36,893 nucleotides of DNA, taken from IMG/VR virus record IMGVR_UViG_3300032216_000505, positions 1-36,893 of that record; one strand, 5' to 3'. The notes below the pieces were generated by a model. It had not been told where the DNA came from and searched no databases. It worked only from the letters and a program-made list of their open reading frames with translations. A program made the translations under genes and the position numbers. This DNA comes from a virus (Duplodnaviria > Caudoviricetes). The number at the start of each line of letters is the position of its first letter. Position 1 is the stretch's first letter. Below are positions 1-36,893 of this stretch, one piece after another.

Positions 1-35
1 AGCTCTTTTAATAGTTGTGCGCGTGAGATAGCCAT
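1..35 (-). CDS. Major capsid protein, 5' end only (continues off the window)
   Basis: Reverse strand reads MAISRAQLLKE after an AGGAG SD. This N-terminus is typical of major capsid proteins in this phage type and lies downstream of portal and scaffold. Confidence 0.7.
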   Translation of the reverse strand, partial: MAISRAQLLKE

Positions 36-48
36 TTATATGCTCCTA

Positions 49-663
49 TTAGGCTGCAGTAGCTACACCAGTAGCGCTGTAGTAAGTGTGGGTACCAAAG
101 TTAAATTTAACGATAACTTCAGTATAAGAACCCGATGCATTGGTTGTTTCTGGAATTACGTCAACGATACGCATTGGTAAAGTTGAAGTACTAGCTGTAG
201 TAGCTGAAACAGATGCTAAAGAGTCGCCTGTGGTTGTGCTGCCTGCAGTCAAGATTAAAGCTGTATTTTGACCAACTGCTGCACGTGTTACACCAGAGAT
301 TGTTGATGTACCAGCAGCGGTTACAGCAACTTTGAACAATGCATCTGGATCATCCAAAACAAAAGCTTGAATGTCAGAAGCCACTGTGCTAGCTGGGTAA
401 TACTGTTGTTGCAACAATTGCTTGGTTGTTGGGTTTGTGAACTGACAACCCAAGAAAATACCAACTGCGTCGGTTGCGGTAGCTGTGGTTGAAACTTTGC
501 TTAATGTACCACCTGTGTTTAGACGTACGACATCACCGTAAAAAATCGATGTGCCAGAGCCTGAAGCGATAGGGATTAAACGAGTTGAACCAGCAAATAC
601 CTGACCACCAATCAAATTGATTGGCTGAAACCCATAAGGGCCTGCTACGGTAGGATAAGCCAT
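49..663 (-). CDS. Putative capsid decoration/minor head protein
   Basis: 204 aa, A/T/G/S-rich; SD TAGGAG; sits between the scaffold region and the capsid gene. Confidence 0.6.
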   Translation of the reverse strand: MAYPTVAGPYGFQPINLIGGQVFAGSTRLIPIASGSGTSIFYGDVVRLNTGGTLSKVSTTATATDAVGIFLGCQFTNPTTKQLLQQQYYPASTVASDIQAFVLDDPDALFKVAVTAAGTSTISGVTRAAVGQNTALILTAGSTTTGDSLASVSATTASTSTLPMRIVDVIPETTNASGSYTEVIVKFNFGTHTYYSATGVATAA

Positions 664-681
664 TTATAACTCCTAGTTAAT

Positions 682-1134
682 TTAAGAACCATTACCAAAG
701 CTAGTCGTGGATTTTCTCTCATTAAAGAGTGGCATCCGTGGATCGCTTTGGCGCATTAAGTTATTATCTACAGCTTCCGTTTGATTTTGTGACTGTTTCT
801 GGAAATAAGCATTCCGTTGTTGCACAAACTCGACTGGAGTCTTACAGAGTAATAACCCGCCAATCTCAATATTGTCTTTAAAACGACTATTGGGATCAGC
901 TAACAGTTGAAATTTTGGTTGCTCTTCTATGCGAACGGGTTCCCAGCCCTCTCTCATTTTTGCAGAAAGATTACGGGGGTCAGCTGCGTTTAAAGTAGAA
1001 ACTCGGATCCATCTATAAGCAAAACCCTCTTGCTTATCCGGTTCAGGGAGAAGCTCTGGTAACTGCCACTGTTTAGGGCGTTCATCAGTTTGACGGGTGC
1101 TTACTTCACGGGGAACTCTATTTGTATTAGCCAT
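682..1134 (-). CDS. Phage head-module protein, function unknown
   Basis: 150 aa with YRWIRVS...REGWEPV...GGLLLCK motifs; overlaps the scaffold stop. Confidence 0.6.
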   Translation of the reverse strand: MANTNRVPREVSTRQTDERPKQWQLPELLPEPDKQEGFAYRWIRVSTLNAADPRNLSAKMREGWEPVRIEEQPKFQLLADPNSRFKDNIEIGGLLLCKTPVEFVQQRNAYFQKQSQNQTEAVDNNLMRQSDPRMPLFNERKSTTSFGNGS

Positions 1135-2080
1135 TTTGGGACTCCAATTTAGTTAATTCCATAGCATATTGCTCTGGAGAAAGGTTAAGTTTCTTTGTCA
1201 AAGCTAACTGCGTCTGCGTTAGTTTGATCTTTTTTGAAGATGTAGAACGAGTTGCAGATGCTACTACCGTGCTGGATTTTTTTTCAGATTTCTCAGAAGC
1301 TCTAACTTCTGGAACTTCCTCAAATTTCTCAGGGAAGCGTTTTCGCACCTCGGTATCAATGACGTTCCAGTAATGATCGGAGCCTAGTGGGACTCCTTCT
1401 TTTTCTAGTCGTCTATGAACTCCTGATGCAAGGAATGTCATGTCATCGTCTTCACCATACCACTTGTTTTTGTCAAGCCACGATTGGGTTTTTGAGTCCA
1501 ATCTCTGGGGTTGGTGTTGCGGTGTAGATATTTTTACATTATCTTGCTCAGATTGTAAAGCATTTTCTTCATATTGTGGTTGATAGCGTTCTAATTCCTT
1601 GGATTTAAACTTAACTTCCGTCAAACGCTCCTGTGCATCGGTCATTCTGTCTGAATCTCCAGACTCATAAGCCTCTTTGAGCTCCCGTTTTGCCATTTCT
1701 AGCTCACGAGTAATACCTTCTTTGGCAGTATTGACGTAAACTTTCTCTCCATCGGACAAACGCCCTTTAAGTTTCTTGTTTTCTTCAATAATGAGGTTGG
1801 CTACACGAATTGCTTCATTATGCTCACGCTGGGCGGCTTCTTTTGCCCTGCGTTCGTCATGCATTAGCTTTTTCATCTGCATCAAACGCTCTTTTGCCTC
1901 ATTAGAATAGGCTTCTAAGTCATCATTTTCGACTTCATCGGCAATTTCTTTGGGCAAAGGAGCGGCATTTATACGATCTTCCATTGGAACATCGTCTTCA
2001 ATCTCAATTTCTATCTTTTGCTCAGGTTCATTTTCAACTTCGTCTGGAAATTTGTATTCTTCTTCTTTGAATTGGGCCAT
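1127..2080 (-). CDS. Putative capsid scaffolding protein
   Basis: Acidic coiled-coil protein ending LNLSPEQYA. Start reassigned to ATG 2080 (MAQFKEEE) after AAGGAG. Lies between portal and capsid. Confidence 0.65.
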   Translation of the reverse strand: MAQFKEEEYKFPDEVENEPEQKIEIEIEDDVPMEDRINAAPLPKEIADEVENDDLEAYSNEAKERLMQMKKLMHDERRAKEAAQREHNEAIRVANLIIEENKKLKGRLSDGEKVYVNTAKEGITRELEMAKRELKEAYESGDSDRMTDAQERLTEVKFKSKELERYQPQYEENALQSEQDNVKISTPQHQPQRLDSKTQSWLDKNKWYGEDDDMTFLASGVHRRLEKEGVPLGSDHYWNVIDTEVRKRFPEKFEEVPEVRASEKSEKKSSTVVASATRSTSSKKIKLTQTQLALTKKLNLSPEQYAMELTKLESQNG

Positions 2081-2090
2081 GTTTTTCTCC

Positions 2091-2513
2091 TTATGCACGA
2101 GTAATTCCACGTGGGTCTTGAACAATACCCTCGACAGAATCATCATTAATTATGCGGAACTCCCTACCGTGAATTTTCAGTCTAGTACCCGAATTTGGTC
2201 GGGCTAAAATGAAATCTCCGACCTTACACCAAGGTCCATTAGGGAAGCGATTTGGGTCTTTATAACAATCTGGCCCCATTTTTATAACAAAAAATACAGT
2301 AGAAAGCACTTCTTCGTAATGCATAGTGGTATCCGCTTTGAGAATACCGCTTTCATATTCCTTTTCAACTTCTGGAATAGCTACCAAAATACGGTATCCA
2401 GAAGGTTCTGGGAGTGCTTTTGCTTTTTCTTCGTTACTTGCTGCAAAGTTTACTGCGCCTACTATCTGTGGCTGATCGGGATTTGAGCCGATCAGGATAG
2501 TTGTTTCACTCAT
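2091..2513 (-). CDS. GroES/Cpn10-like co-chaperonin
   Basis: P-G-RILV, ESGIL mobile loop, KVGDFIL and G-EFRIINDDSV match the Cpn10 pattern. Confidence 0.8.
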   Translation of the reverse strand: MSETTILIGSNPDQPQIVGAVNFAASNEEKAKALPEPSGYRILVAIPEVEKEYESGILKADTTMHYEEVLSTVFFVIKMGPDCYKDPNRFPNGPWCKVGDFILARPNSGTRLKIHGREFRIINDDSVEGIVQDPRGITRA

Positions 2514-2700
2514 CCGAGTTCTCCAAGTTTTTTTTCAGGTCTGTTATGTATAAACGTGCAGTAAGAAGACCTGTAATCTCCCCACACATTCTTTGGTATT
2601 CAGCATAGTCTTTGGCTACGCCAGTACCGAGGGACTCTTCTAAAGCCCCCACCTTCTCACCTACCTGTTTGAGGAGATGATCTAGTATTTTTTCGTTCAT
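2506..2700 (-). CDS. Small hypothetical protein (head module)
   Basis: 64 aa with a DYAEYQRMCGEI motif; overlaps both the portal and GroES genes. Confidence 0.65.
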   Translation of the reverse strand: MNEKILDHLLKQVGEKVGALEESLGTGVAKDYAEYQRMCGEITGLLTARLYITDLKKNLENSDE

Positions 2701-5165
2701 TTATTTTCTTTCTTGTTGTGTTTAAGTAAATCAACTGCCATGCGGGTTTTTTCAGATTGAATTCTGGCCTTATCCGCTCCGACTTGTGCGCCAATTCGTA
2801 ATCCTTCCATCCGTTGTTTGGCTTCCAAGTCAGCTTTATCTTTGGCGGTTTTTGCGCCAACTTGCATTCCTGCAATTTCTTTTTGCGCTGCAATACGTTG
2901 TTTTTCAATTTCCAATTGGTCAGCTTTGGCAGCAGCATCCATCGCCATCTTCTTCTCTTTGATTGAAATTTCTTGGGCTTTGAGTTGCAGTTCTTTCATT
3001 TGCATTTGAATTACTGGATCTTGAGCAGCTTGTTGTGCTTGCTGTGCCGCAATCTCAGTCTTATTCTGATTCAGAAGTTGTTGTGCCACAGGAACAGCCA
3101 TACGGGAAATTTGCATTTCCATTTCTTTAGACATGTGGTTTTCGCTGTCATCATCATCGTAAGGAATCTGAATGCCCATTGCTTCTTCCATTTGGCGTTT
3201 ATATTCCATGCCGACGTGTTCTGTTATATGAGCTTGCATGGCTTGCAACATCATTGGTGCCTGTGGATTTTGACCAATAACCATTTTAATTTTTGGATCA
3301 TTCATAGCCGCCATGTGAATCTTAATGTGCGCTTCGTGGTCCTGATATGAAAATGCTCTAAGTGGTTTATTCTTTAGCACATTCATATTTTCAGTAATTG
3401 GATCGCAAGGCTTATCATCTTCTGGTAATGGAACCAGCTTTTGAGCATTCTTAATACCAATTACTGATAACATTTGGCGGTGCAAGAACGGCAAGTTATA
3501 CAACTGAGGAGCTGTCTGTGATAATTGCAAAACCGCTTGGTACTGAACCACTTTTTGGCTCATTGTAGCGGCATTAGGATCGCTTACCGGAATAATATTT
3601 ACTGCATCGTAATCCGATTTCTTAGCTTTACGGCTACCTTCTTGAGGTTGATAGCTATATTCTTCAGGGGCATTAGAGGCAATAATTTCTTTTAATAATC
3701 TAAACTCTTGCTTCATTGAATAATGAATACGAGCTTGAATGGCGCTCATTACTTTAAGGGTGCGCTCTAAGATTGCCAGCGTAGTCCCAACTGGTGAGTT
3801 AGCAGACATATCAGCAACTTTTAAATCGCCAGCAGAAGCAAACCTTCTACCATCTTCAATAATTTGATTTAACAAAGTAATCAAGGTTTGGCTTGGTTCC
3901 TTGTAAGGAAGCGGCATAATGTTGTCTTTCATCGCTCCAGAAGGAACATCAACATCACGGAATTCGCCAGGTGCTATCGGTGTATCATCCCCTTTGACTC
4001 GCAAACCACGAGTCTTAAACCCTCCAGGCAAGTTGGCAAGTGACCCTGCATCAACCAGCTGCCGAAGTATTGAAGTGCCAGATTTAGCAAAAGCACCGAG
4101 AAGATGGACAATACCAAAACAGTAAAAACCAAAACCAGGAATATAACCATAGTGGACGAAGTGTTGTCTCTTTTCATGCTTTTTGTCTCCCTCTCTCCAG
4201 TTTCTTCTAATTGAAAGCACAGTTCCCGTATTCTTTTCAATTGATACAACGTAAGGCAAAGCGATACCAGTAGGTTTGCCAGATTCATCTTTATGCTCAT
4301 AACCTTCTAAGTCGAGGTCAACGTGCATTTCCAAAATCTTAAATCGATCATCTGTAGTTGCTCTAAAGCCTAGCTTTTCTGCAATTTTCTTTTCTACTTC
4401 ATCCAAAGTATTAATCGGATCGCCCAACTCAATATCACGGTAAAAACCTGATACCTGAAGTTTGCGCATTTCATTTTCTGTTTTACGCATGACATGGGTG
4501 ATGCGCTCTGCGGTTTGAAGGTTAGATGCGCCATAAGGAACTACAAGATCATCAGCTTGAACGTACATGGATACTTGACGGCCTAACTGTCCATCTTCGT
4601 AAACTTTTTTAAATCCATTGCCTGACAACCCCATGCCCCATAACATTCTTTCATGTTCAGGTCGGAATTCTGTCATCACATCTGTAATTTCGTAGTTCAT
4701 GTCCTCTTCAACACGAGTAGCAGAATCTTTCTTTTCTGGAGTTTCTTTACCAATAATCTGTGTCCTTACAGGACCAGAGGCTGGGAAAGTTTCCATAATT
4801 GTTTCTGCCTGGAACTTGACTACTGCCTCAGCAAGAATTGGGTGGTAAACACCACAAGCGCCTTCCCAAGGCTCACTTCTTTCTTCAATTTTTAAACCCA
4901 ATAGCTCTAATCCATCTACATAAGTCTGAATCCAGTCTTTTCTAGAATCTACGTCAGACGTAAAATCTTCTACTAATTCAGAGCCAAGGGTAGCCAATAC
5001 GGAGTCTGGAATATTCTCTGCAAGATTTTCATGAAAGTCATCTTCTTGAATATCTACGATATCTACTTCCATTTCGTCTTCTGGAACAATTTCAATCTCG
5101 ACATCTGGGCCATTAATGGCTGCTAAACCTTGTGGTGCTTCATATAGAGCTTTATCTATTGACAT
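2697..5165 (-). CDS. Portal protein (P22-like)
   Basis: 822 aa directly after TerL; PWEGACGVYHP and GFYCFG motifs; long Q/A-rich C-terminal coiled coil. Confidence 0.85.
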   Translation of the reverse strand: MSIDKALYEAPQGLAAINGPDVEIEIVPEDEMEVDIVDIQEDDFHENLAENIPDSVLATLGSELVEDFTSDVDSRKDWIQTYVDGLELLGLKIEERSEPWEGACGVYHPILAEAVVKFQAETIMETFPASGPVRTQIIGKETPEKKDSATRVEEDMNYEITDVMTEFRPEHERMLWGMGLSGNGFKKVYEDGQLGRQVSMYVQADDLVVPYGASNLQTAERITHVMRKTENEMRKLQVSGFYRDIELGDPINTLDEVEKKIAEKLGFRATTDDRFKILEMHVDLDLEGYEHKDESGKPTGIALPYVVSIEKNTGTVLSIRRNWREGDKKHEKRQHFVHYGYIPGFGFYCFGIVHLLGAFAKSGTSILRQLVDAGSLANLPGGFKTRGLRVKGDDTPIAPGEFRDVDVPSGAMKDNIMPLPYKEPSQTLITLLNQIIEDGRRFASAGDLKVADMSANSPVGTTLAILERTLKVMSAIQARIHYSMKQEFRLLKEIIASNAPEEYSYQPQEGSRKAKKSDYDAVNIIPVSDPNAATMSQKVVQYQAVLQLSQTAPQLYNLPFLHRQMLSVIGIKNAQKLVPLPEDDKPCDPITENMNVLKNKPLRAFSYQDHEAHIKIHMAAMNDPKIKMVIGQNPQAPMMLQAMQAHITEHVGMEYKRQMEEAMGIQIPYDDDDSENHMSKEMEMQISRMAVPVAQQLLNQNKTEIAAQQAQQAAQDPVIQMQMKELQLKAQEISIKEKKMAMDAAAKADQLEIEKQRIAAQKEIAGMQVGAKTAKDKADLEAKQRMEGLRIGAQVGADKARIQSEKTRMAVDLLKHNKKENK

Positions 5166-5175
5166 ACTTTTCCTT

Positions 5176-6675
5176 TTAGTAGTAGGCTACCTTGCGCCTA
5201 AATTGTCTTGGTTCATCGGGTTCATCTGATGGAAGAGGAATAAATCCTCCCTTGCGAAATCTTAATAAGGCTTGAGTCGTGGAGTCCACCAAGTCGTCGT
5301 GGTCAGAATTGGGGAATGCCGCTAATTCTTCAATGACTTCTTCGGCCCATCTTTTACGAGGTGCCCAGACTTTACCTGACGCGAATAAATCGGAGACAGC
5401 ATTTACCCTAGAAATTTTATCATTTCCACGGGTCGGTGTATATTCTTGCACAGGCACACCCATGCGTCTTAATTCAAAAACCAACGGCGCTCCTGATGCT
5501 TTAGCCTCTACTATACACGCATCTGGCTCCCATTCACGATACATTTCCATTGCTCGTTCTTTTAATTGTGGGAATTCAAGTCGCTCTTTAAGTGCATCGA
5601 GCAAAATAATATGGGGATCGCTTTCGTTTTCATTCATATAAAACACACCCCAAGTCGTACAGGCTGAGTAATCTGAGCGTTCATTTTTAGTAAATGCAGT
5701 ATCCCAAGACTGAATCACAAAATTGCATAATGGCGGTCTTTCGTTTTCCCATTCTTTCCACCACTCTCGTTTTACAATTGCGCCTTCTTCGCTAGTAGGA
5801 TCTTGCTGATATTGAGCTTGCCATTTAGGAAGTGGCAATTCTTCCCGAAGTGCGGATAATTCTTCTAAACTCCAGAATTCTGGCCATAAAGGTCTGCCGG
5901 TTTCTAAAATTGCAGGCAAACTTATCATATCCCAGACTTCACCATCTCGGTCAATAATAGATTGGCAAATTTTACCCGTGAGATCTCTTTTAGCCCAGCG
6001 GGTCATTACGACTACAATTGATCCACCCGGCTGCAGACGTTGACGAGGGCCTGACGTATACCATTCAAAGACCTTATCAAATACACTAGGATCTCCTGCT
6101 GCCAGTGCTGCTTCTTGCTCGGAATGAGGGTCATCAATAATGAGCAAATCAGCACCTTTACCAGTAACAGTGCCGCCAACACCAATAGCAAAATAATCTC
6201 CATTAGCATTTGTAGCCCATCGCCCAGCAGCTTTAGAGTCTGATCGCAAAGCGACATTAGGGAATATTTTGGCATAAGCCTCCGAATCAACTAAGTTACG
6301 AACCTTTCGTCCAAACCCAACAGCTAGTTCAGCCGTGTTAGAACATTGAATAATCTTTTTATTTGGGAACCGACCAAGATACCAAGCAGGAAGCAGATAA
6401 CTAGCAAACTCGGATTTTGTGTGGCGTGGCGGCATATTGATGATAAGGCGTTTGGATTTACCATTGGCTATGTCCTCAAATTTTTGAGCCATCAAAGCAT
6501 GATGGCGGCCATAAATAAATCCTGGCCATACAGATTTTACAAAAGCCAAAAAATCATCCTGGCCAGCTTCTCTTGTTTCAGCGTTCCCAAAAGACTCGGC
6601 TAAAGGCAAAAGTGGCTTTTGGTCTTCCTCAGGAAGAAGCTTTAATAACTCTAATAGAATTTCCTCTTGGGTCAT
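5176..6675 (-). CDS. terL: Terminase large subunit
   Basis: Walker A-like NMPPRHTKS, Walker B LLIIDD, coupling motif MTRW, nuclease residues SWDTA and HDDLVDS. Confidence 0.95.
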   Translation of the reverse strand: MTQEEILLELLKLLPEEDQKPLLPLAESFGNAETREAGQDDFLAFVKSVWPGFIYGRHHALMAQKFEDIANGKSKRLIINMPPRHTKSEFASYLLPAWYLGRFPNKKIIQCSNTAELAVGFGRKVRNLVDSEAYAKIFPNVALRSDSKAAGRWATNANGDYFAIGVGGTVTGKGADLLIIDDPHSEQEAALAAGDPSVFDKVFEWYTSGPRQRLQPGGSIVVVMTRWAKRDLTGKICQSIIDRDGEVWDMISLPAILETGRPLWPEFWSLEELSALREELPLPKWQAQYQQDPTSEEGAIVKREWWKEWENERPPLCNFVIQSWDTAFTKNERSDYSACTTWGVFYMNENESDPHIILLDALKERLEFPQLKERAMEMYREWEPDACIVEAKASGAPLVFELRRMGVPVQEYTPTRGNDKISRVNAVSDLFASGKVWAPRKRWAEEVIEELAAFPNSDHDDLVDSTTQALLRFRKGGFIPLPSDEPDEPRQFRRKVAYY

Positions 6676-6896
6676 TCTATATCCCTAATTCTAATATACG
6701 CTGGACGAATAGACCTAGCTTTTCCAGCCACCCCTTTGCAAATCCCAATTTCAATTAACGATTTCATTTTGCGAGCCACATTCCCTCGACCTTTGTCGCC
6801 AGACTGGTACATGATGTCATCTATAGTTGGACCAAAACCGTACATTTTCCACCACTCGTCCACAATCAAATAAATTTTTTTTTGGGCGGGAGTCAT
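6672..6896 (-). CDS. LexA-type N-terminal winged-helix DNA-binding protein, no peptidase domain
   Basis: MTPAQKKIY...GFGPTIDDI...LIEIG...KARSIR parallels LexA LT-RQ...G-PPT--EI...L---G...-RGIR. Confidence 0.75.
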   Translation of the reverse strand: MTPAQKKIYLIVDEWWKMYGFGPTIDDIMYQSGDKGRGNVARKMKSLIEIGICKGVAGKARSIRPAYIRIRDIE

Positions 6897-7069
6897 TTGC
6901 CGCAGTCCTCTACATTCCGAAGTCGCTCCATCAACTTCTCAGTATGAATCTGGGAGCTAACTTTTAAACCTTCTAATTGCTGGACAGTTAAACGCTTTTC
7001 TAAAAGCAGTCTTTTTAATAACCCAGTAGCCTTATCTATATCTCTTTGAATAGCGTAGATACTTCTCAT
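6893..7069 (-). CDS. Small hypothetical protein (58 aa, not in ORF track)
   Basis: MRSIYAIQRDIDKATGLLKRLL...; ATGA overlaps with both neighbours. Confidence 0.6.
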   Translation of the reverse strand: MRSIYAIQRDIDKATGLLKRLLLEKRLTVQQLEGLKVSSQIHTEKLMERLRNVEDCGK

Positions 7070-7266
7070 TTCTTTAACTTTCTACAAATCTGTTTAACAT
7101 CTAGTGGGTAGTCAGGGCTAATCATAGAGCATTGATATACTTTTGACTCACCTAAAGTATATTGCACAGCGCTATACACTACCAAGCCAAATAAAAGTGT
7201 TATAAATATCATTAAGATATCTAATACTTCTAAGACGTTAAAATTTTTTGTAAAGTTTTTTCCCAT
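7066..7266 (-). CDS. Small membrane protein
   Basis: 66 aa; one hydrophobic segment, then a C...PDYP...C tail. Confidence 0.55.
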   Translation of the reverse strand: MGKNFTKNFNVLEVLDILMIFITLLFGLVVYSAVQYTLGESKVYQCSMISPDYPLDVKQICRKLKK

Positions 7267-7279
7267 GATTGTAAAGTTT

Positions 7280-8173
7280 TTATAAGGGGGGTGTTTCGTT
7301 AGGAGACTTTAAATCCGCCAATAGGGAATTAATATCCCCCTCCCCCTGTGATTCTATGTTAGGGTTTTCCCTAATACAATCGTAAGTGTTTGATTCTAAA
7401 GGTTTTGTAACTATAACATCTGTTATAGTTGATACCCCGTCTGTTATGGGGGACCCAGAATCGGTAAGGGGGGGTGTCTGAATGTGTGGAATACTATGCA
7501 AACCCTCACCATCAGAATCAGTCAAATTTAGGGGGGTCGGGGTGGGTGGGGTCTCTAAGTCGTTGATTTCATTGGGGATGGCATCGATAACGATAGGACT
7601 ATTAAGCTCTCTAAGTAGTGATTCTGCCTTGCGTTTTGCCTCGTCATTGAGTGATCGGCTAGAGGTGAATGCTAAGCGTAAGCCATCTAATAGTTTAGCT
7701 TTAAGGTCTGTCGATGAGTGTAGATGTAAGTGTGTCTTGGTCTCATTGAATAAACTGACCTCATGTAGTTTACCGATTAACTCTATTGCCTTTAGCTTAT
7801 TGGCTGTCTTCTCGTCTTCTGTCGTGGTGATCTCTACGAGTTTTTGAATGGCTAGGGCTCTCATTTGGTCGGGTAAAAGATATTCCCTTGCCTCATTCGC
7901 TAGTCTAAAGGCATCTATCATGCTGGATATTTTAGGGTCTCGTGCTAGTTTACTTCCCTCAACTGCTTGGGTGGTTGGTTTACCCTTGCTGTCGTAGCTC
8001 TCTCTGTATGCTTGTGCCTTTGGCATTCCGTCAGCTACCTTCTTTGCAAATGCCTTCTGCTTGCCTGTAAGTTTGATTCCGTGGCTACTTGTCGCACCTA
8101 ATAGGACTGTCTCTATTGGGACTTGCTTTAGCCCTTCTTTAATCTGCGCTCTAGTTAGTTTGGGAGTTTTCAT
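7280..8173 (-). CDS. Putative terminase small subunit with low-complexity C-terminal extension
   Basis: LTGKQKAFA...AQAYRESY...GSKLARDPKI resembles the TerS HTH; upstream of TerL. Confidence 0.65.
   Translation of the reverse strand: MKTPKLTRAQIKEGLKQVPIETVLLGATSSHGIKLTGKQKAFAKKVADGMPKAQAYRESYDSKGKPTTQAVEGSKLARDPKISSMIDAFRLANEAREYLLPDQMRALAIQKLVEITTTEDEKTANKLKAIELIGKLHEVSLFNETKTHLHLHSSTDLKAKLLDGLRLAFTSSRSLNDEAKRKAESLLRELNSPIVIDAIPNEINDLETPPTPTPLNLTDSDGEGLHSIPHIQTPPLTDSGSPITDGVSTITDVIVTKPLESNTYDCIRENPNIESQGEGDINSLLADLKSPNETPPL
7409..7430. promoter_or_regulatory. 22-bp palindrome, copy 1 (AACTATAACA-TC-TGTTATAGTT)
   Basis: Perfect 10-bp arms; identical to 25602..25623. Confidence 0.65.
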
Positions 8174-8349
8174 AGGTATCTAATAGGTATTTTCATACCC
8201 TCAAGTATAGGACGGATCAATACACTTTGATAAACAAGTCACTAAAAAGATAACTGGGATCTACTCTCTCTAGTATCTCTCTATTGGATAAGTCTTTACC
8301 CTGTTTCCCTTCGGGATTGCTTGCCCGCTTTTAAGGTCTTCCCGCTTAC

Positions 8350-8369
8350 TACTGTATATCCATACATTA
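8350..8369. promoter_or_regulatory. Near-consensus LexA (SOS) box
   Basis: TACTGTATATCCATACATTA versus CTGT-N8-ACAG; one mismatch (CAT for CAG); in the divergent terS/early-operon intergenic region. Confidence 0.4.
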
Positions 8370-8403
8370 GTGAATGTCCTAGTATAGATTTCTTAAAATG
8401 ATC

Positions 8404-8425
8404 CGTAATAGGTGATAGTATTACG
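8404..8425 (+). promoter_or_regulatory. Putative early promoter (extended -10) inside an inverted repeat
   Basis: TG-a-TAGTAT at 8413..8421 within CGTAATA-N8-TATTACG; followed by an 11-bp hairpin 8426..8457; no clear -35. Confidence 0.4.
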
Positions 8426-8468
8426 CAATACATGAAATGAATTCAATTCGTGTATTGATTGTTTAACT

Positions 8469-8480
8469 AACTGCTAGGAG
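8469..8480 (+). repeat. Conserved RBS leader AACTGCTAGGAG, copy 1 of 6
   Basis: Exact copies at 8469, 8923, 9436, 10163 and 11088 (+) and 17329..17340 (-), each 6-8 nt before a start codon. Confidence 0.9.
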
Positions 8481-8488
8481 TATTAAAA

Positions 8489-8872
8489 ATGGGAAATAGA
8501 GCCGTTATCGGGTTTGAGGGTAAAAAAACTGGTATTTACTTGCATTGGAATGGTGGAGAGGAGAGCGTAAAAGCATTCCTAGATTGTGCCAAGTCTCTAG
8601 GGGTTCGGGATCCAGTCTCGGATAGTTATGGAGTCGCTAGACTTACGCAAATTATCGGAAATTTTTTCGGGGGTTCTCTGTCTCTTGGCATAGGGGATAT
8701 TGATAGCCTAGACTGCGACAATGGAAACAACGGGACTTATATAGTCGGGAAGGGTTGGGAGATCGTGGAAAGACGCTACCAGCACGAAAAGGGAGAATTT
8801 AACGGGGATGAGTATAGGAAGTGTTTAGCGTATTGTATTGAGCGCAATAAGCCCTATTTTGCCCGTGACTAA
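8489..8872 (+). CDS. Phage early hypothetical protein
   Basis: MGNRAVI...IYLHWNGG motif; strong SD; first gene of the + strand operon. Confidence 0.8.
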   Translation: MGNRAVIGFEGKKTGIYLHWNGGEESVKAFLDCAKSLGVRDPVSDSYGVARLTQIIGNFFGGSLSLGIGDIDSLDCDNGNNGTYIVGKGWEIVERRYQHEKGEFNGDEYRKCLAYCIERNKPYFARD

Positions 8873-8921
8873 CATACTGACGAGTCTATAAGGACGAAAC
8901 AGACGAGAGTCTGTCTATGTT
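8871..8921 (+). ncRNA. Type I hammerhead ribozyme 1 (predicted cleavage after C8915)
   Basis: Stem I AACAUA/UAUGUU; core CUGACGA; stem II GUCU-auaa-GGAC; GAAA; stem III CAGAC-gaga-GUCUG; GUC site. Confidence 0.93.
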
Positions 8922-8942
8922 TAACTGCTAGGAGTTTATAAA

Positions 8943-9059
8943 ATGTTTCCTAAATTAGATTATCTTTTTAATATTGGTCTGGTCGTGTGCCTTGCCTATG
9001 TTGTTTTATTTGTTTGTAATGCCTTTTTTCGCTTTGCCGTTATCTCGTTGGGGGTTTAA
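8943..9059 (+). CDS. 38-aa hydrophobic membrane peptide (not in ORF track)
   Basis: MFPKLDYLFNIGLVVCLAYVVLFVCNAFFRFAVISLGV; follows the conserved leader at 8923. Confidence 0.65.
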   Translation: MFPKLDYLFNIGLVVCLAYVVLFVCNAFFRFAVISLGV

Positions 9060-9061
9060 TC

Positions 9062-9352
9062 ATGACTACTGACAATTTGCGTAATAGAATTTGGGACGCT
9101 AAATACGGCAAGATTGAAAACACCATTTTAAGCGATCAGGAAAAAGCCGAGATTCTCGCTATGGTCGGGAATAGATGCAGAGCAGAGACTAAGCGAAAAC
9201 TGGAAAGGCGCTTAGATCTTCCCTTGTCCTTGTGGGATTCATTCGGGATATATGACAGGGTCAAATTTAGGAATGGTAGGGTCGATTACATAACGGGACA
9301 GGATTACACCTACGAGATGCGAACCCTTCGGGAATGTATCCTTAACCACTAA
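9062..9352 (+). CDS. Hypothetical protein
   Basis: 96 aa; GGGGG-type SD; YITGQDY motif. Confidence 0.75.
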   Translation: MTTDNLRNRIWDAKYGKIENTILSDQEKAEILAMVGNRCRAETKRKLERRLDLPLSLWDSFGIYDRVKFRNGRVDYITGQDYTYEMRTLRECILNH

Positions 9353-9383
9353 GCACGAGGCAATTTGGAACCTACAACATAAA

Positions 9384-9435
9384 GATTAACTGATGAGGGC
9401 TAATTGCCCGAAACAGTCGAGAGACTGTCTTAATC
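9384..9435 (+). ncRNA. Type I hammerhead ribozyme 2 (predicted cleavage after C9429)
   Basis: Stem I GAUUAA/UUAAUC; CUGAUGA; stem II GGGC-uaauu-GCCC; GAAA; stem III CAGUC-gaga-GACUG; GUC site. Confidence 0.95.
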
Positions 9436-9455
9436 AACTGCTAGGAGATTGAAAA

Positions 9456-9620
9456 ATGAGTTTAATTGAATATAGAGTAAGTTTGCACGAGGATAAAGGA
9501 GATAAATTTATCCTTTATTTTGATTGTTGGGCAGAAGATCAAGACCATGCAGACGAGCAAGCAATAAATGCTTATCCCAATGGAGAAGTAATCAATTCAA
9601 TTATTAAGGGGGAATTATGA
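9456..9620 (+). CDS. 54-aa acidic protein (not in ORF track)
   Basis: MSLIEYRVSLHEDKGD...FDCWAEDQDHADEQA...; follows the leader at 9436; ATGA overlap with the next gene. Confidence 0.75.
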   Translation: MSLIEYRVSLHEDKGDKFILYFDCWAEDQDHADEQAINAYPNGEVINSIIKGEL

Positions 9621-10099
9621 GAGTTATAGAAAAAGAGGTTTTTACCTATGAGGAGTTATCCGATAGTGCCAAGCATGAGGCAAAACAATGGTGGGTAGGT
9701 AATGGGGTCGAATACTGTTGGTGGGATGATTCTAAGTCCTCAATTGAGGCATTTTGCAAGCATTTTGGAGTCAAGATTATTAACTATGACATTGGAGCAT
9801 TTTCTTATTCTTGGATGAAAACCAATGCAGATAATAGCCATTTTAGAGGGCTAAAACTTAAAGATTTTGATCCCGATCATATGCCTACGGGCTATTATTT
9901 AGATTCTACTTTGTGGAGTGCCTTTTACAAGGGTTGGAAATTCACGGGATCCCCATTGACTGCTTTTAATGATGCCATTGATGAGGCTATTCAGGACATC
10001 CGAGCAGATTGGGAATATCAACATAGCGATGAGGCAGTAGAAGAAATGCTCATCATCAATGAATACGAGTTTACCGAGGATGGAAAGCGATATATTTAG
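9617..10099 (+). CDS. Phage hypothetical protein
   Basis: 160 aa; FTYEELSD-AK N-terminus and EYQHSDEAVEE...NEYEFTEDG C-terminus; SD AAGGGGGAA. Confidence 0.8.
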   Translation: MRVIEKEVFTYEELSDSAKHEAKQWWVGNGVEYCWWDDSKSSIEAFCKHFGVKIINYDIGAFSYSWMKTNADNSHFRGLKLKDFDPDHMPTGYYLDSTLWSAFYKGWKFTGSPLTAFNDAIDEAIQDIRADWEYQHSDEAVEEMLIINEYEFTEDGKRYI

Positions 10100-10110
10100 C
10101 ACTTAACACG

Positions 10111-10162
10111 AGGCAAACTGATGAGACTTTAAGAGTCGAAACCCTGAGAAGGGTCTTTGTCT
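10111..10162 (+). ncRNA. Type I hammerhead ribozyme 3 (predicted cleavage after C10155)
   Basis: Stem I AGGCAAA/UUUGUCU; CUGAUGA; stem II GACU-uuaag-AGUC; GAAA; stem III CCCU-gaga-AGGG; GUC site. Confidence 0.93.
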
Positions 10163-10182
10163 AACTGCTAGGAGTATTAAAA

Positions 10183-10362
10183 ATGAATAATTTTTATGAA
10201 ATTAACAACGGGAAACATTTAGAAAAGTTTAGTTTTCAAGATATGGAGTTAATTTATGATGCTTTAAATGATTATCCACAATGGAATGATGACGAAGATG
10301 ACAATCCAACATCAAAAATTATGAACAAATTGTATAACCTTTTGGAGAATAAAAATGACTAA
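10183..10362 (+). CDS. 59-aa acidic protein (not in ORF track)
   Basis: MNNFYEINNGKHLEKFSF...; follows the leader at 10163. Confidence 0.7.
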   Translation: MNNFYEINNGKHLEKFSFQDMELIYDALNDYPQWNDDEDDNPTSKIMNKLYNLLENKND

Positions 10363-10576
10363 ATATAAAACGCAATATTGCCAAGGGTTTTGGCTACCTG
10401 ATGACCCTACTGCCCGCCAAGTGGATTTTATGCAAGTAAAGATTGCTCTTGATTCATGGGATGAGGAAGAAGATCACGAAGATCAATCCATTTTCTTTTA
10501 CATGGATGGCACTCCGCTAGAAGAGGGTTTAATCATAAGTGATGGTTTTGTAATTACTTCAATTGAGGAGAATTAA
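10355..10576 (+). CDS. Acidic hypothetical protein
   Basis: 73 aa; GGAG SD; overlaps the previous ORF. Confidence 0.7.
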   Translation: MTKYKTQYCQGFWLPDDPTARQVDFMQVKIALDSWDEEEDHEDQSIFFYMDGTPLEEGLIISDGFVITSIEEN

Positions 10577-10577
10577 G

Positions 10578-11036
10578 ATGGGTTTAGATATGTATTTATC
10601 GGCTAAACGATATTTGTGGCGAGATGCTGATGAGGCTATTGCCGATGGAATTAACGATTTAATTGGAATCAAAGGCAATAAAAGCAAAAGATTCTGTGGT
10701 GCGAGTTTTGTTGCTAAAGAAGTAGAAATTGAGGCTATGGGATGGAGAAAAGCGAACGCTATACATGGCTGGTTTGTGGAAAATTGCCAAAATGGTAAAG
10801 ATGAATGTCAGGAATCGTATGTTTCGAGGGATAAACTAAAAGAATTGGTGGGGTTATGCCAATCTGTTATGGATAATCCCGATCAGGAGGGTTTAGATCC
10901 TTTTGAGGGTTTTTTCTTTGGATCTTACGAGAAAGACGAATGGTATTACCAAGATTTAAAAAATACCATTGAGGGCATTACTGAGGCATTGACATTGCCT
11001 GAATCTTTTGAGTTTTACTATCAAGCAAGCTGGTAA
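10578..11036 (+). CDS. Phage hypothetical protein (MGLDMYL type)
   Basis: Start moved to ATG 10578 after GAGGAG; MGLDMYL...WRKANAIHGWFV...GFFFGS...YYQASW motifs. Confidence 0.8.
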   Translation: MGLDMYLSAKRYLWRDADEAIADGINDLIGIKGNKSKRFCGASFVAKEVEIEAMGWRKANAIHGWFVENCQNGKDECQESYVSRDKLKELVGLCQSVMDNPDQEGLDPFEGFFFGSYEKDEWYYQDLKNTIEGITEALTLPESFEFYYQASW

Positions 11037-11086
11037 AAAATTCTTCAAGACCATTCAAGGAGTGGTCTTGGGGGGCAATTTTGCCC
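11032..11086 (+). promoter_or_regulatory. Long intergenic RNA hairpin, candidate RNase III processing site
   Basis: 16-bp stem 11041..11056/11060..11075 with several G-U pairs, extendable by GGUAAAA/UUUUGCC; immediately before leader copy 5. Confidence 0.55.
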
Positions 11087-11105
11087 TAACTGCTAGGAGT
11101 AAATC

Positions 11106-11291
11106 ATGGTAAGTAGAAAAGAAATGATTGATGAATTAACAGGATCTATGTTTGATGCGATGGAGTGTGATGCAGATTATCGCTGGAATTTGTGTAAAAC
11201 AGGATTTAAAGGTTTTAATAATTACACAGATGAAGAGCTAAAACGGGAATATCTTGATTACATAAGCGATGACATTGGGGAGGATGTATGA
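11106..11291 (+). CDS. Acidic hypothetical protein
   Basis: 61 aa; follows the leader at 11088. Confidence 0.75.
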   Translation: MVSRKEMIDELTGSMFDAMECDADYRWNLCKTGFKGFNNYTDEELKREYLDYISDDIGEDV

Positions 11292-11518
11292 AAAAGTATG
11301 AGGTATTAACTTTTACGATCTGCGATGGCTGGGTAAATACTTGGCACGAGTATGACGATGACAACAACGAGATCCCGATGGTCTTTGATAGTTTAAAAGA
11401 TGCCGAGGTTGAATTATCGGGTTATTTATATGACTATCGCAGAGCATACGAACGAGGCGATATTGAATGTGATGAGAATCCTGATGATTACATGATTGTG
11501 GAGGTGCAATATGCCTAA
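11288..11518 (+). CDS. Acidic hypothetical protein
   Basis: 76 aa; GGAGG SD; ATGA overlap; CDGWVNTW motif. Confidence 0.75.
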   Translation: MKKYEVLTFTICDGWVNTWHEYDDDNNEIPMVFDSLKDAEVELSGYLYDYRRAYERGDIECDENPDDYMIVEVQYA

Positions 11519-11813
11519 GTATTCAATGAGAACCGAGGTTTGTGGAAACCCTGATTATGGTCAAGATCCTAAAAAGCCCCCGTATGGGGTTAGAGTGATT
11601 ACTCTAAAGTCTCATAGCTATGAGGATTTAATTGCTCAAGTCGGAGATTGGCAACATGAGAATGACATAGGAGGAGGCAATTGGATGAATCCATCCGTCT
11701 CTATTGATGGGGAAGTCATAGGTTATATGTCTTACAACGGGAAGGTGTGGGCTGATAGGTCTTGGACACCTAACACAAGGCAAATTTACTTTAAGGAGAC
11801 ACAAGATGCCTAA
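11511..11813 (+). CDS. Hypothetical protein
   Basis: Start at ATG 11511 after GGAGGT; GNPDYGQDP, IGGGNW and SYNGKVW motifs. Confidence 0.75.
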   Translation: MPKYSMRTEVCGNPDYGQDPKKPPYGVRVITLKSHSYEDLIAQVGDWQHENDIGGGNWMNPSVSIDGEVIGYMSYNGKVWADRSWTPNTRQIYFKETQDA

Positions 11814-11988
11814 ATACTTTGTAGTTTTTACTGAAGAATCAACGAAAGACCACGGCTATTATGTGGATGCCAAGAATAAAGAAGATGCTTACCACTTAGC
11901 ACAAGGCAAGTATCATGCTATGCAAGAGGCTGATAGCATCAATACCAGCTATTCCAAAACAATAGATCATGAGGTGCAAAATGCCTAA
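11806..11988 (+). CDS. Hypothetical protein
   Basis: 60 aa; AAGGAG SD; VDAKNKEDA motif. Confidence 0.7.
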   Translation: MPKYFVVFTEESTKDHGYYVDAKNKEDAYHLAQGKYHAMQEADSINTSYSKTIDHEVQNA

Positions 11989-12274
11989 AGTAATGATTGA
12001 AGTAGATATTCCAAAAGGTCGTTCTATTGCCGAGGCAGAGGGCGCAGTCAAAAGGGCTTTTGATCCTGATTGGATGGCAAGCTGGTGGCATATATCTGAT
12101 GTCCAAGATTGCTTTAATTCCGAGGAGCCGAATGAATGGAATATCACCGATTCTGAGGCAAGAGAAGTGCTGAGAAGGATAGATAAATATCACAATTCTG
12201 AAGTAGGTATCAATTGGGATGTAATCGAATCTCATTGTGAGACAGTTGTTAATGAGCGCAAGGAGGTAGCATGA
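11981..12274 (+). CDS. Hypothetical protein
   Basis: Start at ATG 11981 after GAGGT; W-I-DV...EAREVL...GINWDVI motifs. Confidence 0.75.
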   Translation: MPKVMIEVDIPKGRSIAEAEGAVKRAFDPDWMASWWHISDVQDCFNSEEPNEWNITDSEAREVLRRIDKYHNSEVGINWDVIESHCETVVNERKEVA

Positions 12275-12441
12275 ATAAATACATTGAAGAATTATTAACA
12301 GAAATGATATTTGATTTTAATGACTTAGCGATAGGCAATACTTTTAAGGATGTTGGTTACGATACCAAAAAAGAGTTTTTTGAAGAGATGAGCAGAAAAG
12401 CAAATGAACTTTACTCTAGATTATCTAAGGAGGTAGCATGA
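12271..12441 (+). CDS. 56-aa protein (not in ORF track)
   Basis: Junction AAGGAGGTAGCATGAA is repeated at both ends of the gene (12260 and 12427). Confidence 0.75.
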   Translation: MNKYIEELLTEMIFDFNDLAIGNTFKDVGYDTKKEFFEEMSRKANELYSRLSKEVA

Positions 12442-12584
12442 AGATCACAGGAATATCTGTAATTTTTACTTATGAAAATGGTGAAATTCAAGATGTCAGT
12501 AGTTATGTTCCCATGGGAATTTATAGCGATTTGGAGAATTTTGCCGATTGTTGGCAAGAAGATGAGGAGAGTGAAAATGAATAG
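12438..12584 (+). CDS. 48-aa acidic protein (not in ORF track)
   Basis: MKITGISVIFTYENG...; AAGGAGG SD; ATGA overlap. Confidence 0.7.
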   Translation: MKITGISVIFTYENGEIQDVSSYVPMGIYSDLENFADCWQEDEESENE

Positions 12585-13023
12585 CGATCTATTAGATGAG
12601 TATTGTGTGATGGAATTTGGTCATAAAGATTGGGCTATGTCTTGGGATGAGGCTGGCAATTTGATTGTAATGTTTCATAAAGAGGCAAGTGCCGAGTATT
12701 TGGCAGATCAACATGAGGAAGATTGCCCAACAATGGACGGATTTGGATGCCATTGTGGGGAGGTTAAAGTTAAGAACCATGTGCGTATGCGTAAAGATTT
12801 GGCAGAAGAGGGTATTACTATTCCCGCTGGCAAAAGTTACAAGGACTATGACGATTTGCAAGAGGTAGAGTATTTATCTGCACAAGATTTAGAAGGAGCA
12901 GTAGAGTTTGATACGGGAGAAGATCCTGATAGCCATGCTTTTTGCCCCGTTAAACTTGCTGATGGTCGAGTGTTTTACTTGATTGGAGTTGATCTTGATT
13001 GGTTTTCAGAGGAGGAAGTATGA
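12577..13023 (+). CDS. Acidic hypothetical protein
   Basis: Start reassigned to ATG 12577 (MNSDLLDEY) after GAGGAG; contains H--DCP...C-C. Confidence 0.7.
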   Translation: MNSDLLDEYCVMEFGHKDWAMSWDEAGNLIVMFHKEASAEYLADQHEEDCPTMDGFGCHCGEVKVKNHVRMRKDLAEEGITIPAGKSYKDYDDLQEVEYLSAQDLEGAVEFDTGEDPDSHAFCPVKLADGRVFYLIGVDLDWFSEEEV

Positions 13024-13178
13024 ATCAAGCAGATAAAGACGCACAGAAGTGGATGGAGGCTAACTCCAAGTGGCAATACAAAAGGATGATAGAGGCTAAG
13101 GAATCAGGTAAGCCATATTATATAGACGAAACGGGCTATGTCATCATTGAGGAAAAGAATGAACCTAAGACTAGCTAA
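13020..13178 (+). CDS. 52-aa protein (not in ORF track)
   Basis: MNQADKDAQKWMEANSKWQ...; GAGGAG SD; ATGA overlap. Confidence 0.65.
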   Translation: MNQADKDAQKWMEANSKWQYKRMIEAKESGKPYYIDETGYVIIEEKNEPKTS

Positions 13179-13548
13179 AGGCAAAGTACCCATCCTCAGA
13201 AGGTGGGAGCATGGTGAGAATGATTACTTCTTGATTGACTTCCCATCACGGGAAGTCTTTTTTAGCCTATATACCTATCAGACCAGCGAGCAAAATAAGG
13301 CTAAATATTGGGAAGTATTAAACCACCGATCACGAGGCAAAACCCGCATGGAATGTGCCAAGATGATTGGTGCTACCCCAGGTTGGGTTGCTAAGATTGA
13401 GGCTAAGTTTTGCCGACTCATGAGACAATGGTATTTCAAAGACTTGGAGACCAATCTGTTGAAACTTACATTGTCACATGAGGCGTTACTATCTTTTTTA
13501 GAGACTGAGATGCCCGAAAATTCCCTACACGCTGATGATAGTCATTGA
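13159..13548 (+). CDS. Possible sigma70 region 4-like HTH protein
   Basis: VL--R--GKT--ECAKMIG-T--WV--IE pattern; last gene of the early operon. Confidence 0.5.
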   Translation: MNLRLAKGKVPILRRWEHGENDYFLIDFPSREVFFSLYTYQTSEQNKAKYWEVLNHRSRGKTRMECAKMIGATPGWVAKIEAKFCRLMRQWYFKDLETNLLKLTLSHEALLSFLETEMPENSLHADDSH

Positions 13549-14293
13549 AGTCCTCCCCGACTGTGGGGGAGATCCAATACGGCTTGCCTGTTTCCATAGC
13601 GGTGGCTTGCCCCACACCACTATTGTCGTTATCGGAAATGATGATTCCGTTGGGGAAATACCCAGCTATGAGCTTCATGTTGCTTGCGCTAAAGCACACA
13701 TGGATACAATACTTGATATTGCAAGATTTCATCACCTCTCTTATGGAAAGTCCAGTCGCATACCCCTCGCAGAACATCGGGATTCCCTTTGCGTTCATGC
13801 AGAAAGTTGCCCCCTTGGATTGCTGACCATAGAGGAACTTCTTTTCCCCTTGTTCATTGATTATTTGGACACCAACCAATTTGGTGGCAATTCTCATGGG
13901 TATAACTAATAGCTTTTCCCCATCCTTTTCCCATACATTACCCTGTTCATCAGGAAATCCTTTGGAGGCAAGATAAGGATGTGTAGCAAGTGTAGTTTGA
14001 TTCAAGATCCAGCCTGCTTTTTTGGCAGCTTTTTCCTTGGCATCATCTGCAGTCTTGTTAGATTGTGCGATTCTTTCCCTCACCACCGAGCTTGAGGCAT
14101 TTTCACCCTCTGCAAACCAAGTGGCTGGCTTTTCCATTGTTGCCCAGTTCTGAACCCAACCTACATTACCTAAAAACTTGTATCGCCCATTACTACTACG
14201 AGGATGGTCAAGCGTAGGTGTAGGAATCCATCTGTCGTGTTGCACTGAGTTAATAATGAGGCCATGCCCTCTTGCAAAATCTTCAAACTGCAT
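13466..14293 (-). CDS. Toprim-domain DNA primase-like protein
   Basis: HPYL--KG, CEGYATGLS, ISDNDNSGVG and DFND Toprim motifs; start at MQFEDF. Confidence 0.85.
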   Translation of the reverse strand: MQFEDFARGHGLIINSVQHDRWIPTPTLDHPRSSNGRYKFLGNVGWVQNWATMEKPATWFAEGENASSSVVRERIAQSNKTADDAKEKAAKKAGWILNQTTLATHPYLASKGFPDEQGNVWEKDGEKLLVIPMRIATKLVGVQIINEQGEKKFLYGQQSKGATFCMNAKGIPMFCEGYATGLSIREVMKSCNIKYCIHVCFSASNMKLIAGYFPNGIIISDNDNSGVGQATAMETGKPYWISPTVGEDFNDYHQRVGNFRASQSLKKIVTPHVTM

Positions 14294-14498
14294 TCTTATT
14301 CTTTCTCTTTTGAATTTCGTCAAGCAAATACCATACGGATTTCTCTAAGTCTTCAATGTCTCTACCCTTCTCATCTGCCCGCCAAATATATTTAATAGCA
14401 TTCCCCAGGTTAAACCCCATGTGCCGTGTAATCGTAATGCAATCTATGCCAGATGGATGTGAGGTGTAATGTTTAGGATTGTTGACTGGATCACTCAT
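14283..14498 (-). CDS. DUF3310 family protein
   Basis: DPVNNPKHY...GFNLGNAIKYIWRA--KG---EDLEK--WYL signature. Confidence 0.85.
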   Translation of the reverse strand: MSDPVNNPKHYTSHPSGIDCITITRHMGFNLGNAIKYIWRADEKGRDIEDLEKSVWYLLDEIQKRKNKNAV

Positions 14499-14637
14499 CT
14501 TCCATAACCTTTTTGCAATCATTCATAATTAAGATTGCTAAAGTCTTGGCTTCTGCGTGACAGTTAGGATCTTCCTTGACATTTTTACAGCCTTCCATAA
14601 TTTTTTTAATTAAAACTTCCATTTCATTTGCTTTCAT
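14491..14637 (-). CDS. Small hypothetical protein
   Basis: 48 aa from MKANEME; GGAG SD; overlaps neighbours. Confidence 0.55.
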   Translation of the reverse strand: MKANEMEVLIKKIMEGCKNVKEDPNCHAEAKTLAILIMNDCKKVMEDE

Positions 14638-14809
14638 TTTTCTCTCCCAAAAAGTCTTCCATTTTATAACCACGTTTTTTTAACTCCTTTGCAAAGTTAC
14701 GCAAAGCCCTAGCCTCAAGGTAAGAGACCATGCCTCGTTCCAATCCCATCGCATCACCAATCTCTTGTTGTGTCATCGGAAGATCTTTGGTGTCTTTCTT
14801 AGTTCTCAT
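14624..14809 (-). CDS. Sigma70 region 4-like HTH protein
   Basis: PMTQQEIGDAMGLERGMVSYLEARALR matches the region 4 HTH pattern. Confidence 0.75.
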   Translation of the reverse strand: MRTKKDTKDLPMTQQEIGDAMGLERGMVSYLEARALRNFAKELKKRGYKMEDFLGEKNESK

Positions 14810-16287
14810 GCGGCTCTCTTTTGTTTTGCTTTAGCCCAAGCAATCTGACGATGCTTAACCCAGTTAATTGTAGTTAAAGATGGTATACGGGTTGTTTGAT
14901 ATAAGTTATCAGGCCAAGTTCCAAATTTATTTTTAAATTCATGTTTAGCCCAATTAGCGTTATATTTTCTTTCGTTGGCAATATGTAGTAGTTCAGAATA
15001 AAAGAATTGTTTTTCTTTACGCATATTGGCTTGGGTTTCGCCTAACTCTATTAGTTGACCAGCAACAACGGCTAACTGAATCTTTTGTTTGACGTATCCA
15101 CACGATACACACGTATCACTGTGCTTAGGCCAAAGTGCAGAGCAAGAAGGGCATTTGCTTTCTTTCTTTTCTTTTTCGGTTGGTTCTTTTTTGGTCTTTT
15201 CCTGTTGGTCGTTTAAATCTTTAACTCCCTCTTCATATATTTCATCCCAGTCATCACGAAATCGCAAGTAATTACCTGAATGGTCTAACCAAAGGGCAAA
15301 GTTTTTACCTGGATAAGGGCGCATTACCCTGCCAAGCTGCTGGATATGAGAGCTTAATGATTTAGAAAATGGGCGAGCAGAAACCCCAATACAAACATCA
15401 GGAACATCAAAACCCCTGGTAAGGATGTCAGTAGCAATAAGGCCGTGGATATCTGTATCGGGCTTTGCAAAGTCCTCAATAGCTTGCTTTTTAAACTCAT
15501 CGTTATCTTTATATGAGATTGATACAAAGTTATAACCTTTGTTGGCAAACTGTTGAACCAAATCTTGTCCATGTGCAACTCCAGCACAAAATACAATCGT
15601 TTTTTTGGGCATACCAAATACTTCATGGGTTTTAGTAATCCACTCTTGGACGATATCGCCTGTAATCTTCATGCCCCTTTCGGTGACATCATCAGGAGAC
15701 CATTCGCCAGCAAGTTTTTTGGCTCCTGTCATATCAATCTCTTTTGATATAAAGACTTTTAATGGGGTAAGCCATTTATCTTTTACCAGTTTGCCTGTGG
15801 TAGAAGCGCAAATTACATTGGAATAAATACCGCCTAGACCTTTGGTAAAGGGAGTAGCAGTAAGCCCAATGACTTTTAATGTAGGATTTTCTTGAATGAT
15901 TGCAGTAATCTTTGATCGGGTAATATGGCACTCATCCACAATCAATAGATCAATATCAGGAAACTGATTACGTCTTTCTAATGTTTGTGCAGAACAAACC
16001 TGGATACGCCGAGTGCTATCGTTCTTCCAGTGGTTTGACTGCATTACACCATGTCCAATATTGTATTTTTCTAAACGCATACTGGTTTGATCGACCAATA
16101 CAATACGATCTAGAATCATGGCTGACTTCTTATAGTTATCTGAGGTAGCTTTCATTAACGCTATGGCTACTTCAGTCTTGCCAAATCCTGTTGGTGCATA
16201 CAACAACTGCGCCCTATGTCCCGCTTTAAATCCGTCTCTTAATGCATCAATTACCCATGACTGATGCTCTCTTAATTCTAATTCCAT
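14806..16287 (-). CDS. Superfamily 2 helicase with C-terminal Zn-finger (RadD/YejH-like)
   Basis: LREHQ, APTGFGKT, DECH, TATP, GFDVP, QQLGRVMR, CPSC...CVSCG. Confidence 0.92.
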   Translation of the reverse strand: MELELREHQSWVIDALRDGFKAGHRAQLLYAPTGFGKTEVAIALMKATSDNYKKSAMILDRIVLVDQTSMRLEKYNIGHGVMQSNHWKNDSTRRIQVCSAQTLERRNQFPDIDLLIVDECHITRSKITAIIQENPTLKVIGLTATPFTKGLGGIYSNVICASTTGKLVKDKWLTPLKVFISKEIDMTGAKKLAGEWSPDDVTERGMKITGDIVQEWITKTHEVFGMPKKTIVFCAGVAHGQDLVQQFANKGYNFVSISYKDNDEFKKQAIEDFAKPDTDIHGLIATDILTRGFDVPDVCIGVSARPFSKSLSSHIQQLGRVMRPYPGKNFALWLDHSGNYLRFRDDWDEIYEEGVKDLNDQQEKTKKEPTEKEKKESKCPSCSALWPKHSDTCVSCGYVKQKIQLAVVAGQLIELGETQANMRKEKQFFYSELLHIANERKYNANWAKHEFKNKFGTWPDNLYQTTRIPSLTTINWVKHRQIAWAKAKQKRAA

Positions 16288-16324
16288 CTTATTCCTTAAC
16301 TTCCGCAAACCCTGCGGTGTGGGT

Positions 16325-16513
16325 TTATGCTGCCAATTTATCCTGTTCTAGTAATGCATTTTGCAAAGACTCATGCAACATAGCGGTCATGCCATTTAAT
16401 ACAAAAGCTAGCTCTACTGCCTTTTCAAAATCTCTACGATTGGCAGTTTCATATACACGTTCTGCTAATTTGCCAATTCTAATGGTGTAAAGTGAATAGT
16501 CTTCAAGGTTCAT
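16325..16513 (-). CDS. Hypothetical protein
   Basis: 62 aa; ATGA overlap with the upstream gene. Confidence 0.6.
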   Translation of the reverse strand: MNLEDYSLYTIRIGKLAERVYETANRRDFEKAVELAFVLNGMTAMLHESLQNALLEQDKLAA

Positions 16514-17322
16514 TTTTTTCTTTTCATTGCATTGATGGTTTTAATAAGTTCGGCATTACGATTTTGAAACATATCACGGCTTTCTCGAAGCGCTTTATTT
16601 TCAATTTCCAAAATACGGTTTCGTTCTCTAAGATTCGCAACAGTCTCCTCGATGTCAATCTTTTCGATCTCGGAGGCATTCCATTGCCCCACCGCAATCT
16701 TATCCCTGAAGACTGTGTTTTCTTCTGCCAATAAGTTGATCGTGTCTGAGAGTTCTGCAATCTTCTGGTCTTTGTCTTCCTCTGCTGGATTAACATTTTT
16801 TTTCTCCTCTGGCTTTTTTGGTCTTCCCATATTTTCAGTAGAAATGGTAGCCTCTCTGCCATTTTTATCTGTGTAAGTTACTTCAGATGGTTTGATATCC
16901 AATTCTTTTCTGATGCGGCCTACTGTCATGTTAGATACGCCAATGTGAGCGGCAATCTTATTGTTTGATAACTTAGACCAAATAGGGTTATCAATAATGA
17001 TTTGCATCATGTAACGCTTATCTTCTGCAGTTTTATCTAGGCCATGATTGTTAGATCCTAAAGAAAACCATAACGCATCGGTAACTGTACCCTCTTTAAC
17101 ATCGCAATCCAATGAAGCTTTGCCAGCTTGTTTGGAGGCAAAGTAACGATGAAATCCTGATGAAAGCCAATAGTCTGAGCCATCATAAAAAACGGTAATG
17201 GGCGGAAACTCAATGCCCTCTCTAATCATTTCTGAATATTCATTTACTCGTTCTTGGTTGAGTTCTTTGCGGCTTTGTGTTTTTCCGTCGATGCGAATGT
17301 TTAGTAAATTAATACTTTTCAA
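16510..17322 (-). CDS. ParB/Srx-like N-terminal domain + HTH + coiled-coil protein
   Basis: FPPITVF...SGFHRYFA (ParB-like), SNNKIAAHIGVSNMTVGRIR (HTH); TTG start after leader copy 6. Confidence 0.75.
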   Translation of the reverse strand: MKSINLLNIRIDGKTQSRKELNQERVNEYSEMIREGIEFPPITVFYDGSDYWLSSGFHRYFASKQAGKASLDCDVKEGTVTDALWFSLGSNNHGLDKTAEDKRYMMQIIIDNPIWSKLSNNKIAAHIGVSNMTVGRIRKELDIKPSEVTYTDKNGREATISTENMGRPKKPEEKKNVNPAEEDKDQKIAELSDTINLLAEENTVFRDKIAVGQWNASEIEKIDIEETVANLRERNRILEIENKALRESRDMFQNRNAELIKTINAMKRKK

Positions 17323-17348
17323 TTAAGTCTCCTAGCAGTTGGTCTTAC

Positions 17349-17357
17349 AGTATAACA
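17349..17357 (-). promoter_or_regulatory. Extended -10 element (TGtTATACT) upstream of leader copy 6
   Basis: Predicted start about 17343, a few nt before AACTGCTAGGAG at 17340..17329; no clear -35. Confidence 0.45.
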
Positions 17358-17359
17358 AA

Positions 17360-17515
17360 TTAGCCGAGCAAGTTCCAGCCAAATTTGATGATGTCAAACA
17401 AGAAGTGAGCGACGAGGCCGCCGAATACCAAGAAGCCGTATAACATCACTATAACAATGATAACAGCGGCAATTGCCATGCCAGCCCATTTGACGTATTT
17501 CAGTATTTCTTTCAT
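17360..17515 (-). CDS. 51-aa membrane protein (not in ORF track)
   Basis: MKEILKYVKWAGMAIAAVIIVIVMLYGFLVFGG...; SD AAGGGGGA. Confidence 0.7.
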   Translation of the reverse strand: MKEILKYVKWAGMAIAAVIIVIVMLYGFLVFGGLVAHFLFDIIKFGWNLLG

Positions 17516-17559
17516 TTCAAAATCCCCCTTTTACTAATAAGTAACTACTAAGAAGTAAC

Positions 17560-17808
17560 ATGATACCTTTTGGTGGACGCACTCCGCCCTAGAAGTGCGC
17601 CTTTAACTATGATACCTTTCGGAGCCACAGCACTCGCCAGTCGTTCGTAGAATCGGCACTAGCTTCGCCACCGATTTTGCGTTGTTACATCTACTTCCCC
17701 AGTAACGCTTGTATTTATATCGCTGGTGTTTCTCTGCCGTCCAATATAAACCGCATGGAGAACAAGAGACACACGAATTGAATCGTGTTTTACTCTCATT
17801 TTCCTAGC
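17560..17808 (-). ncRNA. Candidate ~250-nt structured RNA or leader upstream of the replication genes
   Basis: Five or more helices whose G-U pairs work only on the - strand, a CC-GAAA-GG tetraloop, its own promoter, and no convincing ORF. Confidence 0.6.
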
Positions 17809-17814
17809 AAATTC

Positions 17815-17843
17815 AGAATACACTAACTGAAAAATTTTTGCAA
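17815..17843 (-). promoter_or_regulatory. Sigma70-type promoter
   Basis: TTGCAA-17 bp-TATTCT. Confidence 0.65.
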
Positions 17844-17847
17844 GTAT

Positions 17848-17885
17848 AAAAAGAAAGAACCCCAGGTTTTTAGTCTGGGGTTCTT
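17848..17885 (-). terminator. Intrinsic terminator
   Basis: Perfect 11-bp stem AAGAACCCCAG/CTGGGGTTCTT followed by TCTTTTT on the - strand. Confidence 0.85.
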
Positions 17886-17969
17886 GGATCAAGGGGGTCG
17901 ATCCGTGGGCTTGCGTTGCACAAGTCTCTGCTAGGAGAATGAAAGTGCGTGTCAGGGGGGAACTGACAT
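17848..17969 (-). ncRNA. Candidate ~120-nt anti-Shine-Dalgarno sRNA
   Basis: Bounded by promoter and terminator; hairpin loops UUCCCCC and CCCCC; an unpaired CUCCUAGCAG complementary to the CUGCUAGGAG leaders. Confidence 0.75.
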
Positions 17970-17973
17970 ACTA

Positions 17974-18003
17974 AATATAGCACATGAATTCAAACTATGT
18001 CAA
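17974..18003 (-). promoter_or_regulatory. Strong sigma70-type promoter for the sRNA
   Basis: TTGACA-18 bp-TATATT with an extended TG. Confidence 0.8.
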
Positions 18004-18055
18004 TAGGTAGTGTTGTTTTAATACTCTATAGAGCTTTATGGGTGTCTATAGATGT

Positions 18056-18343
18056 CTATTTGATATCTAGACGTCCTGTTTCAAAAAGCCAGCCAATAGT
18101 TTTGCGGTGTGCTTCTTCCCATTTTTCAACACGTTCAGTTTTGGAAAGGTTTTTACCTTGGTCGATTTCCAAATGGCACGTATAGCATAGGGCTGCGACT
18201 CGGTAATCACTTGCTTTAAGCCCTCTACCTTTACCGTCCCGAAGCTGATTGGAATGTGCAGCCACAATTGTCCCGTCAGATCGACCACACTCTTGGCATG
18301 GGGATTCTCGTAATGCATCTAATAATTTCCTATTTCTATACAT
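18056..18343 (-). CDS. Zn-binding HNH-like nuclease (YbcO/DUF1364-like)
   Basis: PCQECG...VAAH...GKG-GLK--D...LCYTCH--ID. Confidence 0.75.
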   Translation of the reverse strand: MYRNRKLLDALRESPCQECGRSDGTIVAAHSNQLRDGKGRGLKASDYRVAALCYTCHLEIDQGKNLSKTERVEKWEEAHRKTIGWLFETGRLDIK

Positions 18344-18429
18344 TTTTTATGATAATATTCAGTAGTTTACACAAAAGTGAAACATTACTTACCTACTATT
18401 GCCGTACTTATCACAATCCTGGGGGGATT

Positions 18430-19404
18430 ATGCAACATACTAAGCAACAAGACGAAGAGTTTATCAGAGTTTGGAAAGAGTTAGGAAGTCCAACATTAGT
18501 CGCAAAGCATTTTGGCATGAATCCTCGTAGTGTTTTAAATAAACGGGCTGCCATACAAATTAAACATAACATAGAACTTCCCACGCATAATTCTCAAAGA
18601 GATCCCAAGAAAGAAAAGCCTAAAAAGGTTGAAATGGCTGCCCACAATGTCCGTAGAGGCATTGATATAGATAAAGTAAAGCGGGTTATAGTCTTTTCAG
18701 ATGCCCATTTTACTGACACACCCACCACAGCTTTTAAAGCACTCCTTAAATTCATTAAAAAATATAAGCCAGAAGTTATTATTTGTAACGGAGATGCTTT
18801 TGATGGACAGGTTTTGAGTCGTTTTCCATCCATTAATTATGACCAAAAGCCCACAGTTCTTGAAGAATTGAACGCTTGCCGTTGGCATTTGGATGAAATT
18901 GAAAAAATTAGGCCAGCAGGATGCCGTCTGATTTGGACGCTTGGAAATCATGATATGCGATACGAGTCCTGGCTGGTCAATAAAGTGCCAGAATACAGCG
19001 GTGTGGACGGCTTTAGCCTAAAGTACCACTTTCCTAACTGGGAGACCTGTTGGAGCTTCTGGATAGGTGAGGAGACCGTTGTAAAGCACCGGTTTAAAGG
19101 TGGCCGCACGGCGGGTTACAGCAATTTGCAGGCGGCGGGGAATACGAACATCATTACGGGGCATACCCATGTTCTCTGTACTAGCCCAATTAGTAATTAC
19201 CAAGGAACCTTTTGGGGGATCCAGACTGGCTGCTTGGCCGATCCTATGTCACCAACCTTTGAATATTGTGAGGATGGCCCTAAAGACTGGCGCTCTGGCT
19301 TTGTAATGCTATCTTTTGCCCAAGGCCGTATGCTTATGCCAGAAATGGTTATGGTTTGTGGAGAAGGCGAGGTAGAATTTAGGGGTGAGATCCTAGACGT
19401 ATGA
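18430..19404 (+). CDS. Calcineurin-like metallophosphoesterase with N-terminal HTH-like region
   Basis: SDAH, NGDAFD, GNHD and GHTH motifs; start moved to ATG 18430 after GGGGGG. Confidence 0.88.
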   Translation: MQHTKQQDEEFIRVWKELGSPTLVAKHFGMNPRSVLNKRAAIQIKHNIELPTHNSQRDPKKEKPKKVEMAAHNVRRGIDIDKVKRVIVFSDAHFTDTPTTAFKALLKFIKKYKPEVIICNGDAFDGQVLSRFPSINYDQKPTVLEELNACRWHLDEIEKIRPAGCRLIWTLGNHDMRYESWLVNKVPEYSGVDGFSLKYHFPNWETCWSFWIGEETVVKHRFKGGRTAGYSNLQAAGNTNIITGHTHVLCTSPISNYQGTFWGIQTGCLADPMSPTFEYCEDGPKDWRSGFVMLSFAQGRMLMPEMVMVCGEGEVEFRGEILDV

Positions 19405-19748
19405 AATTATCCCCTTCCATTCTGCGCAATTTATATAGCGCAATCTACTGTATGAAGCCGTTTGTGCGGTGGCCTATGCCGTTGCCAGAGCAGATTAAAT
19501 TCATAGTGGATTCTGACCCAGAGACAATGGGCACTTATTTGTATGATGACGGGGAGGATTATGAACATATTATTACTATTTCAGATAAAAAATGTGGGCA
19601 TTTGGCGACTGTGATTCGTGTCCTAATTCATGAATGCGTTCATATGAGCCGCTGGAAGACTCCTAAATGGTCTCACCACGATGCTGAATTTCGCAGGCGC
19701 ACTAAAGTCATTTCAGAAGAACTGGGATTTGACCCTCTCGAACTATAG
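19401..19748 (+). CDS. SprT-like zinc metallopeptidase
   Basis: LIHECVH (HExxH) then H---F; ATGA overlap with the phosphoesterase gene. Confidence 0.7.
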   Translation: MKLSPSILRNLYSAIYCMKPFVRWPMPLPEQIKFIVDSDPETMGTYLYDDGEDYEHIITISDKKCGHLATVIRVLIHECVHMSRWKTPKWSHHDAEFRRRTKVISEELGFDPLEL

Positions 19749-19838
19749 TGGCACAGAGAAATACAACATAAGTGTTGTGTTTGTTAAGTAGAATAGAGTA
19801 AACATAACTCTAGATTACCTAATTAAATATGTAACTCA

Positions 19839-19854
19839 CTGTACATATTCACAG
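19839..19854. promoter_or_regulatory. LexA (SOS) box
   Basis: CTGT-ACATATTC-ACAG, a perfect CTGT-N8-ACAG with AT-rich spacer. Confidence 0.55.
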
Positions 19855-19930
19855 TTGCGGTGCAGCAATCCCCAATTTAATACTTAAAAGTACCAATTTG
19901 GTATGCATATTGCTAACTATAGGTATAAAT

Positions 19931-19984
19931 TGAGCCGTATTTGCATAGAATACGGCTCATAAAAGGTTGCAAAAAGCAACCTTT
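19931..19984. terminator. Tandem hairpins at a convergent gene junction (probable terminators)
   Basis: TGAGCCGTATT/AATACGGCTCA and AAAGGTTGC/GCAACCTTT. Confidence 0.55.
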
Positions 19985-20005
19985 AGGCACTAATTAAAAC
20001 TTTAA

Positions 20006-20128
20006 TTACTTCTTGGTAAAGAATTCTTTAACACTAGAGTAAACGCAGTTGTACCAAAATTCATACGCTTGCTTTGTACGCTCGGTTAAATCTTCATATT
20101 TTTTAAACTGCTCTTCAAATGTAAACAT
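20006..20128 (-). CDS. 40-aa helical protein, possibly phasin-like (not in ORF track)
   Basis: MFTFEEQFKKYEDLTERTKQAYEFWYNCVYSSVKEFFTKK; AAGGAG SD; extended -10 TGtTACAAT followed by a TGC-rich box. Confidence 0.65.
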   Translation of the reverse strand: MFTFEEQFKKYEDLTERTKQAYEFWYNCVYSSVKEFFTKK

Positions 20129-20147
20129 AGGGATTCTCCTTATTTAT

Positions 20148-20163
20148 GTTGCGATGCAGCAAT
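20148..20163. promoter_or_regulatory. PhaR-like TGC-rich operator (second copy at 19854..19869)
   Basis: GTTGCG(A/G)TGCAGCAAT, 15/16 identical between the copies; this copy lies between the -10 and the SD. Confidence 0.45.
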
Positions 20164-20175
20164 TGTAACATATAT

Positions 20176-20322
20176 TTATTTGGTAGCAAGCAAGTAAGCC
20201 CCATAATTTGCAAAAGAATATCCAGCGTACATACAAGCAAGGCCTACTTCTCCTTTAAGCGCCTGTTCAACCGTAATCCAGGCATAAATTAAACCAGTAA
20301 TAATGATTAGATTAGCGCTCAT
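20176..20322 (-). CDS. 48-aa two-helix membrane protein (not in ORF track)
   Basis: MSANLIIITGLIYAWITVEQALKGEVGLACMYAGYSFANYGAYLLATK; GGAG SD. Confidence 0.7.
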   Translation of the reverse strand: MSANLIIITGLIYAWITVEQALKGEVGLACMYAGYSFANYGAYLLATK

Positions 20323-20338
20323 CTATATCTCCAAGCAT

Positions 20339-20530
20339 TTAGCATCTTCCGTCCATGTCAAGTTCATCGTCTTCTAAAAGTTTTTTATAAGCCTGTAAAT
20401 AAGTATCTCTTTCGTGTTCAACTTGCATAAGTTTATGACGCAGCCTATCAATCTCAGCCTGTTGTACATGAATCTGCTCACGAAGATAATTTTCTTCTTC
20501 TTCTCTATCAATAGTTGTAAATGTAGTCAT
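20339..20530 (-). CDS. Coiled-coil hypothetical protein
   Basis: 63 aa; MTTFTT-DR start; ATGA overlap. Confidence 0.65.
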   Translation of the reverse strand: MTTFTTIDREEEENYLREQIHVQQAEIDRLRHKLMQVEHERDTYLQAYKKLLEDDELDMDGRC

Positions 20531-20775
20531 TTCTCTTGAGCCTTTAACTGTTTATTAAACTTTTCAACTTCTTTCCACCAAGCATCTGAATACTTTGCTG
20601 GCTTTACTTCTTGTATTTCCATAGCTTTCTCAAACTTTTCTTTCCAATACTCAATCTCTTCTTGCTGTTTGCGTAGCATAGTGGCTGCTTCAGGCATAGC
20701 TAAATGGGCTACCCCATCTGCTTTATCTTGTTCGTGCAACTCATCTAATACATCAGCTAGTTCATTTGCGTTCAT
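20527..20775 (-). CDS. MNANELAD-family protein, paralog A
   Basis: Shares its N-terminus and ATMLRKQQEEIEYWKEKF with 21576..21776. Confidence 0.75.
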   Translation of the reverse strand: MNANELADVLDELHEQDKADGVAHLAMPEAATMLRKQQEEIEYWKEKFEKAMEIQEVKPAKYSDAWWKEVEKFNKQLKAQEK

Positions 20776-21233
20776 TTCTCTTGTGCCTTTCTTAGTATTG
20801 CTAAAACAATTTCATGGGCTTCTGCACCAGTTCGGCAGTTATAAATTTTTACAGTAAAATCTTTTATTTCCTCATCTGTTAGTGTCAATTCAGGCTTTTC
20901 TTGCCATATAGGTTTGAAATTAACCAATGGGTCATCTGTTAGTGTCTTTGCTGGATGGGTGTAGAGTGGTGTTGGATTTGGATAAATGTCAGGATTAGGC
21001 TTCTCAAAAGAAACATAAGTGCTAATGTCAAAAGCACCTTCAAACATCCACGCTACTGGTTCATTGTTCATTTCTTTTGTATCCTCAGTTCTTTCTGTGT
21101 TATCAGTTATAAACTTTTCAAACGCCTCTATTTTGGCTTGTTGCTGGCGTAGCATGGTGGCTATTTCTTCCCTAGATACTAGCTTGTACCAACTATCCAC
21201 TTCTAATAAATCAGCTAGTTCATTTGCGTTCAT
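20772..21233 (-). CDS. MNANELAD-family protein, paralog B, with EPVAW...PLYTHP...LTDEEI module
   Basis: Shared N-terminus; internal duplicated TLTD segment. Confidence 0.75.
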   Translation of the reverse strand: MNANELADLLEVDSWYKLVSREEIATMLRQQQAKIEAFEKFITDNTERTEDTKEMNNEPVAWMFEGAFDISTYVSFEKPNPDIYPNPTPLYTHPAKTLTDDPLVNFKPIWQEKPELTLTDEEIKDFTVKIYNCRTGAEAHEIVLAILRKAQEK

Positions 21234-21475
21234 TTCTCTTCTACCTTTGCTCTCAGTACTTTGTTCTGCCTAAGCAAGTCCTCGATTATTTTTAAGTGCT
21301 CGGTATGTCGATCTTCCATCACTTTGACTACTCGCTCGAAATCATACTGCCAAGTCCCCATTTGGTTTAGTAATTTTTTAGAGTGATACCAAACATAGTC
21401 GGCAGTAATGCCTTCGACAATATGTTCTTCTCTAATCTCAAATTGTTTCAACAGCTCATCATTATTCTCAATCAT
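21230..21475 (-). CDS. Hypothetical protein
   Basis: 81 aa; GAGG SD; ATGA overlaps at both ends. Confidence 0.7.
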   Translation of the reverse strand: MIENNDELLKQFEIREEHIVEGITADYVWYHSKKLLNQMGTWQYDFERVVKVMEDRHTEHLKIIEDLLRQNKVLRAKVEEK

Positions 21476-21579
21476 CTAAACACCTCATATAAAAGTACGC
21501 CCAAAATAACAGCGGCAATTACAGCCCCAGCAATTGAAGCAACCATTGCTATTTTTGTAAAAAATAATAGTTCAATCAT
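21472..21579 (-). CDS. 35-aa membrane peptide (not in ORF track)
   Basis: MIELLFFTKIAMVASIAGAVIAAVILGVLLYEVFR; SD GGGGGAAG; ATGA overlaps. Confidence 0.65.
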   Translation of the reverse strand: MIELLFFTKIAMVASIAGAVIAAVILGVLLYEVFR

Positions 21580-21776
21580 TTTGTACTTCCCCCATAAACT
21601 TGTGATTCCAAATATTTAACATGTTCAGTTAAAACCATAGCCTTATTAAACTTTTCTTTCCAATACTCAATTTCTTCTTGCTGTTTGCGTAGCATGGTGG
21701 CTATTTCTACGGAGTGTTCATAAACCCTTCCGCTATCAAACAAAACCATTAAATCGGCTAGTTCATTTGCGTTCAT
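21576..21776 (-). CDS. MNANELAD-family protein, paralog C
   Basis: Shares DNA-level repeats with paralogs A and B. Confidence 0.75.
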   Translation of the reverse strand: MNANELADLMVLFDSGRVYEHSVEIATMLRKQQEEIEYWKEKFNKAMVLTEHVKYLESQVYGGSTK

Positions 21777-22051
21777 TTTGATGTTTTCCTGATGTCATCT
21801 TTGACATGCTTTTTCTTTTTTGCGATGGGTTTTTTAATTGCTGGTTTTCTTGCTTTAACATCCCCAGCAATAGTTCTATTAGCAATTTGTTCGGAAGTGG
21901 CATATTCATCAATGGCTTCTTTAAGCATACTGACAAGGCCCCATTGAACGAGTGTTTCAAGTCCTTCTTTATCAAATCTGACGACAGCATCAGCCGAACC
22001 ATCTTTATTCTCCTTGGTAATTTTTAATGAAATTTGCATATCATTCTCCAA
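21773..22051 (-). CDS. Hypothetical protein with basic C-terminal tail
   Basis: KENKDGSA motif; likely start at MQISL after GGAG. Confidence 0.65.
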   Translation of the reverse strand: MENDMQISLKITKENKDGSADAVVRFDKEGLETLVQWGLVSMLKEAIDEYATSEQIANRTIAGDVKARKPAIKKPIAKKKKHVKDDIRKTSK

Positions 22052-22253
22052 AATGTAATATTGGCTTATCTAAAGCTTCTAGTGACCACATCAGGTATTG
22101 CCTAATTTCATCTTTATCCTGACCTCCCATAGTGGATATGCAGTGACCCAAAGGTTTGCCAATTTGGTCGTAATACACTTCCCGAATTTCTATATAAACT
22201 TCATCAGGGTATTCTGGGTCTGTCATTTCAACTAATCTAAGATTCCAAGTCAT
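22041..22253 (-). CDS. Phage hypothetical protein
   Basis: MTWNLR...IREVYYD--G-P...ALDKPIL; AAGGA SD. Confidence 0.75.
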   Translation of the reverse strand: MTWNLRLVEMTDPEYPDEVYIEIREVYYDQIGKPLGHCISTMGGQDKDEIRQYLMWSLEALDKPILHFGE

Positions 22254-22459
22254 TGCAGTTTCCTTATTGTCATTAAGTCAAGTTCTAATTGTTTAACACG
22301 GCTTTCTAAACGAATCTTTGCATCATAAAACTCTTTACATTTGTTGTCCATGTACTGCAACTCTTTGCCTACTTCTTCAATTAATAAGCCAAGCCTAACA
22401 CCCATTTCCTCGTCTTTGGTATAAACTTCCTCTGCTATTTCAATTAGCTCTTGTATCAT
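22250..22459 (-). CDS. Coiled-coil hypothetical protein
   Basis: 69 aa; operon-coupled. Confidence 0.65.
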   Translation of the reverse strand: MIQELIEIAEEVYTKDEEMGVRLGLLIEEVGKELQYMDNKCKEFYDAKIRLESRVKQLELDLMTIRKLQ

Positions 22460-22637
22460 TTTTTGGTCTTCCCCTGCGCTTGATTGGTGGCAAACCTACT
22501 ACTGGTCCTGAGTCCCTAGCCTCAAGTATTGCATCTGCCATTTCCCATACTTCTTTCATGTCAAATGCGCTAGCTCTGCTTATTAATCCGTTGACTATAA
22601 ACATAGCAAAACAATCTCTTAGATCTTGGTCATTCAT
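22440..22637 (-). CDS. Phage hypothetical protein with AT-hook-like tail
   Basis: LRDCFA...MADAILEAR motif followed by KRRGRPK. Confidence 0.7.
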   Translation of the reverse strand: MNDQDLRDCFAMFIVNGLISRASAFDMKEVWEMADAILEARDSGPVVGLPPIKRRGRPKNDTRAN

Positions 22638-22912
22638 TTTTTTAACCCCTCGATGCGCTCAGACAATAGTTCGCCAACATCACGGCCTTTGACTGATACA
22701 TAAGTAGCTTCTTCGCAATCAAATACAATCTTGGCTGCATCCCGAAGACCTTGGTTATACCCGCTAGTATATTCATCACCACCATCTAACATCATAGCAA
22801 TTGCATCACGAATAACTTCAGATGCTTTTCTTTGTCTGGCATATTCCCTTAACCTGTCGTGATACTCTTGTGGCAAATAAAGAGAGTATGGCACTAATTT
22901 TCTTGCAACCAT
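22634..22912 (-). CDS. Possible ribbon-helix-helix DNA-binding protein
   Basis: YSLYLP-E-HDRL---A----SEVIRDAI pattern. Confidence 0.55.
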   Translation of the reverse strand: MVARKLVPYSLYLPQEYHDRLREYARQRKASEVIRDAIAMMLDGGDEYTSGYNQGLRDAAKIVFDCEEATYVSVKGRDVGELLSERIEGLKK

Positions 22913-23316
22913 TTTTGGTATTCCATTTGTAATTTTGATAATAAAATTTGGCCTTCACGATTAGTTTTGAGATCTGCCCTGGACTCTACGCCAAGATAAC
23001 TTCTTACCCATTCTGTGGCATCTTCCGCATCTTCATCAAAGATTTGCTCTTGTGAATATAAGTACTTCCAGAACTTGGGATCTTTACAAAGCATTCCAGC
23101 AGTACGAATAGCCTTGTTTCCTTCAAACTCATCTTGGCGATCCATTGGTTGTTCTTCACCGTTAATTCTAACCATGACAACTTGGTAACGAGCCCCAACA
23201 AAATCTCGAAGTAAGGCCTCAGGAGCATCGTCTGGATGCAGAGATAAGGTCAGGACATAGCCTGTCTTATCCTGCTTTAACGCTACTTTGACGCCCTCAA
23301 ACTGTAGGGTTTCCAA
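22894..23316 (-). CDS. Phage hypothetical protein
   Basis: 140 aa; AGMLC-DP-FW and GVESRADL motifs; GGAG SD. Confidence 0.75.
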   Translation of the reverse strand: METLQFEGVKVALKQDKTGYVLTLSLHPDDAPEALLRDFVGARYQVVMVRINGEEQPMDRQDEFEGNKAIRTAGMLCKDPKFWKYLYSQEQIFDEDAEDATEWVRSYLGVESRADLKTNREGQILLSKLQMEYQKWLQEN

Positions 23317-23319
23317 TGC

Positions 23320-23577
23320 TTACTCCCAAGGATCAGACTTAACTGGCTTTTCAAATGGCTCAGATACTGATAAAGATAGAAACTTCTTACCAGCAGAAGA
23401 TTCTTTTTTCCATGCGGCAACAGAAATCTTGCAAGTAGGGCCTTTAGATTTATCCATCATCTGAATAAGAAATGTCTTGTCTAAATGAAGATCGCCACGC
23501 ATATCGGGATGGTTATCTGCCTTTTTCGTTTCATTAGCGAATAGTGCGCCTGTGTTTGGTTTTGCTTCAAATGCCAT
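23320..23577 (-). CDS. Putative ssDNA-binding protein (DUF736-like)
   Basis: GALF-N--K----PD-RG...AAW------GKKFLSL, C-terminal DPWE; adjacent to ERF. Confidence 0.65.
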   Translation of the reverse strand: MAFEAKPNTGALFANETKKADNHPDMRGDLHLDKTFLIQMMDKSKGPTCKISVAAWKKESSAGKKFLSLSVSEPFEKPVKSDPWE

Positions 23578-23579
23578 GA

Positions 23580-24272
23580 TTACTCCTTGTTAAATTGATT
23601 TTTTACTTCGGTAAATTTCGCCATCATTTCTTTAAAGAAAATAGCGTCTTCTGCTTTGACAGTATCAAATAGAACTTTGTTCTTTTTAAATATTGCCATC
23701 ACATCTTCTTCGTTAACACATAAGTCAAGCAACATATGAGATGAAGTCTTAACTAATGATAACCATTCTTTGGTATCGCCCTCAGGTTTTATTGGAGCGG
23801 TAATCTGCCACTCACCTTTTAGACCAGTAATTTTTGGTTCTATCTTAGGCGCTGGAATATTAGGAATATTTGGCATTGGCTTTACTGGTTCAGACGAGCC
23901 CATAGTTGCATCTAAAGCATCATGCTCAACAATTTCAAAAGCATTAGTCCAAAGATACCTACGCAGATAAGTTTGCACAGCACCAAGATTTTGTACGTCA
24001 TGGCACCCTTTGAGAGCCGCTGAAGACATTGGGGACGTGAAGGTAACAAAGCTATTCTCCTTTTCTGTATCATAAATGGTAAGATAAGCATCCTGTGCAT
24101 TAAAAGATACAACTCCACATAAGCCAACCTTGGCACAAATGTTTTGTATCTGTGGTAAAAAATCGCCCAGTTCAAAATATTCATACCCAGCAAACTTGTT
24201 CTTACCAGACTTATTTAGCTTGGTATTTTGCAACAGAATTCTAGCTTCCTGTAGCTTTTTGTAAACGCTCAT
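23580..24272 (-). CDS. ERF-family single-strand annealing protein
   Basis: KSGKNKFAGYEYFELGDFLP and QNLGAVQTYLRRY...D-LDA. Confidence 0.85.
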   Translation of the reverse strand: MSVYKKLQEARILLQNTKLNKSGKNKFAGYEYFELGDFLPQIQNICAKVGLCGVVSFNAQDAYLTIYDTEKENSFVTFTSPMSSAALKGCHDVQNLGAVQTYLRRYLWTNAFEIVEHDALDATMGSSEPVKPMPNIPNIPAPKIEPKITGLKGEWQITAPIKPEGDTKEWLSLVKTSSHMLLDLCVNEEDVMAIFKKNKVLFDTVKAEDAIFFKEMMAKFTEVKNQFNKE

Positions 24273-25144
24273 CCTTGTTCCTTCATATATTGTTGATACT
24301 GATTACACCAAGTTGATACTTGGCAAAAGTTTTCACATCTTGTACGCTCTCCTGGCCGTATTTCAATGTCATAGTTATCGCCTAACTCTGCGAGTGCTGA
24401 TAATGCTTTTTCTGCGGTATCATAAATTGAATGCGCTCGTTTTCCGCCAATCTTACGCACCGCCCAGACAGTCGGCTTTTCCCACATTTCTTCTGGGGTG
24501 CAGTCTGGAAGTCGGCCATCAGTTTCAAGGGCAAACTCACAAGCAGAATGCAAAGCAATCCTCTTAGAAATAAACGCATCTCTTTCCTCCATAGTCCATA
24601 AACGAATTGGAAGCTCTTTAACTGGTGCCTCAGGATAACCTTCCCTAGTCTTGGCATCTCTCCGATTCCAATCACGAATGATTCCTACAATCCCAAGGTC
24701 AGTAATCTTTGTGCCCTTAACCTTTTCAACTAACCATGCATAAATATTTAGTTGATTTTCCCAATCAATCTTTTCATTCATTACTGCCCAAACTGAAGTA
24801 GTTTTGTAGTCTTTAATGCTAATGCCATTATCGCTAGTGATCTGCAAGTCAATTGCGCCTGAGATATGCCAGCCATCCTTTTCAGAGTGAAGACGTTGCT
24901 CAACGATATGATTCTCGTCTTTACCATGCTCCAATACGTTATGGACGGCAGAACCAAAAATAGACCAAATCATGTCAGAAACATCTTGCTCCAACTGGTC
25001 ATCAAACTTCTTGGTTAAAGCCACAATTTTTGGACTACTTAATAACTGCGTAGCTGACAAATGTGCCTTACCTTTAGAGTATGTTGGGCGATCCAACACA
25101 TTCATAAAAGTTTGTGGAATGTTGTATTTATTCGTCAGTTTCAT
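24269..25144 (-). CDS. PD-(D/E)XK exonuclease partnering ERF
   Basis: SAT-L, GSAVH-VLE, SGAID, DYKT, QLNIY and C---C-V---C; start at MKLTNKY. Confidence 0.85.
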   Translation of the reverse strand: MKLTNKYNIPQTFMNVLDRPTYSKGKAHLSATQLLSSPKIVALTKKFDDQLEQDVSDMIWSIFGSAVHNVLEHGKDENHIVEQRLHSEKDGWHISGAIDLQITSDNGISIKDYKTTSVWAVMNEKIDWENQLNIYAWLVEKVKGTKITDLGIVGIIRDWNRRDAKTREGYPEAPVKELPIRLWTMEERDAFISKRIALHSACEFALETDGRLPDCTPEEMWEKPTVWAVRKIGGKRAHSIYDTAEKALSALAELGDNYDIEIRPGERTRCENFCQVSTWCNQYQQYMKEQG

Positions 25145-25274
25145 CGCTAATTTCGTCCAATTTAAGATTAAAAGTTTTGATCTGTTCATCAGTCAAAGGA
25201 CGTATACCTAATTCTTCATCCATAGAACGAAAAACTGCTTTAAGAATTTCATTTTGAGTTTGTGTAAATTCCAT
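25128..25274 (-). CDS. 48-aa acidic protein (not in ORF track)
   Basis: MEFTQTQNEILKAVFRSMDEELG...; SD AGGGGGAA. Confidence 0.6.
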   Translation of the reverse strand: MEFTQTQNEILKAVFRSMDEELGIRPLTDEQIKTFNLKLDEISDETDE

Positions 25275-25282
25275 GATTCCCC

Positions 25283-25513
25283 CTAATTAAATAAAAAAAT
25301 ACTAAAAACTACAAGCAAAGAAACTAACGTACTAAGTGCTACAGTTGCGTTATACATATGCACACTTTTAATATACTCAGGCGTTGCCAACAAAGCCTCT
25401 TGCAAAAGCAACATATCCTTATCATCAATTGGCATAGGCTTGGGTGGACGCTGGATGTATCCAATCCCAATTTGAACTCCTGTACTTGTTACGTATGGCA
25501 CTTGTTTCTTCAT
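25283..25513 (-). CDS. Hypothetical protein with C-terminal TM helix
   Basis: PYVTSTGVQIG...LLQEALL; SD AAGGGGGAA. Confidence 0.75.
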   Translation of the reverse strand: MKKQVPYVTSTGVQIGIGYIQRPPKPMPIDDKDMLLLQEALLATPEYIKSVHMYNATVALSTLVSLLVVFSIFLFN

Positions 25514-25535
25514 GTTTCCCCCTTAAAGAAGTTGT

Positions 25536-25569
25536 AGTGTCTAACAGAAAAATAATAATGTCAATAGGT
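25536..25569 (-). promoter_or_regulatory. Putative sigma70 promoter of the recombination operon
   Basis: TTGACA-17 bp-GACACT; shares ACCTATTGACAT with the sRNA promoter. Confidence 0.5.
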
Positions 25570-25601
25570 CATACCCATATTATTTCATGTGTTGCATTTT
25601 C

Positions 25602-25623
25602 AACTATAACATCTGTTATAGTT
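25602..25623. promoter_or_regulatory. 22-bp palindrome, copy 2, overlapping the extended -10 of rusA
   Basis: Identical to 7409..7430; lies in a divergent intergenic region. Confidence 0.7.
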
Positions 25624-25628
25624 AGCAT

Positions 25629-25967
25629 ATGAAAACGCTATATTTACCCTGGCCCCCCAAAGAACTTTCTCCTAATGCATCTATGCATTGGGCAAAGAAA
25701 GCTAAAGTTAAAAAGACCTATCGCCATGCTTGCTGGGCATTGGCTTTAGAGGCTAAATTAGAGCCTACAGAAGGCGAAAAGATAAAGTTGGATATAACCT
25801 TCTATCCTCCAGATAAACGTCATAGAGACGCTGATAACATGGTTGCTGCAATTAAGTCTGGATTAGATGGTGTAGCTGACGCACTAAGGGTAAACGATAG
25901 ATGTTTTTTACCAACATTTATTTTTTCAGATGAAGTAAAAGGAATGATAAAAATAGAGTTAAAATAA
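25629..25967 (+). CDS. rusA: RusA-like Holliday junction resolvase
   Basis: LPWPP--LSPN and F-PPDKR-RD-DN-----K---DG-ADAL---D. Confidence 0.8.
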   Translation: MKTLYLPWPPKELSPNASMHWAKKAKVKKTYRHACWALALEAKLEPTEGEKIKLDITFYPPDKRHRDADNMVAAIKSGLDGVADALRVNDRCFLPTFIFSDEVKGMIKIELK

Positions 25968-26036
25968 ACGTGGAGTTAAAACTCCTTCACGTTTACGGTT
26001 GCATTAGGTTTCGAAAGTTACCTTTTGCAACCTTTT

Positions 26037-29000
26037 TTATTCCTCAAATTTAGCAATGTGATCGTTAAAGCGTTTCATAATAAGCGCTTTTTGGTTATCA
26101 ATTCTTTGAATGCGTTCTTTTGGTAAACCTTTTTCCTGGAACTCTTTCTTTTGCTTATTTAAAGCATTAATTTGGTTCTCTACATTGTTAGCCATTTGCC
26201 AAAATCTGGCCTCTGGATGTTCTCTGTAGTATTCCATGACGTTTTCTTTATTCTTTTGACGTCCCTTAACTTCATGCTCGTGATCTGCCATGCGGGTAAT
26301 ATTGCCATAGAACCTTTGGCTTTCAGCAGCCTTGGATTCTGTATCGCCAATGAAGCGGCCAGCCAATGGAATGCGGTAGGTAGGCAGTTCCTCGCCAGTT
26401 ACCCCAGCCTTGATAGCCTGTTCTGTTTTAATCAATTCACGGCCTACACCGCCAGTTACCTGACCAGCTATGTAGTCAAGTTCGTCAGCGGTTGGGCTAA
26501 GGAAGCCCTTGCTATATTTACCACCGCCAGAAGCTAAGTTAAGGAAGTAGGAGATCTGTTTGCTAATCTCGCTGGCAGACTCTCTAGAACGCATATAACC
26601 AGGCATAGGGTTTGTTGCACGGTCTTCCCTATAGATAGGCCTACCAAAGGCATCTTTATTCGATTCTAGGGCTGCTATAGGGTCTAGGACGGTAGGTAAC
26701 ACAGACTGAATAGATAGGCCAGAACTACCTACTGGGGAGAAGGCATCCATAAAAGCGCCAGTCATATTGGCTACTTTTTTGCCGCCATGTTTGCCACCGC
26801 CCAATACAAACTCGGTAGTAATCCTGCCCACGTTAGGAAGGATATGTAAGCCTAATGGGTAAGGTATGCTTAAATACTTACCATCTGGCATAGGAATAAC
26901 AAAGTTACGCTCTCTGACAAATTCTGGTGGCTCATCTTCACGATAACCGGCAGCAGCCAGCATCACTGCCTGCATTGCGCCAAGGCCAATACCACCAGCA
27001 ATAATCTTGCGACCCATAGGACCTTTGAGGGTTTGGGCTAAACGGGCAGTACCTTGTACGGAAGCATTGAAGAATGCATAGTAAGCGTTAATACGGGCAG
27101 ACAACTGGCCTTTTTTATCAAAGTTAACAGTCAAGTTCTTTGCAATAATAGCAGCCTGTTGTTTGCTTAATCCTTTATCTAAAGCAGCAACATAAGCAGA
27201 CACACGAACAGAGTTTTCCATCATGTCATTAAAATCTGTAAGTACACCCATCACAGCACCAAAAGCTTTTTTGGCGTTGCCTTCTTTCATTTTGTCTAAT
27301 TCTTTTTCAATGATGGCTTTTTCTTCATCAGTACGAATTAAAGACTCACGGTAACCAGTTTGCCCGCCTTGTTTTCTAAAATCTTGGAATGCCTTAGCCC
27401 ATTTGCCTGTTGTATCAGTTTTGCCTTTACGTTCATCACGCAATACATTCATAATGCCACGCATGGCTGGAATAATTCCAGATGATACTTTGCCTTGCAT
27501 ACCTGCTATTGGAGTCGTGGACAAGTTAAACATAGCGCCTTGAACGTCACGTAATAAGTTCACTGCACCGAAAATTGGATTGTATTGAGTATTAACAGAA
27601 GCAAACCAGCGTGTCATCTTTCCGATTACACCTTCGATATCGCCAAGGCTATCTGCGTCCAAGTTCTTTAATGATTGAACCATACGAACTGCAACAGGAT
27701 TAGTTTGGTTAAAGAAAATGTATCTGTCTTTACCATTGATTCGAATCGGGAATACGTTTTCACCAAAGCGAGCAAGGTTATCTACTTTAAGCTTAACGCT
27801 TTCTTCTGTGTCGCTGGTAGGTAATCCCGTATTGGGATCAATTTTTCTGGTCTTACTAATGTAACGAGACTTAGGCTCTTCCATTAAGTTGTCAGCAATT
27901 TCATTGGCATTTTCAAAGCCAAGGCTGCGCAGTTCTGCAATCAATGCTTCTTTGCTCTTAATAGCATCTGGGTTTACAGGCAGCCATAGATCTGGGTTAG
28001 GGTTCTTCAACGCCAGTGCATACAAAGCACGGCCAACTTTAATTTTTTCAGCACGAATCAAAGCCCGTTCACGCTGGGCAATTAAATTACCTAGAATGTC
28101 TTGGACTTCTTTTTCTGAACCCATAGCACGTTTGGAAAACTTCCCTTGGGTTCCAAAACCCTTACTTGCGCCAGTAGTCCCAAAGCCGCCAATGTCTTCT
28201 TCCACACGGAACAATGGAACATAGTGTTCATAGGTAGAGTTCCATGCATCAATCGTAGCTTGGTCTTCAGCACCAGAAGCCACAAGAATGGCTTGGGTTT
28301 CTTTAACCATCTTGTCAAACATATTGCCAACCTTTTCCAAGGCTGCTTTTTTCTTAGGGTCTAAACCAGCAAGGTATGCTTTAGCATCAGCTGTAGATAT
28401 ACCAGAAGCTCTATCTTGCAACTCCCAAGGTGTTTTTCTTGCTTCGCCAGTAACAGGATCAAGCTTATTGATCTCGTTCATCTTGTTGTTGCGCTCTTCC
28501 GCATGGCGGTTATGCAAGTATTCCCGCATTTCTTGAGGCGTTAGGCCAAGCTTTTGTAACTGCTTAATTGCTGGCATCAATTCATTAAGCAAGAACTCAC
28601 GAATACCTGTAGCAGTTCTGCCGTGATATAGCTGTTCTTTATCGTAGACGTTTAAATCGTCATCAATCTTGCCAACTTCTTTTTCAATGATCTGTTGCGC
28701 CCGTTTGGTATCAATCTGCTTATCTTGCAGCTTATAGATAATGTTATCTACCTTTTCATCGCTAAGACCATACCAATGCTTAATGTTATCTTCTGAGAAT
28801 GACCAAGAAGCTTTAACTGGTTCGCCTTTATAATTACGTCCTTCGCCTTGTATAACTGGTTTTTCAATTAAAGATTTAGTTTCATTAATATCTTTCAATG
28901 ACCAACCAACTTTACCTAAAATATTGGCAACATCCTTTGGTTTTTCTTCAAAAAACCTATCAGCTACACCAGCTAATTTATCTAAAGCAGTTTGATATTT

Positions 29001-31670
29001 AGCATCTACACCAATCAAACGTCTGAAGGCATCCATTAATTTACTTAAAGCAGTTTGTCTGCCCATCTTAATAGAAGCTAAAAACGCTTGAAAGTTATGG
29101 TCTGTTAAACCATAAGCAAACAACTCATCATAAGAGTTATTGCCATAATTAATTTTACCGTCACGAATAGATTCAATATCTAACCATGCTTTTTTAAAAG
29201 ATCTTACTCCAGGATCTCTTTCTTCTTTTGGTTTTTTTAACTCTTCTAATACTTTAGTTTGAATTGCTTGGCGAATACTTAACAAATCTTTATAAATTTG
29301 TTTATCACCTTTGTAAAGATTGCGTTTAATAATATGAAGCTGTAATGAGCTAACCATGTGCAACATTTCGTGCATAATGGTTTCGTAATCTGTGCCAGTA
29401 TATGCGTCTGCATTTCCTTCAGGATTAAGACCGTTAAATTTAACATCGTAATATTGAAGTTTTTTGTTATTGACTATTGGTTTTTGTTTACCATATGCTC
29501 CAGCATCTCTTCTTCTTCCTTCAAGGATGTCAATTTTTACTTGAATACCATAAGGTGGTTTGGCAAAATCTTTAACTCTAGCAAGAATCTTTTCTGCAAT
29601 ATGTCTGGCAGGTTCATTTGGAGCATTGTCAACCATCCATTGACTTAATTGTTCACCATTTAAATTCTTAATCTCAGCGTAAATTTGCTCTTTAGATTTA
29701 GCAATATCAAATTCTTTGGTTTCAGTTGGCGTTCCAGGAACTCTAGTTTCAGGAGTTCTATAAGACTGTTCATTAAATCCAGAAGTTCTTGCTGTTTGGT
29801 CAAATTGATCTACTAACTTTGGATCAAGTAAACCATTTATTCTTTCACCACCATTAAAGTATCGAATTTCAACTGGTAAATATTGATAACCAAGTTCTTT
29901 AGCAGCCATAATTCTATGGTTGCCTTCACTAACATATGCATTACCTTTTTGATCTACCAAAATAAATGGTAAATAATCCCCACCTCTGTTTGATTGAGGT
30001 AGACGATTGGTCTTATCCATTATTTCTTTAATAGCTTTTAAATCATCTGGGCGTACATTTTTTTGTTCATTATTTTCACCAGGTATTTTTTGCAAAATAC
30101 TTATTGGAATCATTACTGGTTTGTCATAAGTTCCAGTAACTGTACCAAAAACTTTTGGAGCGCCAGATTCTTTGTAACCATACTCATCAGTTATCTGTTG
30201 TTTTTCTTTTAACCAATCTTCATTTGGAATATCAGATTTAAGATTTGGTCTTGGTTTAGTTTCTTCTGATTTAATTGGTTCTGCTGGTTTTACAGTTGGA
30301 GCAACATATCCTGGCGGCGGTCCAACACTTAAATCCGTATCTTTTACGTTTATTGGTTTACCCGTAATTGCATTAACTAATTTATTGTCTTTACCTGACA
30401 TAACAACAGAAACAACTTCATTTGTTTTTGGATCTGTGTAATGAAATAAAATTTCCTTTGGAGGTGTAGTACTAGGTGCTACAGTTGCTTCAGGAACAAC
30501 AGTTGGTGCTGGTTGAGCAACAACTTCTTCTTTTGGTTGTGTTATATCTTTGCCAGACAATTCATCAGCCATAGCTTGGGTATCTTGTGAACCGCCTTGT
30601 GGTACTTCTCCTACCTCTGTGGTTGGAGCTGTTGCCGTATTTTCTGGGGCAGTTTTAACTTCTTCTGCGCCCTTGGCTTCATCTTGTTTAGCTTCTTCAA
30701 TAACTTGTTCTGGTTTTTTACCTTTGATAACTTCATACGCATGGCCAGGAACGGAGAAAGCACCACCCAATACAGCACCGCCCACAAAGTTCTCAAAGTA
30801 TTCTTTACGAGCCTGTTCATCTGCAATATTAAGACCAGCTTGTAATCGCTCAAATACAGCTTGACCAGCTTCTGTAAGACCTTCTGCGCCCATAGTCTTG
30901 CCAGTTTGTAAAGCATAAGTTCCAGTTTGCTCAAGCAATCCTTTTTTGGCAACTTCTTGTAATGCTTTTTCAGATGCCTCTACGCCAGCTTTATTAAAGA
31001 TTTGACGAATACCTGGGAGCATCTTTAATCCAAAAACATCTAATGCTGCCTGTGGGATAGCGGCTGCACCCGCTTTTAAAAGACTGGCTTCTTCTAGTGT
31101 TTTACCTTCTTGAACTTGGCGAGATAAGTTTGTGCCAGTAAATTGCGCTGCACCTACAGCACCAGCGGCCAACTCTGCTGTGCCAATTAATCCACCAGCC
31201 AATCCAATTTCAGGAAGGGCTAAGGCGGCAACACCAGCGGCTACAGGGGCAGCCATATATGGTAATGAGCCACCAGCAGTCTCAGCTAGTTTAGTAAATG
31301 GGGCTTCTGTCCAGCCCTGCTCGGTTGGCTTAAATACTTTCTTAGCTTCTGCTTCATGCATTCTTGCATCACGCTCAGCTTGAGCTGTATCTTTAAGGCC
31401 AATCTTTCCTGCTAAACGGGAAATGTCTGCTTGGATTTGTTCTGTACTACCAGCAAGAGCGCCAGAAAATCCACCTTGGGGATTAGCAACTGGAGGACCT
31501 TCGACTGGTTGTTTGGCAGCATCATACCGACCTAATTCATCGGGAACTGCAGTTGTAGCAACTTTTGGAGGTGTGTATGCCTGATACCTTTTTAAAAGGT
31601 CAGATTGAGTTACATTATCAGGGACCCCACTAATGATGGTCCCATCAGGCATTTGCACATCTATAGGCAT
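26037..31670 (-). CDS. Large polyvalent / internal virion (ejection) protein with ParB-like, zincin-like and LPD38-like regions
   Basis: 1877 aa; EGNHRIMAAKELG; IMHEMLH; C-terminal YAFFNASVQG...IP-P-G...NKDAFGRPIY. Confidence 0.75.
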   Translation of the reverse strand: MPIDVQMPDGTIISGVPDNVTQSDLLKRYQAYTPPKVATTAVPDELGRYDAAKQPVEGPPVANPQGGFSGALAGSTEQIQADISRLAGKIGLKDTAQAERDARMHEAEAKKVFKPTEQGWTEAPFTKLAETAGGSLPYMAAPVAAGVAALALPEIGLAGGLIGTAELAAGAVGAAQFTGTNLSRQVQEGKTLEEASLLKAGAAAIPQAALDVFGLKMLPGIRQIFNKAGVEASEKALQEVAKKGLLEQTGTYALQTGKTMGAEGLTEAGQAVFERLQAGLNIADEQARKEYFENFVGGAVLGGAFSVPGHAYEVIKGKKPEQVIEEAKQDEAKGAEEVKTAPENTATAPTTEVGEVPQGGSQDTQAMADELSGKDITQPKEEVVAQPAPTVVPEATVAPSTTPPKEILFHYTDPKTNEVVSVVMSGKDNKLVNAITGKPINVKDTDLSVGPPPGYVAPTVKPAEPIKSEETKPRPNLKSDIPNEDWLKEKQQITDEYGYKESGAPKVFGTVTGTYDKPVMIPISILQKIPGENNEQKNVRPDDLKAIKEIMDKTNRLPQSNRGGDYLPFILVDQKGNAYVSEGNHRIMAAKELGYQYLPVEIRYFNGGERINGLLDPKLVDQFDQTARTSGFNEQSYRTPETRVPGTPTETKEFDIAKSKEQIYAEIKNLNGEQLSQWMVDNAPNEPARHIAEKILARVKDFAKPPYGIQVKIDILEGRRRDAGAYGKQKPIVNNKKLQYYDVKFNGLNPEGNADAYTGTDYETIMHEMLHMVSSLQLHIIKRNLYKGDKQIYKDLLSIRQAIQTKVLEELKKPKEERDPGVRSFKKAWLDIESIRDGKINYGNNSYDELFAYGLTDHNFQAFLASIKMGRQTALSKLMDAFRRLIGVDAKYQTALDKLAGVADRFFEEKPKDVANILGKVGWSLKDINETKSLIEKPVIQGEGRNYKGEPVKASWSFSEDNIKHWYGLSDEKVDNIIYKLQDKQIDTKRAQQIIEKEVGKIDDDLNVYDKEQLYHGRTATGIREFLLNELMPAIKQLQKLGLTPQEMREYLHNRHAEERNNKMNEINKLDPVTGEARKTPWELQDRASGISTADAKAYLAGLDPKKKAALEKVGNMFDKMVKETQAILVASGAEDQATIDAWNSTYEHYVPLFRVEEDIGGFGTTGASKGFGTQGKFSKRAMGSEKEVQDILGNLIAQRERALIRAEKIKVGRALYALALKNPNPDLWLPVNPDAIKSKEALIAELRSLGFENANEIADNLMEEPKSRYISKTRKIDPNTGLPTSDTEESVKLKVDNLARFGENVFPIRINGKDRYIFFNQTNPVAVRMVQSLKNLDADSLGDIEGVIGKMTRWFASVNTQYNPIFGAVNLLRDVQGAMFNLSTTPIAGMQGKVSSGIIPAMRGIMNVLRDERKGKTDTTGKWAKAFQDFRKQGGQTGYRESLIRTDEEKAIIEKELDKMKEGNAKKAFGAVMGVLTDFNDMMENSVRVSAYVAALDKGLSKQQAAIIAKNLTVNFDKKGQLSARINAYYAFFNASVQGTARLAQTLKGPMGRKIIAGGIGLGAMQAVMLAAAGYREDEPPEFVRERNFVIPMPDGKYLSIPYPLGLHILPNVGRITTEFVLGGGKHGGKKVANMTGAFMDAFSPVGSSGLSIQSVLPTVLDPIAALESNKDAFGRPIYREDRATNPMPGYMRSRESASEISKQISYFLNLASGGGKYSKGFLSPTADELDYIAGQVTGGVGRELIKTEQAIKAGVTGEELPTYRIPLAGRFIGDTESKAAESQRFYGNITRMADHEHEVKGRQKNKENVMEYYREHPEARFWQMANNVENQINALNKQKKEFQEKGLPKERIQRIDNQKALIMKRFNDHIAKFEE

Positions 31671-31678
31671 AACTAGCC

Positions 31679-33781
31679 TTAAGTTGGAAGTTGACTAAAT
31701 GGTACTACTTTAGGTTGAGCAGGCTCAGATTTTCCGCCACCAAATAGGCCGCTAAAGAATCCTGGCTTCTCTTCTTGTTTAGGGTATTGTATCTTAGTCG
31801 GTGTAACTTCGGGAACTTTTACACCAGCAGTATGGAATATTTGCATTTGACGTTCAGCAATACGCTGCTCGTAATAATCGTACTCAGGTGTGCCAGGTTG
31901 AGATCCAGAAGCTGCTTGTTGTTTTGTCAACGCTTTAATTGTTGGATCGTTATTGACTAAAGTCTGCGCTCTGTTAATAGCACGATCTTCACCGCTTGGA
32001 GCATTAGCCAAAGCAGCCATCTTCATATCTCGTTGACTTTGTATCTGAAGTAGTGTTCCAGCCAAATGTAGTCTGCGAGCATCATCTTTAGCAGCACCTT
32101 CAGCATCTAACTTAGCCAATTGACGTTTTAATTCACGCTCTGCAGTTTGTTCTTTTTCGTAAGTATTTAAAGTATTTAAGCCAGCTTGCCCTACGTTTTG
32201 AATCAAATATTGACCTGGCTGTGCAGCTAGGTTAAGGCCAAAACGAGTTAATGCTCTTGCTCCACCCATGTCATTTTGTTCTTTAAGGCTTTTTTCAATT
32301 GCTGCACGTTCATCTTTGGTAGCATCTTTACCAGATTGTGCTTGCCCCAATAAAGCTAATGCTGCTTTATTTAAATCTACTTTGCCACTTTTATCGGCAT
32401 ATATAGCCAAAGCATCATCTACTGGGTTTTTTGACGCAGGAACTTCGCCCTCGTCAGCAAAAGACATGATTCCACCAGATGCAAACTTTTGTGGAATAAC
32501 GTCGCCAGTTGGAGCATTTCCTAGGCCTGCACTAGCCATTTGTTGTGGTGGTAATCCCTGTTCAGATATTAACTTTGCAGCTTCTGGGTTGCTACGCAGG
32601 TGTCCGTGATCCATTTGTAAACTAGCGGCATATAACTTATCTAATGGCTCTGAGTAATTGCTTTTTTGTACTTGTTGTAATTGTTGGTCATTATAGCTTT
32701 TCATTGGAATAGCACCGCCTGGTGCGTATTTAGCAATATCTTTTGCTGAACCACCTTTTGCACCTTTAGCTGCGTTATACATTGCTGCTGCACCAAGGCC
32801 TGCAGTTCCAAGACCAGCCAATTGAGATATTTGATTTGGAGCTGCTTGATACATCTGGGTAGAAGCCTGCTGCATCGGAAGACCACGCAACATAGAGTTG
32901 AGCATACCCAACTGAAGGTATGGATACTGTTGGGCGGTAGCATAGTTTTGAACTGCTTGATTGATGACGTTTTGCTGCTGCGCTTGTTGCTGTGCGCCTT
33001 GTTGTGCTTGAGTTCCAAGAATGTTTTGTCTTGCCGCTAATTCAGCTGCGCCTTGATTGCTTAATTGTCCAGCGCCGCTAAGACCAGCTTGAATACCTTG
33101 AAGTCCCAAGTTAGCACCAAACTGTTGAGCTTGTTGAGCTTGTTGGAATGCATTGTTGTAGCCTGTACCAATTGCCTGGTTCATAGCAATATTTTTATTG
33201 CGTTGATTTTCAGCGGACATTAATGCTTCACGATTGCCACCAAAAGCGCCAGCACGAGTAGCTGCACCTTGTTGCTGAGTACCAGTAATATCATACTGAC
33301 GGCCAATTTCTGCTAATTGTGGTTGTAATGCATTGTTCAAGTACGGATTCATATATGACTGCATTGCATATGGGTCGGTAGCTTGATTAGCATAATTTCT
33401 TCCAGCACCCATAGCACCCAGCGAGCCAGCAGCAGTCATTCCTTGAGCAACTCCCATTGATCCTGGAACTTGAAGATTTGCTGCAGCAGATTGTGCCTGT
33501 TGCTGTAATGGACTAAATCCAGCTACATAATCTGTTGGATTGTTGCTATAAGGTGTGTAAGGATTAAAGCCTGTCATGTCAGGCGTGTAAATCTGCGCCT
33601 GTGCAGCATTAAGCATATTCTCTACATATGGCTGTGCATATTCAGGAATATTGGTATTTTGTACTGTTGTTTGAGTGGGGGACGCTGCAGCTGGCGCAGG
33701 AGAACCACCGCCTCCGCTATCGTAAGGGGTACGCTTTAAATCCCATGTCCAACCAGAATGTTTGCTTTTTAAAATACTCAT
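31679..33781 (-). CDS. Putative ejection/DNA-transfer protein
   Basis: 700 aa, Q/A/G-rich; NIPEYAQPY, YMNPY and AGAFGG motifs; A-GG repeats. Confidence 0.65.
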   Translation of the reverse strand: MSILKSKHSGWTWDLKRTPYDSGGGGSPAPAAASPTQTTVQNTNIPEYAQPYVENMLNAAQAQIYTPDMTGFNPYTPYSNNPTDYVAGFSPLQQQAQSAAANLQVPGSMGVAQGMTAAGSLGAMGAGRNYANQATDPYAMQSYMNPYLNNALQPQLAEIGRQYDITGTQQQGAATRAGAFGGNREALMSAENQRNKNIAMNQAIGTGYNNAFQQAQQAQQFGANLGLQGIQAGLSGAGQLSNQGAAELAARQNILGTQAQQGAQQQAQQQNVINQAVQNYATAQQYPYLQLGMLNSMLRGLPMQQASTQMYQAAPNQISQLAGLGTAGLGAAAMYNAAKGAKGGSAKDIAKYAPGGAIPMKSYNDQQLQQVQKSNYSEPLDKLYAASLQMDHGHLRSNPEAAKLISEQGLPPQQMASAGLGNAPTGDVIPQKFASGGIMSFADEGEVPASKNPVDDALAIYADKSGKVDLNKAALALLGQAQSGKDATKDERAAIEKSLKEQNDMGGARALTRFGLNLAAQPGQYLIQNVGQAGLNTLNTYEKEQTAERELKRQLAKLDAEGAAKDDARRLHLAGTLLQIQSQRDMKMAALANAPSGEDRAINRAQTLVNNDPTIKALTKQQAASGSQPGTPEYDYYEQRIAERQMQIFHTAGVKVPEVTPTKIQYPKQEEKPGFFSGLFGGGKSEPAQPKVVPFSQLPT

Positions 33782-34194
33782 AATTTTGTCTCTACTATCT
33801 GATAACGATCATAAAATCCAGTCTGACTAAGAAGCCTTTTCATTGACGGCCTAACTGCTGCTTGCAACTTAGTAGCTCCCATTTGTTGAACAATATTCTT
33901 TAATTGCACCAAAGATTCCTTTGTAACAATCTCTTTGCCACCTGTAGAAGTAATAAATGCCACTCGGTCATTTGGGTAGTTTATAAACGATACTGTCATT
34001 GCACCCTGTACTAAACCTTGTTCATTTATTGCTACTACTAAAATCCACATACCTGTTGATAAGTACACTTTTACATGATCTAAAGTGTAATCACCACCAT
34101 TACCTTGCTTTTGAGAAGCATCTATATATTTTTCAACTAAATGCCAGACTTGGGCAACATTGTTAGTTGGTATATGACGAATCTCTACGCTCAT
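33778..34194 (-). CDS. Virion-module protein, possible GNAT-like fold
   Basis: 138 aa between ejection genes; beta-rich core and IT-TGG segment. Confidence 0.5.
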   Translation of the reverse strand: MSVEIRHIPTNNVAQVWHLVEKYIDASQKQGNGGDYTLDHVKVYLSTGMWILVVAINEQGLVQGAMTVSFINYPNDRVAFITSTGGKEIVTKESLVQLKNIVQQMGATKLQAAVRPSMKRLLSQTGFYDRYQIVETKL

Positions 34195-36398
34195 GCTGGT
34201 AGGTACTTGTATGCCTTTGTATCTGCTGCTATGTTCTTTGTCTTATTTCTTTTTGCCTTAATACGATCCATCATGGCATATAAACGCTTGGCTCCAGCAT
34301 CTGTCGATCCATTGCCAAGTTCAGAAACAATACGGGCTGGTATTACAAATTCACCTTCAGCCAAACGTGCTGGCTGTTTACCACCAATTGTAGCAGGGAT
34401 AGAATCGCTTACTCCATCACCAGGACCTCTTAATAAACGTCCGCCATCAGAATAGTCGCCTAAATGACCACCTGTTGCATAACCCATTAATCCGCCACCG
34501 GCTGCATTTTCAATTGGTCCGCCTAATGGAAATTGGATTGCTTCTTGGGCAGCTTTTTCTGCTGCAATCCTATCTTGTTCTGCTTGATACTCTGGAGTGC
34601 CATGCATTAATTTTGGATCAATTCTGTATCCTTGGCTTCCAACTGCTCCATTTTGTGCGGGCATTGGCAATCCTGATGGGGCTGGAGCAGTCTGAGGATT
34701 ATAAGAAGCCTGTTGCATATTAAATGGATTAACTGTGTAATCAGGATAGGTTGGTTGATATATATGTGATTGAGGTGCAGAAGCTGATGCAGCCAAAGCT
34801 TTAGACAAATTATTTTGATCCAATCCAATTGCAGAGCCACCATTTGCATAACTCATTAATCCGCCAGATTTTGCTTCTTCTGTGGAGGCGTCTTTGGCAA
34901 TAGATTCTTTTGCTTTTGCTTCTGCTGCAGCTTGAGCTGCTGGGGTCATATCTAATGCACCAAGCACGGCAGTCTTAGGAAGACCTTTAGCAGGCTTTAC
35001 ATGAGAAGCAGTAAGGTGTTTCTTAAGCAATGCTTGGGCACGGTTATAAGAATCTAAAGGAGCAAGATCTGTGTCTTCTCTCATATCTCCAAAGTCTGGA
35101 GTAGGAGTTTCCATTAAACGTCTTTTGGTAGCCGTATCAACTCCCTCTTGGATATCATTTAAGCCAGATACCATGCTTCCATAATTGCCAGCATATTGAG
35201 CAATGCCGCCTTGTGCAAACTGAGCAGGAGGCATTCCCATTTGATTATATGGTGCTGCTAATCCCATTGTTGGCATAGCCATCGTCTGTGGGGAATATTG
35301 TCCTTGACCATAAGTACTACCTCCGCCAGCGGGTGTGTAGCCATTGGCAGTAGATGGTTGATTTTGAGACTGTTGAACATATGGAGTATTGGCTAATCCA
35401 CCAGCAGAACCATCAGTATTTTGGTCTCCAATCATAGGAGCAGAACCACCAATAGCCATTTTCATTACGCCACCAGAAGCAGCGCCAACAGGTGTATATG
35501 GGTTAGTTTGGTAATTAGGATAGGTAGGTTTGTATGCTGGATTAGGTTGAGCTGGTAAAGAAGCATTAAAGATTGGATTACCATTTGCATCCCTTGGAAT
35601 TTCTTTTAAACCAAAAGGATTTTTTTGTGCTGTTGATCCAGGAGCTGCATTAGTTTTTTTGCCCAATAAATCACTACCCAACAATAATGGAGCTACTGCA
35701 CCAACTGCTGCCATAGGATTTGCGGAAATTGCTGAACCCCATCCACTTAAACTGGTGGCTCCTTTAGCAAGATTTGCAGCGGGAGTTGAACCCATAGCGG
35801 CATTAGCAGCACCAGCTTGTCTTGCAACTTCTGCGGCATTACTATCTGTTAAACCACCAGCTATATTTGTTGCTTGGTCAGCTGTCAAATTGCTTGCATT
35901 ATTAATAGCTGTTTGTGCATTACCAGCACCATAAGTGGTTGCTGTATCATACATTGCAGGGTTAGCAGCAGATGCAGCTTGGTTTTTAGCAAACTCTTCA
36001 GCAGCAGCATTTCCACCTTCAGATGCAATAGCCGTTTCTCCAGCAGCCTCAAGACCGCCCGCTAATGTACCGCCTGACCAAGTACCCAGACCAGCCATAA
36101 GACCTTGTGTAAGGCTTCCTGTCATGGCATAGTCAGCCGCACCTACACCAGCGGCAATTAGGGGTAAAAACTCAACTTGACCTGTAGCTACGGCTAAAGC
36201 GCCCACAGCCATAGGCAATACAGAACTTAAAAACCCTGCCTCTGGAAGTCCAGTTTTAGGATTAATTGTTAGTGATCCACCATGAGCTTGAGCCAAACCT
36301 TGTAATGCCTTTACTTCCCCAGAAGTCATATGAACCAGCATATCATCTGGTCCACGTCCTTGGTCTTTTAAATGTTTGGCAATGTGGTGTAGGCTCAT
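34191..36398 (-). CDS. Putative ejection/pilot protein
   Basis: GRGPDDMLVHM...INPKTGLPEA N-terminus; GPGDGVSDSIPA...GEFVIPA C-terminus; A-GG repeats. Confidence 0.65.
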   Translation of the reverse strand: MSLHHIAKHLKDQGRGPDDMLVHMTSGEVKALQGLAQAHGGSLTINPKTGLPEAGFLSSVLPMAVGALAVATGQVEFLPLIAAGVGAADYAMTGSLTQGLMAGLGTWSGGTLAGGLEAAGETAIASEGGNAAAEEFAKNQAASAANPAMYDTATTYGAGNAQTAINNASNLTADQATNIAGGLTDSNAAEVARQAGAANAAMGSTPAANLAKGATSLSGWGSAISANPMAAVGAVAPLLLGSDLLGKKTNAAPGSTAQKNPFGLKEIPRDANGNPIFNASLPAQPNPAYKPTYPNYQTNPYTPVGAASGGVMKMAIGGSAPMIGDQNTDGSAGGLANTPYVQQSQNQPSTANGYTPAGGGSTYGQGQYSPQTMAMPTMGLAAPYNQMGMPPAQFAQGGIAQYAGNYGSMVSGLNDIQEGVDTATKRRLMETPTPDFGDMREDTDLAPLDSYNRAQALLKKHLTASHVKPAKGLPKTAVLGALDMTPAAQAAAEAKAKESIAKDASTEEAKSGGLMSYANGGSAIGLDQNNLSKALAASASAPQSHIYQPTYPDYTVNPFNMQQASYNPQTAPAPSGLPMPAQNGAVGSQGYRIDPKLMHGTPEYQAEQDRIAAEKAAQEAIQFPLGGPIENAAGGGLMGYATGGHLGDYSDGGRLLRGPGDGVSDSIPATIGGKQPARLAEGEFVIPARIVSELGNGSTDAGAKRLYAMMDRIKAKRNKTKNIAADTKAYKYLPA

Positions 36399-36436
36399 AT
36401 ACTACCTTAGAGGTTGTTTGGGGTTGATTTTAACAT

Positions 36437-36736
36437 TTAAACTGTTGTTCCGTCAGCTTTTTTCCATACCGTACCGTTCCACCAAATAGGTCTATCTAAA
36501 GTAGTGTCGTAGTAAAACTGCCCTACCGGTAATGGTGCTTGTACAGATTGTAGGGGTCTTTGTGCCGTAATCCCAGAAAGAGGGATAGCCGCCGCTTGGG
36601 TGAAGTTATCTATCTGGTTAAAGTATAAACGCAGCACGTTTGAGTACTGGTCAAAATATCCAGAGCTATACCCCTCGATTGGGGCATTAGGCAGGTTGGG
36701 CGCTTTTGGTGAGCGTAGTGGTGCGTTATAAGCCAT
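36437..36736 (-). CDS. Small tail-associated hypothetical protein
   Basis: APNLP-AP--Y...NVLRLYFNQID; C-terminal G-TAQRP...GQFYYDTTL--PIWWNG--W. Confidence 0.6.
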   Translation of the reverse strand: MAYNAPLRSPKAPNLPNAPIEGYSSGYFDQYSNVLRLYFNQIDNFTQAAAIPLSGITAQRPLQSVQAPLPVGQFYYDTTLDRPIWWNGTVWKKADGTTV

Positions 36737-36893
36737 TTACCTTCTGCCGTCAGGACGCAAATCTATTCTAGGATAGCCCATCTGCCAAGCTACACCTAGC
36801 CCATCAGACTCAATCCTATACGCCATTTGGCGGCCCCTAATCCGGGTGTATACCTGCCCATCAAATTGTTGGACAACATAGGAATGCTGACGA
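36737..36893 (-). CDS. C-terminal end of a tail tubular/stabilisation protein (partial)
   Basis: Reads ...GQVYTRIRGRQMAYRIESDGLGVAWQMGYPRIDLRPDGRR*; position before the ejection genes fits a P22 gp10-like gene. Confidence 0.65.
   Translation of the reverse strand, partial: RQHSYVVQQFDGQVYTRIRGRQMAYRIESDGLGVAWQMGYPRIDLRPDGRR

Follow-up and report, generated by a model that had tools for sequence, protein, structure and literature searches.

Why should a ribosome-binding site be conserved far beyond what an SD sequence needs, and what would read the additional bases? This question is raised by a 36,893-nt stretch of DNA from a virus of the Caudoviricetes (IMG/VR record IMGVR_UViG_3300032216_000505), hereafter the window, in which the most repeated 12-mer is AACTGCTAGGAG. 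The original prediction held that six exact copies of this tag lie near RNA 5′ ends and form a regulon address read by a small RNA or a protein. The six copies are present (Table 1), versus none in each of 100 shuffled windows, and all are found at ribosome-binding sites, with the start codon 6–9 nt downstream. The non-SD bases CUGCU are unchanged in 6/6 copies and each copy is sense to its own gene; the sole opposite copy, a seventh one of 10 nt, is found in a loop of a predicted small RNA, termed RNA-A. Late genes are devoid of the tag, but their SDs are mixed rather than uniformly of the ordinary AGGAG type attributed to them.

Table 1. Features of the tag locus (positions in the window).
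Feature	Position	Strand	Remarks
5′ hairpin of small-gene array	8426..8457	+	upstream of tag copy 1
Tag copy 1	8469..8480	+	precedes ORF 8489-8872
Type I hammerhead 1	8871..8921	+	predicted cut after 8915; tag starts 7 nt into 3′ product
Tag copy 2	8923..8934	+	precedes 38-codon ORF 8943-9059
Type I hammerhead 2	9384..9435	+	predicted cut after 9429; tag starts 6 nt into 3′ product
Tag copy 3	9436..9447	+	precedes ORF 9456-9620; RNA-A pairing runs beyond tag, -25.9 kcal/mol
Type I hammerhead 3	10111..10162	+	predicted cut after 10155; tag starts 7 nt into 3′ product
Tag copy 4	10163..10174	+	precedes ORF 10183-10362
Long hairpin and short hairpin	11044..11086	+	upstream of tag copy 5; candidate processing site
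Tag copy 5	11088..11099	+	precedes ORF 11106-11291
Tag copy 6 and extended -10 box	17329..17357	-	tag at 17340-17329; precedes ParB-like gene 17322-16510
RNA-B	17516..17811	-	5′ single-stranded toehold with TGCTAGGA, then long hairpin
Rfam Betaproteobacteria-1 RNA (RF02932)	17751-17632	-	97.6 bits, E 2.5e-17, gathering 49.4
RNA-B promoter-like site	17815..17843	-	TTGCAA-17-TATTCT, read by eye; like boxes in relatives
RNA-A, predicted small RNA (~120 nt)	17848..17968	-	5′ hairpin, seed hairpin, third hairpin, intrinsic terminator
RNA-A terminator hairpin (11 bp) and U-tract	17848..17885	-	from fold
RNA-A seed CUCCUAGCAG	17928..17937	-	loop of hairpin 2; exact complement of tag positions 3-12
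RNA-A variable linker	17938..17946	-	lengthens pairing with RNA-B 5′ end; varies along with RNA-B across phages
RNA-A loop 1 UUCCCCC	17956..17962	-	candidate second anti-SD seed
RNA-A promoter-like site	17974..18003	-	TTGACA-18-TATATT with TG

The proximity of the tag to predicted 5′ ends was also borne out. In the predicted folds, three copies begin 7, 6 and 7 nt past hammerhead cleavage sites; the copy at 8469 stands behind the first-gene 5′ hairpin, that at 11088 behind a long hairpin, and that at 17340 begins 8 nt past the extended −10 box TG-T-TATACT (17357–17349). No promoter-like site of the promoter-pattern list directly precedes copies 1–5. In sequence and fold, the hammerheads have the CUGANGA and GAAA core, the NUH triplet, stems I–III and the open stem I of type I, and the descriptor gave 3 matches in the window versus 0 in 100 simulated windows. 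Rfam hammerhead-family matches at the three sites are weak (E 0.12–0.4, 20–25 bits, gathering cut-offs 48–56) and the whole-window Rfam scan returned no hammerhead match; in hammerheads 1 and 2, stem I consists largely of A-U pairs and is missing from the centroid folds. The hairpins preceding copy 5 may be processed by an RNase III-type activity, and similar elements stand before the tag in relatives. For this long-hairpin element and for the other types of the RNA-B described below, no Rfam family was retrieved at E ≤ 0.1 (7 loci). A predicted 5′-end element accompanies 143/158 tag contexts, versus 50/261 and 43/263 ordinary SDs, and, with hammerheads left out, 83/98 versus 44/255 and 41/261, counts that lean toward the reading favored here, the element classes having been defined after the tag contexts were seen and many loci having been retrieved by a pattern containing the tag and the hammerhead core. 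The folds of the tagged sites of the window had also suggested that, before the ribozyme cuts, the SD might be sequestered by an extension of its stem I. This idea was rejected, upstream pairing in 67 tagged hammerheads being no better than shuffled (−4.5 vs −5.0 kcal/mol; p ≤ 0.05 in 1/67).

As regards the reader of the address, the evidence supports the small RNA of the original prediction and points to RNA-A, which lies slightly beyond the coordinates of that prediction, has a tag-complementary loop, is kept in relatives and varies along with its targets. Its promoter-like site is the best match within positions 7500–21000 (11/12 matches) and is kept in relatives. The fold has a z score of −5.9, and two-sided stem changes concern 8/25 pairs of RNA-A and 4/11 pairs of the terminator hairpin; no Rfam family was recognized in RNA-A at threshold. 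Among 60 ORFs of at least 50 aa, the five tagged ones are the best partners of the seed region, with pairing energies from −18.6 to −25.9 kcal/mol, the next ORF being at −15.3 kcal/mol. Because its loop holds the exact 10-nt complement of the tag, RNA-A likely represses the tagged genes. Loop 1, as a candidate second anti-SD seed, would face GGGGGA-type SDs at 9608 (+), 17528 (−), 25283 (−) and 25522 (−). In a whole-locus own-versus-foreign test of loop 7-mers, which included one misfolded RNA (c135), the own RNA ranked first in only 1/37, because loops near the general anti-SD match many genes, which makes loop 1 a weaker seed candidate than loop 2.

The same strand carries RNA-B, previously described as a 250-nt RNA and perhaps meant as the reader of the tag. 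It does start with TGCTAGGA (17809–17802), 5 nt past its promoter-like site, which is absent from the promoter-pattern list. No clear terminator was seen ahead of the ORF at 17515, and RNA-B is therefore more likely a ~295-nt leader, likely that of an operon encoding a 51-aa ORF (17515–17360; no PHROG or Pfam match) followed by ParB-like, helicase and primase genes. The role of reader has to be abandoned for RNA-B, where the tag is in sense; it is instead the best-paired target of RNA-A, with a predicted pairing of ~20 nt, longer than at any gene tag. Apart from the toehold, the target strand is hidden in the hairpin. The Betaproteobacteria-1 match falls in the central part of RNA-B and outside RNA-A; the word “Betaproteobacteria” does not occur in the main text of PMC5737381. 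It was also imagined that binding of RNA-A would free the 3′ arm of RNA-B to bury the first SD. This was not supported, occlusion being of mixed direction in 33/34 leaders with an ORF call, the first ORFs of which are uncertain.

The best match of the helicase, 55%, is to an uncultured record, isolates reaching 40% or less, and 17500–18020 has no blastn match among GenBank phages. A single match in a bacterial genome collection, a Sulfitobacter MAG, was considered as a host or prophage clue and was taken as chance, the RNA architecture being absent from the flanks inspected.

RNA-A recurs in 41 other distinct variants. In 24/25 RNAs of the CCUAGCAG type among 34 loci, RBS-placed complements peak at the seed, alone or in a tie, as read by eye and with the terminator U-tract excluded. 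The linker changes jointly with RNA-B: over 39 pairs, own linkers and targets pair with a mean of −29.2 versus −19.1 when permuted, the lowest of 10,000 permutations being −21.8. Once the shared seed is removed, the own RNA-B is still better than that of the nearest relative in 26/31 cases. In a later set, chosen without reference to linker or target, the own target ranked first of 33 for 11/13 new, held-out linkers, and between L009 and L010 a joint change of a single base is observed. The linker of the window pairs worse with its own RNA-B than with that of L007 (−9.1 vs −12.9), and L060 combines the RNA-B of L056 with a mismatched linker. Among promoter-pattern matches, 20/35 were repeats, unrelated DNA or were left aside.

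Lineages with other RNA-A loops carry other tags, array tags following the loops. TGCTAGG is found in 11/14 CUAG-type arrays and 0/6 arrays of the other lineage, and GAAAGGG in 1/14 and 6/6, respectively; L015, with the loop ACCUCCA, has five GGAGGT, and L049, with the loop CCCCUU, five AAGGGG. The scanned stretches of three CUAG-type arrays (L009, L016, L024) contain no tag. Mapping of cassette boundaries across related phages locates the junctions at the tag, 1–12 nt from it. The suggestion that the tag provides micro-homology for gene-cassette exchange is in part supported by this proximity, although about the same pattern would be expected if selection simply kept gene units intact.

From the observed sequences, positions, complementarity, conservation and joint change, we infer transcription, cleavage, pairing in the cell, repression and its timing as follows. 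RNA-A would probably be an antisense RNA repressor of the whole early regulon, resembling c4 and CI in its logic without being a member of the c4 family. Promoters, hammerheads and long hairpins would place the tag a few bases from the 5′ end of an RNA or immediately downstream of a 5′ hairpin; being single-stranded there, it would be easily caught by RNA-A. By covering AGGAG, pairing would prevent translation of all the tagged early genes at once. At the 5′ toehold of RNA-B, the phage-specific linker would extend pairing to ~20 nt, thereby adding the private lock of each phage to the family-wide tag. Such a mechanism would ensure early-gene shut-off and phage-specific immunity with no need for a protein repressor. 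Consistent with this, neither a tyrosine integrase nor an HTH_3 or S24 domain, as in CI-type repressors, was found in any of five near-complete relatives.

It may be envisaged, at low probability, that RNA-A controls RNA-B only, as a one-target antisense switch of the P1 c4 or P4 CI kind, the other tags being no regulated address but a form of SD disseminated as cassettes recombine. Extended phage-specific pairing is indeed found with RNA-B, gene tags pair with RNA-A mostly over 8–11 nt, cassette junctions fall at the tag and, in the window, the seed leaves the two leading A's of the tag unpaired. Yet tags also occur at promoters of replication and recombination operons, outside the shuffled array, and a mere SD variant accounts poorly for array tags that change with the loops between lineages and for the constancy of CUGCU. 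About as unlikely is a different logic for a genuine pairing, in which RNA-B would be a free decoy that titrates RNA-A and thereby relieves repression, or in which RNA-A would protect 5′ ends so that messages are stored rather than silenced. Such a logic would be in keeping with the length of the RNA-B pairing, with the promoter-like site and conserved structure of RNA-B, and with the lack of consistent SD occlusion upon binding. However, no terminator closes RNA-B ahead of the first ORF in the window, and a target strand masked except for its toehold is more suggestive of a switch than of a sponge. Moreover, pairing over the AGG of an SD excludes the ribosome, which pairing here must keep off for as long as it lasts.

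Still less probable is a reader of protein nature, the other possibility initially put forward, for which no positive support was obtained although the leading A's leave room for it. A is found at −1 in 144/163 and at −2 in 143/163 tag contexts, and a UU able to pair with these conserved bases was read by eye in only 10/31 RNAs. The protein would use the tag as a DNA operator or stoperator, or would be an RNA-binding translational repressor or nuclease, kinds exemplified by RegA and RegB. The tag does hold an imperfect palindrome (CT-G-CTAG-G-AG), its copy at 17340 overlaps a predicted transcription start, and small HTH genes are present (14624–14809, Sigma70_r4). On such a model, it would be surprising that all six copies are sense to a gene, the only opposite one being in an RNA loop, and that three stand behind RNA-level elements, far from promoters; the covarying linker would be left unexplained. 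In addition, CI-type domains were found in none of the five near-complete relatives.

If RNA-A is the antisense repressor of the regulon, a more ambitious scenario may tentatively be imagined, which we hold to be possible rather than probable. This phage family would have swapped its protein repressor for an all-RNA circuit, where the early message, processed at ribozymes and hairpins, yields tag-headed units, one small RNA silences them all and a fast-changing linker, acting on the toehold hairpin of the replication leader, is a private immunity key. Phage hammerhead clusters would then gain a purpose, and the leader would be a naturally occurring toehold switch that evolves in an arms race. 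Already with the regulon, tagged genes could be swapped in and out while kept under one control, and the covarying linker/RNA-B pairs would provide orthogonal RNA switches already made by nature. Betaproteobacteria-1, an orphan Rfam motif, is placed within a leader whose 5′ end is the predicted antisense target. The locus joins two questions posed as open in print, the reader of extended RBS repeats (PMC3203893) and the use of tandem phage hammerheads (PMC6765202), and makes both testable, since it combines an identified candidate reader and defined targets with compensatory variants occurring in nature.

Among the titles and abstract openings retrieved from the literature, no phage RNA was found that uses a common RBS tag to silence early genes of the same phage, and the closest systems each share part of the arrangement. 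The c4 antisense RNA of P1/P7 is described as targeting the ant mRNA and backing up a protein repressor (PMC12197685). As in c4, RNA-A is encoded apart from its targets and has loops complementary to them around the ribosome-binding site; sequence differences in c4 set the immunity type, and the covarying linker may do likewise (PMC12197685). RNA-A differs from c4, as presented there, in having six to ten early targets of its own that share a tag, and a separate predicted promoter and terminator, with no repressor found (PMC12197685). No icd/antirepressor operon accompanied by a protein repressor was recognized among its targets, and no match to the Rfam C4 family was obtained in the window at E ≤ 1 or in 17400–18100 at E ≤ 10. 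The CI RNA of the phage-plasmid P4, like RNA-A as proposed here, exerts RNA-only control of a downstream replication operon via leader pairing (PMC4825925). According to that account, CI is processed from the leader that it controls and acts by termination, whereas for RNA-A a separate promoter and terminator are predicted, and many RBSs located far away match it as well (PMC4825925).

The PeSL cassettes of T4-type phages are similarly repeated regulatory cassettes in plastic regions with module exchange (PMC2839356). PeSLs, as outlined there, are longer units made of promoter and terminator, whereas homology here is limited to ~12 nt and cassettes are headed by a ribozyme, a hairpin or a promoter (PMC2839356). 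The strong sigma70 promoter and terminator stem-loop of each PeSL repeat have no counterpart at tag copies 1–5, three of which follow hammerheads. The tag also resembles the SAS of Cluster K mycobacteriophages, an asymmetric 12–13-nt AGGAG repeat located at the RBS in one orientation and conserved beyond 16S pairing (PMC3203893). The tag is likewise asymmetric, at the RBS, sense to its gene and conserved beyond the SD; the SAS consensus GGGATAGGAGCCC and AACTGCTAGGAG have TAGGAG alone in common (PMC3203893). Whether SAS is read by an RNA or a protein is left open in that description, which features no ribozymes, whereas a complementary RNA gene is present here (PMC3203893). Finally, the hammerheads resemble the clustered ones of other phages, arranged in tandem between single genes or short gene blocks, which cleave in long transcripts and have been proposed to cut polycistronic RNA (PMC3088659; PMC6765202), a role called largely elusive for tandem ones (PMC6765202). 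Unlike those clusters as reported, the predicted 3′ products of the present hammerheads begin with an invariant tag to which a predicted small RNA is complementary (PMC3088659; PMC6765202).

All six exact copies of the 12-nt leader, here called the tag, are borne out, their number lying far above chance, and each stands 6-9 nt before a start codon. As originally predicted, three follow predicted hammerhead cuts (type I folds upstream, offsets of 7, 6 and 7 nt from the cut); of the others, one is preceded by a 5′ hairpin, one by a long hairpin with a short one, and one by an extended -10 box. The three hammerheads have canonical cores and GUC triplets; a descriptor matched them alone in the window, as against none in 100 simulated windows, and their Rfam match is weak. 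In relatives chosen by ParB homology alone, the tag follows 5 of 7 distinct hammerheads, and overall it stands behind 67 of 73 (offset 8-9 in 56). Among 158 RBS-placed tag contexts, from which antisense copies within the small RNA described below were removed beforehand, 60 show a hammerhead-like fold upstream, 33 a long hairpin and 50 a promoter box, only 15 lacking any element caught by our rules; these rules were drawn up after the contexts had been inspected, and the hammerhead share is inflated by the locus-fetching pattern. Ordinary SDs lie at such predicted elements in 50/261 and 43/263 cases. A tag situated at a free 5′ end, or one that follows a 5′ hairpin, would be single-stranded, which would favour loop-first pairing. 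Sequestration of the tag in an extended hammerhead stem I was rejected by a test across tagged hammerheads.

Features of the window considered here
Feature	Position	Strand	Remark
Palindromic element (25 nt)	7408-7432		in terS gene
13-mer ATTCAATTCGTGT	8441-8453	+	array 5′ hairpin
Tag	8469, 8923, 9436, 10163, 11088	+	
Small unknown genes	8489-13548	+	array between terS and primase
CACGAGGC	9354, 10107, 13331	+	recurs before hammerheads 2 and 3
Long-plus-short hairpin	11044-11086		before tag
Tag	17340-17329	-	
RNA-B	17811-17516	-	predicted transcript
13-mer ATTCAATTCGTGT	17783-17771	-	RNA-B apical hairpin
RNA-A	17968-17848	-	predicted small RNA
10-mer CTGCTAGGAG	17928-17937		seventh copy
Linker	17938-17946	-	variable, adjoins seed
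Paralogous small genes	20339-22051	-	N-terminal and internal segments repeated
Palindromic element (25 nt)	25600-25624		RusA/recombination divergent promoter

A candidate reader of the tag comes from the seventh copy of the 10-mer CTGCTAGGAG. The + strand offers no usable ORF after it; on the other strand it sits 30 nt into a unit downstream of the region's best promoter match (11/12) and ending in an 11-bp hairpin with a U-tract (fold z -5.9), whose 9-nt loop exceeds the limit of the terminator listing, from which it is absent. The predicted RNA, RNA-A (~120 nt), carries CUCCUAGCAG, centred on its hairpin 2 loop. Among 60 ORFs of at least 50 aa, pairing with this seed region is strongest for the five tagged ORFs, the sixth being shorter and hence outside the ranking. 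The tag's leading AA has no counterpart in the window's own seed, and no more than 10 of 31 RNAs could pair with these two bases. Searching 157 sequences with a profile gave 42 distinct forms of RNA-A, the window's included. In 15 aligned variants, two-sided changes affect 8 of 25 pairs, four in hairpin 1 and four in the terminator; helix 2 has none, helix 3 aligns poorly, and CCUAGCAG is unchanged throughout.

Tags and loops switch together between lineages. In RBS windows 3-10.5 kb past parB (30 loci, of which 8 besides those cited here were uninformative), TGCTAGG occurs in 11/14 loci of the lineage sharing the window's loop type (CUAG-type) versus 0/6 of that with CCCUUUC-like loops, and GAAAGGG in 1/14 versus 6/6; one RNA-A of the former set lies outside its locus (L011), and one of the latter was not seen (L034). 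Locus L015 (loop ACCUCCA) has five GGAGGT, and a hammerhead followed by its own UGGAGGU; L049 (loop CCCCUU) has five AAGGGG. In the window, loops 1 (UUCCCCC) and 3 (CCCCCUU) match four GGGGGA SDs, including those of the recombination operon first genes, where relatives have the CUAG tag instead. This second seed is less secure, because the RNA of the same locus came first in only 1/37 cases of a whole-locus test and only about four lineages are concerned.

The original prediction had also named a small RNA as a possible reader, which may mean the next transcript, RNA-B, predicted to start near 17809 and likely the leader of the replication operon. RNA-B holds the tag in sense and is therefore unable to read it. 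Rather, its first ~20 nt, of which the first eight are predicted unpaired before a long hairpin, would pair with the RNA-A seed and with the linker on its 5′ side. Phages with 90-95% similarity in the RNA-A backbone differ almost without constraint in this linker, and RNA-B varies alongside. Mean pairing is -29.2 kcal/mol for own pairs and -19.1 for permuted ones (39 of 42 forms, leaving out L103, L030 and the cut-short L072); the own pair is best in 21/39 rows and 27/39 columns, a count that keeps L132 despite its mis-cut target. With the seed removed, the own target exceeds the nearest relative's in 26 of 31 RNAs holding UAGCAG, the window's pair being one of five misses. A later scan, its pattern free of both linker and target, gave 45 loci (33 distinct) with 13 new linkers, and the own target ranked first of 33 in 11, three of them near-identical. 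Joint change goes beyond relatedness, since the two parts, ~130 nt apart on the same strand, must change separately. No other evidence speaks as strongly for RNA-A being made and pairing.

Several observations accompany these RNAs. L060 (2396-2277, minus strand) combines the RNA-B of L056 with another RNA-A linker; this naturally mismatched pair may stem from recombination or represent an escape variant. RNA-B shares a 13-mer with the array 5′ hairpin, and relatives keep a similar loop motif (GAUUNAAUUC or CUGAAACAAUU), possibly protein-binding. RNA-B contains the Rfam family Betaproteobacteria-1; 3′ of the RNA-B 5′ hairpin, other conserved structured RNAs replace it in L056, L089, L033, L043 and in L003, L085, for which Rfam has no family in the loci scanned. 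Some of the hammerheads preceding the tag are variants, with one base added behind the core (CUGAUGAU) or with changed cores, CCGAUGA and UUGAUAA (L004, L089, L111, L129, L150; L002, L008, L010, L022). An irregular long hairpin with a short one, also without an Rfam family, swaps with hammerheads before the tag (L003, L085, L114, L150 and others) and could be a site cut by RNase III or a self-cleaving RNA not yet described. CACGAGGC is possibly a further tag: five copies directly precede ATG in genome G007 (C1 26297-27086), whose RNA-A has GCCUCG within a single-stranded stretch, and the L009 array has seven similar ones.

It had further been proposed that the tag may provide micro-homology for exchanging cassettes. 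Comparison of 171 contexts gave 10 pairs with common upstream DNA and different genes, in which similarity ends 1-11 nt 3′ of the tag core, and 31 pairs with a common gene and different upstream DNA, in which it ends 1-12 nt 5′ of the core; the pairs are mutually dependent, and several reflect ordinary divergence at the parB promoter. Clean examples come from comparing L003 with L004, L088, L113 and L126 (where the start of the gene is 98-100% identical and a hammerhead takes the place of the hairpin), L111 with L145, and L002 with the window's 8923 gene. These junctions are consistent with recombination at the tag, and selection for intact units fits them too. A short tandem duplication near 2753 (+) of L098 starts and stops at the tag, the outcome that recombination at this site would be expected to produce.

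Pairing across AGG(AG) shuts out the 30S subunit. RNA-A bound over the tag SD would thus block ribosome entry, and repression of tagged genes is its likely effect. In the window, which is the record of a virus and 36.9 kb long, PHROGs matches name terminase, portal, primase, helicase, a ParB-like protein, Erf, exonuclease and RusA; none of the 18 ORFs of the small-gene array has a Pfam match. The 25-nt palindromic element (TAACTATAAC..GTTATAGTT), present in two copies, is a candidate operator or parS-like site. Near-complete relatives reach 61-67 kb. Tyrosine integrase, HTH_3 and S24 domains were found in none of five such relatives, and in G008, where 77 of 104 ORFs were covered, none bears the name integrase or repressor; RNA-A would therefore either time early shut-off in the lytic cycle or maintain a non-integrated state.

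The system would resemble c4 and P4 CI in antisense control through a separately encoded phage RNA, and its tagged targets resemble SAS; by membership tests it belongs neither to c4 nor, probably, to P4 CI. The quickly changing linker points to conflict among related phages, like the heteroimmunity described for c4 (PMC12197685). Clusters of hammerheads between phage genes are already known (PMC3088659). Our literature search found no link between them and a tag matched by a small RNA.

Follow-up and report, generated by a model that had tools for sequence, protein, structure and literature searches.

The closest described systems are three antisense RNAs of phages and mobile elements, and the comparisons made here draw on PMC2864571, PMC5737381, and the papers cited for each system. 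C4 of the phages P1 and P7 (Rfam RF01695) is a trans-acting phage antisense RNA, in which a constant element covering the ribosome-binding site is combined with a variable specificity element and the target lies next to the RNA gene. It is an RNase P-processed cloverleaf that regulates a single operon, encoding the icd-ant antirepressor, and small changes in it give rise to heteroimmunity (PMC5320573, PMC12197685, PMC8198154). The CI RNA of P4, an integrating satellite, lies upstream of a helicase/primase operon and pairs with a nearby leader on the same strand (PMC4825925); it is processed from the transcript that it regulates, with termination at seqA/seqC, and has targets on both sides within that one transcript. 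RNA-OUT of IS10 is cis-encoded, presents a YUNR recognition loop on a hairpin, and has a single target in the form of a 5′ tail (PMC4737173).

Two further observations concern repeated elements in phage genomes. Clustered type I hammerhead ribozymes in phages and prophages lie on either side of individual genes or small gene groups, and cleavage of long transcripts was proposed as their task; the sections of that report drawn on here describe neither a common leader nor an antisense partner, and the terms "antisense" and "Shine-Dalgarno" each occur 0 times in its main text (PMC3088659). The purpose of phage hammerheads was called undefined in a 2019 review (PMC6765202). Cluster K mycobacteriophages carry start-associated sequences, an asymmetric repeat containing a Shine-Dalgarno (SD) sequence, which precedes nonstructural genes and whose function is given as unknown (PMC3203893). 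No title or abstract opening in the mostly open-access literature searched described a phage sRNA whose leaders are tied to ribozymes; supplementary material of PMC5737381 outside that literature may bear on novelty.

The DNA analyzed here (the window) is a whole virus record of 36,893 bases, ~60% of a genome as judged from relatives of 57-67 kb, and encodes terminase, portal, ParB-like, helicase, and primase proteins, as well as an early block of small genes (8489-13826, + strand) with no Pfam match in the 11 that were scanned. Its sequence points to a 120-nt antisense RNA gene with a seed complementary to a tag at the ribosome-binding sites of six genes, which probably represses their translation by pairing (Table 1). 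As in C4, constant and variable pairing elements of this predicted sRNA co-vary with an adjacent target. However, the Rfam C4 model had no match in the window (E ≤ 1) or in 17760-18060 (E ≤ 10), and it matched 0/13 relatives, where the control likewise gave no match. In contrast to C4, the sRNA has its own predicted promoter and terminator, such that processing would be unnecessary, though possible; no conserved icd or ant ORF follows it among the matches listed; and it has six or more distant targets, with no CI-type repressor found in near-complete relatives. It differs from P4 CI in that the sRNA and its near target have separate predicted promoters, the near target is downstream only, and the replication unit is preceded by a promoter and a tag of its own, with no integrase found. 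Unlike RNA-OUT, it is trans-encoded and has repeated tags with 5′ ends predicted to be made by ribozymes. The cluster K sequences share with it one reversed copy, untied to a gene, in four genomes, but differ in sequence, in copy number (11-19), and in belonging to temperate phages, with neither ribozymes nor an sRNA proposed in the sections of that report drawn on here (PMC3203893). On sequence grounds, the locus thus appears to resemble C4 and CI in layout and RNA-OUT in its predicted mode of recognition while falling outside the C4 family, and what seems new is phage antisense control with repeated tags, often behind predicted ribozymes.

Table 1. Predicted features of the sRNA locus, its targets, and the adjoining genes in the window
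Feature	Position	Strand	Score or remark
Leader tag, ORF 8489	8471..8480	+	no hammerhead; two hairpins upstream (~8404-8457)
Type I hammerhead 1	8871..8921	+	predicted cut after 8915
Leader tag, 38-codon ORF at 8944	8925..8934	+	9 nt past cut 1
Type I hammerhead 2	9384..9435	+	predicted cut after 9429
Leader tag, ORF 9456	9438..9447	+	8 nt past cut 2
Type I hammerhead 3	10111..10162	+	predicted cut after 10155
Leader tag, ORF 10183	10165..10174	+	9 nt past cut 3
Long plus short hairpin before leader	11043..11086	+	z -4.1; possible nuclease processing site
Leader tag, ORF 11106	11090..11099	+	
Primase	14323..13466	-	downstream of helicase
Helicase	16308..14806	-	downstream of ParB-like gene
ParB-like gene	17322..16510	-	
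Leader tag over SD of ParB-like gene	17329..17338	-	
Predicted extended -10 promoter, ParB-like/helicase/primase unit	17349..17357	-	
Betaproteobacteria-1 RNA (RF02932) inside P2 RNA	17632..17751	-	97.6 bits, E 2.5e-17
P2 leader hairpin	17757..17804	-	z -4.95; competes with sRNA binding
Proximal target, predicted 5′ end of P2 RNA	17792..17810	-	
P2, predicted second promoter, TTGCAA-17-TATTCT	17815..17843	-	8/12 consensus
Predicted sRNA, ~120 nt	17848..17967	-	four hairpins, no credible ORF
Intrinsic terminator	17848..17885	-	11-bp stem, 9-nt loop, U-tail
Seed hairpin, loop CUAGCA (17934..17929, YUNR pattern)	17925..17938	-	short co-varying stem
Antisense arm	17928..17946	-	invariant seed with a variable extension specific to each phage
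5′ hairpin with C-rich loop	17951..17967	-	possible second anti-SD seed (weak)
P1, sigma-70 type sRNA promoter, TTGACA-18-TG-extended TATATT	17974..18003	-	11/12 consensus

A sequence-only reading of this locus had already proposed the P1 promoter, a hairpin unit of ~120 nt devoid of a credible ORF, and the 11-bp terminator; the promoter agrees with consensus as tabulated, and both the fold and the terminator stem were reproduced. P1 is one of the two best among 40 promoter sites in 7000-26500, a region whose overall number of loosely matching sites shows no enrichment (51.7 in shuffles), and a P1-type pattern precedes every homologue examined. The fold of the unit is more stable than expected (z -6.7 in one framing and -5.3 in another, with 0/200 shuffles equally stable), and the opposite strand folds more weakly (z -2.25). 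Among the 44 units aligned, the terminator has two-sided changes at 8/10 consensus pairs; the covariance model R1 retained the terminator stem only, owing to the low quality of the alignment over the variable region. The promoter-plus-terminator pattern found exactly one unit in 18/20 genomes or large fragments, and one of its two misses, G008, carries a divergent copy detected by a covariance model. Rfam searches with the sRNA returned weak unrelated matches only.

The same reading had placed the 10-nt complement of the leaders unpaired between hairpins. This needs revision, in that CUAGCA alone is predicted to be exposed, as a hairpin loop, while the anti-SD bases would sit inside a weak 4-bp stem. 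This arrangement is conserved: an NUAGCA loop with its closing pair occurs in 27/27 distinct seed hairpins, the loop starts with a pyrimidine in 26 of them, and stem pairs 2-5 are formed 78 times, compared to 52.3 ± 4.7 upon permutation (0/10,000). A family-wide test of the first-hairpin loop as a possible second seed gave a weak signal (mean Z 0.52, 61/10,000, 24/31 phages scored). In the window, this hairpin (17951-17967, - strand) has a loop whose sequence complements the G-rich SDs at ORFs 9617 (+) and 25513 (-).

The leader sequence CTGCTAGGAG occurs in the window in seven exact copies, six in sense leaders and one reversed within the sRNA (17937..17928), bearing out the proposed exact complementarity over the SD. 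From composition, 0.04 exact copies are expected; at ≤1 mismatch, the expectation is 1.58, with 0/100 shuffles reaching seven. When 60 start regions were ranked by pairing with the seed, the six leaders took ranks 1-6, although the seed overlaps the SD and some match is expected from any anti-SD sequence. The predicted duplex covers AGGAG in 6/6 leaders, and the tags are predicted to be only partially accessible. Among the matches listed, the tag motif is asymmetric and invariably precedes a start codon by 5-10 nt, in the coding-strand orientation.

The six leaders had been described as ribozyme-linked, which applies to those at 8925, 9438, and 10165; the leaders at 8471, 11090, and 17338..17329 instead follow a promoter or a double hairpin, as do hammerhead-free tags among the matches listed in relatives. 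The three hammerheads, read directly from the sequence as Rfam models gave them no score, each have a CUGANGA plus GAAA core, a GUC cut site, and a 6-7 bp stem I. Across 3.6 Mb of overlapping loci, 47 distinct hammerheads were collected with no use of the tag as a search criterion, and in 41 of them the tag lies 8-13 nt after the predicted cut, in line with the earlier proposal that ribozymes place the target near a 5′ end; the remaining six stand before plain G-rich SDs. A fixed-spacing scan of IMG/VR found 62 stretches with a hammerhead plus tag. The companion idea that the ribozyme exposes the target found no support, since the tag lies 2-3 nt outside stem I, suggesting that cleavage would supply a free end and would not unmask the tag. 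In the ParB-type leaders, the extended -10 box has the same position in at least 18 leaders of the class. The long hairpin with its alternative short hairpin, aligned in 26 copies, stands before hammerhead-free tags and is also present in a clade that lacks the seed, and the copy at 11043-11086 has no Rfam match. It resembles the RNase III sites of T7 early mRNA processing and is possibly such a site or some other processing element. The early regions of L049, L052, L067, and L075 contain hammerheads with long stem III insertions that carry a repeated motif.

Homologous loci came from searches of IMG/VR with ParB, with the helicase, and with sequence patterns, and co-variation of leader and seed, which the sequence-only reading had set out as a check, was found among them. 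In phages whose seed has A at the variable position, the facing leader base is T in 86/95 leaders (32 sequence sets). Five of the nine exceptions carry C, giving an A-C mismatch, and three or more of these five belong to genuine leaders. In three GC-rich phages with G in the seed (L321, L341, and L379; seed UAGCGG, leaders CGCTAGGAG), the facing base is C in 15/16 leaders; two of these phages are near-identical, so that the change rests on approximately two lineages, and two further G-seed loci have no leader in the DNA examined. GC content alone does not explain the change, because the G-seed phages do not form one clade in a quick tree and their GC-rich A-seed sister, L024, keeps T. No GCTAG target was found behind the terminators of the G-seed RNAs, suggesting that there the tags alone maintain the seed. 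The flanks of seed and tag co-vary weakly (11.1 vs 10.3 bp, 0/10,000; 26 seed groups, 102 leaders) in permutation tests that, like the others used here, ignore kinship; L040 is a clear case of flanks fitting their own phage. The promoter of the window's recombination operon has no tag, and the T form is present there in 11/12 other A-seed loci with the sRNA in view. Tags are present in L322 and L326, with no sRNA found in the DNA examined.

A clade of 12 members has lost the seed, and its seven genomes contain 0 CTGCTAGG leaders. Its first loop, UCCCUUUC, fits GA[AG]AGGG leaders, a motif that precedes an ATG ORF in 30/46 occurrences in this clade vs 11/58 in 12 A-seed genomes; this fit concerns one clade only and an SD-like motif, and the orthologous promoter does not show it cleanly. 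GAGAGA was rejected as a distal tag of the seed-less clade, with 0 occurrences before ATG ORFs. The clade of L033, L035, L043-L046, L048, and L287-L301 retains the P1-sRNA-P2 layout, carries a new seed directed at the P2 RNA, and has GA[AG]AGGG early leaders that match its own first loop.

Co-variation reveals pairing, not its sign, and the sRNA could pair with the tags without repressing, for instance by stabilizing cut 5′ ends, timing their release, or titrating an RNA-binding protein, of host or phage origin, that reads the tags. The early genes of lytic phages usually need high expression, and a constitutive promoter would yield the RNA from the first minutes, both of which would suit such a role. 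The duplex nevertheless lies over AGGAG in all six leaders, and the SD-covering antisense RNAs C4 and RNA-OUT are described as repressors (PMC5320573, PMC4737173), making nonrepressive pairing an improbable alternative to translational repression.

The earlier target list, comprising the six leaders with the ParB-helicase-primase unit, finds support in the sequences, but it omitted the strongest and phage-specific target, the predicted RNA from the P2 promoter. P2 lies directly behind the sRNA terminator and, among the matches listed, is present in 45/51 promoter-terminator candidates; at least two of the six candidates without it are false matches. The predicted start of the P2 RNA consists of the seed target together with an extension that matches the variable arm, and GCTAR is located 6-12 nt past the P2 -10 box in 37/45, these 5′ ends being predicted only. 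In the window, the proximal target pairs with the sRNA arm at 18/19 positions, including two G-U pairs, and is the best non-self target among the matches listed. Arm and P2 RNA co-vary strongly (-26.0 vs -17.0 ± 0.7 kcal/mol in 29 pairs, with 0/10,000 permutations as good). After removal of near-duplicates, which left 10/44, the cognate P2 partner was the best in 9/10, and concerted changes of the arm and its P2 partner extend to relatives whose seeds are quite different. Counts of G-U pairs indicate no RNA-strand preference (29 vs 30), whereas pairing energies favor the RNA strand in 23/29. Homologues thereby provide good sequence-level support for base pairing of the sRNA with both target classes. 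Computed binding of the sRNA is -22 kcal/mol to the nascent P2 RNA and falls to -9 to -11 kcal/mol after the P2 hairpin closes, which suggests that the outcome is decided while the P2 RNA is still nascent.

Among the matches listed, the stretch behind the P2 target lacks a conserved ORF and contains RF02932, which was found in relatives too, or other structured sequence. In L003 (9425-9700), L017, L033, and L062, the Betaproteobacteria-1 RNA is replaced by other conserved structured sequences with no Rfam match, and L003, L018, and L079 have a seed copy within the 3′ arm of their own P2 hairpin. Between the P2 RNA and parB, the window has an ORF for a 51-aa hydrophobic protein (17360-17515, - strand) with no family match, found, among the matches listed, in the window, L001, L002, and L007 alone. 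A type I toxin-antitoxin system based on this ORF was rejected, the ORF being observed just in the window's subclade and lacking a tag.

That the P2 match is the longest, strongest, and most strongly co-varying, together with the loss of binding energy upon hairpin closure, would also fit an sRNA that acts on the adjacent P2 RNA only, by attenuation or processing as in P4 CI, in which case the tag would enhance translation or bind a protein, and its resemblance to the P2 5′ end would simply reflect common ancestry. Against this, the G-seed phages without a P2 target still change seed and tags together, and loss of the seed is accompanied by loss of the tags; restriction to P2 is therefore quite improbable.

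A role of the tag as a protein-binding DNA operator, with the reversed copy as another operator and the P2 match as an inverted repeat maintained by recombination, is very unlikely. Operator function would be independent of orientation, and the G-U counts lack a strand bias, but the motif is asymmetric, on the coding strand, and 5-10 nt before the start among the matches listed; its spacing relative to predicted RNA cut sites is fixed; its single reversed copy occupies the loop of a co-varying RNA hairpin; the P2 duplexes contain bulges of varying size; and no CI-type or HTH_3 repressor scored above the cut-off. Barely credible is a chance origin of the reversed copy (6e-5 expected in the sRNA unit) or its use as a seventh, + strand leader, since the open frame of 9-11 codons after the copy at 17928 has no + strand promoter there and a weaker + strand fold, and most homologues among the matches listed lack a fitting start codon.

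For the favored antisense repression, the CUAGCA loop would first pair with UGCUAG close to a free 5′ end, whose source would be hammerhead cleavage, initiation at a promoter, or a nuclease site; opening of the short seed stem would then let the helix extend over the SD, as for RNA-OUT on RNA-IN. A requirement for the free 5′ end is suggested by this scheme. The variable arm would bind the nascent P2 RNA before its hairpin closes and so alter the fate of that RNA. Transcribed from a strong host-type promoter, the sRNA would build up with time and genome copy number, and we favor a role in which early and replication genes are expressed as a pulse and then shut off as the RNA accumulates. Because the seed is common to the family, the same RNA may silence tagged genes of incoming relatives as a by-product.

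Classical lysogeny is unsupported, since tyrosine integrase and HTH_3 domains over the cut-off were each found in 0/11 near-complete relatives, and the S24 repressor domain and serine recombinase each in 0/12. Partition by ParA was likewise rejected (0/12 near-complete relatives). The joint fast change of arm and P2 RNA, which recalls P1/P7 heteroimmunity, keeps a carrier-state reading alive by analogy. A doubtful, though conceivable, extension is a protein-free immunity switch, in which the sRNA would be the master repressor, 5′ tags made by ribozymes or nucleases its operators, and the noncoding P2 RNA, with the Betaproteobacteria-1 motif at its end, an antirepressor silenced solely by the variable arm of the same phage; if true, a phage devoid of integrase could be maintained under copy-number control in a carrier state, and heteroimmunity groups would be set by the rapidly changing arm.

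The proposed antisense control offers a testable purpose for clustered phage hammerheads, namely, making free 5′ ends for a loop-type antisense RNA, and suggests a meaning for the start-associated repeats with one reversed copy (PMC3203893). It would give the orphan Betaproteobacteria-1 RNA a partner and represent an RNA regulon with several targets in an uncultured phage family that is abundant and has no recognizable protein repressor, and natural seed/tag pairs could serve as orthogonal parts for synthetic biology.

The abundance of this phage family is reflected in 1,003 ParB-like homologues at E ≤ 1e-30. The closest cultured terminases (55-58%) belong to the Pelagibacter phages HTVC023P/027P, DSL-LC04, and 023Pt_psg01, which are HTVC023P-type podophages. 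The sRNA/tag module was found neither in the complete MinM2 record nor in the examined parts of DSL-LC04 (33/62 kb), HTVC023P (19/61 kb), and MW202545 (25/57 kb); a DNA-level search of cultured phage sequences gave no match. A pattern scan of genome contigs for prophage or host copies gave 58 matches, 0 with a terminator. Betaproteobacteria are hinted at as hosts solely by the name of the Rfam family Betaproteobacteria-1, and Polynucleobacter was dismissed as host, with no supporting evidence. Elsewhere in the window, an 1,877-aa protein of phrog_14770, function not known (26037-31670, - strand), adjoins the gene for a DNA ejection protein, and 20499-21791 (- strand) holds small genes in which starts and internal segments are duplicated. 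A 25-nt partly self-complementary element, possibly a protein operator, occurs in two copies (7408-7432 and 25600-25624), one of which adjoins the recombination-operon promoter.
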